From NCBI GenBank assembly GCA_963752075.1, contig CAVVWO010000007.1, positions 137,984 through 201,983 of the forward strand: a stretch of DNA of 64,000 nt. The letters run 5' to 3'. Below are positions 1 through 64,000 of this stretch, piece after piece; within the stretch, counting starts at the first letter, position 1, and each line of letters begins with the position of its first letter. The stretch comes from an uncultured Acidimicrobiia bacterium (GTDB lineage: Bacteria; Actinomycetota; Acidimicrobiia; Spongiisociales; JAENVV01). Below the pieces are notes generated by a model, which did not search any database, was not told the origin of the DNA, and saw only the letters and a program-made list of their open reading frames with translations. The position numbers were made by a program, and so were the translations under genes.

Positions 1-1
1 G

Positions 2-958
2 CCGGCAGCACTGCCGGTCAACGTAACTGTTGACGACGCAAGGCCGGAGGTTTCGGCGCAGCTCGAGATCATCCCGACGCCGGTCACCGGAACCATCTCA
101 GTGGTGACCGGGACGACGGATAAACCGAGTATCGAGCCGTTGCCGGGACTCGATATCCTCTACGACCCAACCCCCGCTAACCCGGACGACGAGACCCTCA
201 CGTTGGGTACCACTGATGCTGTCGGCGGGTTCGCGATCGAGGTACCTGCGACGCCAGGGATCCACTCGCTCACCCTCGACGGAGAGTTCCTGGTGCCCGC
301 CATCGAGCTGGCGATCGAGCCCGGAACCTCGATCGACGCGGAAGAAACAACGTTGATTCGGCTCTTCACGGTGACGGGATCGCTCGTCGATCAGTTTCGG
401 CGGGCCCTGGTTGATGCTCTCGACACATTCAATCCACCCCTCTCAGGTGATGTCACGGTGACCATCACCCAGTTCATGCCTGCAGATAACCTATTCTCGA
501 TCGACACCACCGACCCGGACTACCAATTCAGCTTTCCGATCGATGAGGAGCTATCCCTGCCGGGCCTACCAGGACCGGCGAAATACCGGTTCAGGGTGAC
601 TTTGCCGGCTACGAGTTCCCAGTTGACGCGCACTGTTACCACCGATGAGATCGACGTGCCTACCAACACGAAGACCGGAGATATCGAATTCAAGTTTGCT
701 TCGGGAGTGCTGTGGGGGACTTTGACCGCACAAGGTGCGCCGCTCGCCAACACCGTCGTGGACCTCAGCGAGGTGCCGGCCAGCGGAAACATGAGCGTTG
801 TCGAGAGCGCGAAAACCGATCTGTCCGGTCAGGTCGTGTTTGGACCGCTGGCCACGCCGGCAACCGATTTCCGTGTGATCGTGCCGACCACGGCGGTGAC
901 CTGCACCCCCGACATCGACGTCACATCCTCGTTCTACTTCAGTCTGACGTGTGACTAG
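2..958 (+). CDS. 3' part of a large secreted/surface protein with CarboxypepD_reg-like beta-sandwich repeats (5' end outside window)
   Basis: The frame is open from the first bases of the window to TAG at 956-958. The C-terminal segment GVLWGTLTAQGAPLANTVVDLSEV...AKTDLSGQVVFGPL resembles carboxypeptidase-regulatory-like domains, and the T/P/D-rich composition is typical of surface proteins. Confidence 0.45.
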   Translation, partial: PAALPVNVTVDDARPEVSAQLEIIPTPVTGTISVVTGTTDKPSIEPLPGLDILYDPTPANPDDETLTLGTTDAVGGFAIEVPATPGIHSLTLDGEFLVPAIELAIEPGTSIDAEETTLIRLFTVTGSLVDQFRRALVDALDTFNPPLSGDVTVTITQFMPADNLFSIDTTDPDYQFSFPIDEELSLPGLPGPAKYRFRVTLPATSSQLTRTVTTDEIDVPTNTKTGDIEFKFASGVLWGTLTAQGAPLANTVVDLSEVPASGNMSVVESAKTDLSGQVVFGPLATPATDFRVIVPTTAVTCTPDIDVTSSFYFSLTCD

Positions 959-1224
959 GGGCGTTGTTTCGATTGGCTGACGCCTCGGTGGAAGTGCGGC
1001 TCGATTCGGAACAGTTCGGAGATGCTCACAGGTGGGCCCGTTGGCCCGGTCGCTCGCATCGCGATCGTCACTGGGCGGACGCTGGTGTCCTCAGCGATGT
1101 CCGGCCTCGGAATCGTTAGCCAGGTAGATCCCCGGCTCCGAGGGCCCACTGGTCAGAGCCCAGGTGCTGGCGGTGTAATCAAGAACCCTATGTGGCGCCT
1201 GCGAGTAGTCCCGGTTCGGCCGGT

Positions 1225-1692
1225 TCATCGGGACATGAGGAGCACCACGACCAACACGATCACCAGCAGCACGACGGCCATGGTGAGACCGATGACCCAA
1301 CCCGTCAGATCTCGTGGCATTTCGTCGTCGAGTTCCTCGTCGAATATCGGGGTGGAGCCGTCAGAGCTCTCATCGGTCGAAGTCGGTGGGTCCGGTGGCG
1401 GATTGTGTAGGTTCTTTCCGCATCGCAAGCAGAGGATGGCCTTTTCCCCGTCTGGATTCAGTTCGTGGCAGAACCAGCATTCCAGGGCGTTCAAGTCCGT
1501 CCGTCCGGCGGCGCCCGGTGATCTGCGGTCGGATCCGAAGCCGGCGTCGATGCCAATCATGGCGCGAGCCGGCGACTCTTCCGCAACAAAGAACATCGGG
1601 TAGTCGCAAACGGGACAATACGAGGTGACGTGGGGAGACAACTCGACGAACTCCGTGCGTGTCTTGCATCGAGGACATTGCAGTTCAGGCAT
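1225..1692 (-). CDS. Tail-anchored double zinc-ribbon protein, last gene of the CIS structural operon
   Basis: ATG at 1692 overlaps the upstream stop by 8 nt (ATGCCTGA). There are two Cys pairs sets (CPRC...CPVC and CWFC...CLRC), an acidic linker and a C-terminal hydrophobic helix WVIGLTMAVVLLVIVLVVVLL. The longer 254-aa ORF call is an N-terminal extension overlapping the upstream gene. Confidence 0.6.
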   Translation of the reverse strand: MPELQCPRCKTRTEFVELSPHVTSYCPVCDYPMFFVAEESPARAMIGIDAGFGSDRRSPGAAGRTDLNALECWFCHELNPDGEKAILCLRCGKNLHNPPPDPPTSTDESSDGSTPIFDEELDDEMPRDLTGWVIGLTMAVVLLVIVLVVVLLMSR

Positions 1693-2476
1693 GAGTGACC
1701 TCGGCGGATGAGGATCTGGCTTCGTCTCCGATGATGAAGCGGTAGGGGAGCCAGGCGGGCAGAGCCGACTCGACCAGAGCGCTGAGCCGAGATTTGGGGA
1801 CGCCTCCGAGCGTCTGCAGTGTGATCGTCGCCACCGCTGGTCGCAACGGCTCGTTCGGCCCCTCGGCGGCTCTCTCCGCATTGAGGTCAGGCCCGCGCTC
1901 CACTCCTCCTGGTTCGGCCACTTGGCATGAGCCGCCAGTTGCGGCTGCCAGCAGCGCCTCCAACTCGTGGACCGTGCCGCGCGCTCCAAAATTCCGCATG
2001 GCGGTCACCGCCAGTGCCCGGCACCTGCGGTCGGGTAGCGCTCCGTCGATCGTCAGTCCTATCCATCCGGCCATCCAACGAGAGATCTCTGGCCCCGCTA
2101 CGGATGGATCGAACATCCTGGGGAATTCGTCGGCGAAGTCGTACAGATGGGTTCCGATGTCTTCGAAACCGCGGACGAATGCCACCAGAAGCTCATCCTT
2201 AGCGAGGATGTTCGGGAGACGATCGACATATAGAGAGCGTGGGTGCTGCGCCTCCAACTCGACACGCGCCCCGATCGCGACCCACTTTCCCGGCTCTCGG
2301 GATCGAATCCAATAGCGGCGAATCTCTACATCGGCGGCCGGTACTTGAGCGACAACAAGCGCTTGCCCAGACCTGTCGCCACGTATTACGGGCCGGTATC
2401 CCTCCAATTCGAGCGTCTTGCGCGCATCGGTCGCGCGCATACCGATCACGTTGGGCACGTGTACGACCAGTGTCAT
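1685..2476 (-). CDS. Baseplate protein, phage tail protein I-like (Afp12-like) with N-terminal PASTA-like module
   Basis: The N-terminus VPNVIGMRATDARKTLELEGYRPVI...VVAQVPAADVEI...GARVELEA fits the PASTA consensus. It is followed by a TIGR02242/gpI-like region LYVDRLPNILAKDELLVAFVRGFEDIGTHLYDFADEFPRMFDP...RWMAGWIGL. An ATGA overlap joins it to the Baseplate_J gene at 2473-2476. Confidence 0.65.
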   Translation of the reverse strand: MTLVVHVPNVIGMRATDARKTLELEGYRPVIRGDRSGQALVVAQVPAADVEIRRYWIRSREPGKWVAIGARVELEAQHPRSLYVDRLPNILAKDELLVAFVRGFEDIGTHLYDFADEFPRMFDPSVAGPEISRWMAGWIGLTIDGALPDRRCRALAVTAMRNFGARGTVHELEALLAAATGGSCQVAEPGGVERGPDLNAERAAEGPNEPLRPAVATITLQTLGGVPKSRLSALVESALPAWLPYRFIIGDEARSSSAEVTHA

Positions 2477-4443
2477 TCCACAACCACCGAGTGTTTGAAC
2501 CCGAGGAAGAGATGGTCCTCCTCCAGCTTGAATCCGGCTTGGGGCTCGGCGGTCTCTTGCGGCTTGGCCTCTGATTCAGCTGCGACTTCTATCGGGAGGC
2601 GTCTCTCCCTTTTCAAGTCAGCTCCGAAGAGAACTACCTCGGGGACGGCGGCCACGCCATCGATCGTGGTCAACAGATGGCGGACATTCCTCTCGGAGAG
2701 AGTCCACCCGAAGGGAACGCCATCGCCGTCAGGTCCACCGAACGTGGGATGGGTGTAGCGGTAGAGGGCTCTCAAGCACCCCTGTTCGACCGTTTTGCGG
2801 TCGGCATTGGGAAGCCCGATCACCCGCGCCGCGATACTGACCCCCTGATAGAACGGAGTGCCGACCGAGACGCGGGTACCGACCAGCCTGCGCTCCTCCA
2901 AATAGTCGTGGACCGTCTGGTACACGTCGTCGATCACGAAGTCGTCGATGACATGGTTGATCGGGTCCCCATCCACGGTGGGTACGATCAACACCCTGAC
3001 GACGGGGAAACCGTCACGGCGCTCGATGCAATGAGCTCTCGCTACCCCGGGAGACGCCTCTTCGGCCAGGCGCGCATAGTCCCCGGCGGTCACCGCCCGC
3101 CGGCCAGATCGGAGGGTCATCGGCGCTCGGAGTCGCACGGCCTCGTCGGTTTCGGTGTCGTTGCCGCCGACTGCGGGGTCGAGGTTGGTCACGCCTTGCA
3201 CGAACGGCACACTGGTGCGCATCACTCGCAGCGTCTTGGCGCCAACGTTGCCCAGGATGCCGCCGCCGACCCGATAGGCGGTCACCATGATCTCGGCGCC
3301 TTTGTCTGGGATGTCACCCCGCTGACTCGTTCCGCCGTCTGGATGCCGAACCTGGGGCCCGAACTCGATCTCACCGGATGCGGCATGCCAGACCACGTGC
3401 TTGTCGTTCTCGTCCGAGTACCCGAAGTGCTCTTTCTCTTCCCAGTCTTCGGAGGAGTCTGCCGTCACCACCTGGATCGTCTCGCCGGACCAGCGAGGAG
3501 TCAGCACCGGCGCACGACTCAAGCTGAAGCGCTGACCCGGTGTCCCGTCGCTCACACCGAGGACTTCCGTTTCGACCGATTCGCCATGGAACGCTGACAC
3601 CAAGCCACCGATGGTCTCAGGTATGACGGTGTGAATTTCCGGTGATCGGCTGTAGTTGTTGGCAGTGTCTGCGTCGAACGTGAGTCGCAGCCAGTGCGCC
3701 TCGACCGTACCCAATGTCAGTGGAATATGTCCCGCCGGAAGTGCAAGCTCGATCTCGCCGGTGCGATTCAGTCCGCCGGTCCCGTCTGAGATCAATCTGG
3801 CAGGTGCCCACCCGTCGCGGGTGTAGATGTGCCACGAGACGGGTGGCTCGTCCGGCTTGATCCCCCGCCCCAGGGTTTCCGCAGCGATGCGGAGCCTGAT
3901 CACGTGACGTGACAAGGGCTGGGCGAAACCCAGGTACATGGCAGCGTCCGTTTCGAGCGGATCGAAACACTTGATGGTTGTGTCAGCGAACTGAAGGCGG
4001 TCCCATTGGTTGGTGTATGCCCCATGCGCTGGTTGTGTCAAGCATGCCGCCAGCTCCGGAGGACGAAGCACCATTCGCTCGTTGGTCATGAAGACAATCT
4101 GTCCCGCGTCACCCGTCTGTGTGGCGACTTCGATTCGCTCTTCGAGGGTTGCCGCCTCTGCTTGCGGCGTGATGCGGAAGAAGAGATCGGTGTGGGCGGG
4201 GATCAACGGGTTCGGCTCGATTCCCACCAGGTTCAGGAACACCGAATAGAGGCGGTCCGGCACCCGGTTGAGCCGGTAGAGGGTCTGCTCGGTCATGTAG
4301 GCGAAAAGCTCCACGAGCGTAACACCGGGGTCGGAGAGGTTGTGGTTGGTCCACTCGGGGCAATGTAAGGCGATACGCCGCTTGGTCTCATCGACGATGT
4401 TCTGGAAGGTTCGATCGTCCAGATTTGGTACTCGCAGCGTCAT
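2473..4443 (-). CDS. Baseplate_J-like protein (T4 gp6 / P2 gpJ / Afp11-like)
   Basis: MTLRVPNLDDRTFQNIVDETKRRIALHCPEWTNHNLSDPGVTLVELFAYM is a typical eCIS Baseplate_J N-terminus. ATG 4443 forms ATGA with the gp25 stop. The first 51 codons of the 707-aa ORF call overlap gp25 and are rejected. Confidence 0.85.
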   Translation of the reverse strand: MTLRVPNLDDRTFQNIVDETKRRIALHCPEWTNHNLSDPGVTLVELFAYMTEQTLYRLNRVPDRLYSVFLNLVGIEPNPLIPAHTDLFFRITPQAEAATLEERIEVATQTGDAGQIVFMTNERMVLRPPELAACLTQPAHGAYTNQWDRLQFADTTIKCFDPLETDAAMYLGFAQPLSRHVIRLRIAAETLGRGIKPDEPPVSWHIYTRDGWAPARLISDGTGGLNRTGEIELALPAGHIPLTLGTVEAHWLRLTFDADTANNYSRSPEIHTVIPETIGGLVSAFHGESVETEVLGVSDGTPGQRFSLSRAPVLTPRWSGETIQVVTADSSEDWEEKEHFGYSDENDKHVVWHAASGEIEFGPQVRHPDGGTSQRGDIPDKGAEIMVTAYRVGGGILGNVGAKTLRVMRTSVPFVQGVTNLDPAVGGNDTETDEAVRLRAPMTLRSGRRAVTAGDYARLAEEASPGVARAHCIERRDGFPVVRVLIVPTVDGDPINHVIDDFVIDDVYQTVHDYLEERRLVGTRVSVGTPFYQGVSIAARVIGLPNADRKTVEQGCLRALYRYTHPTFGGPDGDGVPFGWTLSERNVRHLLTTIDGVAAVPEVVLFGADLKRERRLPIEVAAESEAKPQETAEPQAGFKLEEDHLFLGFKHSVVVE

Positions 4444-4856
4444 GTGCCCTCCTCTGGAATCACATAGAACGGAAAGACCAGATTCCTGGTATCGTTGGTG
4501 GTGCGGACTCGGAAGCCGACTTCGATTCGCACGGTGCTCGGGGAATCGGGGTCGACCGTGGCTTTCACGTCCTCTACCGCAATGCGTGGCTCCCACTCCG
4601 ACAGAGCGCTACGGACAGCGAAGCTCATGTCGGCAAGCGTCGCTGTATTGAGTGACTCGTAGAGCAAATCCCAGATTCGGCATCCGAATGTCGGTCGCAT
4701 GGGGCGCTCTCCCGGAGCGGTCATGATGATGATGCGGATCGACTCAGCGATGTCGGCATCACCGGTGGCAAGCGCAACACGGCCGTGAGCGTCGATCCGC
4801 ATGGGGAAGGCGAGGCCACGTCCGATGAAGTCGATGTTCTCAGGTCGGCTGGTCAA
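4440..4856 (-). CDS. GPW/gp25-like baseplate wedge protein (Afp9-like)
   Basis: GRGLAFPMRIDAHGRVA...IAESIRIIIMTAPGERPMRPTFGCRIWDLLYE matches the gp25 family signature. ATGA overlaps occur at both ends. Confidence 0.9.
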   Translation of the reverse strand: MTSRPENIDFIGRGLAFPMRIDAHGRVALATGDADIAESIRIIIMTAPGERPMRPTFGCRIWDLLYESLNTATLADMSFAVRSALSEWEPRIAVEDVKATVDPDSPSTVRIEVGFRVRTTNDTRNLVFPFYVIPEEGT

Positions 4857-6655
4857 TTGATCTGCACCATCCCTCCTTTGAGTTCGGCCGTAGCGCTTCC
4901 CTCGAGGGAGAGGGTTCCGGAGGCTTTGGCTTCAACGGACGCCCCTTTGATCCCAACCTTGGAGGTCCCGTCGGCAGAAACCTCGTTCCCCGTGATCTTC
5001 ACGTTCGAAGAGGCCTCGATGTTGACGTTTGCGCCTTCCAGCGACAGGTCACCCGTCGCCTTCAGGCTGATGTCGCCCTCCGCGGTGATGGCGATGTCTT
5101 GGGGAGTCTTGATAGACACTCCACCATCCTCGGTGATCTCGATGGTTCCCTTTTCGTCCGCGAGCGCGATCATGATGGTGTTGGTGGTGCCGTTCTCGTC
5201 GTCCTTCACTTCGATCCTGTGTCCCTTGCGGGTGTAGAGCGCACGCACCGCCACCTGGTCGTTGACCACCGAGGTGGCGTTGTCGAGCGGCGGAGCCTTG
5301 GTAGTGCTCCAGAGGCCACCGAGAATCACGGGCCGGAGAGGGTCGCCCTGCTCGAACCCCACGATTACCTCGTCGTCGATTTCCGGGAGTAGCTGCAATC
5401 CGTATCCCGATCCGGCGCCCGGCGCGGCGAGTCGCGCCCACGCCGACTCGTCGCTGTCAGATAGGGTCGGCAGCTTCACCTTGATACGAGCTGCCTGGTC
5501 TTCGTCGTTGATGGCCGTCACCGTCCCGACCATGAGTCCGGTGGCCGCCGACGGCGGGGGTGGCGACCCGAGCAAGGCGACGAGGTCCGAGGGGTTGATC
5601 CCCTCGCACACGAACCTCGTGGTGTATCCACCGTCACCGCCAACGATATGTTCGGTTTTGGTCACGGTGAAGTCGCCTGAGAGTTGCTTTCCCACCTTGG
5701 CGAGGGTGACACCTGCACCTGGTGCGAGAGACGGGTCTCCGTCTGCCGTGCCTTTGACGGTTACTTGAGAAGACATGGCGCGCCGTCCCAGCGACTTGGC
5801 CAGGGCGTCGGCGGCAACGCTGTCCGCCAGGGTGTGCGATTCGAATCGAGCTGATGGGCCGAAGTCGGCGGCTTTCGCTGCGACGTCAGTCGCTGCTGGA
5901 GCATCGCCGGCGAGCCCATTGGTCCGGTTGGCGCTCGCAGTCCAAGATCCGATGATGGCGGACTGACTATCCGGGTCCCACCCCCGCACGGCCACGTCGG
6001 AGACAGAGTCGCTGCTCGAAAGCCGGACCCGGAACGAAAGGAGATTCTCGCCCCAGGTCAACGCGGTCGACGTCGAGGGGACCGCCACGTCTTTGAAGAA
6101 CAGCTTCGATCCGCTGATCCACCATCGGTATCCGAGGAGGCGAGCCCGCTGACTGAGGAATTCGAAGTCCGATGAAGACTGGAGGACGTAGGAGTGCGTC
6201 GTGGGCGTGGTGTCGACGTCCGGAGTGAGTGAGTTTTCATTGGCGATCTTCGAGACGATGTCACTATCGGTCATCTCCGTAAAGGTCCGCACCTGAACCT
6301 TGCGTGCGAGGCGGTGTCCCTTGCCGAGCGCTGTGATCACGAGCTCGTGCGCCTCACCGCCTCCTGGCTCAATCGAGAGTCCGGTGATCTCGCCCGAGAA
6401 CACATCATGTTCGTTGGCCTCGTCGTCGGTGAGTGCGATCGACAGTTCCGAACTGATGGCGAGGTCGCCACTGTCCATGTGTTCGAACTCTGGGTCGTTG
6501 AAACGCATCTTGGCGACGTCGGGCAGATGAATCGACTGTTCGATGCGCAGGTCGACCATGTCCGTCAGGAGTTCGAGGGACAGCGCCTGGCCGTCGGTCT
6601 TGACCGTGCGAATGTCTACATGGGTGGTGTGATGGCTAAACACGTGAGACCTCAC
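4853..6655 (-). CDS. VgrG / gpD-like spike protein (Afp8-like)
   Basis: It has a gpD-like N-terminal half, the OB-fold motif IDDEVIVGFEQGDPLRPVILGGLWS and C-terminal beta-helix repeats (ISLKATGDLSLEGANVNIEASSNVKITG...). The start is GTG at 6655, or alternatively GTG at 6643. Confidence 0.85.
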   Translation of the reverse strand: MRSHVFSHHTTHVDIRTVKTDGQALSLELLTDMVDLRIEQSIHLPDVAKMRFNDPEFEHMDSGDLAISSELSIALTDDEANEHDVFSGEITGLSIEPGGGEAHELVITALGKGHRLARKVQVRTFTEMTDSDIVSKIANENSLTPDVDTTPTTHSYVLQSSSDFEFLSQRARLLGYRWWISGSKLFFKDVAVPSTSTALTWGENLLSFRVRLSSSDSVSDVAVRGWDPDSQSAIIGSWTASANRTNGLAGDAPAATDVAAKAADFGPSARFESHTLADSVAADALAKSLGRRAMSSQVTVKGTADGDPSLAPGAGVTLAKVGKQLSGDFTVTKTEHIVGGDGGYTTRFVCEGINPSDLVALLGSPPPPSAATGLMVGTVTAINDEDQAARIKVKLPTLSDSDESAWARLAAPGAGSGYGLQLLPEIDDEVIVGFEQGDPLRPVILGGLWSTTKAPPLDNATSVVNDQVAVRALYTRKGHRIEVKDDENGTTNTIMIALADEKGTIEITEDGGVSIKTPQDIAITAEGDISLKATGDLSLEGANVNIEASSNVKITGNEVSADGTSKVGIKGASVEAKASGTLSLEGSATAELKGGMVQIN

Positions 6656-7310
6656 CGTTCAGAGGCACCTTGATGGCGGTACCGGGTGGGATCTGGAGCG
6701 GGTCGTCGATGCGGTTGGCTTCGGCGATGGTCCTCCACTGGGTTGGGTCGCCGTAGTACTTGGTGGCCAGGGAGTCGAGACTCTCGCCCGTCTGGAAGAC
6801 GTGGACCCGGTGAGGATTGGGGGTACCGGAAGTGGGATTCTGGGGGAGCCAGGTGTCATCGTCCTCGGCCTGCTCGAGGCCCACTTTTGCCTTGGCCCGG
6901 AGCGGGACTCCATCGGCAGAGAAGTAGGTGTACGTGATCGAGACCTGCTTCACATAGGCTTCGAATGACTGAAACTCGCCCCAAGTGAATCGGACGGTGG
7001 GCGGCCGATGCACGGCAGAGCCTGGAGTTGGCAGGTTGTCATTGACCTCGGTGAGCCTCAGCAGCTGATCGGTGAATGTCGTGACGGTCTTTCCGGTATC
7101 GGTGGTGTCGAAGATGAGTTCGAGGTCGAGCGTCGATGATCCGCCTTTGGTGAACGCCATCTTGGGGGCGTTCACATACTTCGTGTCGGCGGCAACCCAG
7201 CTGACGGATTTCGCAAGACTGAATTGCTCGGGGTTGAACAGGCATTTGATGGTGTCTTTCGGCGCGATCTTCGAATTGGGTTCCAGAACGAGGGCCGCTT
7301 TCGTCACCAT
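6636..7310 (-). CDS. LysM-domain tube-initiator / baseplate hub protein (Afp7-like)
   Basis: A tube-like N-domain (CLFNPEQFSLAKSVSW...LDLELIFDT) is followed by a C-terminal LysM (HVFQTGESLDSLATKYYGDPTQWRTIAEANRIDDPLQIPPGTAIKVP). The junction with the upstream ORF is TGATG. Confidence 0.8.
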   Translation of the reverse strand: MVTKAALVLEPNSKIAPKDTIKCLFNPEQFSLAKSVSWVAADTKYVNAPKMAFTKGGSSTLDLELIFDTTDTGKTVTTFTDQLLRLTEVNDNLPTPGSAVHRPPTVRFTWGEFQSFEAYVKQVSITYTYFSADGVPLRAKAKVGLEQAEDDDTWLPQNPTSGTPNPHRVHVFQTGESLDSLATKYYGDPTQWRTIAEANRIDDPLQIPPGTAIKVPLNGEVSRV

Positions 7311-23379: not shown

Positions 23380-24114
23380 ATGAAGGGTCTAACGATCGAA
23401 GCAACCGCCAAGAGAAGGATCAGTAGGAGAGGGAGGCGGGACCCTTCCGACTCGCGGCGGTACTTCCCCTCGGAGGAGCGCGAACAAGCCTCGTACCCGA
23501 TATCCCACCAGTACTCGGCTGGGAACCGTGCAGTCGCCAGGCTTGTGAGCCGGTCGCAGGTCAGCGTCCGGCGGAGCTATGACACGGTGCCCATGCTCGA
23601 GGCCGGACTACAGATGGATATCAATAACAAAGACGCACTTCCGGTCCCTTACATGACGTCAATCGAAAGAGCGGCATACACGGTCTCAGTGCACCGCGGG
23701 CTTCTGTTTAGAGGAGGTCGACCGCTCGACACGAGTGACGGTGGGGGGACTGAGACGTACATCTTCGTGATGGACGCTGATGGTCAGATCTACGCCGCCG
23801 CAGAAGACGAGGTGCATCATCACTCGTCCTTCATGGGCGGAAGCCCAGTCGCTGCTGCGGGAGCGATGAAGGTCTACAACGGTCAACTAGCACGCATCAA
23901 TAACCAAAGTGGACACTATCGCCCGACCGGCCACCACCAAGCGCAGCTCATCGGAGAGCTCGAGAAGCGTCGAGCCAACCTCTCGATGCTCGATCCGAGC
24001 GTCTTGGGAGGGGCTCCGGCAACAAGGTTGTCACCTGGCGAATTCAACGCGGCTTGGGCTTTCGAGTCCGGGAACTTCGCCAAGAAGGATGACTGGAAGT
24101 CGGTGGATCTGTAG
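23380..24114 (+). CDS. Hypothetical protein, candidate CIS cargo/toxin (family not recognised)
   Basis: It is transcribed divergently from the LuxR gene and is the last ORF before tRNA-Lys. The basic N-terminus carries YSAGNRAVARLV, shared with the DUF4157 protein and the kinase-like effector. The conserved-looking core is YIFVMDADGQIYAAAEDEVHHHSSFMGGSPVAAAGAMKVYNGQLARINNQSGHYRP. Confidence 0.5.
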   Translation: MKGLTIEATAKRRISRRGRRDPSDSRRYFPSEEREQASYPISHQYSAGNRAVARLVSRSQVSVRRSYDTVPMLEAGLQMDINNKDALPVPYMTSIERAAYTVSVHRGLLFRGGRPLDTSDGGGTETYIFVMDADGQIYAAAEDEVHHHSSFMGGSPVAAAGAMKVYNGQLARINNQSGHYRPTGHHQAQLIGELEKRRANLSMLDPSVLGGAPATRLSPGEFNAAWAFESGNFAKKDDWKSVDL

Positions 24115-24146
24115 AGCGCAGCCGATCGTGTCGTGCCATGTGGATC

Positions 24147-24222
24147 TGGTGGGCCCCGTGGGAATCGAACCCACAACCAACGGGTTAAAAGCCCGGTGCT
24201 CTGCCAATTGAGCTAGAGGCCC
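24147..24222 (-). tRNA. tRNA-Lys (anticodon UUU), CCA encoded
   Basis: The reverse complement GGGCCTCTAGCTCAATTGGCAGAGCACCGGGCTTTTAACCCGTTGGTTGTGGGTTCGATTCCCACGGGGCCCACCA folds as a 76-nt cloverleaf. Its anticodon loop is CTTTTAA and its T-arm is GGGTTCGATTCCC. Confidence 0.9.
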
Positions 24223-24349
24223 AGATCGAGATGATACTCAGGATATTCGGGTGTCCGGAAGTGGTTGACGTGGTGGAGCGTGTTGGTCGGTATCGTCATG
24301 GGATGACACGAATGCCATCGCGATCGAGTGACTCCAGGGGGGTCGGCCG

Positions 24350-26152
24350 GTGATCCGGTTTGGGATCTCTGCCCTGCCCCCGGACGGCGACGACGCTGCC
24401 TTCCTCGATGGCGTCGCCGAAGCTGGGTACGGAGCGGTGGAACTCAGCTTCACCAAGGGATTCCCTTGGAAGGAGAAGCGGTGCCGTCAGTTCGGTGAGC
24501 TGGCAGCCGAACGAGACATAGCCCTTTCCGCCCACGCCCCGTTCTTCGCCGTGCTCACTGTCCAAAATGAGGACAAGGCCAAGCAGTGCCGAGCAGCGCT
24601 CGAACACACGCTGAAGCTGGGTCATGAGCTGGGAGCGAAGATCATCGTCGCCCACCTCGGCAGCACTCATGGCGAGGAGGCCGAGGTGCTCCTCACCCGG
24701 ATTCGAATCCATCTCGACTGGATCGAATCGAAGGTCCGTCACCTTGGCGTAGGCCTTGGTCTCGAGACCGGGGGCAAGGCCAGCCAGTTCGGAAGCCTTG
24801 GTGACATTGCCTTGCTGGCCTCGGAATACACCTTCGTCCGCCCGGTCGTCGATTGGGCACACGTTCACGCCATGTCGGGCGGTGCGCTCACCACCCGTGA
24901 AGCATTCGAGGCCGTGATCGCTTTCATCCGTGACCAGTTTCCCGGCTGGATGGTCGACCCTCTCCACTGCCAGTTCACCGACAATCTCTTCGGTGACGCC
25001 GGCGAGATCAAGCACGTTCCGTACGGTGAGGGGAGCCTGCGAGTCGGCCCTCTCGTCGAGGCGGCCCGAGCCAGCGGTCTCCGAATGACCATGATCTCCG
25101 AGGCGCGACGCCCCGAGAGCGACGCGGCGATCTTCGCAGAGGTCCGCCAGACCCTGGCAGCGATCGAAGAGCCGTCGACCGGGTCGACCCGGTCTCTCGC
25201 GTCGGCCGATATTCGTTTTCCGGACCCGGTCGAGGTGGTGGAGGATGGCAAGCACGCCACTCCGGTGGGCATGGAACGCACCCTCCGCCTCTCCAATATC
25301 GACAAACCATTCTTTCCTGACGGGCTCACGAAGGGCGACCTCATTCAGTACTACGCGTCGGTGGCTCCGGTGCTGCTACCCCACCTGGCGGGACGTGGCA
25401 TCGTCATGTCGCGGTACCCCGAGGGTGCCGAGGGGGAATTCTTCTACGAAAAACAGGCACCGGGGCACCAGCCGGACTGGATGCCTCTCGCCTCGATCCA
25501 TTCCGGTCACCGGGGCAAGCCGATCGACTTCGTCATGGCGACGAGCCGCGAGGGCTTGATGTGGCTGGCCAACATGGGCTGCATCGAGATCCACCCGTGG
25601 TTGTCGCAGATGCAGCACATCGAAAATCCTTCATTCGCCATCTTCGACCTCGACCCGGCCGACGGCGCCACATGGGCCCAGGTGGTCGACGTGGCCAACC
25701 TGATCAAGGTGGCGCTCGGTGGACTCGGTCTGCTGGGGTATCCGAAGACGTCAGGCGCCACGGGCATGCACATCTATGTGCCACTCGATCCGGTAGCCGA
25801 ATACTCAACGGTGCGCGGGTTCGTCGAAGCAGTCGGACGGCTTCTCCTCAAGGCAAACCCGGACAACATCACCATGGAGTGGGACATCCCGAAGCGGACC
25901 GGGAGGGTGTTCATCGACGTCAACCAGAACGTTGGCGGCAAGACGATTGCCTCTGTGTACTCGGTCCGCCCGCGGCCCGGAGCGCCCGTATCGACGCCGC
26001 TGTTGTGGGAGGAGGTCGGGATTGTCCAACCGGGCGACTTCACGATCGAGACGCTGTGGCCGCGACTCCAGAAGTACGGCGACCTCTTCGCCCCCGTCCT
26101 GGAAGGCGGCCAAACGCTCGCCGCGGCCCGATCGGCCCTCGGCCTGGAGTGA
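24350..26152 (+). CDS. Fusion protein: Endo IV-like (AP_endonuc_2 / xylose isomerase-like TIM barrel) N-domain plus LigD polymerase/primase (NHEJ Pol) C-domain
   Basis: The N-terminal half has metal-ligand-like motifs: LSAHAPFF, IIVAHLG, GLGLETGG and VVDWAHVHAM. The C-terminal half, LRLSNIDKPFFPDGLTKGDLIQYY...MSRYPEG...FYEKQ...IEIHPW...AIFDLDP...GYPKTSGATGMHIYVPL...RVFIDVNQN...TIASVYSVRPRPGAPVSTPL, is the LigD Pol domain pattern. Confidence 0.8.
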   Translation: MIRFGISALPPDGDDAAFLDGVAEAGYGAVELSFTKGFPWKEKRCRQFGELAAERDIALSAHAPFFAVLTVQNEDKAKQCRAALEHTLKLGHELGAKIIVAHLGSTHGEEAEVLLTRIRIHLDWIESKVRHLGVGLGLETGGKASQFGSLGDIALLASEYTFVRPVVDWAHVHAMSGGALTTREAFEAVIAFIRDQFPGWMVDPLHCQFTDNLFGDAGEIKHVPYGEGSLRVGPLVEAARASGLRMTMISEARRPESDAAIFAEVRQTLAAIEEPSTGSTRSLASADIRFPDPVEVVEDGKHATPVGMERTLRLSNIDKPFFPDGLTKGDLIQYYASVAPVLLPHLAGRGIVMSRYPEGAEGEFFYEKQAPGHQPDWMPLASIHSGHRGKPIDFVMATSREGLMWLANMGCIEIHPWLSQMQHIENPSFAIFDLDPADGATWAQVVDVANLIKVALGGLGLLGYPKTSGATGMHIYVPLDPVAEYSTVRGFVEAVGRLLLKANPDNITMEWDIPKRTGRVFIDVNQNVGGKTIASVYSVRPRPGAPVSTPLLWEEVGIVQPGDFTIETLWPRLQKYGDLFAPVLEGGQTLAAARSALGLE

Positions 26153-26216
26153 ATTCCGCCGGTACCCAGGGTTTCAGGCTCGCTGGTCAGGTCTGTGACC
26201 CAGAAGGCCTCCGGCG

Positions 26217-27200
26217 TCAGGCGCCGTCAGCGGCGTTGAGCACCCAGGCGATCCCCTCTGCCGCGTCCTCGACGGCGATCCGGCACGCCCACCCGGTGGG
26301 CGGGAACGGGTCGGTCCACCACCACCACCGCAGGCCGCGGACCGCCTCGTAGAACTCGTCGGGATCGGGTGGCCACTCGTCGAGATGATCGGTCATTGCC
26401 GCCGCCGCCCACCACGCGGCTGCCCTACCTGTGGCGGCACCCGCTCGTCGTCCGTGAGCGCCACCGTCAGCGGCGGTCCAAGCCATGATCGCCATTGCCT
26501 GCGCTCCGTCGATCTCCGCCACGCGCGCCTGGCGCAAGCCGAGGCGAGCGATGGCGGCCATGGCGTCCCCTTCGACCGCGTACGCCTCGGCCGTTCCGTT
26601 CGAGTACTCAGTCCACGTCTTGACGAGTTCGAGCAACGCTTCCACCGTTTCGGGGTCGTCGAGGGGTTCACCGGGTGCCGGCAAGTCCACGGCAGCCAAC
26701 CGCTCCGGGATCGGAGGGTCGCACTCAACCCGATCCGGGCGATACACGGCCAGCGAGTAGCCGTGCTCCCAGGACGACAACCGATCGGGCATCTCCATGA
26801 CCCTGCGGTCGAACGACGCGCTCGAGAGGTCCTCACCTCGCACAACCCGCTCGAAGGCCACCATCGCCCGGACCGGTCCCTCCTCGAGCCATGGCTCCAA
26901 ATCGGCCCAGCGATGGGTGCTGGCGGCTACCTCCGTGAGCGGTCCGAGTGTGAAACGGCTCGCCCTACTTCCCGCCACCGCGGCAGCCAGTTGGGCCGGG
27001 CCTTCCAGGGCCAGGCGGTAGTCGACGTGATGAGCCACGCCCCACAACTGCTTGCCCCGCTCGACGGCGTCGTGGCACCGGTCGCGAAGGTCAACCAGGT
27101 CATCCCAACGGCCATCCCGCACGAACGCGTCGATACGAGTCATCAGCCCATCGGGTGTGCCGACTTCGATGAGTTCGGGAACCGAGAGCGGCTCGCTCAC
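26217..27200 (-). CDS. Conserved hypothetical protein
   Basis: GTG 27200 forms GTGA with the sulfurtransferase stop. The codon structure looks ordinary, and no family is recognised (W-rich C-terminus LRWWWWTDPFPPTGW). Confidence 0.5.
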   Translation of the reverse strand: MSEPLSVPELIEVGTPDGLMTRIDAFVRDGRWDDLVDLRDRCHDAVERGKQLWGVAHHVDYRLALEGPAQLAAAVAGSRASRFTLGPLTEVAASTHRWADLEPWLEEGPVRAMVAFERVVRGEDLSSASFDRRVMEMPDRLSSWEHGYSLAVYRPDRVECDPPIPERLAAVDLPAPGEPLDDPETVEALLELVKTWTEYSNGTAEAYAVEGDAMAAIARLGLRQARVAEIDGAQAMAIMAWTAADGGAHGRRAGAATGRAAAWWAAAAMTDHLDEWPPDPDEFYEAVRGLRWWWWTDPFPPTGWACRIAVEDAAEGIAWVLNAADGA

Positions 27201-28045
27201 AGGGAACCTGGTTCGGGGCCGACGGCAACAGGCAGCCCAGCGCCGGCCCAATCACTCCACGATCCTGCGTACAGCAAGGGCTCGGGAAGGCCGGCCACGA
27301 CGTGGGCGAGCAGCGTGTGACAGGCCGTCACCCCACTTCCGCAGTACGCCACGGTGGGTTGGTTCTCGGTGCCACCCGGGGCGTCTCCGGCGGCATAGCG
27401 CTTGCGCAGTGCCTCAGCGTCGAGGAACTTGCCATCAGGCCCGAGGTTTCCGGCAAACGCCAGGTTGACGGCCGTCGGAATGTGCCCGGCGGCAGGATCG
27501 ACCGGTTCGAAGATCCCCTCGTAACGCTCGGGCGCCCGAACATCGATGATCCTCATCTCATGCAGCCGGTCGAGCAGCGTCTCGCGCTCGATGACGCCGC
27601 CCGGCCGGACTCGGCCGATGAAGGCTTCGTCAGCCAGACCGAGGACCTCGGCGGTCGTCGGCAGGTCTGCTTCGGTCCACGCCGGCCAGCCGCCGTCGAG
27701 GACAGCCACGTCATCGTGACCGAGGTGGCGGAGCATCCACCACAGACGGGCGGCGATGGCGCCGCCCGAACTGTCATAGGCGACCACCGCATGGTGGTTG
27801 CCGATCCCGGCTCGGCCCAACGTGTCAGCCAATACCTGCGGCGAAGGCAAAGGGTGGCGCCCGCGTCCGGATTCGGTACTCAGATCGGTCTCGACATCCA
27901 GGTAGAGCGCCCCAGGGATGTGGGAGGCGAGATATTCGCGACGCCCCTGGAGTGGGTCGTCGAGATACCAGCGGACGTCGACCACCCGCACCGCGGGGTC
28001 GGTGAGTCGTTCTGAGAGCCAAGAGGCGGCGACGAGCGGTTGCAC
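27197..28045 (-). CDS. sseA: Thiosulfate/3-mercaptopyruvate sulfurtransferase (tandem rhodanese)
   Basis: LVAASWLSERLTDPAVRVVDVRW...YLASHIPGALYLD...YCGSGVTACHTLLAHVVAGL...LYAGSWSDW matches the rhodanese family. The start is taken at GTG 28045. Confidence 0.8.
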   Translation of the reverse strand: MQPLVAASWLSERLTDPAVRVVDVRWYLDDPLQGRREYLASHIPGALYLDVETDLSTESGRGRHPLPSPQVLADTLGRAGIGNHHAVVAYDSSGGAIAARLWWMLRHLGHDDVAVLDGGWPAWTEADLPTTAEVLGLADEAFIGRVRPGGVIERETLLDRLHEMRIIDVRAPERYEGIFEPVDPAAGHIPTAVNLAFAGNLGPDGKFLDAEALRKRYAAGDAPGGTENQPTVAYCGSGVTACHTLLAHVVAGLPEPLLYAGSWSDWAGAGLPVAVGPEPGSL

Positions 28046-28058
28046 GCCGCCATTATGG

Positions 28059-28244
28059 TCAGCCGGCGCGAGCCCTGGGCGGGAAGGAGACCACCATGGC
28101 CGGCTCACCCATGGTGGGCAGGAGTCGATCGAGCAACTTCATAGAACACTCGAGACAGTCGTGTGCCGACGCAATGTCCGGGACCTTGTCGCATCGCGGG
28201 CACCGGCTGGTGCTGGCGGTCTCGATGGCGATGGGGGCGGTCAT
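28059..28244 (-). CDS. Small hypothetical protein with CxxC...CxxC
   Basis: This 61-codon ORF lies directly upstream of sseA and contains CPRCDKVPDIASAHDCLEC. No other support is visible. Confidence 0.3.
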   Translation of the reverse strand: MTAPIAIETASTSRCPRCDKVPDIASAHDCLECSMKLLDRLLPTMGEPAMVVSFPPRARAG

Positions 28245-28319
28245 GTCGCGGCTCCTGTCAGTCCCTTAACCATCGGCACAAAGCGGCGCGGGCATGAGCA
28301 GCTATTTGGGCCCCTCACG

Positions 28320-28347
28320 AAAGAGCGGCCCTGTCGGGCCGCTCTTT
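28320..28347 (-). terminator. Perfect 12-bp hairpin downstream of the acidic protein gene
   Basis: AAAGAGCGGCCC-TGTC-GGGCCGCTCTTT lies 22 nt past the stop at 28369. The only T-run is the three T's within the stem. Confidence 0.45.
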
Positions 28348-28368
28348 GCTCAACACTGCCGCGGGCGA

Positions 28369-28794
28369 TCAGACGTCGTCCTGGAGGTCCTCACGGAGGG
28401 TCTCGGCGGCCTCGTCTGGTTTTGCTTCGATCGTCTGGGTCGTCGTCTCTGTGCCGGCTTCGTCGGCTTCGAGATCTTCGCTCTTTCCCTTGATTGTTCT
28501 GCGTACCACCACGCCAAGGTCCTCGACGGTGGCGCCGAGGGCGTCCACGAGGGCCGAAGCGGCTGCCTTGGATTCTGCCTTCACGTCGTCGTCTCTGACG
28601 GCTGCCCCCAGGCTCCCGAAGACCCGCTCGAGCCCGTCGGAGATGGTGTCGAAGGCCTTCTTGATCTCATCAGACGATGGGGCACCCTCCTCGTCGGTCT
28701 CGGCTTCCTTGCTGTCGTAATGCTCACGGAACTTCTTGCCGAGCGAATTGAATCGGTCGCCGACATCCTTCCAAGCTTCCTCGTTCCGGCTCAT
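28369..28794 (-). CDS. Small acidic hypothetical protein
   Basis: The start is taken at MSRNEEAWKDVGDRFNSLGKKFREHY. The protein is highly D/E-rich and helical-looking, and is transcribed divergently from the exonuclease gene. Confidence 0.5.
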   Translation of the reverse strand: MSRNEEAWKDVGDRFNSLGKKFREHYDSKEAETDEEGAPSSDEIKKAFDTISDGLERVFGSLGAAVRDDDVKAESKAAASALVDALGATVEDLGVVVRRTIKGKSEDLEADEAGTETTTQTIEAKPDEAAETLREDLQDDV

Positions 28795-28817
28795 GCTGTC
28801 CCCTCTATGATCGCCGT

Positions 28818-29690
28818 ATGTTGCTGCATCTCCTTGATGGTACCTATGAGTTGTTTCGTGCGTACTTCGGTCGTCCACCTCGCTCGGCTCCCGACGGGCG
28901 TCCCGTTGGCGCAGTGCATGGACTTTTGGAGTCCACGCTTGGGCTGTTGCGCGAGCCCAACGTCACCCACCTCGGGGTGGCCACCGACACCGTGATCGAA
29001 TCGTTCCGAAACGAGATGTTTGCGGGATACAAGAGCGGCGAAGGGATCGAGCCGGACATCCTGGCCCAGTTCGATCTCGCCGAGCGGGCCCTCGAGTCGA
29101 TCGGCGTCACGGTGTGGCGAATGCGAGAGTTCGAAGCTGACGACGCGTTGGCGGCGGCTGCGGCACGGTGGGTGAATGACGTCGACCAGGTGGTGATTGC
29201 GTCGCCGGACAAGGACATGGCGCAGTGTGTCACCACCGACCGGGTGGTGATGCTGGACCGCCGCCGCGAGATCGTCCTCGACGAGGAGGGTGTGATCGAG
29301 AAGTTCGGGGTCCGCCCCGCTTCGATTCCGGACTATCTGGCGCTGGTGGGCGATACGGCCGACGGTATTCCTGGGATACCTGCCTGGGGTGCGAAATCGG
29401 CCGGCCAGGTGCTGTTCGAATACGGACACGTGGCGGCCATACCGGATGACGAGCATGAGTGGACCATCAAGGTGCGGGGTGCGGCCCGGCTAGCCGCCAA
29501 CCTCCGTGAGCGCCGCCAGGATGCCGAACTCTATCGAACGCTGGCAACGCTCAGGATCGATGCGCCGATCCCGGAAAGCCTGGACGAGCTCCAGTGGCAG
29601 GGGGCCGACCGACCCGCATTCGAGGCGCTGTGTGACGAACTCGGGTTCACGAGCCTTCGGACCCGGCCTCACCTCTGGTTGGGGGAGTGA
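28818..29690 (+). CDS. 5'-3' exonuclease / flap endonuclease (Pol I N-terminal domain-like)
   Basis: LLHLLDGTYELFRAYF...ATDTVIESFRNEMFAGYKSG...REFEADDALAAAA...ASPDKDMAQCV...LVGDTADGIPGIPAWGAKSA matches the family. Confidence 0.85.
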   Translation: MLLHLLDGTYELFRAYFGRPPRSAPDGRPVGAVHGLLESTLGLLREPNVTHLGVATDTVIESFRNEMFAGYKSGEGIEPDILAQFDLAERALESIGVTVWRMREFEADDALAAAAARWVNDVDQVVIASPDKDMAQCVTTDRVVMLDRRREIVLDEEGVIEKFGVRPASIPDYLALVGDTADGIPGIPAWGAKSAGQVLFEYGHVAAIPDDEHEWTIKVRGAARLAANLRERRQDAELYRTLATLRIDAPIPESLDELQWQGADRPAFEALCDELGFTSLRTRPHLWLGE

Positions 29691-29692
29691 TC

Positions 29693-30088
29693 TCAGCCGG
29701 CCGGGGTGGGCGTGCCACCCGCCTGGACGAGGACGTCGCGGAGAGCGTCTTTCTTGACGAGTCCCGTCTGGCGCCACCGCTGATTGAACTTTCCCGGCTT
29801 GGCACCCTTCTGGCGGGGTGAGGCGAGGACGACAAAGGTAGGCGTCGACCGGACCTTGAAGGCGTCGATCGCCCAGGGAGCCTTGGCTACGTTGATCTTG
29901 ACCACGTTGGCGCCGTCGCCGAACTCGTCTGCCAACTCATCGACGATCCCGTCCATCACCTGACACGGCGCGCAGCCGTGCTGGAAGAAGTCAACCAAGA
30001 TCGGCTTCCCGCTGGCGGCCATCTCCTGGAGTTCGCCCATTGAATGGACGGGGGCGGCCTTGGTGCGTTTGGATTTCTTGAACATCAT
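29693..30088 (-). CDS. Thioredoxin-family protein
   Basis: ILVDFFQHGCAPCQVMDGIVDELADEF carries a CxxC active site, and STPTFVVL follows. Confidence 0.8.
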   Translation of the reverse strand: MMFKKSKRTKAAPVHSMGELQEMAASGKPILVDFFQHGCAPCQVMDGIVDELADEFGDGANVVKINVAKAPWAIDAFKVRSTPTFVVLASPRQKGAKPGKFNQRWRQTGLVKKDALRDVLVQAGGTPTPAG

Positions 30089-30133
30089 GCTGCTCTTTGT
30101 TGTCGGTTCTGAAGGCTCAACGCGCCGATCACC

Positions 30134-30325
30134 TCAATGATTCCCGTCGTCCTCTTCGACTTCGAACACCAGATCCCAGCGGTCGTTGCAGTCCTCGCAC
30201 CGGTAGACCAAGTAGTCGCCCGGCTCGAAGAAGGCGTCGGGAGGCGGCGAGCTGAGAAGGTGGGCGGTGCCCAGACAGTCGACGCAAGTGATGGTCGCCA
30301 CCGGCTGTGGCGGCATGTTCATCAT
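30134..30325 (-). CDS. Small zinc-ribbon protein coupled to nhaA
   Basis: An ATGA overlap joins it to the nhaA stop. It contains CVDC...CEDC and has an acidic C-terminus. Confidence 0.45.
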   Translation of the reverse strand: MMNMPPQPVATITCVDCLGTAHLLSSPPPDAFFEPGDYLVYRCEDCNDRWDLVFEVEEDDGNH

Positions 30326-31731
30326 TGAGCAGGCACGCCATCGACGGTGTCGAAATCAGGGTGCTTCACCCTTCCGGCAGGACCCCAGCGCATCACGGCA
30401 TAGCCAAACAGCCCGGCGAAGAGCGATCCGGCGAAGATGCCGATCTTGGCTCGGTCAGCGAGTTCCGGGGCGTCCGGGAATGCCAGTCCGGCGATGAAGA
30501 GTGCCACGGTGAAGCCGATACCGGCCATGGCCGACAGGCCGACGACATGCGACCAGGTCGTTCCCTTCGGAAGCCTTCCGATCCCGGTCTTGACGGCTAC
30601 GAGGGTCGCCAGGCTGATACCGGCGATCTTCCCGACTACGAGTCCCATCCCGACGCCCAAAGTGACCGGATGGGTGATGGCATCACTCAAGGAGATCCCC
30701 TCGAATCGGACGCCGGCGTTGGCCAGGGCGAAGACCGGCACGATCGCATACCCGCTCCACAACTGGAGTGCATGTTCGACCCGATTCAAAGGCGCAATCG
30801 ACTCCACGGCTACCTTCGAGAGCAGCCGGGCCTCGTGATCGACTCGCTCCCGATCCGCTTGGGTGTCCTCGCCGACCGGGTAGGTATCGATGATCCGCCG
30901 GGCCTCTCGGTCGAAGGTGCGAGCGTCGAGGAGCGGGCGGGCCGGGGTGATCAGGCCGATCGCCACACCGGCCAGCGTTGCGTGTACCCCTGATTCGAGA
31001 AAGAAGAACCAGGCCAAGAAGGCGACCGGCACATAGAAGATGAGGGATCGCACCCTGACCCGATTCGCCACGAACATCACCGCTATCGCCAGAAGTCCGA
31101 GCATCAGCCACACCGCGGAGAGATCGGCCGTGTAGAAGATGGCGATGACGATGATCGCCCCAACGTCGTCGGCGATAGCCAGGGCCAGGAGGAAGAGCTT
31201 CGCCCCGACGGGCACCCGTCGTCCCAGGAGGGCGACGACGCCGAGCGAGAAGGCGATATCGGTCGCCATCGGGATTCCCCAGCCGCTCGACCCCTCTCCC
31301 GAGCCGACGAAGAGCACGTAGATCAGCGCAGGGACGATCATTCCTCCCAGAGCGGCGATGGCAGGAAGAGCGGCTGCTTTCGGATCTCGTAGCTCGCCGA
31401 GGACCAACTCGCGCTTGATCTCGAGTCCCACCACGAAGAAGAAGATGGCCATGAACCCGTCGTTGATCAGTTCTCTGAGCGTCTCCTCGAGATGCAGCGG
31501 ACCGAACACCAATTCGAATTCGGTTTCCCAGAACGACTCGTAGGTGCCGCCGATCCGGGAGTTGGCCCACACCAGGGCTATCACGGCGGCCAAGAGGAGG
31601 ACGACCCCGGAGGACGCCTCAATCTGCGTGAACCGGAGTGCGGGGCGTACGAAGGCGCGCGGAATCATCCGATCCGACTGGAGGAAGGATGAAATCGGGT
31701 GTTCGTCAGCCATGAGCGACAAAGGGTACAC
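30322..31731 (-). CDS. nhaA: Na+/H+ antiporter NhaA
   Basis: IEASSGVVLLLAAVIALVWANS...FFVVGLEIKREL...IPMATDIAFSLGV...LLALAIADDVGAI matches NhaA. The start may instead be the downstream MADEHP. Confidence 0.9.
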   Translation of the reverse strand: MYPLSLMADEHPISSFLQSDRMIPRAFVRPALRFTQIEASSGVVLLLAAVIALVWANSRIGGTYESFWETEFELVFGPLHLEETLRELINDGFMAIFFFVVGLEIKRELVLGELRDPKAAALPAIAALGGMIVPALIYVLFVGSGEGSSGWGIPMATDIAFSLGVVALLGRRVPVGAKLFLLALAIADDVGAIIVIAIFYTADLSAVWLMLGLLAIAVMFVANRVRVRSLIFYVPVAFLAWFFFLESGVHATLAGVAIGLITPARPLLDARTFDREARRIIDTYPVGEDTQADRERVDHEARLLSKVAVESIAPLNRVEHALQLWSGYAIVPVFALANAGVRFEGISLSDAITHPVTLGVGMGLVVGKIAGISLATLVAVKTGIGRLPKGTTWSHVVGLSAMAGIGFTVALFIAGLAFPDAPELADRAKIGIFAGSLFAGLFGYAVMRWGPAGRVKHPDFDTVDGVPAQ

Positions 31732-31777
31732 GGGTCATCGAACCGTCAATTCCAACCTGAGTCGGAAACCGGGTGAG

Positions 31778-32353
31778 TCAGTTCGTGGAAGCCAGAAAAT
31801 CGTCGAACCCGCTGTCGTCGAAGGTGAACACCGGGGCCATCATCATCACTATCGCCGGCGAGCCGTTGTCAGAGCTGAACACCCCCAACTCCTGGCGGAC
31901 CTCGGTGCCGTCGTCGGCTGCGCCCACGTAGATCTCGAGGTCGACCTCATCCCCGTTGATCAGAGCGGTTCGAGTGCCTTCGTAACGGAAGTCGATGTTC
32001 TGCCCGCTTTGGCTGCTGAACTCCCCGCCTGCCTGAGAACGGAGTTCGTCCTCGGAGGTTCCGCTCGGGAGGCTGATGAGAAAGAGGACGGCGCCATCTC
32101 CGGCGATGTCCCCTCCGGCGTCGAAAGTGGTGGCAGCCATCATGGCTCGCACCCCGAGAATGTCCATGCCGAAGAAAGGTTCGAAATCGTCCGGTAGGTC
32201 GTGCGTCATTATCTCCTGCCCGATCGTCGACGCTTTGTCGGCGCTCAGGGTGAAACTGTCTCCGACCACCCGCGCCAACAGAAATCCGATGCCGCCGGCA
32301 ATGACTACCAGCACCGCAACGATGCCGAGAACGATCTTGGTGGTTTTACTCAT
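31778..32353 (-). CDS. Membrane-anchored hypothetical protein
   Basis: It has an N-terminal TM helix, IVLGIVAVLVVIAGGIGFLLA, followed by a soluble domain. No family is recognised. Confidence 0.5.
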   Translation of the reverse strand: MSKTTKIVLGIVAVLVVIAGGIGFLLARVVGDSFTLSADKASTIGQEIMTHDLPDDFEPFFGMDILGVRAMMAATTFDAGGDIAGDGAVLFLISLPSGTSEDELRSQAGGEFSSQSGQNIDFRYEGTRTALINGDEVDLEIYVGAADDGTEVRQELGVFSSDNGSPAIVMMMAPVFTFDDSGFDDFLASTN

Positions 32354-32416
32354 GCGCGCCCTGCTCCGGGTGACGACCGAGGATAGGTTACCTGCAGAGC
32401 CGCACTGGCCCTCTCG

Positions 32417-33442
<1,026 letters not shown>

Positions 33443-33581
33443 TGTGTGGCTCGCTTTCTGGTGGCGTCGGATACCAAGTTAGCGCCTTCGGTACGAGGTG
33501 ATCCAAGCCGGTGCCAGGCTCGTCGTCTACGCACGCTGTTTTCGACACGACGTTGGTTCCTCAGCCATCTATGGTTGCTGT

Positions 33582-34013
33582 GTGGTTGCCAAGAACCCCG
33601 TCCTGCGCGCGCTACTCATGACCCTCGGCTTCGTGAGCGTGGCTACTGCCGTTGCGGGTTTGTTCATGCCCGTGATACCCACGACTGGCCCGGTTCTGCT
33701 GGCCGGATTCGCCTTCTCCCGTTCGTCGGAACGTTTCGACGGCTGGCTGGTCGATCATCGTTACTTTGGACCGATCATTCGTGACTGGCGGGCGGGTCTG
33801 GGATTCACGATTCGGGCCAAGGTGGTTGCGGTGGCGGCCATCGTCGCCTCGTTCACGCTCACGTTGACGGTGGCGATCACCGGCATGGAGGGCCGCATCG
33901 CCATGATTGCGCTGGCGCTCGCCATCGCCTCGTATGTCGTCACGCGTCCCACGAAAGCGCCTTCGATGACGGCTCCGGGCGAGCCGGCGTTGGCCTTCGA
34001 AGCCCCGGAATAA
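33582..34013 (+). CDS. DUF454 (YbaN-like) inner membrane protein
   Basis: LGFVSVATAVAGLFMPVIPTTGPVLLAGFAFSRSSERFDGWLVDHRYFGPIIRDW matches DUF454. The start is taken at GTG 33582. Confidence 0.7.
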   Translation: MVAKNPVLRALLMTLGFVSVATAVAGLFMPVIPTTGPVLLAGFAFSRSSERFDGWLVDHRYFGPIIRDWRAGLGFTIRAKVVAVAAIVASFTLTLTVAITGMEGRIAMIALALAIASYVVTRPTKAPSMTAPGEPALAFEAPE

Positions 34014-34107
34014 CACCGCCCCAACCCGTTCGGCCCGGCTCCGACGCCATCCTCGTTTCTCATTTCGTTGCAGTATTCAACAGTTGACATAGCCCCGACT
34101 GCCTTCG

Positions 34108-34581
34108 ATGATTCAGTGGATGACGAAGATCAGCACGGCACAGATGGGCGCCTGGCGGAGCTTTCTCGAGCTACACGCCCGTGTGATCCGGGTCCTCGAG
34201 ACCGAACTCCACAGAGCGGAAGGCCTTCCGCTCAGTTGGTATGACGTACTCGTCCAACTCAACGAAGCCGGCGGCCGAATGCGGATGGGAGAACTCGCCG
34301 ACCGGATTCTCATCAGTCGGTCGGCAACGACCCGATTCGTGGAGCGGCTCGAAAAGGCCGGGTTGATCGTCCGGGAGGCCTGTGCAACCGACCGACGAGG
34401 GACCTTCGTCGTGCTCACTGATAACGGCAAAGGAGTACTTCGGGACGCCGCTCCCACCCATCTCGCCGGCGTCGAGGAACATTTCACTCGGCATCTGAGC
34501 GGGACTGAGGCGAGGCAACTCAGCGCCACGCTTGAAAGGTTGCTTCAGCTCCAGACGTCCCATGAAGACCAGCCGAACTGA
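34108..34581 (+). CDS. MarR-family transcriptional regulator
   Basis: The winged HTH is LSWYDVLVQLNEAGGRMRMGELADRILISRSATTRFVERLEKAGLIVRE...DRRGTFVVLTDNG. Confidence 0.8.
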   Translation: MIQWMTKISTAQMGAWRSFLELHARVIRVLETELHRAEGLPLSWYDVLVQLNEAGGRMRMGELADRILISRSATTRFVERLEKAGLIVREACATDRRGTFVVLTDNGKGVLRDAAPTHLAGVEEHFTRHLSGTEARQLSATLERLLQLQTSHEDQPN

Positions 34582-34777
34582 CCCCGCCGAGCGCGGCTCG
34601 GGCGCCCTGCGAACGGATCGACCCGGACCGAAGCCCGGGTCGATGCCCCCCTTTTGCGGTTCCTGACATCGACAGAGAACCGTTGGCTCCATCGTATCCC
34701 GACGCGGATTCGACCGCATCGGCCGGAAGAACGAATCACGGCTCCCCCGTGAGGGGGAGGAATTCGTCTCTTGGGCG

Positions 34778-35440
34778 CTAGCGCGGCGCCCTAGGAACGA
34801 CGAAACCCGTTTCGTACGCCAGGATGACGGCCTGGACCCGGTCCCTGAGATGTAGCTTTGAGAGCAGGTTCGAGACGTGGGTCTTGATAGTGCTCTCTCC
34901 AACGTAGAGCTGGTTGGCGATCTCGGCGTTCGTGAGTCCCCGGGCCAGGAGGCGAAGCACTTCCTCTTCTCGCTCGGTGAGGTCGTCGAGGCCCTGATTG
35001 GGCGCTGGGCGGCGCGGGCTTTCGGTCAGTTGCTGGATCAGCCGTTTCGTGATCGACGGGGCCAGGGCCGCTTCTCCCGTGGCTACGGTGCGCACGGCCG
35101 CAATCAGATCCTCCGGGAGCGCGTCTTTGAGGAGGAAACCGCTCGCGCCGGCCGAGAGGGCGTCGTAGATGTACTCGTCAGGGTCGAACGTGGTCAGCAT
35201 GATTACCCGAATCGACCCTGACGCTACCGCCATGATTCTTCGCGTCGCCTCGATTCCGTCGAGCCCAGGCATCCGAATGTCCATGAGCATGACCTGCGGA
35301 GCCAGCCGCCCGGCCAGGGTGACCGCCGCATTACCGTCCGCTGCCTCGCCGACGACGCTGATGTCGTCTTCGCCCTCGAGGATCATCCGGAAGCCCGCTC
35401 GCACCAGATCTTGGTCGTCGGCCAGGACTACTCGGATCAT
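34778..35440 (-). CDS. NarL/LuxR-family response regulator
   Basis: It has a canonical receiver (IRVVLADDQDLVR...VMLMDIRMPGLDG...GASGFLLKD) and a GerE HTH (LTEREEEVLRLLARGLTNAEIANQLYVGESTIKTHVSNLLSKL). Confidence 0.9.
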   Translation of the reverse strand: MIRVVLADDQDLVRAGFRMILEGEDDISVVGEAADGNAAVTLAGRLAPQVMLMDIRMPGLDGIEATRRIMAVASGSIRVIMLTTFDPDEYIYDALSAGASGFLLKDALPEDLIAAVRTVATGEAALAPSITKRLIQQLTESPRRPAPNQGLDDLTEREEEVLRLLARGLTNAEIANQLYVGESTIKTHVSNLLSKLHLRDRVQAVILAYETGFVVPRAPR

Positions 35441-36672
35441 TGCGGGTCTCTCACAGGTAGTTCGGCGTGGACCCTGAAGCCCACCCCGTTGACGTTTCCC
35501 ACTTCAACACTGCCTCCGAAAAGGGCTACTCGTTCTCGAATGCCGATGAGGCCATGACCGCGGCTGCTTCCGTTGGGTGCGCCTCCACCGTTGTCGACGA
35601 CATCGATCATGAGCAAGCCTGGGGTGTACCGGGTGGTGACCTCGGCAGAGACGTTCTGGCCACCGTGCTTGACAGTGTTGGTGAGCGCCTCCTGAATGAT
35701 CCGATAGGCGGACAGCTCCACAGGTCCGGGTAGCACCTGCTGTTCGCCCTCGACGACCAGCGTAACGGGCACTCCGGCTGCACGGACCTGATCGGCGAGT
35801 TGCTCCAACGTCGTCAGACCCGGTTGTGGCTCCAGGCTCCGGTCTCCCCGCATCACCGCCAAGACGAGCCGGATCTCCGCCAGAGCCTGGCGCCCTGCCG
35901 CCTCGATGGAACCGAGGGCCTCCATCAGATGCTCGGGTTGCGAGGCGCCTACCCGCTGGGCGGCCGTGGCTTGCACGACGATGACCGAAACACTGTGGGC
36001 CACGATGTCGTGCAATTCTCTGGCGATGGCAGTTCGCTCCTGTGCGATGGCGAGGATGATCTGATCAGCGCGCGCCTCTTCGAGGAGGCGGTTGCGGTCC
36101 TCCAACTCCTCCTGGTTGGCCCGCCGAGCGGCCACCGTTTCGGAGAGGATCCACACCCCAGGAATGAGCACGAACGAGAGGAGGACGGATGAGAGCTCTC
36201 CTTTCGAGAACACGAAGCCACCGAGCACCACCACACCGAAGGGCACGGTCGTCAAGGCGCGGAATCGATCCGCCTGCTCCTTGGGATAGTCGAGTCGGAT
36301 GAAGTAGAAGACCGCCAGGGCAGCCACGATCGTGGCGGCAGGTACTCCACCCCGAGCCTCGAGACCGGCCGCCGCTGTCAACATCACCATGGCGGCCAGC
36401 GCCGACGAACGGCGTCGGGCCACAAACGGAAGCGTCCCCAACGCGATGAGGCTGACGCGGATGCCTTGAGGAGAACTCGGGGACCAGTTGATCTCCGCCA
36501 GGCTGACCCCCATGAGCGTCACGGCGATGGCGATGTCGGAGAGAAGAGGATGGCCTGAGTAGAGGGCGCGCAATCGCTCGGTGATGGACATGAGAAGGAC
36601 TCTACGACCCGGAGCCCGGCGCCGCATCCGCCGGTCGACCGATTCGGTCTCGGCCTCCCGGTGGAGCTGCAT
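35437..36672 (-). CDS. Sensor histidine kinase (HisKA_3 type)
   Basis: It has multiple N-terminal TM helices, the H-box IARELHDIVAHSVSVIVVQ and an ATPase domain, ALTNTVKHGG...DNGGG...GHGLIGIRER. A 4-nt overlap joins it to the regulator gene. The start may be downstream, near 36591. Confidence 0.85.
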   Translation of the reverse strand: MQLHREAETESVDRRMRRRAPGRRVLLMSITERLRALYSGHPLLSDIAIAVTLMGVSLAEINWSPSSPQGIRVSLIALGTLPFVARRRSSALAAMVMLTAAAGLEARGGVPAATIVAALAVFYFIRLDYPKEQADRFRALTTVPFGVVVLGGFVFSKGELSSVLLSFVLIPGVWILSETVAARRANQEELEDRNRLLEEARADQIILAIAQERTAIARELHDIVAHSVSVIVVQATAAQRVGASQPEHLMEALGSIEAAGRQALAEIRLVLAVMRGDRSLEPQPGLTTLEQLADQVRAAGVPVTLVVEGEQQVLPGPVELSAYRIIQEALTNTVKHGGQNVSAEVTTRYTPGLLMIDVVDNGGGAPNGSSRGHGLIGIRERVALFGGSVEVGNVNGVGFRVHAELPVRDPQ

Positions 36673-36683
36673 AAGCTGGGGTC

Positions 36684-37364
36684 GTGTCGATACCTGGTCT
36701 GACTCGCGCTCAAATGATCGAAGTCGATCGCATCATGATCGAAGACATCGGCATTTCTCTGCTGCAGATGATGGAGAACGCCGGGCGGAATCTGGCGCGC
36801 TTGACGCTCGATCGATACCGCCCGGGGAGCGTGACGGTCCTGGTTGGCTCAGGAGGAAACGGTGGCGGGGGAATGGCTGCTGCTCGCCATCTCGCCAACA
36901 CCGGGATCGAAGTCACCATCGTGTCGACACGGCCGGTCGAGAACCTCTCGGGGGCCGCTCGGCGGCAGGCGGACATCCTCGGCGCCATGGACGTAGCGCT
37001 CTCGACCGATGTTCCGGCGCGGCGTGGTGATCTCATCCTCGATGCGCTGGTCGGATACAGTCTTTCCGGTGAGCTGCGCGGTAGGGCGGCCGAGTTGGTT
37101 GGTTGGGCGATGGAAACCGGCGTGCCTGTGCTCTCGCTCGACGTTCCGAGTGGCTTGGACGTGGATGGAGCACCGCCCGAGAGGCAGGTGATCAGCGCTG
37201 ACGCCACCATGACTCTGGCGCTGCCCAAACGGGGTCTGTTCGGGTCGCCCCATGTCGGCGAGCTCTTCGTGGCTGATATCTCCGTGCCTCCCTCGGTGTA
37301 CGACCGATTCGGTTTGGATGTTCCGGCGGGACTTTTTGTGACAGGATCGGTCATCTCGGTCTGA
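36684..37364 (+). CDS. NAD(P)H-hydrate epimerase (YjeF N-terminal domain family)
   Basis: LLQMMENAGRNLARL...VLVGSGGNGGGGMAAARHLAN...ILDALVGYSLSGELRG matches the YjeF_N pattern. Confidence 0.75.
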   Translation: MSIPGLTRAQMIEVDRIMIEDIGISLLQMMENAGRNLARLTLDRYRPGSVTVLVGSGGNGGGGMAAARHLANTGIEVTIVSTRPVENLSGAARRQADILGAMDVALSTDVPARRGDLILDALVGYSLSGELRGRAAELVGWAMETGVPVLSLDVPSGLDVDGAPPERQVISADATMTLALPKRGLFGSPHVGELFVADISVPPSVYDRFGLDVPAGLFVTGSVISV

Positions 37365-37411
37365 ACCCGTGACGATCTCGCTGAGCGAACCACTGGGCTA
37401 CCCTTCCGGCC

Positions 37412-38071
37412 GTGCGGTTGGTGATTGCGAAATGCTCGGTTGACTATGAAGGTCGCCTCACGGCCTACCTGCCGCCGGCAGTCCGATTGCTCATGGTGAA
37501 GGCCGATGGGTGTGTGGCAGTCCATGCCGACGGGGGAGCGTACAAGCCGCTCAACTGGATGAACGCTCCCAATCACATCGAGGAATTCGATGATCATTGG
37601 GTGATCACCAACCCGAAGGGTGAGCGCCTCACCATCAACCTGGAGGAGATCGTTTCCGACACGGCGTTCGAGATGGGCATTGACCCCGGACTTCAGAAGG
37701 ACGGAGTCGAGGCGCACCTGCAGGTGTTGTTGTCCGAGAAACCGCACGTCATGGAGGAGGGCCTCGAGCTGATTCGCCGTGAATACCCGACCGACATCGG
37801 ACCGGTCGATCTGCTCTGTCGGACGCCGGGTGGGGAGACCGTGGCGGTCGAGATCAAACGGCGTGGGGACATCGACGGAGTCGAACAGCTCGTGCGATAT
37901 CTCGAACGCCTCAACCACGATGGACGCCTGGCTCCGGTTCGAGGGCTCTTCGTCGCACAGCTCATTGCGCCTCAAGCCAAGACGCTGGCTGAAGCACGCG
38001 GCATCGGCTGGCTGGAGGTCGACTACGACGAGCTCAGAGGAATCGAGTCGAATATCCCTCGGCTGTTCTGA
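37412..38071 (+). CDS. nucS: Endonuclease NucS (EndoMS)
   Basis: [40 protein letters not shown]...GPVDLLCR...VAVEIKRRG...VEQLVRYLE matches NucS. Confidence 0.9.
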
Positions 38072-38076
38072 GCGCC

Positions 38077-38542
38077 GTGCTGAACGTCGTCCTCTACCAG
38101 CCCGAGATACCCCAAAACACCGGCAACATCATGCGTCTGTGCGCCAACTCCGCCACGGCGCTCCACCTGATCCACCCACTCGGCTTCCGGTTGGACGCAG
38201 CCAAGCTTCGGAGGGCCGGCATGGACTATCGCGAGTATGCGGACGTGAGCGAACATGCCGATCTCGATGCCTATCTCCTGGCTGAATCGCCGGGTCGGAT
38301 CTACGCCTTCACCCGCAACGGCACGGTCAACCACACCGAGGTGAGCTATGGCGACGGCGACGCGCTCCTGTTCGGCCCGGAGTCGGTTGGCCTCCCCGAC
38401 GAGGTTCTGGTCAGGTCCGAGCTGACCGGCACGATTCGGATCCCGATGGTGCCACGGTCGCGCAAGTCTCAACCTCGCCAACTCGGTGGCGATCGCGATC
38501 TACGAGGCCGCCCGCCAAGGTGGCTTTCCGTTCGCCGACTGA
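38077..38542 (+). pseudogene. trmL: tRNA (cytidine/uridine-2'-O)-methyltransferase TrmL with a 1-nt frameshift near the 3' end
   Basis: The N-terminus is MLNVVLYQPEIPQNTGNIMRLCAN...ALLFGPESVGLPDEV...IRIPMVPRSR. The conserved tail SLNLANSVAIAIYEAARQGGFPFAD-stop lies in the +1 frame. Removing one A at 38464-38465 restores it. The read-through 246-aa ORF would overlap the convergent peptidase gene. Confidence 0.8.
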
Positions 38543-38582
38543 CCGCGTGGGATTGCCCCGACGCGGTCCTCGCGGTGGTCGG

Positions 38583-39914
38583 TCAACCAGCCAGGAGGCG
38601 CAGGGCGATCGCTTCGGCAACGCATCCTCGCCGGAGGTCCTCCAGTTCGAGGCTCTCGTTCGGTCCGTGCGCGGCGCTGGTGGGGTCGGCCACGCCGGTC
38701 AGAAGGATCGAGGCGTCGGGATATCGCTCCGAGAAGGCAGCCACAAAGGGAATCGATCCACCTACACCCATCTCGACCGGTTCGGTTTCCCAGGCCTCGG
38801 CGAAAGCGGCCCGGTAGGCGTCGTAGCTGGGCCCTGTGGTGTCGAGGGCATAGGCGTCTCCCCACGCACCGGGCTTCACGGTCACCGTGGCACCCCACGG
38901 TGCGTTCGACTCGAGATGGTCGACGAGGGCGTCCATGGCCGCCTTGGGGTCTTGTCCGGGTGCGATCCGAAGGCTCACCTTGGCACTGGCCACTGGAATG
39001 AGCGCGTTGATGGCGTCGGCGACGGGCGGCGCATCGATCGCCAAGACCGAACAGGCGGGTTGGGTCCAGGTCTTTGCATTCAAGGTTCCAGGAGCACCGA
39101 TGATCTGGACACCGTCGAGGGCGCCGGCGACCGACCGAGCTTCGTCCTCGGTGAGGTCGAGAGCGGGCGCGTCCGAGCTCTTCAGGCCGGCGATCGCTAC
39201 CTCCCCGGCGTCGGTGTGGAGCGTGGCGAGGAGCCGCGCCAGCGAGGTGAGGGCGTCAGGAAAGAGGCCGCCGAACATGCCGCTGTGCACGGCGTTCTCG
39301 AGGGTTCGGACCTCGACGACGCAATCAACCAGGCCCCGCAACGACGTGGTGAGCGCCGGAACCCCGACCCGCCAGTTCCCGGAGTCGGCGATCACAATCG
39401 TGTCGGCCGAGAGCAGCTCGCCGAACTCGGCCAGATATTGGCTCAAATGCACCGAGCCGATCTCTTCCTCACCTTCGACGAAGACCTTCACCCCCACCGG
39501 TGGCTTCCCGCCGTGGGCGCGAACTGCGGCCAGATGCATGACGATGCCTGCCTTGTCGTCGGAGCTTCCCCGGCCGTAGAGGCGCCCATCCTTCTCCACC
39601 GCGACAAACGGGTCACCGTCCCAGCCCAGGCCGGACGGTTGCACGTCGTGATGAGCGTACAGAAGCACGGTCGGAGCCCCCGCAGGCGCCGGGATCTCGC
39701 CGAACACGGCTGGATGGGAACCCTCGATCTCCAGCAACTGCACGTTCTCGAATCCGGCTTGTTCGAGGAGCCCCAGGGTGGCCCGGGCGGATGCCAGGAC
39801 ATCGGGGGCGTGCGCGGGGAGTGAACTCACCGACGGAATCGAGACGAGCCCGCGGAGCTGCTCGATGATTTCGGGAAAGAAGGAATCTACGGCTGAGCGA
39901 AGGTCGGAGTGCAT
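38583..39914 (-). CDS. M20-family dipeptidase
   Basis: LLYAHHDVQPSG...GWDGDPFVAVEKDGRLYGRGSSDDKAGIVMHLAAV...FVEGEEEIGS matches the M20 family. Confidence 0.85.
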   Translation of the reverse strand: MHSDLRSAVDSFFPEIIEQLRGLVSIPSVSSLPAHAPDVLASARATLGLLEQAGFENVQLLEIEGSHPAVFGEIPAPAGAPTVLLYAHHDVQPSGLGWDGDPFVAVEKDGRLYGRGSSDDKAGIVMHLAAVRAHGGKPPVGVKVFVEGEEEIGSVHLSQYLAEFGELLSADTIVIADSGNWRVGVPALTTSLRGLVDCVVEVRTLENAVHSGMFGGLFPDALTSLARLLATLHTDAGEVAIAGLKSSDAPALDLTEDEARSVAGALDGVQIIGAPGTLNAKTWTQPACSVLAIDAPPVADAINALIPVASAKVSLRIAPGQDPKAAMDALVDHLESNAPWGATVTVKPGAWGDAYALDTTGPSYDAYRAAFAEAWETEPVEMGVGGSIPFVAAFSERYPDASILLTGVADPTSAAHGPNESLELEDLRRGCVAEAIALRLLAG

Positions 39915-39958
39915 CCCGCCAGGCTACTTGGGACCGATCTGGTAGGCGGGGCACCGCC

Positions 39959-40553
39959 GTGTCCGCCACTACGCTGGTCGCCGTGGAGTGGGTGAGCGCG
40001 ATCTTTTCGGCCTTTGGGCTTTCGGCCAGTGCAGGCCTCAATGCCTACATACCTCTCCTGATGGTTGGCCTTCTCAATCGCTTCACCAGCTGGTTGGATC
40101 TGAGTGATCCCTATGCGCTGCTCTCCAACACCTGGGTCCTGGCGGTGCTCGGGGTGCTCACCCTCATCGAGGTGCTGGCCGACAACATCCCCGTCGTCAA
40201 CCACATCAACGATGCCATCCAGACGTTTGTTCGCCCGGTGGCGGGAGCGATCGTGGCGGCAGCCTCGTCCGATGCTGCATCCGTCAATCCTGTTCTGGCC
40301 GTGGTGGCAGGGCTGCTGGTGGCCGGTTCGGTGCATGCCACCAAGTCCGTCGTGGTGCGCCCGGCGGTGAATGTGTCGACCGCAGGGTTGGGCAATACGC
40401 CGGTCAGTGTCACAGAGGACGTTCTGGCGGTCGCCGTTTCGTTCTTGGCCGTGCTCATTCCGATCGTCATCGGGATTCTGCTCATCGTGGTGCGTGACGC
40501 CGCTGGTCCTCTGGTGGATTCGGCGCCGTCGGAAGCCCCACGCTCCTGCCTGA
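39959..40553 (+). pseudogene. DUF4126 membrane protein with an apparent 1-nt frameshift near the 3' end
   Basis: The body is SAFGLSASAGLNAYIPLLMVGLL...LIEVLADNIPVVNHINDAIQTFVRPVAGAIVAAA. The expected basic tail LVLWWIRRRRKPHAPA-stop is in another frame from about 40486-40496. Otherwise the frame runs on into the next gene. Confidence 0.55.
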
Positions 40554-40610
40554 GTCCTTGTTGTCTCGACGACCCGGCTTGCGATGGGCGCGTTAGGTTG
40601 ATCGGAGAGT

Positions 40611-40649
40611 CCGATCAATGGACCCGATCAATGGACCCGATCAATGGAG
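40611..40649 (+). repeat. 13-bp tandem repeat x3 in the 5' leader of the acyl-CoA dehydrogenase gene
   Basis: The copies are CCGATCAATGGAC, CCGATCAATGGAC and CCGATCAATGGAG. The last copy contributes the GGAGGAG RBS 8 nt before ATG 40658. Confidence 0.8.
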
Positions 40650-40657
40650 GAGCCCTC

Positions 40658-41903
40658 ATGGATTTCGCACTCAGTCCCCGCTCGGCCGAACTCCAGGAAC
40701 GACTGCTCTCCTTCATGGATTCGCACATCTATCCGGCCGAGCCGGTGTATGCCGAGCAGATGGCCGCCTCTGGAGATCCCAGTTTCCATCCTCCCATCAT
40801 CGAAGAGCTCAAAACGGAAGCTCGTTCGGCGGGGTCTATGGAATTTGTTCCTACCGTCGGCTGAGTGGGGGGCCGGAGTCTCGGTGCTCGAATATGCCCC
40901 GCTCGCCGAGATCACGGGCCGGAGTGCTCACATCGCCCCGGAGGCAATCAATTGTGCAGCGCCGGATACCGGCAACATGGAGATCCTCGAGATGTTCGGT
41001 ACACCCGAACAGCAGGACATGTGGCTCCGTCCGTTGCTCGATGGTGTCATCCGATCAGCGTTCTCCATGACGGAGCCCGATGTGGCTTCTTCGGATGCTC
41101 GGAACATTCGGACTCGCATCATTCCTGACGGCGACACGTACGTGGTGCAGGGTCGCAAATGGTGGTCGTCCGGCGCCTTTTCACCCAGGTGCAAAGTGTC
41201 GATCGTCATGGGAGTCACCAACCCGGACCATGACCCGTATCACCGACAGAGCATGGTGCTGGTCCCGCTCGATTCACCAGGTGTGACGATTGAGAGGGAT
41301 CTCTCGGTGTTCGGATATCGAGATCGGGGCGGGCACCCTGTTATCCATTTCGACAACGTTCGGGTTCACAAGGACAACCTCCTCGGTCAAGAGGGCGGTG
41401 GATTCGCAATCGCACAGGCTCGGCTCGGCCCGGGGCGGATCCACCATTGCATGCGGGCGATCGGTATGGCAGAGCGCGCCTTCGATCTCATGTGCAGCCG
41501 GGTGCAGGCGCGGGAGACCTTCGGCCAACCGATCGCCGAACACGGGGTGGTCCAGGATTGGATAGCAGAGGCGCGCATTGCCATCGAACAGGCGCGGTTG
41601 CTCACCCTCAAGACCGCCTGGCTGATCGATACCGTGGGGGTCAAGGGCGCGCGCATCGAGATCTCGGCCATCAAGGTGGCCGTGCCTCGGATGGCGCTCC
41701 ATGTCGTCGATCGGGCCATGCAGGCGTTTGGGGCGGCCGGACTGAGCAGCGACTACCCGTTGGCTGCGATGTACGGGCATCTGCGAACCCTCACGATCGC
41801 CGACGGCCCGGACGAGGTGCACAAACGCACCGTTGCGCGCCGTGAGCTTCGCCGGTACGAGCCGGGATTCAGCCCCGAACCGTATCCGTATTCGGAGCTC
41901 TGA
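40658..41903 (+). pseudogene. Acyl-CoA dehydrogenase family protein with a 1-nt frameshift
   Basis: The N-terminus MDFALSPRSAELQERLLSFMDSHIYPAEPVYAEQM...ELKTEARSAG is in one frame. LWNLFLPSAEWGAGVSVLEYAPLAEITG...FSMTEPDVASSDA...GRKWWSSG continues in the next frame. The junction is at the G4 run 40831-40834, and the length is 1246 nt. Confidence 0.8.
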
Positions 41904-41963
41904 TCTATCCCGGCTCGGGAACAATGGAACCTTCTCCGGTGTTGGCACGTTTTCCACAACGAC

Positions 41964-42230
41964 ATGATGTATTTCGACCACACCGACGAGCCGTGGCGGG
42001 AATCCGCCGCATGCAGCGATGACACCGATAACTTGTTCTTCCCGGACGAATCGGACATCGGCTCGATCAACGCGGCCAAGGCGATCTGCGCCGGGTGCCC
42101 CGTCGCTGACGAATGTCTGTCCTACGCGATCGACACCAACCAGTCGCAAGGCATTTGGGCCGGAACCACTCCGAAGGAGCGGCGAAGGATCCGTCGAGAG
42201 TGGCTCGAAGAGGAACGGAGAGCGAGCTAG
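41964..42230 (+). CDS. WhiB-family (Wbl) transcription factor
   Basis: WRESAACSDDTDNLFFP...AKAICAGCPVADECLSYAI...GIWAGTTPKERRRIRR has the four-Cys cluster plus the GxWGG-like turn. Confidence 0.9.
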   Translation: MMYFDHTDEPWRESAACSDDTDNLFFPDESDIGSINAAKAICAGCPVADECLSYAIDTNQSQGIWAGTTPKERRRIRREWLEEERRAS

Positions 42231-42288
42231 CACTCCCCTTGTCGACGGAGCCCTAGGATCGGCCCATCGTCGAGAAAAAGGTGAGACC

Positions 42289-42729
42289 ATGGGCACGTTT
42301 GAAGACCTGCAAGGCCGAGTCGGGGAACAGCTCGGGGTCGGTGATTCGTTCACGATCTCCCAAGAGCGGATAGATGCTTTTGCCGAGGCAACGGAAGATC
42401 GCCAGTGGATCCATGTAGACCCCGAGAGAGCAGCGTCCGGGCCGTTCGGCTCCACGATCGCCCACGGATTCCTCACGCTGTCGCTCATCGCCGGAATCGC
42501 GCCCCCGTTCGACGTCGAAGGGGTCCGAATGGGAATCAACTACGGGCTCGATCGGGTGCGGTTCATCTCCCCTGTGCCTGCCGGCAGCCGTGTCCGCACG
42601 AACTCGAAGCTGCTCGAGGTCACGGAGGTGGCCGGCGGCGTGCAACTCAAGACCGAGGTCACTGTGGAGATCGACGGCGGGGAGAAGCCGGCCTGTGTTG
42701 CCGAGACCCTCACTCGCCTCTACTTCTGA
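42289..42729 (+). CDS. MaoC-like (R)-hydratase/dehydratase
   Basis: FTISQERIDAFAEATEDRQWIHVDPERAASGPFGSTIAHGFLTLSL matches the MaoC family. The start is ATG 42289, preceded by GAAAAAGGTGAG. Confidence 0.85.
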   Translation: MGTFEDLQGRVGEQLGVGDSFTISQERIDAFAEATEDRQWIHVDPERAASGPFGSTIAHGFLTLSLIAGIAPPFDVEGVRMGINYGLDRVRFISPVPAGSRVRTNSKLLEVTEVAGGVQLKTEVTVEIDGGEKPACVAETLTRLYF

Positions 42730-43889
42730 ATCACGGCATCGTGGTCGACGACGTCGTCGGTCGCTCCAGCGGAGAACCGAGCGGCCAACCACGTGGTGAT
42801 GGGAACGGCGACGACGAGACCGATTGAGCCAACCAGGGTCCGGACGATCTCGGTCGCCACTATCTCGCTGTTGGCTATCGACCCGAGGGACAGATCCGAG
42901 AGGATGAACAAGACCAACAGCGGCATGGACGCCCCGGCGTAGGCGAGCACCAGCGTGTTGACGGTCGAGGATATGTGATCGCGTCCAACCCGGAGCCCGG
43001 CCGCGAAGAGTTCCGATCGGCTGATGTCGGGGCGAGCTGCCCGGATCTCCCACACGGCCGAAGCCTGCGTGACCGTTACATCGTCCAGGGCTCCGAGCGC
43101 ACCCAACACCACGCCGGCCAGGATGAGGCCTGCGACGTCGATCTGACCAGGGACCAGCGTGAGAAAGAAACTCTCCTCGGTGGCGAACCCCGAGATTTTG
43201 GCCGCTTCCATGACGACGGCCGAGAGGACGGCGGTGAGGCCGAGAGCTCCCAGGGTGCCCAGCAACGCGACGGTGGTCTTCGGGGTGAATCCGTGGGCGA
43301 GGTACAGCGCCAGGAAGGCGATTGTGGCGGCTCCGACCACCGCCACCGGCACCGGGCTCTGCCCTTCGAGGAGGGCCGGGACGACAAACCGAAGAATGAC
43401 CCAGATGCTGGCCACGAGGCCCACCAAGGCAGCCATGCCCCGGAGGCGTCCCAACGTGACGACCGCCAGAGCAAATGCCACGGCCACGGCGGCCAGTACT
43501 CCTCGCCGCTGTCGGTCGGCCCACTGGTACTCGAACCCCTCCGAGGCACCCTCAATCGAGTTGAGGACCACCTTCTCGCCCACTTCGAACACCGGCGACG
43601 AGTCGATGAGCGGAAAGTCTTGATGAAAGACCTCTCCGATATCCGGCCCCTGGGTGAACTCGAATGTCGCTTTGCGGCATGGCAACGAGTCCGCCTGACT
43701 GCCCTCGCATGGACCCAGTTCCACGGCGATCACCTCGGCTTCGTACACCGAGTTCGACACCCCGAGGAATCCGAGGTCGGGCAGAACCGTGTTGCTCGGC
43801 CACAACACCACCAAACCGATGAGCGTGATCACGGCCGCAATCGCGGCGGCCAGGCCAATGGCGGGTGAGTGTCTCGACTTCGGACGCAT
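42720..43889 (-). CDS. YibE/F-family membrane protein
   Basis: It is polytopic, with ...LGRLRGMAALVGLVASIWVILRFVVPALLEG...LDDVTVTQASAVWEI...VGRDHISSTVNTLVLAYAG. The start is taken at MRPKSRH (43889). Confidence 0.8.
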   Translation of the reverse strand: MRPKSRHSPAIGLAAAIAAVITLIGLVVLWPSNTVLPDLGFLGVSNSVYEAEVIAVELGPCEGSQADSLPCRKATFEFTQGPDIGEVFHQDFPLIDSSPVFEVGEKVVLNSIEGASEGFEYQWADRQRRGVLAAVAVAFALAVVTLGRLRGMAALVGLVASIWVILRFVVPALLEGQSPVPVAVVGAATIAFLALYLAHGFTPKTTVALLGTLGALGLTAVLSAVVMEAAKISGFATEESFFLTLVPGQIDVAGLILAGVVLGALGALDDVTVTQASAVWEIRAARPDISRSELFAAGLRVGRDHISSTVNTLVLAYAGASMPLLVLFILSDLSLGSIANSEIVATEIVRTLVGSIGLVVAVPITTWLAARFSAGATDDVVDHDAVIQK

Positions 43890-43988
43890 GGGGCTGACGC
43901 TAGTGGGCGCTTGTGAAGATCTCGGTCTTGTCGATACGATTGGGCGCCGCCGGGCAGAGGCTCCCGGTTGTGATCGAGAGGAGAGCCA

Positions 43989-44405
43989 ATGCCCGTAGCA
44001 GAAGGTAGTCAAGTCACCGTTGAGTACACCGGCCGCCTGGTCGACGGATCCGTATTCGATAGCTCGGCTGATCGCGATCCGTTGGTGTTCACCGCCGGCG
44101 CCGGCCAGATGATCGCAGGCTTCGACGCAGCAGTGCTGGGGATGGAAGTGGGGGAAGCGAAAACGGTCACCATGGCTCCCGAAGAGGCCTACGGTCCGCG
44201 CATCCAGGGCCTCGAGGAGCAGGTGCCCCGTGACGTGCTCCCCGAGGGCATCGAGGTGGGCACGCCACTCAAGGCAGAACTGAACGATGAGGTGTTGGTG
44301 CTCTGGGTGACCGAGATCGACGACGAGGGCGTGACTCTCGATCCGAACCATCCCCTGGCCGGGGAGACCCTCGAGTTCGATATCGAGGTCGTGGCCATCA
44401 GCTGA
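43989..44405 (+). CDS. FKBP-type peptidyl-prolyl cis-trans isomerase (SlyD-like)
   Basis: VTVEYTGRLVDGSVFDSS...PLVFTAGAGQMIAGFDAAVLGMEVGEAK...LDPNHPLAGETLEFDIEVV matches the family. Confidence 0.9.
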   Translation: MPVAEGSQVTVEYTGRLVDGSVFDSSADRDPLVFTAGAGQMIAGFDAAVLGMEVGEAKTVTMAPEEAYGPRIQGLEEQVPRDVLPEGIEVGTPLKAELNDEVLVLWVTEIDDEGVTLDPNHPLAGETLEFDIEVVAIS

Positions 44406-44624
44406 GACGAGGTTCTCGACCCACGGCAGGAATCTGGCCTGGGTAGCGGGAGAACCCCGCCATCAGAGCATCAAGGCGGCACTCCAGGACGCCGGAATCG
44501 AGATGACGGCGGACATCATCGCTCTGCAGGCAACGCCCAGCTTTCGGGCCGCCGTCCAGGGCGACGGGGACTTCACTCCTGGCGGGGGCCTCAACGGCGA
44601 GGCGACTGTGGCTGGCGTGGCCCC

Positions 44625-45092
44625 CTAGCTCTGACTCTCCACCACGGCTGGGTGGAGAGGCGCAGGAAGGAAGACGGCTCCCGGGCCGCGTGAAGCAACG
44701 ACGTCCTTTGGATTGCTGAGTCGGCATCTCTGCAGACTCAGGCATCCACACCCGATGCATCCGTCCAACCCGTCTCGGAGCGTCTCCAGGGCAGCGATCT
44801 CCTCGTCGAGGCGAGCGCGCCAAGATCGGGAGATCTTGGTCCAGTCTGCTTTTGTTGGATTCCGGCGGGAGGGGAGGAGTGAGAGGGCCTCTCGAATCTC
44901 GTCGAGCGTGAGGCCAACGTGGCGAGCGGCGGCAATGAAGGCGAGACGTCTCAATTCGTGCCGCTCGTAGCGTCGTTGTCCGCCTGAAGTTCGGCTCGCT
45001 TCGATCAAGCCCTGGCGTTCGTAGTAGCGGAGCGCCGACGTGGCGAAACCACTGCGCTCGGCCACCTGGCTGATGGTGAGATGGTCGTCCAT
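44625..45092 (-). CDS. soxR: Redox-sensitive MerR-family regulator SoxR
   Basis: It has the HTH LTISQVAERSGFATSALRYYERQGLI and the [2Fe-2S] motif CIGCGCLSLQRCRLSNP. The start is ATG 45092. Confidence 0.85.
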   Translation of the reverse strand: MDDHLTISQVAERSGFATSALRYYERQGLIEASRTSGGQRRYERHELRRLAFIAAARHVGLTLDEIREALSLLPSRRNPTKADWTKISRSWRARLDEEIAALETLRDGLDGCIGCGCLSLQRCRLSNPKDVVASRGPGAVFLPAPLHPAVVESQS

Positions 45093-45106
45093 CGTCCGAT
45101 TATCTC

Positions 45107-45138
45107 TTGACTTGAAGTTTAACTTCAAGTTGTACGGT
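45107..45138 (+). promoter_or_regulatory. SoxR-box promoter of the divergent SDR/QueA-like operon
   Basis: The TTGACT -35 element overlaps the perfect palindrome ACTTGAAGTT-T-AACTTCAAGT (45110-45130), followed by TACGGT. The long spacer is typical of MerR/SoxR-activated promoters. Confidence 0.7.
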
Positions 45139-45171
45139 GCGGTAGATCACATTTCCGTCGCAAGGAGCATT

Positions 45172-45855
45172 ATGCGTACCGCACTGATCACAGGTGGATC
45201 ACGAGGCCTCGGACTGGCCGTGGCGAGAGAACTCGGGAGACGAAACTGGAGTTTGGTGGTCACCGGGCGGGACCCCGACGCGCTGGCGGCCGCCAGAATG
45301 GCCATTCCTGGCCATGTTGTGACGCTCGCGGGAGACGTGGTCGACCCGGCGCACAGACTGCAGCTGTCCGAGGCGGTGGGGCCACACCTGGACCTCCTCG
45401 TCAACAACGCCAGCGAACTCGGTCCAAGCCCGTTGCCACGCCTCGCCGACCTCTCTCCTGACACCTTCGTCAACATCCTGAACGTCAATGTCGTAGCACC
45501 GATCGCCCTCACCGCTTTGTTGGCGAACCGACTGGAGGCCCGCCGCGGGATGGTCGTCAATATCAGCTCGGATGCAGCCGTCCAGGCCTACCCCGGTTGG
45601 GGCGGGTACGGCGCCTCCAAAGCGGCCCTCGACCAGGCAACGGCTGTACTGGGCGTGGAGCATCCGGATCTCGCCGTATACGCCTTTGATCCCGGTGACA
45701 TGCGTACCGACATGCACCAGCGTGCGTTCCCCGGACAAGACATTTCGGATCGACCTTCTCCCGAGACGGTGGTACCGGCGTTGATGAATCTGATCAGCCA
45801 ACGTCCCGTCGATGGCCGCTACACCGCTGCCTCGCTGCTCGTCGAGGCGAACTGA
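45172..45855 (+). CDS. Short-chain dehydrogenase/reductase
   Basis: MRTALITGGSRGLGLAVAREL...NNAS...YGASKAAL matches the SDR family. An AAGGAG RBS precedes ATG 45172. Confidence 0.85.
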   Translation: MRTALITGGSRGLGLAVARELGRRNWSLVVTGRDPDALAAARMAIPGHVVTLAGDVVDPAHRLQLSEAVGPHLDLLVNNASELGPSPLPRLADLSPDTFVNILNVNVVAPIALTALLANRLEARRGMVVNISSDAAVQAYPGWGGYGASKAALDQATAVLGVEHPDLAVYAFDPGDMRTDMHQRAFPGQDISDRPSPETVVPALMNLISQRPVDGRYTAASLLVEAN

Positions 45856-46901
45856 TGTCCCTGGCAGCTCCCGTGCGGTTCGAACTCGACGCATCGCGTG
45901 AAGCCACCTCGCCGCCCGAGGTGAGGGGCCTGCGACGAGACGAGGTTCGCCTCCTCGTCGCAGCGCCCGATGGGCTGGCCGGAAGCCAATTCTTCAACCT
46001 GCCCGACTACCTCCGTGACGGCGACCTGTTGGTGGTGAACACGTCGCCCACCATGCCGGCCGCGATCGCGGGGAAGTTTGCCGGGCGACCGGCCATGGTG
46101 CATTTCTCCCAGCGCCATGAAGGGGGCACGTGGACCGTGGAGCTCAGGAGACCTGATCGTTCCGGTCCGATGCTGAACGCAACAGCCGGCGACGTCGTGG
46201 AGGTCCCGGCGGGCCTCCTGACGCTGGTGAACCCAGCGGAACCCGGGCGAGGGAATGGTGTCCGATTGTGGCGCGCCGAGGTCGGCGTGGTTGGCGGCGT
46301 TCGGCGGCTGATGCGACGTCACGGAAGCCCCATCCGCTACAACCACGTCGGTCGCGACTGGCCCCTGCGAAGCTATCAGACGATCTTCGCCGACCTGTGC
46401 CGCTGGCCGGGGAGCGCAGAGATGGCGAGCGCGGCGCGACCGTTCAGTGGAGAACTGGTGAGAAGGCTCGACTCGAACGGCGTCCGAGTCGCGACGATCG
46501 CCCTCGACGCCGGGGTGTCCTCACTCGACGTCGGGGAAACACCGCCGGCCGAGCCGTTCTCGGTGAGTGGGGCAACCGCCAGAGCCGTCAACGCCGCTCA
46601 TGACAACGGTGGTCGGGTGATAGCTGTCGGCACAACGGTGACCAGGGCACTGGAGTCGTCGGTTGGCCACGATGGAAGGGTGATCGGTCGATCTGGATGG
46701 ACGAGCTTGGTACTCGGATCCGACCGTCCCGCTCAGGTGGTCGATGGGCTGATCACGGGGTGGCACCCTCCTGGGGCCTCGCACCTGAAGCTTCTGGAAG
46801 CTGTCGTCGGGACCGAGCGGGTCAGGACCGCCTACGGACGAGCACTGGAGGACGGCTATCTGTGGCATGAGTTCGGCGACTCATGCCTCTTCATCCGGTG
46901 A
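45855..46901 (+). CDS. S-adenosylmethionine:tRNA ribosyltransferase-isomerase (QueA)-like protein
   Basis: LLVVNTSPTMPAAI...GSAEMASAARPF...VIAVGTTVTRALES...LITGWHPPGASHLKLLEAV matches the QueA family. The junction with the SDR gene is TGATG. Confidence 0.75.
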   Translation: MSLAAPVRFELDASREATSPPEVRGLRRDEVRLLVAAPDGLAGSQFFNLPDYLRDGDLLVVNTSPTMPAAIAGKFAGRPAMVHFSQRHEGGTWTVELRRPDRSGPMLNATAGDVVEVPAGLLTLVNPAEPGRGNGVRLWRAEVGVVGGVRRLMRRHGSPIRYNHVGRDWPLRSYQTIFADLCRWPGSAEMASAARPFSGELVRRLDSNGVRVATIALDAGVSSLDVGETPPAEPFSVSGATARAVNAAHDNGGRVIAVGTTVTRALESSVGHDGRVIGRSGWTSLVLGSDRPAQVVDGLITGWHPPGASHLKLLEAVVGTERVRTAYGRALEDGYLWHEFGDSCLFIR

Positions 46902-47030
46902 AGCCCGTCGGCGCGATGTGGCCCCGGCGGCGCACCTCGCCAGGTGGTCGTTCAGTGACACGGAATCAGTGGGATTCCGCCCTTCTTGAAGACGGGATCA
47001 CAGGAGATGGGACCTCGGTGTCGGCGGGCG

Positions 47031-47570
47031 TTACTTCAGGAATGCATACCGCTGAACGAGCGGCGTCGTAGCCCAGCGCCTGCCGAGGCCCCATGTATCT
47101 CCTGCGTGACTTGCCGCCAAGGCCACCATGGCCAGGGCGTAGACGAGGTGGTCGTCGATGAAGGGATGAGTCTCTGGAGGCATCGCGGCGGAATACATCA
47201 TCACGAGCATGAGGGCGCTGGTGGCCGCCGCCAAACGGAGGCCGATGCCGAGGAGGAAAGCGATACCTATCCCTGCCAGGCCGATCATGAAGACCCAATC
47301 CACCCACACCTGACCGGCCAGCCCTTGATAGAACCCAGCCAGCGGTCCCGACGTCCCGGATTCGAGAAAGTCACGAGTGGGGCTGGCTCCGTTGATCCAG
47401 GCTGCATCAGTGTCCGTGGCGAATCCGAAACCGAACGTCTTGTCGAGGAAAGCCCAGAAGAAGATCGACCCGAGCGCCAGCCGCAAGACAGCCCAGACCC
47501 GTTCGGCGATGGGGTAGTGGTGCTTGATGACCAGCGTGTCGCCTTCTCGCCTGCTCGTGAGGAGCGCCAT
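47031..47570 (-). CDS. DoxX-family membrane protein
   Basis: There are four hydrophobic segments, including RLALGSIFFWAFLDKTFG...IGLAGIGIAFLLGIGLRLAA. Confidence 0.75.
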   Translation of the reverse strand: MALLTSRREGDTLVIKHHYPIAERVWAVLRLALGSIFFWAFLDKTFGFGFATDTDAAWINGASPTRDFLESGTSGPLAGFYQGLAGQVWVDWVFMIGLAGIGIAFLLGIGLRLAAATSALMLVMMYSAAMPPETHPFIDDHLVYALAMVALAASHAGDTWGLGRRWATTPLVQRYAFLK

Positions 47571-47761
47571 CTCGGTTCCTCCTGGTCTTCATCGCCCTCT
47601 GTCTCTCACCTTGTCGCGCGATCGGTCGCCCTACCAGGGCCTTCAGACTCTGGTGGGGAGCTTCACCTCGGGAATCGCCTATTGGTGGTGGGGGCAATCC
47701 GATAGGACGATCGGCCCCTTCAGCTGCGGGGCCCGTCGGCGCACAATGCACTCAACAGGAG

Positions 47762-48013
47762 GTGCGTGTGGAAAAGGACGTCATTCTCAACCTGCATTTG
47801 TCGGAGGACGAGACCGACACCATGGCCTTTGCAACGCTGACCCTGAGAGGTGATCACTTCGAGGCTGTCGGCAAGGCGAGGAGAAACCCGATCGATCCTC
47901 CGTTGCCCGTGGTTGGCGAGGAGCTCGCCATTTCTCGGGCACTCAACGAGTTGGCAGCCAAAGTCACCGAGGCTGCCGGGCAGAAGATCGAGACGTTCCT
48001 GACCAAGGAGTGA
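47762..48013 (+). CDS. DUF1876-like small protein
   Basis: ATLTLRGDHFEAVGKARRNPIDPPLPVVGEELAISRALNELA fits the DUF1876 pattern. Confidence 0.65.
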   Translation: MRVEKDVILNLHLSEDETDTMAFATLTLRGDHFEAVGKARRNPIDPPLPVVGEELAISRALNELAAKVTEAAGQKIETFLTKE

Positions 48014-48070
48014 TTCCGCGCTCATCGCCTGCGAAGCCCTGCGTGGGCGGGGTCCCGCTACTGTGCGGCC

Positions 48071-48625
48071 ATGCAGACCATCACCGTGCTCGGGATCTCC
48101 GGAAGCTTGCGCAGGGCTTCGTACAACACCGCTCTCCTGCGGGCCTTCGGTGAGGTGGCCCCTCCTGAGGTGTCCTTCTCCCTATTCGATGCCGTAGATC
48201 TGCCCGTGTTCAATGTCGACCTGGAGGACGCAGGAGACCCTCCGGCCGCGATCGCCCTGCGCGAGGCCATCGCCGGCGCCGATGCCGTTCTGTTCGCAAC
48301 CCCTGAATACAACGGCGGCCTTGCCGGATCGACCAAGAACATCGTCGACTGGGCCTCGAGGGGCGATGCGCCGCTCAAGGCGAAGCCGTGCGCCGTGATC
48401 GGTGGAGGGGGCCGGTTCGGGACCGCCCACGCCCAACTCATGCTTCGGCATACCCTGAACTACATGGGTTGTCCTCTTCTTCCGGGACAATCGTTGTACG
48501 TGCAGCGCGTTTCGCAGGCATTCGACGAAGGTGGGAATCTCGACCAGCCGACGCGCGAGCGCTTGGCCAAGTTGGGAGTGATTCTGACCGAATGGACAAC
48601 CCGTGTGGGTAGCGGGCATGCCTAG
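48071..48625 (+). CDS. NAD(P)H-dependent FMN reductase
   Basis: ITVLGISGSLRRASYNTALLRA...ADAVLFATPEYNGGLAGSTKNIVDWASR matches the family. Confidence 0.85.
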   Translation: MQTITVLGISGSLRRASYNTALLRAFGEVAPPEVSFSLFDAVDLPVFNVDLEDAGDPPAAIALREAIAGADAVLFATPEYNGGLAGSTKNIVDWASRGDAPLKAKPCAVIGGGGRFGTAHAQLMLRHTLNYMGCPLLPGQSLYVQRVSQAFDEGGNLDQPTRERLAKLGVILTEWTTRVGSGHA

Positions 48626-48846
48626 GCGACAGATCGAGTCACCGCTCGCCGCGATCGCTCCGTGACCCCGGCCCAGATGGCCAGGAGCAATCGGAGGAAG
48701 ACGACACCGGCGATGCCCGACCTACACCATGGTTCGCCAGGCCGATTGGCTCTTCGCGGGTTCCGAGCGCATGAGGGGCTGACGTCCAGGCACATGCGTT
48801 CCAGTTGAGCCTCCGCCGATCGCCCCTCGAGGGTCGTGCCGGTTGT

Positions 48847-51594
48847 CTATTCGAGAGCGTAGGCCAGGACCTCTGCGTTGGTCATCCCCCGCCCTTCGGC
48901 TTCCATTTCTTCGAGCTCCGCCGGGGTCAAGAGCCCAGCCAGCTGTTCTTGCCCTCGCTGGTATTCCGGCCGCTCGGCGAGAGCTCGGGTGATCTCGAGT
49001 GACGCGTGCGCCTTGTCGGCGGCGGCGAGGAGACGAGCTCCCCGTTTTCCCTTTCCTGCCGATATGGCGGCCAGAGCCATTCCCTCGACCCCCCAGGCGA
49101 TCAGGGTCTCGTCTCCCAAATCCCATGCGTCGGCTAGCGCCTGGGCTGCCAAACCTTCCGCGGCCGAGTGGTGCCCCCGATGCGCGCGGACGAATGCCAG
49201 ATTGAGGAGCACCAAGATGGTGAGGGTGCGATTGCCGACTTGTCGCGACAGATTGAGCGCTGCTTCGTAGGCGAGACCCGCCGTCTCGTCGTCGCCTGAG
49301 CTTCGGGCCAGTTCGCCCAACGCGTTGAGAGCGTGGGCGGTCAAACCGGGAGCGTCGGCCGCTCGAGAGTCTTCCACCGCCTGGCGACACAGGTGGAGCG
49401 CCTCGTCCCGGTGTTCGCCATCACCCACGTACGTCAGGGCCAGGTTGTACCTCGCCTGGGCCATGACGAGCCGGTCGCCCGTCTTGCTCGCCCATCTCAG
49501 CGCCTCCTCACACAGCGCCCGAGTATCGCGACGTCCGTGATGACTGTGTGCCAGGGCGAGTGAGAGGCGAGCCCGGGCGAGTGGCTCCAAAGAGTCGAGG
49601 TGCCGGAATGCTTGCTCTTCCCAGCGCCCCAGCTCGCTCCAAGCCTCGTTCTCGCGGTGGAAGTGAAACGACCCCAGGAGGCGGGCGCCGAGGAGTGGGT
49701 CGCCTTCGCCGAAAGCCCATTCGAGGGCGGTCCGCAAGTTGTCGATCTCGGCGTTGAGGACTTCCCAGCCGTGCGAATCAGCACCGAAACGAAGACGGGG
49801 TCCGACCTCTTCAGCGAGCGCAACGAAGTAGCCGCAATGGGCTTGGCGAGTCGTCTTGGCGTCCGGCCGCCCGTCGAGTAGTTCGGACGCGTATTCGTGG
49901 ATCGTCTCCAGCATGGAGAAGCGTGGCTCTCCGTCGGGGCCAGGCTGTTGGCGGATGAGGTTCTTGTCATTGAGCGACTGGAGGCCGTCCAACACGTCCA
50001 GCGGGCATCCTGGGCCTCCGACAGCCTCCGCAGCCTCGGTGGAGAAGCCGCCGTCGAACACCGCCAGGGAAACAAAGAGCTGTTGGAGTGAGGCGTCGAG
50101 GAGGTCGTAGCTCCAGTCGATGGTGGTCCTCAGCGTCTGTTGACGGCTGGGCAGGTCCTTGGGGCCGCCTTTGAGGGTGGCGGTCCCCGACCTGAGTCGT
50201 CCCCGGAGCGTGACGGGAGGCAGCACATCCACCCCGGCCGCCGCCAGTTCGATTGCCAACGGGAGGCAATCGAGATCCCGACAGATTGCCGCTACCTGCT
50301 CTTGGTCGTCGCAGTCGATGGTGAAGTCCGGTCGTACGGCTTTGGCGCGCTCGAGGAACAAGGAGGTGGCGTCGGACAGCTGAAGCGGCGGGACCGGGTA
50401 GAGGTATTCTCCTGACAGGTGGAGCCGTTCCCGACTGGTTGCCAGGATCCGGAGTCCAGGTGCGGCATTAAGGAGCTGCGAAATCGCCGGAGCCGATTCG
50501 ATGACCCGCTCGAACGTGTTCAACACAAGGAGCGTCTTCTGCTGCTTCAGGGTGTCACACAGTCGCTCGACGGCATCGCTGTCCGACGAGTATGGGATGC
50601 CGAGCCGATCCGCGATCGCAGGCGGGACTGCGGCCGGGGTCCGGATCCGCCCCAGTTCCACGAGCCACACTCCATCCGGGTAGTCGCGAAGCACACTTCT
50701 GGCCAGTTCCAACGCGAGGCGGGACTTGCCCGACCCACCCACCCCCGTGATCGTCACCAGCCGATGACGAGCCAGCAACCGTCCGACGTCGATCAACTCA
50801 ATCTCTCTCCCCACGAAGTTGGTCATGGGAGCAGGGAGGTTGTGCGGAGTCACCAACACCAAATCGAGGATGGGGTCCTGCAGGAGGATCCGTTCCTCCA
50901 GTAGGCGCAGCTCCGGGGATGGCGTGATCCCCAGGCTTTCGCCCAGCAGGTCACGGAGTTCTTGGTACGCGGCCAACGCCTCTGCCTGGCGAGAGTCCCG
51001 GTAGAGGGCAAGCATCAACAGCGCCCAGAGGCGCTCCCGCAAGGGGTGCCTATGGCACAGTTCGTACAGCCCTCCGATGGCCTGGCGATGATGGCCGAGG
51101 GTGAGCTGTGCCTCGCTCCATTCTTCGAGGGCAGCCACTCTGCTCTCGGCCAGGCGGTCCGCCTCGCTGCAAACGGCTGGGACGTCCACGCCCTGATAGG
51201 GGCCACCCTTCCAGCGGGCGAGGGCCCGCCGGAAGATCTCCTCGGCACGACGGGGCTCTGCGACCACCGCGGCTCGAGCCGTCTCAATCTCCTCTTCGAA
51301 GAGATCGGCGTCGAGTTCTCCCGCCTCGACGAGGAGGCGGTAGCCGTCGCCCTCCCGTGCCACCCGGTCGGAACCCAGGATGCGTCGGAGGCTCGAAACG
51401 TACACATGCAACGAATCGCGAGCATCGGCCGGCGTCGAATCGAGCCAGACCTCCTCGATCAGCCGGTCGACGGGGACAACGCGGTTGGCGCTTGCCAGCA
51501 GCATCGCCAGTACGGCCTGTTGACGGGGCCCGCCCAGGGGCAACGACTGATCGTCGCGGACGACTTCCACCGGCCCAAGCACAGTGAACTCCAC
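48847..51594 (-). CDS. AfsR/SARP-family regulator (winged-helix + BTAD + NB-ARC ATPase + TPR)
   Basis: The N-terminus is MEFTVLGPVEVVRDDQSLPLGGPRQQAVLAMLLASANRVVPVDRLIEEVW. It also has a BTAD helical region, the P-loop TGVGGSGKSRLA and C-terminal TPR-like repeats. Confidence 0.9.
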   Translation of the reverse strand: MEFTVLGPVEVVRDDQSLPLGGPRQQAVLAMLLASANRVVPVDRLIEEVWLDSTPADARDSLHVYVSSLRRILGSDRVAREGDGYRLLVEAGELDADLFEEEIETARAAVVAEPRRAEEIFRRALARWKGGPYQGVDVPAVCSEADRLAESRVAALEEWSEAQLTLGHHRQAIGGLYELCHRHPLRERLWALLMLALYRDSRQAEALAAYQELRDLLGESLGITPSPELRLLEERILLQDPILDLVLVTPHNLPAPMTNFVGREIELIDVGRLLARHRLVTITGVGGSGKSRLALELARSVLRDYPDGVWLVELGRIRTPAAVPPAIADRLGIPYSSDSDAVERLCDTLKQQKTLLVLNTFERVIESAPAISQLLNAAPGLRILATSRERLHLSGEYLYPVPPLQLSDATSLFLERAKAVRPDFTIDCDDQEQVAAICRDLDCLPLAIELAAAGVDVLPPVTLRGRLRSGTATLKGGPKDLPSRQQTLRTTIDWSYDLLDASLQQLFVSLAVFDGGFSTEAAEAVGGPGCPLDVLDGLQSLNDKNLIRQQPGPDGEPRFSMLETIHEYASELLDGRPDAKTTRQAHCGYFVALAEEVGPRLRFGADSHGWEVLNAEIDNLRTALEWAFGEGDPLLGARLLGSFHFHRENEAWSELGRWEEQAFRHLDSLEPLARARLSLALAHSHHGRRDTRALCEEALRWASKTGDRLVMAQARYNLALTYVGDGEHRDEALHLCRQAVEDSRAADAPGLTAHALNALGELARSSGDDETAGLAYEAALNLSRQVGNRTLTILVLLNLAFVRAHRGHHSAAEGLAAQALADAWDLGDETLIAWGVEGMALAAISAGKGKRGARLLAAADKAHASLEITRALAERPEYQRGQEQLAGLLTPAELEEMEAEGRGMTNAEVLAYALE

Positions 51595-51724
51595 ACCTCG
51601 ATTGTATGCGATGTCGGGCCCCCTGTCCCGATCGATCGCCTCTTTGGCGGGTCTTCAACGAGCTCTCAGTCACACCTTTCATACTGAAAGGGACGGTGGC
51701 GTTTCTCGAGGGAGAGGAGCGAAC

Positions 51725-51925
51725 ATGGACATCCTGATCAAGGACTATCACGACAATAGGATGAGAGAACTGCAGCGCACGGCGGCCGCCGAGCGCCTCG
51801 CTGGCGAGTTCATCGAGGAGGGGCGGGGACGATTCCGGTCCCGGCTGCGTGACGCCCGTCACCCAACCAGGTCGCGAGGGAGGAACCCCCGTCCGAGCCG
51901 ATCACGCCATGCAGTGCAGATGTGA
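51725..51925 (+). CDS. Small hypothetical protein divergent from the SARP gene
   Basis: A GGAGAGGAG RBS precedes ATG 51725. The sequence is MDILIKDYHDNRMRELQRTAAAERLAGEF followed by a basic tail. Support is weak. Confidence 0.3.
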   Translation: MDILIKDYHDNRMRELQRTAAAERLAGEFIEEGRGRFRSRLRDARHPTRSRGRNPRPSRSRHAVQM

Positions 51926-52014
51926 TCCCTTCGAGGCGCAGAGCCGAAACAAGGGAACCTGAGTTCTCGTGAGCAAAGACGGTGCCCGCCGCTTCCTGCT
52001 CAGCCAGCGAGTGG

Positions 52015-52220
52015 TCTTCCGCCGTGACATTGCGGCCGTGACATTGCGGCCGTGGCATTGCGGTCGCCCCGCCACGCCCAAATCATGCTTCGGCATGACC
52101 TGAACTACCTGGGTTGTCCTCTTCTTCCGGGCAATCGTTGTACGTGCGGAGCGCTTCGCAGGCATTCGACGAAGATGGGAATCTCGACCAGCCGACGGGC
52201 GAGCGCTTGGCCAAGCTCGC
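52015..52220 (+). pseudogene. 3' remnant of a second FMN-reductase gene (paralogous to 48427-48590)
   Basis: About 150 nt are visibly near-identical to the 3' part of 48071..48625. Compare CATGCTTCGGCAT.ACCTGAACTAC.TGGGTTGTCCTCTTCTTCCGGG(A)CAATCGTTGTACGTGC...GCAGGCATTCGACGAAG.TGGGAATCTCGACCAGCCGACG.GCGAGCGCTTGGCCAAG. The remnant has a 1-nt deletion and no 5' half. Confidence 0.65.
52021..52062 (+). repeat. 14-bp tandem repeat x3
   Basis: The copies are GCCGTGACATTGCG, GCCGTGACATTGCG and GCCGTGGCATTGCG. The array lies at the 5' edge of the FMN-reductase gene remnant. Confidence 0.8.
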
Positions 52221-52285
52221 ATCCGGCCGCCTGGCTCGATCGGAGTCCTGTCGGGCTCATGGCCCGGTCGCCAGGCCAACGCGGG

Positions 52286-53653
52286 TCACCCGGGTAGCTC
52301 GATGACAAGGAGCACCACCTCGCCGAAGCCGCCCTCTGTCGAGAGCGGGGCGGCATTCATCCCAAGGTAGAGGGTGCGGCCGTCGGGGCTGATCGCCAGG
52401 TTGTAGGTTCCGCCGAGGCGGACGCCCAATACCTCTTCGGCGGCATCGTTCAATGCCACCACCACCCGCTGTTCACCGGTGGCGGTGTCCATGGCCATGA
52501 GCGGCCCACCGCGCATGTAACTTCCTCCGTGCGCATACGGGGCGAAATAGACCGTCTCTCCGGTCGGGTCAACCACCATCGACGCCACATAGCCCGGCGC
52601 CGGACCGAGCTCTGTCACTCGTCCGGCCGATGTCATGGAGAAGAAGGCGTCAGGCTCCCGGGTGACCGCATAGATCGTTCCGTCCGGGGCGGGTGCCGTG
52701 GCTGCCCGGAGCCAGCCCCCCGGCAGCGTGCCGGGATAGTCGGTGACTGCGTTGGTGGACGGGTCGTAGACGGCCAGCTTCTGTTCGCCCTTTGAGAAGT
52801 AGGCCCGTCCGTCTTCGTCGACTGCCATTGCCCGAAATCCGACGTGGCCGGTCGTGGCATCGGTGAACACGACCTTCCCCGCTGTGAGGTCGAAGACGAC
52901 GAACTCCCCTTGGTTGGGAGAGGATTTGGGGTCGACCGCCTCGGCGAACACCAACCCATTCGATGGGGATGAGGCGAGAGAGGGGATGCCCCTATGGCTG
53001 TAGACGACTCCGAGGTCCTCGACGGTCTCCGCGATCGGTTCGATCCGAAAGATCCGGTCTCCCTGATATGTGTCGGTATAGGCGAGACCGTTGCGACTAC
53101 CCCAGTAGGTGGCGAAGTACACGTCGTCGCACGGTCCGGCGACCATCTGGGCGTGCACCTTGCCAAATCCCCATTCCCCGGCAACGTGGTCGATTTGGGA
53201 GCGCACATCGATGATCTGCCGAAGCTCGGAGGTGGCAGGGTCGAACTCGTAGACGAAGGAGTTGCCGTCCGGCCCGAGATGGTCGCCTATGGCCGAGAGG
53301 TACCTGCCGTCTGCGAGAGCGATGCCCTGGCCCCATTGCGACCACGGGTTGCCCTTGTAGTCGGGATGGGGATACACCACTCCCTTCACGAGAACGCCGT
53401 CTTCTTCCATCAGCACCTCGAGCTTCGCCATTGCGGTGGTCTGCCACGGCGTGCCGCCGCTGCCCTCACATTCAGGCTTCGGGTGCTCGACGACGGTCGG
53501 AACACTGGTGACCGGGACGGGTTGGGTCGCCAACGAGGGAGTCTCCGGAGAACCCCCAGGCGAGGGGGGAGGGCCGCCGGTCGTGCAGGAAACCACAAGC
53601 ACGGCCACGACCAGGGTCGCTCCGATTCGGTGTCTCGCAGGTGCGTTCACCAT
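52286..53653 (-). CDS. Putative lipoprotein, beta-propeller-like
   Basis: A GGGGGTGGA RBS precedes ATG 53653. The signal peptide ends in a lipobox (LVVAVLVVSCTTG), followed by a P/S-rich linker and repeated beta-strand-rich segments. Confidence 0.6.
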   Translation of the reverse strand: MVNAPARHRIGATLVVAVLVVSCTTGGPPPSPGGSPETPSLATQPVPVTSVPTVVEHPKPECEGSGGTPWQTTAMAKLEVLMEEDGVLVKGVVYPHPDYKGNPWSQWGQGIALADGRYLSAIGDHLGPDGNSFVYEFDPATSELRQIIDVRSQIDHVAGEWGFGKVHAQMVAGPCDDVYFATYWGSRNGLAYTDTYQGDRIFRIEPIAETVEDLGVVYSHRGIPSLASSPSNGLVFAEAVDPKSSPNQGEFVVFDLTAGKVVFTDATTGHVGFRAMAVDEDGRAYFSKGEQKLAVYDPSTNAVTDYPGTLPGGWLRAATAPAPDGTIYAVTREPDAFFSMTSAGRVTELGPAPGYVASMVVDPTGETVYFAPYAHGGSYMRGGPLMAMDTATGEQRVVVALNDAAEEVLGVRLGGTYNLAISPDGRTLYLGMNAAPLSTEGGFGEVVLLVIELPG

Positions 53654-53744
53654 TCCACCCCCTTTGTTCAAGATGCTACCGGTGCGTCGGTCCGGGAGCA
53701 TCGGGAGCGCCCAACGGAGGTTCCCGGTTGGGCCCGTTCGAGGT

Positions 53745-55931
53745 CTAGGGCTCCTCGTGGGTGCGTTGGTCGACGACCTTCTGCGCTGTGGCTCGGATTC
53801 GGACGGCGGCAGCTACCGGATACCTGGCCACTATGTCGCTCACGGTCCGTTCGACGGCACTTCGCCTGCCACTGTCGACGTGCTCGCCACCGAGGTGGGC
53901 ACTCGACACCACTTCTATGACCTCATCCCACCGGAGATCGGGAAGCGGGCCTACCGCCAGTGCTCGCACGTACTCTCGAGTGGTCTCATGGGGCGCTCTT
54001 CTCCGACCTCGGATCGCTCCCGCAGCTTCGATTTGGTCAAGCACTGCCTCGGCCCACGACCGTCTACGCCGGGCGGCTCGAGCACTCCACACCTGGGTAC
54101 CGAGGACCCCGATGGCCACCACGAATCCGAGGACCCCCAGGCCGGCCACCAATGCTCCTCCGATCGAGGCGAGGAACCCGAGCCGGGAAGACAGGTAGTC
54201 CGAGAGTCCGGCCGAGGCGGTTCCCGGGTCGAAATCACCGGAGAGTGGAACCTGGGCAGTCGGGTCGAAACCCTGCCATCCCACGCCGGGGAAGTAGACC
54301 TCGGCCCAGGAATGCGCATCTCTGCCCCGCACCTCATAGAGGCCGGTGAGGGGATTCCGCTCGCCCGGCGTGAAGCCGACGACCAGACGGGCGGGTATGC
54401 CTTGAGAGCGGAGCATGACCACCAGACTGGTCCCGATCTGCTCGCAGAAACCCTGGCGCGTCTCGAAGAGATACTCGTCGACCGTGTCCTCGCCAGGCGC
54501 CAGTGGAGGGATGTCGAGCGTGTAGCTGGTGTTGGCTGCCATCCACTCCTCGATCGCCCGCACCTTGTCGAACGTGGTTGGCTGGGTCGCGGTCAGCTCC
54601 CGGGCGAGGTCGATGACCCGCTCGGGCGTGCTGGCCGGCACCTGGATGTAGCGCCGCGTTATCGCGTCCGGGATCTCGCCGAGACGATCCGCCGAGCGGA
54701 GGAGGTCGGCGGTGACGGAGGGACGAACACTCACAACCGTGTACACGGTGCCGGGCTCGAGGTCGACCCCGGCGAGGATGGTGCCGTCCGTCATCTCGAA
54801 GACGAAGCGATCGCCGAAATAGATGTCCGTCATCTGGTGTGCGCCAAAGACGATGTTCGGTCCGCGCGCCTCGAGGTAGAACGTCTGGACGAATTCTTCA
54901 CCGGGGAGGCCGGTCGTTCCTACGCTGGGCCGGACCTGGATGGGCGGGCCGCCACCGACGGTCTCGGTGCTGTCGTCGGAATTGGTCCAAGTTCTTCCAT
55001 CCCACGTGTCGAAGGTCTGTCCCTTCCAGAAGGCCGGGGCCGGTGCCCGAACCCGCATCACGAGGGTGTCGTCCGGACGGCCCCGCAGCGAGGTATCGAG
55101 CTGTTCGGCGAAACCGAAATAGCCAAACGTGTTGCGTCCACTGAAGCCACCGGCGACGGCGTCGCCTCCGACGTCGCCTCCTTCGCCCAGTGAGGGGTTG
55201 CTCAGAGAGCCGGGCGTGCCGAGGTTGGGAGATGCTGCCAGCTGGACCGGAAAGGTGAAAGCTCGACTGACTTGAGCAGCCGGAATGACTCCGAACGTGA
55301 TGGCACCCAGCACCACGATCAGAACCAACCCTCCTGCTGCGCTCCCTGGGATGCCGCGGCTGAGCGAGATGGCTCCGTCAGGACCCGTGACGTGGGGCAG
55401 GTCGTTGATGGAGCTTCGATACGCCAGCATCAAACTCACGATCAGACCAGCTCCCCACAGAGCCAGGAACGGGCCCAGGCTCAGATTGATCGAGCTGGTG
55501 GCGGTGACGGCCAGCATGACCGCCGAGGAAGCCAGTGAGAACATGAGATCACGTCGCGCCGGGACGTGCAGAGAGTGGATGATCTGCACCCACAAGAACA
55601 TCTCTGCAAGGGGCCGTTGGACGTTGACGAACCCGTTGGCAGCTGCCGCGGTGAGGTCACCCAGGAACGCCACGACCGCCGCCAGGAGGGCTACGGCCAG
55701 GAGGGCCTTGAAGCCGAGTGCGTCTGATGTCCGATGTACCCAGGATGCTACGAATCCGACCGGTATTCCGATGAGGGCCGCGGCTGCTACCCCGGGTCCG
55801 ACGAGCCCCTCCGAGAGCAATGCCGACACCGCGACCAGGACCGTGACCATGACGGCGGCGCGCACCGCCAATGATTCTTCCGGGGCAACCGCCCGGTTGG
55901 CGTCTTTGATCTTCGCCCAGGCCCCACTCAT
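53745..55931 (-). CDS. Transglutaminase-like membrane protein (TgpA-like)
   Basis: N-terminal TM helices are followed by the transglutaminase core QGFCEQIGTSLVVMLRSQGIPARLVVGF...RGRDAHSWAEVYFPGVGWQGFDPT. ATGA overlaps the DUF58 gene. The 262 upstream codons of the 990-aa ORF call are rejected. Confidence 0.85.
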   Translation of the reverse strand: MSGAWAKIKDANRAVAPEESLAVRAAVMVTVLVAVSALLSEGLVGPGVAAAALIGIPVGFVASWVHRTSDALGFKALLAVALLAAVVAFLGDLTAAAANGFVNVQRPLAEMFLWVQIIHSLHVPARRDLMFSLASSAVMLAVTATSSINLSLGPFLALWGAGLIVSLMLAYRSSINDLPHVTGPDGAISLSRGIPGSAAGGLVLIVVLGAITFGVIPAAQVSRAFTFPVQLAASPNLGTPGSLSNPSLGEGGDVGGDAVAGGFSGRNTFGYFGFAEQLDTSLRGRPDDTLVMRVRAPAPAFWKGQTFDTWDGRTWTNSDDSTETVGGGPPIQVRPSVGTTGLPGEEFVQTFYLEARGPNIVFGAHQMTDIYFGDRFVFEMTDGTILAGVDLEPGTVYTVVSVRPSVTADLLRSADRLGEIPDAITRRYIQVPASTPERVIDLARELTATQPTTFDKVRAIEEWMAANTSYTLDIPPLAPGEDTVDEYLFETRQGFCEQIGTSLVVMLRSQGIPARLVVGFTPGERNPLTGLYEVRGRDAHSWAEVYFPGVGWQGFDPTAQVPLSGDFDPGTASAGLSDYLSSRLGFLASIGGALVAGLGVLGFVVAIGVLGTQVWSARAARRRRSWAEAVLDQIEAAGAIRGRRRAPHETTREYVRALAVGPLPDLRWDEVIEVVSSAHLGGEHVDSGRRSAVERTVSDIVARYPVAAAVRIRATAQKVVDQRTHEEP

Positions 55932-56863
55932 CGGGGCCCCAGATGCACCATGGCTGCCCGCTCCGCCGAAGGCTCCACGATCACTTGACCGGGAATGGCC
56001 CTGGCCAAGCGCCGACCGGCCTCGAGCGACGATCCAACCCAGCCGGAATGCTGTCCGGCCTCTTCCATGGTGTACAGCTGGATGGGCATCCCGGATCGAA
56101 GCCCCGCTTGAACATATCCCGCCGCCAGGGAGGCGTGCCGCTCGGCGACCTCGGCGTTGCCGCGTAGGTCCACGGAGACGATCAGAGCCGGGCTCTGAGG
56201 GGATTCGAGTTCTTTCACCACCAACATATCTCGCCGGGCGGTGCTCGCCCAATGGATCATTCGCAGCGGGTCTCCGTCGCGATACTCCCGCACCGTGCGC
56301 ACGGTTTCGCCTTCCGTGTGTCGCCCTCCGACCGACGTTTCTCCTTCCCCGGACGAGGTGGCCGCCTTGGGCAGGTCGACCCGGACGGCGCGGGGTGCCA
56401 CGTCGATGGGCCGGGGAAGACTGACATTCAGGATTCGGCTCGCCCACACCAATCCCAACCCTGCAGCCGTTTCGATCTGAATCGTCACCGAGGAGATGAC
56501 GCCTCGTCGGAGCGGCTGAAGGGAGATGCCTCCTGTGGTCGGGGCAACCAAGCCGAAGACGTCCGACTCGGGGTCGAGCAGTCGGACTCGGTACCCGGCC
56601 GGAGGCCCGTCCACCGTCAGTTCCAGCTCCATTCGGCGTCCCACCATCGCGTCCGACGGACCGGCCAGTCTCACGGCGACACGCCTGACACCCAGAACGG
56701 GTCCGAGAGTTCCCCACATCAGCGTGGCCGCTCCCAGGGAGACCATGATCGTGAGCCAGCCCGACCCTGTGGTTCGTGAGGATGCCAGAAAGGAGAGGCT
56801 GAGAAGCGCCACCACGGCAGCTCCTCGCGTTGGCCGGAGGCGCACTCCTCGAAGACGGATCAT
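55928..56863 (-). CDS. DUF58 protein
   Basis: VREYRDGDPLRMIHWASTARRDMLVVKELE is the DUF58 signature. The gene sits between MoxR and the transglutaminase gene, as is typical. Confidence 0.85.
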   Translation of the reverse strand: MIRLRGVRLRPTRGAAVVALLSLSFLASSRTTGSGWLTIMVSLGAATLMWGTLGPVLGVRRVAVRLAGPSDAMVGRRMELELTVDGPPAGYRVRLLDPESDVFGLVAPTTGGISLQPLRRGVISSVTIQIETAAGLGLVWASRILNVSLPRPIDVAPRAVRVDLPKAATSSGEGETSVGGRHTEGETVRTVREYRDGDPLRMIHWASTARRDMLVVKELESPQSPALIVSVDLRGNAEVAERHASLAAGYVQAGLRSGMPIQLYTMEEAGQHSGWVGSSLEAGRRLARAIPGQVIVEPSAERAAMVHLGPR

Positions 56864-56866
56864 CGT

Positions 56867-57832
56867 CTACCCGCGGGGGGCGGGGATTTGGCCCAGAATC
56901 TGACCCACCACGGCCTGAGCTGTCCCCAACTCGGGGCCGCCGCTCAGGATGATCCGGTGAGCGAGTACGGCAGGTGCGACCGCTTTCACGTGATCGGGTG
57001 TGACGAATCGATTCCCGACCACCAGGGCAAATGCCTGCGCCACCCGCTGCAGGGCGATGCTGGCACGCGGACTGGCACCCAGGGTCACTTCGGGGTGGTC
57101 CCTCGTGGCCTGAGTCAGATCGAGGATGTACTCGGCCAAGGCTTCGTCCACGTGGACGGATCGGGCTATCCGCACCGCGCGCGCCAAGTTCTCTGGTGTG
57201 GTGACCACCTGCAAACGATGAAGTTCATCGGCCCCGCCGCGCCCTGCCAGGATCTCCCTCTCCGCGACGCGACCAGGTAGACCCAACTCGAGAACCGCCG
57301 CGAAACGGTCCCGCTGACCCTCGACGAGAGGGAAGGTCCCGGCGTGCTCGAACGGGTTCTGGGTTGCAACGAGGAAGAAGGGTGAGGGAAGCGGGTGGGT
57401 GGTTCCGTCGACGGATACCTGGTGTTCTTCCATCGACTCGAGCAGAGCCGCCTGCGTGCGCGGAGTCGCTCGGTTGATCTCATCGATGAGAACCACATTG
57501 GCGAAGAGCGGTCCCGGCCGGAATTCCCAGGTTTCGCTGGATCTGCGGTAGACCGACACTCCGGTGAGGTCGGCCGGGAGCAGATCGGGGGTGCCCTGGA
57601 CCCGCCGAAACGTGCCACCCACTGAGGTCGCCAGCGCCTTCGAGAGCAACGTCTTGCCCACGCCGGGGATGTCTTCGATGAGGAGATGACCTCCGGAGAG
57701 AAGGGTTGCGAGAGCGAGTCGAATCTGATCCGGTTTGCCTCGCACCACGGCCGAGACATTGGCAAAGAGGTGAGCGGCGAGCTGCGAGACCACCGCCACC
57801 GCTTCGGTGGCTGGGACGTGGGTGGTGGTCAT
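56867..57832 (-). CDS. MoxR-family AAA+ ATPase
   Basis: GGHLLIEDIPGVGKTLLSKALA...VVLIDEINRATPRTQAALLESMEE matches the MoxR family. Confidence 0.9.
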   Translation of the reverse strand: MTTTHVPATEAVAVVSQLAAHLFANVSAVVRGKPDQIRLALATLLSGGHLLIEDIPGVGKTLLSKALATSVGGTFRRVQGTPDLLPADLTGVSVYRRSSETWEFRPGPLFANVVLIDEINRATPRTQAALLESMEEHQVSVDGTTHPLPSPFFLVATQNPFEHAGTFPLVEGQRDRFAAVLELGLPGRVAEREILAGRGGADELHRLQVVTTPENLARAVRIARSVHVDEALAEYILDLTQATRDHPEVTLGASPRASIALQRVAQAFALVVGNRFVTPDHVKAVAPAVLAHRIILSGGPELGTAQAVVGQILGQIPAPRG

Positions 57833-57928
57833 GGGCAGATCCGGGTCATCCTTGGGTTATCGGTCGATGGACGGGCCGGACTTAGGGATTGCGTCAGCGC
57901 CCTCCGAAAGCTCGTTAGCCTCCCGCGC

Positions 57929-58789
57929 ATGGACAATCCCTCGCCGCGAGTCGGACTCACCCTCGCCGTCGTCGCTGCTCTCGTGTTCGGGGTGTCGGGA
58001 GCGGTGGCCGGTGGACTGTTCGAGGAGCTGTCGCCAACGAGGGTGACTGAGGCTCGTGCGTTCGCAATCGCCATTGCCCTGCTGCCCTACGTGATCTACA
58101 AGGGAGCGCCCCGGGTGGGTAAGGCGTGGCCGGCCCTCCTCGCCTTCGGCGCGGTTCTGGCAGGCGTCACCTTCACGTTCTATTGGGCGCTCGAAATGCT
58201 CGGCGTTGGCCCCGGCGCAACGGTGCAGTTCGTTGCCCCGGTGTTCGTTCTGCTCTGGATGCGGTTTGTCCAACATCGACCGGTGGCCCCCATCGCCTGG
58301 GCAGCCTCGGTGACTGCGGTGTCCGGGGTGGCGATGGTCACCCAGGCTTGGGAGGTGTCGTCGCTCGAACCACTGGCGGTGGCCGCCGGCCTCTCGTCTG
58401 CCGTCCTGTTCGCCGCCTACCTCTTGCTGGCCGAGCACCTCGTCCGGCACATCCCGCCGGTGGCGCTGACCGCCTACGGTTTCGGGCTCGCCTCCATCAT
58501 CTGGCTGGTAGTTGCTCCGGTGGGAGGCTTCCCGACCGACTTGTCGAACTCCGCCTGGTGGAAGCTGGGCGTGGTCCTGGTCTTCGGTGCACTGGTGCCG
58601 TTCACCCTGGAGATGGCGGCGGTGCGGACCGTAGCCTCGGGCTTGCTCGGAGTCATCGCCACCCTGGAGCCAGTGGTGGCGGGCGCGGCGGCCTGGGTGC
58701 TGCTCGGTCAGACCCTCGCTCCCATCCAGGTGGTCGGTTCCCTCCTCGTGGCCGGTTCCGTGGCAGTGATCTCACGTTTTGCCCTGTAG
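57929..58789 (+). CDS. EamA/DMT-family transporter
   Basis: There are ten hydrophobic segments in two EamA-like halves. The start is taken at MDNPSPRVGLTLAVVAALVFG. Confidence 0.8.
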   Translation: MDNPSPRVGLTLAVVAALVFGVSGAVAGGLFEELSPTRVTEARAFAIAIALLPYVIYKGAPRVGKAWPALLAFGAVLAGVTFTFYWALEMLGVGPGATVQFVAPVFVLLWMRFVQHRPVAPIAWAASVTAVSGVAMVTQAWEVSSLEPLAVAAGLSSAVLFAAYLLLAEHLVRHIPPVALTAYGFGLASIIWLVVAPVGGFPTDLSNSAWWKLGVVLVFGALVPFTLEMAAVRTVASGLLGVIATLEPVVAGAAAWVLLGQTLAPIQVVGSLLVAGSVAVISRFAL

Positions 58790-58823
58790 CTTCGGAGTAC
58801 ACTCTGGCTACAACCAAGGCCGA

Positions 58824-59040
58824 TAACCCGTACGGGAGAGTTCGAGTGGCCCAGCTGCTCGGCGCCGAAGGAGCAACCGCCCCGGAATCTCTCAGGCCTC
58901 CAGGACCGTTCGGGAAGGCATGCTGGAAAGTGGGTCGCCGCCATGAAGATGTGGAGGCGCCCTCACCGACGGGGACAAGATTGTCCGGTGTACTCCGTAC
59001 AATCGAAACTCTCAGGTTCGCAGACAGTCGGGGTCCTCGC
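58824..59040 (+). promoter_or_regulatory. Tandem glycine riboswitch upstream of gcvT
   Basis: Aptamer 1 reads CGGGAGAG...GGCGCCGAAGGAGCAACCGCCCCGGAATCTCTCAGGCCTCCAGGACCG. Aptamer 2 reads CTGGAAAG...CTCACCGACGGGGACAAG...AAACTCTCAGGTTCGCAGACAG. Both match the GGAGAG / ACCGAAGGGGCAA / CTCAGGC..GGAC consensus blocks. Boundaries are approximate. Confidence 0.75.

Positions 59041-64000: not shown

What the first reader, a model, noticed from the sequence alone, without database searches (positions are those of the whole stretch)
1225..24222. Afp/PVC-like contractile injection system island next to tRNA-Lys, with no tail-fibre gene
Seen in sequence:
- The minus strand from 22.0 to 1.2 kb encodes, in order: a LuxR regulator, an Afp15-like AAA+ ATPase, a DUF4255 cap, a channel-like membrane protein, a kinase-like protein, a REC-like gene, the sheath, a tube, a gpE-like chaperone, a second tube, a long low-complexity ORF, a LysM initiator, a VgrG-like spike, gp25, Baseplate_J, a gpI-like protein and a zinc-ribbon membrane protein.
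- The plus strand carries the DUF4280 (PAAR-like) and DUF4157 genes.
- Most junctions are ATGA, GTGA or TGATG overlaps.
- No capsid, portal, terminase, integrase, lysis cassette, split TssB/C sheath, TssJLM or ClpV genes are present. The locus is therefore neither a prophage nor a T6SS.
- No Afp13-like fibre ORF is present.
- The island ends about 30 bp from tRNA-Lys(UUU).

Established knowledge: DUF4255, a dedicated AAA+ ATPase and DUF4157 are hallmarks of eCIS loci. Fibre-less actinobacterial CIS have been reported to act from the cytoplasm.

Inference: this is a fibre-less actinobacterial CIS with non-canonical accessory genes, described in separate findings.
Basis: partly seen in the sequence, partly recalled or inferred. 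Interest (0 to 1): 0.7.

Follow-up and report, generated by a model that had tools for sequence, protein, structure and literature searches.

The report
Streptomyces-type contractile injection system cluster
This is a chromosomal gene cluster for a phage-tail-like injection machine of the fibre-less kind known from Streptomyces, found here in an uncultured Acidimicrobiia-like actinobacterium; it is a new member of a known family, and its sheath gene is broken in the deposited sequence, most likely by assembly errors.

Summary
The contractile injection system (CIS) core is real. Profile searches recover the LuxR regulators, AAA+ ATPase, DUF4255 cap, two tubes, LysM tube initiator, VgrG spike, gp25, Baseplate_J, a small Cis12-like protein, DUF4280 and DUF4157. 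There are no head, terminase, integrase or T6SS genes. The closest solved structures are all the Streptomyces coelicolor cytoplasmic CIS (sheath E 2.8e-145, Cis11 E 4.9e-129), so "Afp/PVC-like" is too loose.

- **Sheath not intact.** The sheath and the small gene upstream are not intact ORFs. About 15 window-unique 1-2-base indels lie between 13262 and 11370. The corrected protein keeps 89/90 invariant residues. An independent Logan contig, identical in the adjacent genes, has an intact frame at the sites it covers. I read this as a consensus artefact (about 0.75), not decay.
- **tRNA-Lys adjacency.** It looks incidental: no integrase, no repeat, and no tRNA in the retrieved stretches of three related loci.
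- **Left boundary.** The linked gene set probably extends left of 1225.

No fibre gene is found. The fibre/CisA position holds a tail-anchored zinc-ribbon membrane protein. A GLIC-fold channel gene overlaps the cap gene. The locus is a new member of a known kind, of moderate interest.

The parts
2..958 (+). 3' part of a convergent gene for a large CarboxypepD_reg-like beta-sandwich repeat protein; its 5' end lies beyond the window. It is probably linked to the CIS locus.
   Evidence: Weak Pfam CarboxypepD_reg hit. 50% identity (E 3e-67) to residues 675-882 of the 913-aa convergent gene that follows the CIS baseplate genes in relative L018. 33% identity (E 7e-36) to the ectodomain of P0369.
1225..1692 (-). 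Tail-anchored double zinc-ribbon membrane protein (155 aa, single C-terminal TM helix). It occupies the position where eCIS loci carry fibres and Streptomyces carries cisA.
   Evidence: One TM helix at residues 133-151 with CxxC pairs. A family of 193 representatives, mostly 140-250 aa and ending just after the TM helix; the L001/L018 homologue P0369 has an added ectodomain. The start overlaps the Cis12-like stop by 8 nt.
1685..2476 (-). Cis12-like baseplate wedge protein (PASTA N-terminus plus a P2 gpI/TIGR02242-type domain).
   Evidence: PASTA 5.9e-07. TIGR02242 2.3e-10 and CIS12_fam 2.3e-05. PDB 9gtp_E (S. coelicolor CIS baseplate chain, 190 aa) E 2.1e-15.
2473..4443 (-). Cis11 (Baseplate_J) wedge protein. 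The ORF is open up to 4596, but the likely start is the ATG at 4443, which overlaps the gp25 stop.
   Evidence: Baseplate_J 7.8e-19. phrog_6 baseplate wedge 1.1e-22. PDB 9gtp_1K E 4.9e-129 over the full length. Homologues align from 4443.
4440..4856 (-). Cis9 (gp25-like) baseplate protein.
   Evidence: GPW_gp25 1.4e-25.
4853..6655 (-). Cis8 VgrG-like spike.
   Evidence: Phage_base_V 2.7e-26 and Phage_GPD 3.9e-10. 62% identity to the L001 orthologue.
6636..7310 (-). Cis7 tube initiator with a C-terminal LysM domain.
   Evidence: CIS_tube 8.7e-29 and LysM 4.6e-07. The Logan contig L010 is 100% identical over 7606-5168.
7310..9919 (-). 869-aa Arg/Ser/Ala/Pro-rich low-complexity protein in the tape-measure position.
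   Evidence: No family hit. The N-terminal ~75 aa and C-terminal ~50 aa match the equivalent ORFs of L001/L002 in one frame. L002 has the same composition and the same C-terminal ...RRGGRxQG motif.
9891..10397 (-). Cis1b tube protein.
   Evidence: Phage_T4_gp19 1.9e-29.
10560..10940 (-). 126-aa tail-assembly-chaperone-like protein between the two tube genes.
   Evidence: phrog_508 tail assembly chaperone 2.4e-09. Conserved at 74-80% identity in L001, L002 and L011.
10928..11359 (-). Cis1a tube protein. The native start, about 20 nt upstream, is put out of frame by a 1-nt deletion near 11370.
   Evidence: Phage_T4_gp19 2e-32. Alignment to Logan contig L009.
11420..13017 (-). Cis2 sheath gene, interrupted in this sequence by 11 single-base frameshifts (about 12430, 12405, 12225, 12075, 11891, 11872, 11761, 11698, 11646, 11576, 11483). 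The first 585 nt are clean.
   Evidence: Three-frame translation and frameshift-aware alignment. The corrected 522-aa product is 70% identical over 100% of its length to intact 524-aa sheaths. It matches the CIS-Sc sheath in PDB 8bky/9gtp at E 2.8e-145. Conservation test. L009 comparison.
13040..13373 (-). Conserved 110-aa gene immediately upstream of the sheath (function unknown; the 'REC-like' label is unsupported), interrupted by 2-4 single-base indels.
   Evidence: Present and intact in L001, L002 and L011. Frameshift-aware alignment. No Pfam hit and no similarity to the LuxR N-terminus.
13588..14292 (+). DUF4157/eCIS_core (HExxH) protein with an N-terminal AGNRAL motif.
   Evidence: eCIS_core 1.9e-31. 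Motif. 72-82% identity to the L011/L001 orthologues.
14289..15515 (+). 408-aa protein of unknown function, translationally coupled (4-nt overlap) to the DUF4157 gene; candidate cargo or partner.
   Evidence: No family or PDB hit. No homologue in L001, L002 or L011. Lower G+C region.
15571..17307 (-). 578-aa candidate cargo protein with an N-terminal AGNTAL motif and a DRHxxN...ID motif pair resembling a PI3/4-kinase catalytic loop.
   Evidence: Motif. PI3_PI4_kinase E 0.27, which is not significant. No PDB, NCBIfam or PHROG hit.
17551..18750 (-). 399-aa membrane protein with a pentameric ligand-gated ion channel (GLIC-like) fold. Its start overlaps the cap gene stop (ATGA).
   Evidence: Five hydrophobic segments. 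AlphaFold2 model with pLDDT 71: N-terminal TM helix, beta-sandwich, four TM helices. Foldseek top 50 hits are all GLIC/nAChR/GABA-A/GlyR, E ~1e-10, prob 1.0. Same position in L011, and a remnant in L001. The family also occurs outside CIS loci.
18747..19514 (-). Cis16 cap (DUF4255/Pvc16_N).
   Evidence: Pvc16_N 2.9e-27. PDB 9gts_0A E 1.8e-30.
19486..21408 (-). Cis15 AAA+ ATPase.
   Evidence: AAA 1.3e-27. 71-79% identity to the L011/L002 orthologues.
21413..22015 (-). LuxR-family (GerE HTH) regulator 1.
   Evidence: GerE 5e-14. The arrangement GerE - DUF4280 (opposite strand) - GerE - AAA - cap is shared with L002 and L011.
22237..22626 (+). DUF4280 (PAAR-like) protein. The ORF is open from 22054, but homologues are 129 aa.
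   Evidence: DUF4280 1.1e-29. L002 and L014 orthologues.
22634..23179 (-). LuxR-family (GerE HTH) regulator 2.
   Evidence: GerE 5.7e-09. 68% identity to the L011 orthologue.
23380..24114 (+). 244-aa protein of unknown function with an N-terminal AGNRAV motif; candidate cargo.
   Evidence: Motif. No family hit. Logan contig L014 matches 21636-24202 with one mismatch.
24147..24222 (-). tRNA-Lys(UUU); a neighbour, not shown to be part of the system.
   Evidence: ARAGORN and Rfam. No repeat of it elsewhere in the window.

Best explanation
The locus is a chromosomal gene cluster for a Streptomyces-type (CIS-Sc-like) contractile injection system in an uncultured Acidimicrobiia-like actinobacterium.

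Shown:
- A complete structural set is present: Cis1a/1b tubes, Cis2 sheath, chaperone-like protein, disordered tape-measure-position protein, Cis7, Cis8, Cis9, Cis11, a small Cis12, Cis15 ATPase, Cis16 cap, a DUF4280 tip and a DUF4157 protein. Two LuxR-type regulators accompany it.
- In the deposited sequence the sheath gene and the small gene upstream carry about 15 one- or two-base indels.

Inferred:
- These indels are consensus errors in a roughly 1.9-kb patch where related strains were collapsed or poorly covered. The organism probably makes an intact sheath.
- By analogy with CIS-Sc, the particles assemble free in the cytoplasm, with no fibres and no release module.
- They are recruited to the cytoplasmic membrane by a small membrane adaptor encoded after the baseplate genes. 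Here that is a tail-anchored zinc-ribbon protein rather than CisA.
- They fire under stress and release cargo that kills or lyses the producer cell.
- The three ORFs carrying an N-terminal AGNxA(L/V) motif (the DUF4157 protein, the 578-aa protein and the 244-aa protein) are the best cargo candidates.
- The GLIC-fold channel, translationally coupled to the cap gene, may link a membrane or ionic signal to the system. That role is speculative.
For: **Core families.** Pfam, NCBIfam and PHROG hits from E 1e-19 to 1e-32.

**Lineage.** The best solved relatives of the sheath, Cis11, cap and Cis12 are all chains of the S. coelicolor/S. venezuelae CIS models: 8bky/9gtp at 2.8e-145, 9gtp_1K at 4.9e-129, 9gts_0A at 1.8e-30 and 9gtp_E at 2.1e-15. 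Afp/PVC/AlgoCIS sheaths score only about 1e-50. 9GTP and 9GTS are the CIS-Sc models.

**Synteny.** The locus is syntenic with three to four related loci from long metagenomic contigs.

**Indels as artefact.**
- All events are 1-2 nt. Eight of the eleven in the sheath are insertions, and there is no in-frame stop.
- The corrected protein keeps 89/90 invariant and 139/143 of the >=95%-conserved columns. Intact homologues keep 99.2% on average, with a 5th percentile of 97.1%.
- Identity to orthologues (73%) is in line with the intact neighbours (59-84%).
- The rest of the 64-kb window shows long intact ORFs.
- Logan contigs from run ERR12040029 match the window at 100% (2439 nt), at 99.96% (2567 nt) and at 100% over about 850 nt of tube/chaperone sequence.
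- Over the last ~370 nt of the sheath, however, the Logan contig is 88% identical, has mostly third-codon-position differences (22:8:6) and lacks all five indels.
- The same indels are absent from L001, L002 and L011.

**Fibre-less and membrane adaptor.**
- No fibre family hit in any ORF.
- The gene after Cis12 is a 155-aa tail-anchored zinc-ribbon protein.
- In Streptomyces that position holds CisA, a bitopic membrane protein required for firing (PMC12237407).

**Cargo motif.** It occurs only 3 times in the six-frame translation of the whole window. All three are near the N-termini of island ORFs, and similar motifs sit at the N-termini of giant ORFs beside eCIS ATPases in other phyla.
Against: - The frameshifted products are in the public record (the 251-aa truncated product is an exact match). 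No read-level data were available.
- The only independent sequence covering the patch is a different allele (88% identical) and covers just 5 of about 15 sites. No further Logan fragment was found. A real pseudogene in this strain is therefore not excluded.
- Four substitutions at highly conserved sheath positions (residues 209-262) put the corrected protein at the low end of the functional range.
- Cytoplasmic action is inferred only from homology and gene content.
- Fibre genes are now known in many actinobacterial eCIS with Tail_P2_I-type baseplates (PMC12923769). I could not test for their eBAP3 anchor domain.
- The zinc-ribbon protein was not compared with CisA by sequence, and its family may not be CIS-specific.
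- The channel family is widespread outside CIS loci.
Confidence: 0.72

Rival explanations
1. The sheath (and the small gene upstream) is a genuine pseudogene. This strain carries a defunct CIS locus whose other genes have not yet decayed, and the intact allele in the Logan contig belongs to a co-occurring sister strain.
For: - The frameshifts are in the deposited assembly.
- The window's patch is a distinct, real allele, not noise. It differs from L009 mainly at third codon positions, and its variants are shared with L002 at 21 of 36 sites.
- The corrected sheath sits at the low end of conservation (139/143).
- Not all indels lie in homopolymers.
Against: - About 15 indels with almost no accompanying substitution decay, no in-frame stop, and all of 1-2 nt. 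This is unlike neutral decay, where substitutions should outnumber indels several-fold and indel sizes vary.
- More than 20 kb of neighbouring CIS genes are intact.
- The flanks are 99.96-100% identical to Logan contigs while the patch alone is 12% divergent. That would require importing an already broken yet otherwise conserved allele.
Confidence: 0.2
2. It is an extracellular CIS (eCIS). Particles are released and bind other cells through a fibre or receptor-binding protein that current profiles do not recognise, for example the large beta-sandwich repeat protein encoded convergently at the left edge.
For: - DUF4157, the AAA+ ATPase and the DUF4255 cap are eCIS hallmarks.
- A Tail_P2_I-type small wedge protein is the adaptor proposed for eBAP3/eBAP5 fibres, which are common in Actinobacteriota (PMC12923769).
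- The left-edge ORF is a surface-type CarboxypepD_reg repeat protein whose adjacency is conserved in L018.
Against: - No ORF hits DUF6519 (eBAP5) or any fibre family.
- The gene directly after the wedge genes is a 155-aa tail-anchored membrane protein, not a fibre.
- In the relative, the same beta-sandwich module is fused behind a TM helix (P0369). That places it outside the membrane of the producer rather than on a cytoplasmic particle.
- No lysis cassette is present.
- The closest characterised system is cytoplasmic.
Confidence: 0.2
3. It is a mobile genomic island or degraded myovirus prophage integrated at tRNA-Lys.
For: - The last ORF ends 32 bp from tRNA-Lys.
- The 14-18 kb cargo region has slightly lower G+C, 0.58-0.60 against 0.62-0.66.
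Against: - No integrase, capsid, portal or terminase gene is present.
- No direct repeat of the tRNA longer than 15 nt occurs anywhere in the window.
- The retrieved stretches of L001, L002 and L011 hold no tRNA, and L002 and L011 have different neighbours at the regulator end.
- In relative L018 the baseplate end is followed by surface proteins and glutamate synthase, not phage genes.
- The right flank is housekeeping: LigD, rhodanese, 5'-3' exonuclease, NhaA.
Confidence: 0.04

Closest known systems
CIS-Sc / CIS-Sv, the cytoplasmic contractile injection systems of Streptomyces coelicolor and S. venezuelae (dbeCIS clade IId; PMC10066040, PMC12237407)
   Same: - The best PDB matches for the sheath, Cis11, cap and small Cis12 are CIS-Sc chains.
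- Two tube paralogues.
- A small SCO4243-like wedge protein instead of a large Afp12.
- No Afp13-type fibre and no typical Afp14 tape measure.
- A single-pass membrane protein encoded right after the baseplate genes.
- DUF4157 and an AAA+ ATPase are present.
   Different: - The host is an Acidimicrobiia-like MAG, not a streptomycete.
- The membrane protein after the baseplate genes is a 155-aa tail-anchored zinc-ribbon protein with no extracytoplasmic domain. CisA is about 468 aa, with a disordered N-terminus and a periplasmic-binding-protein-like C-terminal domain.
- A GLIC-fold channel gene is coupled to the cap gene.
- There is no homologue search evidence for the Sco4256-4258 type effectors.
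- The candidate cargo differs.
- The sheath is frameshifted in the record.
Afp (Serratia entomophila) and PVC (Photorhabdus) extracellular CIS
   Same: The same superfamily and the same core families: sheath, gp19 tubes, LysM tube initiator, VgrG, gp25, Baseplate_J, AAA+ ATPase and DUF4255 cap.
   Different: - They are much more distant (sheath about 1e-42 to 1e-50 against 1e-145 for CIS-Sc).
- Afp/PVC have three sheath paralogues, a large Afp12, Afp13 fibres and a helical tape measure, and they are released to act on eukaryotic cells.
Streptomyces davawensis CIS with the tapemeasure-related effector Tme (PMC11126660)
   Same: An actinobacterial CIS in which a very large, largely disordered protein encoded just upstream of the baseplate genes is loaded into the particle. 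DUF4157 marks the cargo.
   Different: Tme carries DUF4157, TM helices and a C-terminal nuclease. The 869-aa ORF here has none of these, and DUF4157 is a separate 234-aa protein.
Thylakoid-anchored CIS (tCIS) of Anabaena (PMC8894136)
   Same: An intracellular CIS that works from inside the producer and is tied to a membrane.
   Different: tCIS anchors through baseplate extensions or crown fibres (eBAP4). Its sheath is far more distant (7b5h, 4.6e-51).

Membership tests
Contractile injection system of the eCIS/Afp-PVC superfamily | Contractile sheath gene (Phage_sheath_1/1C) | tested here: met
   Met only after correcting 11 frameshifts. The corrected 522-aa product is 70% identical over 100% of its length to intact sheaths, E 1.2e-238. 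As deposited, only fragments remain (0.0013 on one fragment).
Contractile injection system of the eCIS/Afp-PVC superfamily | gp19-type tube, LysM tube initiator, VgrG spike, gp25 and Baseplate_J wedge | tested here: met
   Pfam E-values of 2e-32, 1.9e-29, 8.7e-29, 2.7e-26, 1.4e-25 and 7.8e-19.
Contractile injection system of the eCIS/Afp-PVC superfamily | eCIS-specific accessories: DUF4255/Pvc16_N cap, dedicated AAA+ ATPase, DUF4157 | tested here: met
   Pvc16_N 2.9e-27, AAA 1.3e-27, eCIS_core 1.9e-31.
Contractile injection system of the eCIS/Afp-PVC superfamily | Afp13-type tail fibre downstream of the baseplate genes | tested here: not met
   No fibre family (including DUF6519/eBAP5) hits any ORF. 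The downstream gene is a 155-aa tail-anchored protein. The eBAP3 anchor domain could not be searched.
Streptomyces-type cytoplasmic CIS (CIS-Sc, dbeCIS IId) | Structural proteins closest to CIS-Sc | tested here: met
   The top PDB hits for the sheath, Cis11, cap and Cis12 are CIS-Sc/Sv chains, by margins of tens of orders of magnitude or more in E-value for the sheath and Cis11, and as the only hits for the cap and Cis12. PDB identities are confirmed in PMC12237407.
Streptomyces-type cytoplasmic CIS (CIS-Sc, dbeCIS IId) | Placement in clade IId by sheath/VgrG phylogeny or the dbeCIS classifier | not tested
Streptomyces-type cytoplasmic CIS (CIS-Sc, dbeCIS IId) | CisA (SCO4242) homologue after the baseplate genes | tested here: inconclusive
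   A single-pass membrane protein is in that position, but its architecture differs (zinc ribbons, no C-terminal domain). No SCO4242 sequence was at hand for a direct comparison. Only 75 of 120 type IId genomes have CisA.
Streptomyces-type cytoplasmic CIS (CIS-Sc, dbeCIS IId) | Particles stay in the cytoplasm and mediate stress-induced death of the producer | not testable with these tools
   Needs cryo-ET and genetics.
Myovirus prophage | Capsid, portal, terminase, integrase and lysis genes | tested here: not met
   None found in the window. In relative L018, the baseplate end is followed by surface proteins and glutamate synthase. DNA left of the window itself was not available.
Type VI secretion system | Split TssB/TssC sheath, TssJLM membrane complex, ClpV | tested here: not met
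   A single 522-aa Cis2-type sheath. No such families appear among the ORFs scanned.
tRNA-targeted genomic island | Integrase plus a direct repeat of the tRNA 3' end at the far boundary | tested here: not met
   No integrase. The longest repeats of the tRNA region are 11-15 nt chance-level matches.
tRNA-targeted genomic island | Presence/absence polymorphism at the same tRNA in related genomes | tested here: inconclusive
   The retrieved stretches of L001, L002 and L011 hold no tRNA, and L002 and L011 have different flanks at the regulator end. No genome closer than about 70% protein identity was found.
Pentameric ligand-gated ion channel (for ORF 17551-18750) | Extracellular beta-sandwich followed by four TM helices | tested here: met
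   AlphaFold2 model and Foldseek: GLIC and eukaryotic Cys-loop receptors fill the top 50 hits, E ~1e-10, TM-score up to 0.69 on the target. No Pfam or PDB sequence-level hit. Pentamer formation and gating are not testable here.

The most novel reading that the evidence does not exclude
A lineage of Acidimicrobiia cytoplasmic CIS has replaced the Streptomyces adaptor CisA with a tail-anchored zinc-ribbon protein and has recruited a GLIC-type ligand-gated ion channel into the cap-ATPase operon. Particle docking or firing would then be gated by a membrane or ionic signal sensed by the channel. Cargo would be selected through a shared N-terminal AGNxA(L/V) motif.
Probability: 0.15. Interest if true: 0.7.

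Novelty: new member of a known kind. Interest (0 to 1): 0.4.

Why it matters
Fibre-less cytoplasmic CIS have so far been studied only in Streptomyces. This locus shows that the same machine, at 1e-129 to 1e-145 similarity in its main parts, occurs in uncultured Acidimicrobiia with a different small membrane protein in the CisA position and a ligand-gated-channel homologue in the operon. That gives comparative material for the open question of how a free cytoplasmic CIS finds the membrane and is triggered.

There is also a practical lesson. The key structural gene is broken in the public record by a local cluster of single-base indels, which an automated annotation would call a pseudogene. An independent assembly indicates an artefact, so gene-content surveys of CIS in long-read MAGs can under-count intact systems.

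Tried and rejected
**Searches that led nowhere**
- An exact look-up of the tube protein and of the ATPase for their source contig failed. The 203-kb source contig is known only from the cluster table.
- The genome-contig scan with the ATPase gave only distant eCIS loci in other phyla, at 52-54% identity.
- A second homology search with the middle of the sheath, meant to recover more Logan fragments of the intact allele, found none above 76% identity.
- An exact 30-mer from the patch had no match in JGI metagenomes.
- The Cis12-like protein found only 31-37%-identical loci there.
- PDB sequence searches for the three unassigned accessory proteins, and PADLOC, gave nothing useful.

**Ideas rejected**
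- *The 869-aa low-complexity ORF is a wrong-frame artefact.* Rejected because its two conserved ends are in one frame and L002 has the same composition.
- *The zinc-ribbon gene is a truncated or inverted version of the 531-aa P0369.* Rejected because most family members are about 150 aa. The left-edge ORF is the orthologue of a separate convergent 913-aa gene in L018.
- *The Logan contig L009 is a chimera with an L001-like genome.* Rejected because it is only 79% identical to L001.
- *The 110-aa gene is a receiver domain.* No support.

**Inconclusive**
- L001 against L018 as a direct demonstration of assembly indels: the two are 95-96% identical strains, not the same sequence.

Full report
**1. 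What is in the sequence**

On the minus strand, from high to low coordinates:

| Gene | Coordinates | Evidence |
|---|---|---|
| LuxR/GerE regulator 2 | 22634-23179 | GerE 5.7e-09 |
| LuxR/GerE regulator 1 | 21413-22015 | GerE 5e-14 |
| AAA+ ATPase | 19486-21408 | AAA 1.3e-27 |
| DUF4255/Pvc16_N cap | 18747-19514 | 2.9e-27 |
| Multi-pass membrane protein, 399 aa | 17551-18750 | no family hit |
| 578-aa protein | 15571-17307 | no family hit |
| Small conserved gene | 13373-13040 | intact in relatives |
| Sheath | 13017-11420 | see section 4 |
| Tube 1 | 10928-11359 | gp19 2e-32 |
| 126-aa protein | 10560-10940 | phrog_508, tail assembly chaperone, 2.4e-09 |
| Tube 2 | 9891-10397 | gp19 1.9e-29 |
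| 869-aa low-complexity ORF | 7310-9919 | no family hit |
| Tube initiator | 6636-7310 | CIS_tube 8.7e-29 + LysM |
| VgrG-type spike | 4853-6655 | Phage_base_V 2.7e-26 |
| gp25 | 4440-4856 | 1.4e-25 |
| Baseplate_J | 2473-4443 | 7.8e-19 |
| gpI/TIGR02242-type protein with a PASTA N-terminus | 1685-2476 | TIGR02242 2.3e-10 |
| Zinc-ribbon protein with one C-terminal TM helix | 1225-1692 | |

The plus strand carries four genes:
- DUF4280 (22237-22626, 1.1e-29).
- DUF4157/eCIS_core (13588-14292, 1.9e-31).
- A 408-aa ORF coupled to DUF4157 by a 4-nt overlap (14289-15515).
- A 244-aa ORF (23380-24114).

Overlapping stop/start junctions are common in the structural operon. tRNA-Lys(UUU) is at 24147-24222. 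No ORF of appreciable size is left unassigned that could be a capsid, portal, terminase, integrase, lysis or T6SS gene.

**2. Which kind of CIS**

A frameshift-corrected sheath finds intact 504-540-aa sheaths at up to 70% identity over its full length. The ones that carry names are from Acidimicrobiia/Acidimicrobiales MAGs.

Against all PDB sequences, the best matches are chains of the Streptomyces CIS models 8bky/9gtp and 8bl4/9gts:

| Window protein | Best PDB chain | E-value |
|---|---|---|
| Sheath | 8bky/9gtp | 2.8e-145 (488 bits, end to end) |
| Baseplate_J (Cis11) | 9gtp_1K | 4.9e-129 |
| Cap | 9gts_0A | 1.8e-30 |
| gpI-like protein | 9gtp_E | 2.1e-15 |

- 9GTP and 9GTS are the S. coelicolor CIS models (PMC12237407).
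- Afp, PVC, AlgoCIS and tCIS sheaths score only 1e-42 to 1e-51.
- The locus therefore belongs with the Streptomyces-type systems, which are cytoplasmic, fibre-less and mediate stress-induced death of the producer (PMC10066040, PMC12237407). 'Afp/PVC-like' is true only at superfamily level.
- I could not run a dbeCIS classification.

**3. Relatives and synteny**

- Four related loci were recovered from long metagenomic contigs: L001 and L018 (one lineage), L002 and L011.
- They share a common order: GerE, DUF4280 (opposite strand), GerE, AAA, cap, [variable genes], DUF4157 (opposite strand), 110-aa gene, sheath, tube, chaperone-like, tube, long disordered ORF, Cis7, VgrG, gp25, Cis11, small Cis12.
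- Protein identities to the window are 55-84%.
- The stretch between the cap and DUF4157 is variable. L002 has nothing there. L011 has the same membrane protein plus other genes. L001 has a remnant of it.
- The window's 578-aa and 408-aa ORFs have no counterpart in the relatives and sit in slightly lower G+C (0.58-0.60). This looks like a cargo or accessory module that turns over.

**4. The sheath problem**

*The frameshifts*
- Three-frame translation shows recognisable sheath peptide hopping among all frames.
- A frameshift-aware alignment to the closest intact homologue needs 11 single-base events (8 insertions, 3 deletions) between 12430 and 11483. There is no in-frame stop, and identity in matched codons is 73%.
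- The 110-aa gene just upstream needs 2-4 more.
- One further deletion near 11370 displaces the start of tube 1.
- The first 585 nt of the sheath, every other CIS gene and the remaining 40 kb of the window show no such damage.

*Decay or error?*
- The corrected protein keeps 89 of 90 invariant columns and 139 of 143 columns conserved at >=95% in 120 homologues. Intact homologues keep 99.2% on average, with a 5th percentile of 97.1%.
- Its identity to orthologues is in line with the intact neighbours.
- All events are 1-2 nt, and all are unique to the window when aligned with L001, L002, L011 and L009.
- Neutral decay that had accumulated about 15 indels should also show many more substitutions, stops and indels of mixed length.

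*Independent sequence*
- The window's proteins, including the 251-aa truncated sheath product, are exact matches to a 203,454-bp NCBI/ENA contig. The frameshifts are therefore in the public record.
- Logan contigs assembled independently from run ERR12040029 match the window perfectly over 2439 nt (L010), with one mismatch over 2567 nt (L014), and perfectly over the tube/chaperone part of L009.
- Within the last ~370 nt of the sheath, L009 is only 88% identical. The differences are mostly at third codon positions (22:8:6), and L009 lacks all five indels.
- The window thus carries a local ~1.9-kb patch that is both a different allele and indel-ridden, embedded in sequence otherwise identical to what the reads of that run support.

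*Reading*
- My best reading is a consensus artefact. The sheath is the most conserved gene of the locus, and several related populations occur in these samples. A collapsed or thinly covered stretch would give exactly this picture.
- I put this at about 0.75.
- A true pseudogene in this strain remains possible (about 0.2), because L009 covers only the 3' end and is a different allele. A further search for Logan fragments failed.

**5. Fibre, membrane partner and left boundary**

- No ORF hits a fibre family, including DUF6519 (the eBAP5 anchor).
- The eBAP3 anchor described for actinobacterial eCIS with Tail_P2_I-type baseplates could not be searched (PMC12923769).
- The gene directly after the wedge genes is where eCIS loci carry fibres and Streptomyces carries cisA. 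Here it encodes a 155-aa protein with two zinc-ribbon motifs, an acidic linker and a C-terminal TM helix.
- An exhaustive HMMER search finds 193 representatives, mostly 140-250 aa, that end just after the TM helix. This is therefore the normal architecture of a tail-anchored family.
- In L001/L018 the homologue (P0369, 531 aa) has an added CarboxypepD_reg-type ectodomain.
- The plus-strand ORF at the left edge (2-958) is 50% identical to the C-terminal part of a 913-aa convergent beta-sandwich repeat protein that follows the CIS genes in L018 (E 3e-67). It is more distantly related to the P0369 ectodomain.
- The linked gene set therefore probably continues left of 1225.
- In L018 the next genes are a Kelch-repeat protein and glutamate synthase, not phage head genes.

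**6. Other accessory genes**

*The 399-aa membrane protein*
- It overlaps the cap stop codon (ATGA) and has an N-terminal TM helix, a ~215-aa domain and four more TM helices.
- An AlphaFold2 model from a 30-sequence alignment (pLDDT 71) gives a beta-sandwich followed by a four-helix bundle.
- Foldseek returns only pentameric ligand-gated ion channels in the top 50 (GLIC, nAChR, GABA-A, GlyR; E ~1e-10, prob 1.0).
- The family is highly conserved and widespread in Proteobacteria and other phyla. A 75%-identical member sits in a non-CIS context. It is a recruited gene, not a CIS-specific one, and its role here is unknown.

*The kinase-like proteins*
- The 578-aa protein has a DRHxxN...ID motif pair, but only a non-significant PI3_PI4_kinase hit (E 0.27).
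- A 522-aa protein in the same region of L011 hits the actin-fragmin kinase catalytic domain at 6.8e-05.
- 'Kinase-like' is a lead, not a result.

*A shared N-terminal motif*
- The motif [AS]GNxA[LVIM] occurs only three times in the six-frame translation of all 64 kb.
- All three lie 30-50 residues into island ORFs: the DUF4157 protein, the 578-aa protein and the 244-aa protein.
- Similar motifs sit at the N-termini of giant ORFs next to eCIS ATPases in Acidobacteriota loci and in L001.
- eCIS cargo is known to need an N-terminal signal, though no conserved sequence has been reported (PMC11297309).
- I treat these three ORFs as the best cargo candidates.

**7. tRNA-Lys**

- The adjacency is real but carries no sign of site-specific integration.
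- There is no integrase and no repeat of the tRNA beyond 11-15-nt chance matches.
- No tRNA is present in the retrieved stretches of L001, L002 or L011; L002 and L011 have different flanking genes at the regulator end.
- The right flank is ordinary chromosome: a LigD-type fusion, DUF6183, rhodanese, 5'-3' exonuclease and NhaA.

**8. Verdict**

- The finding is a genuine CIS locus.
- It is a new member, in Acidimicrobiia, of the Streptomyces-type fibre-less CIS lineage, with lineage-specific accessories.
- Mechanism, by analogy only:
  - assembly in the cytoplasm;
  - docking at the membrane through the small tail-anchored protein;
  - stress-triggered firing with release of cargo.
- Interest is moderate. 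The kind is known, but the CisA-position substitute and the channel gene in the operon are worth a specialist's look.

Noticed in passing
window 17551-18750 (-): A 399-aa membrane protein whose start overlaps the cap gene stop has a GLIC/Cys-loop receptor fold (Foldseek E ~1e-10). It has no Pfam or PDB sequence hit. Its family is about 50% identical across phyla, with an invariant YPFDHK motif, and also occurs outside CIS loci.
   Followed up: yes
window 13675 (+), 17166 (-), 23518 (+); also L003 12261, L004 11601, L001 4451 and 7345: The motif [AS]GNxA[LVIM] occurs only three times in the six-frame translation of the whole window. All three are 30-50 residues into island ORFs (DUF4157 protein, 578-aa and 244-aa proteins). 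Related motifs sit near the N-termini of giant ORFs beside eCIS ATPases in Acidobacteriota loci. It may be a cargo-loading signature.
   Followed up: partly
window 2-958 (+); L018 11842-14583 (-): A large CarboxypepD_reg-type beta-sandwich repeat protein lies convergent to the end of the CIS operon in both the window and relative L018. In L018 the same kind of module is also fused behind the TM helix of the zinc-ribbon protein (P0369).
   Followed up: partly
window ~11370 (-): A 1-nt deletion relative to Logan contig L009 puts the native GTG start of tube 1 out of frame. The ORF now starts at an internal ATG created by nearby substitutions, seven residues shorter.
   Followed up: partly
window 14000-18000: The accessory/cargo stretch has lower G+C (0.58-0.60) than the rest of the locus and flanks (0.62-0.68). 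It has no counterpart in related loci, which suggests a replaceable module.
   Followed up: partly
L001 15829-16504 and 13060-14286 versus L018 4575-5249 and 1765-4575: In L001 the Cis7 gene is split in two and the long disordered ORF is cut to 408 aa. The 95-96%-identical locus L018, from another sample, has both intact. Broken CIS genes recur in these long-read assemblies.
   Followed up: partly
window 24350-26152 (+): Next to tRNA-Lys lies a 600-aa fusion of an AP-endonuclease-2/xylose-isomerase-like TIM barrel with a LigD primase-polymerase domain.
   Followed up: no
window 58823-58918 (+): A glycine riboswitch aptamer (64.5 bits) lies upstream of plus-strand ORFs that lead to the glycine dehydrogenase gene (gcvP, 59843-63013).
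   Followed up: no
window 48847-51594 (-) and 53745-57832 (-): A 915-aa SARP/BTAD-AAA-TPR regulator, and a MoxR-type AAA_3 ATPase next to a 990-aa TgpA-like transglutaminase. Together with fructose-bisphosphate aldolase and other housekeeping genes, this is ordinary actinobacterial chromosome.
   Followed up: no
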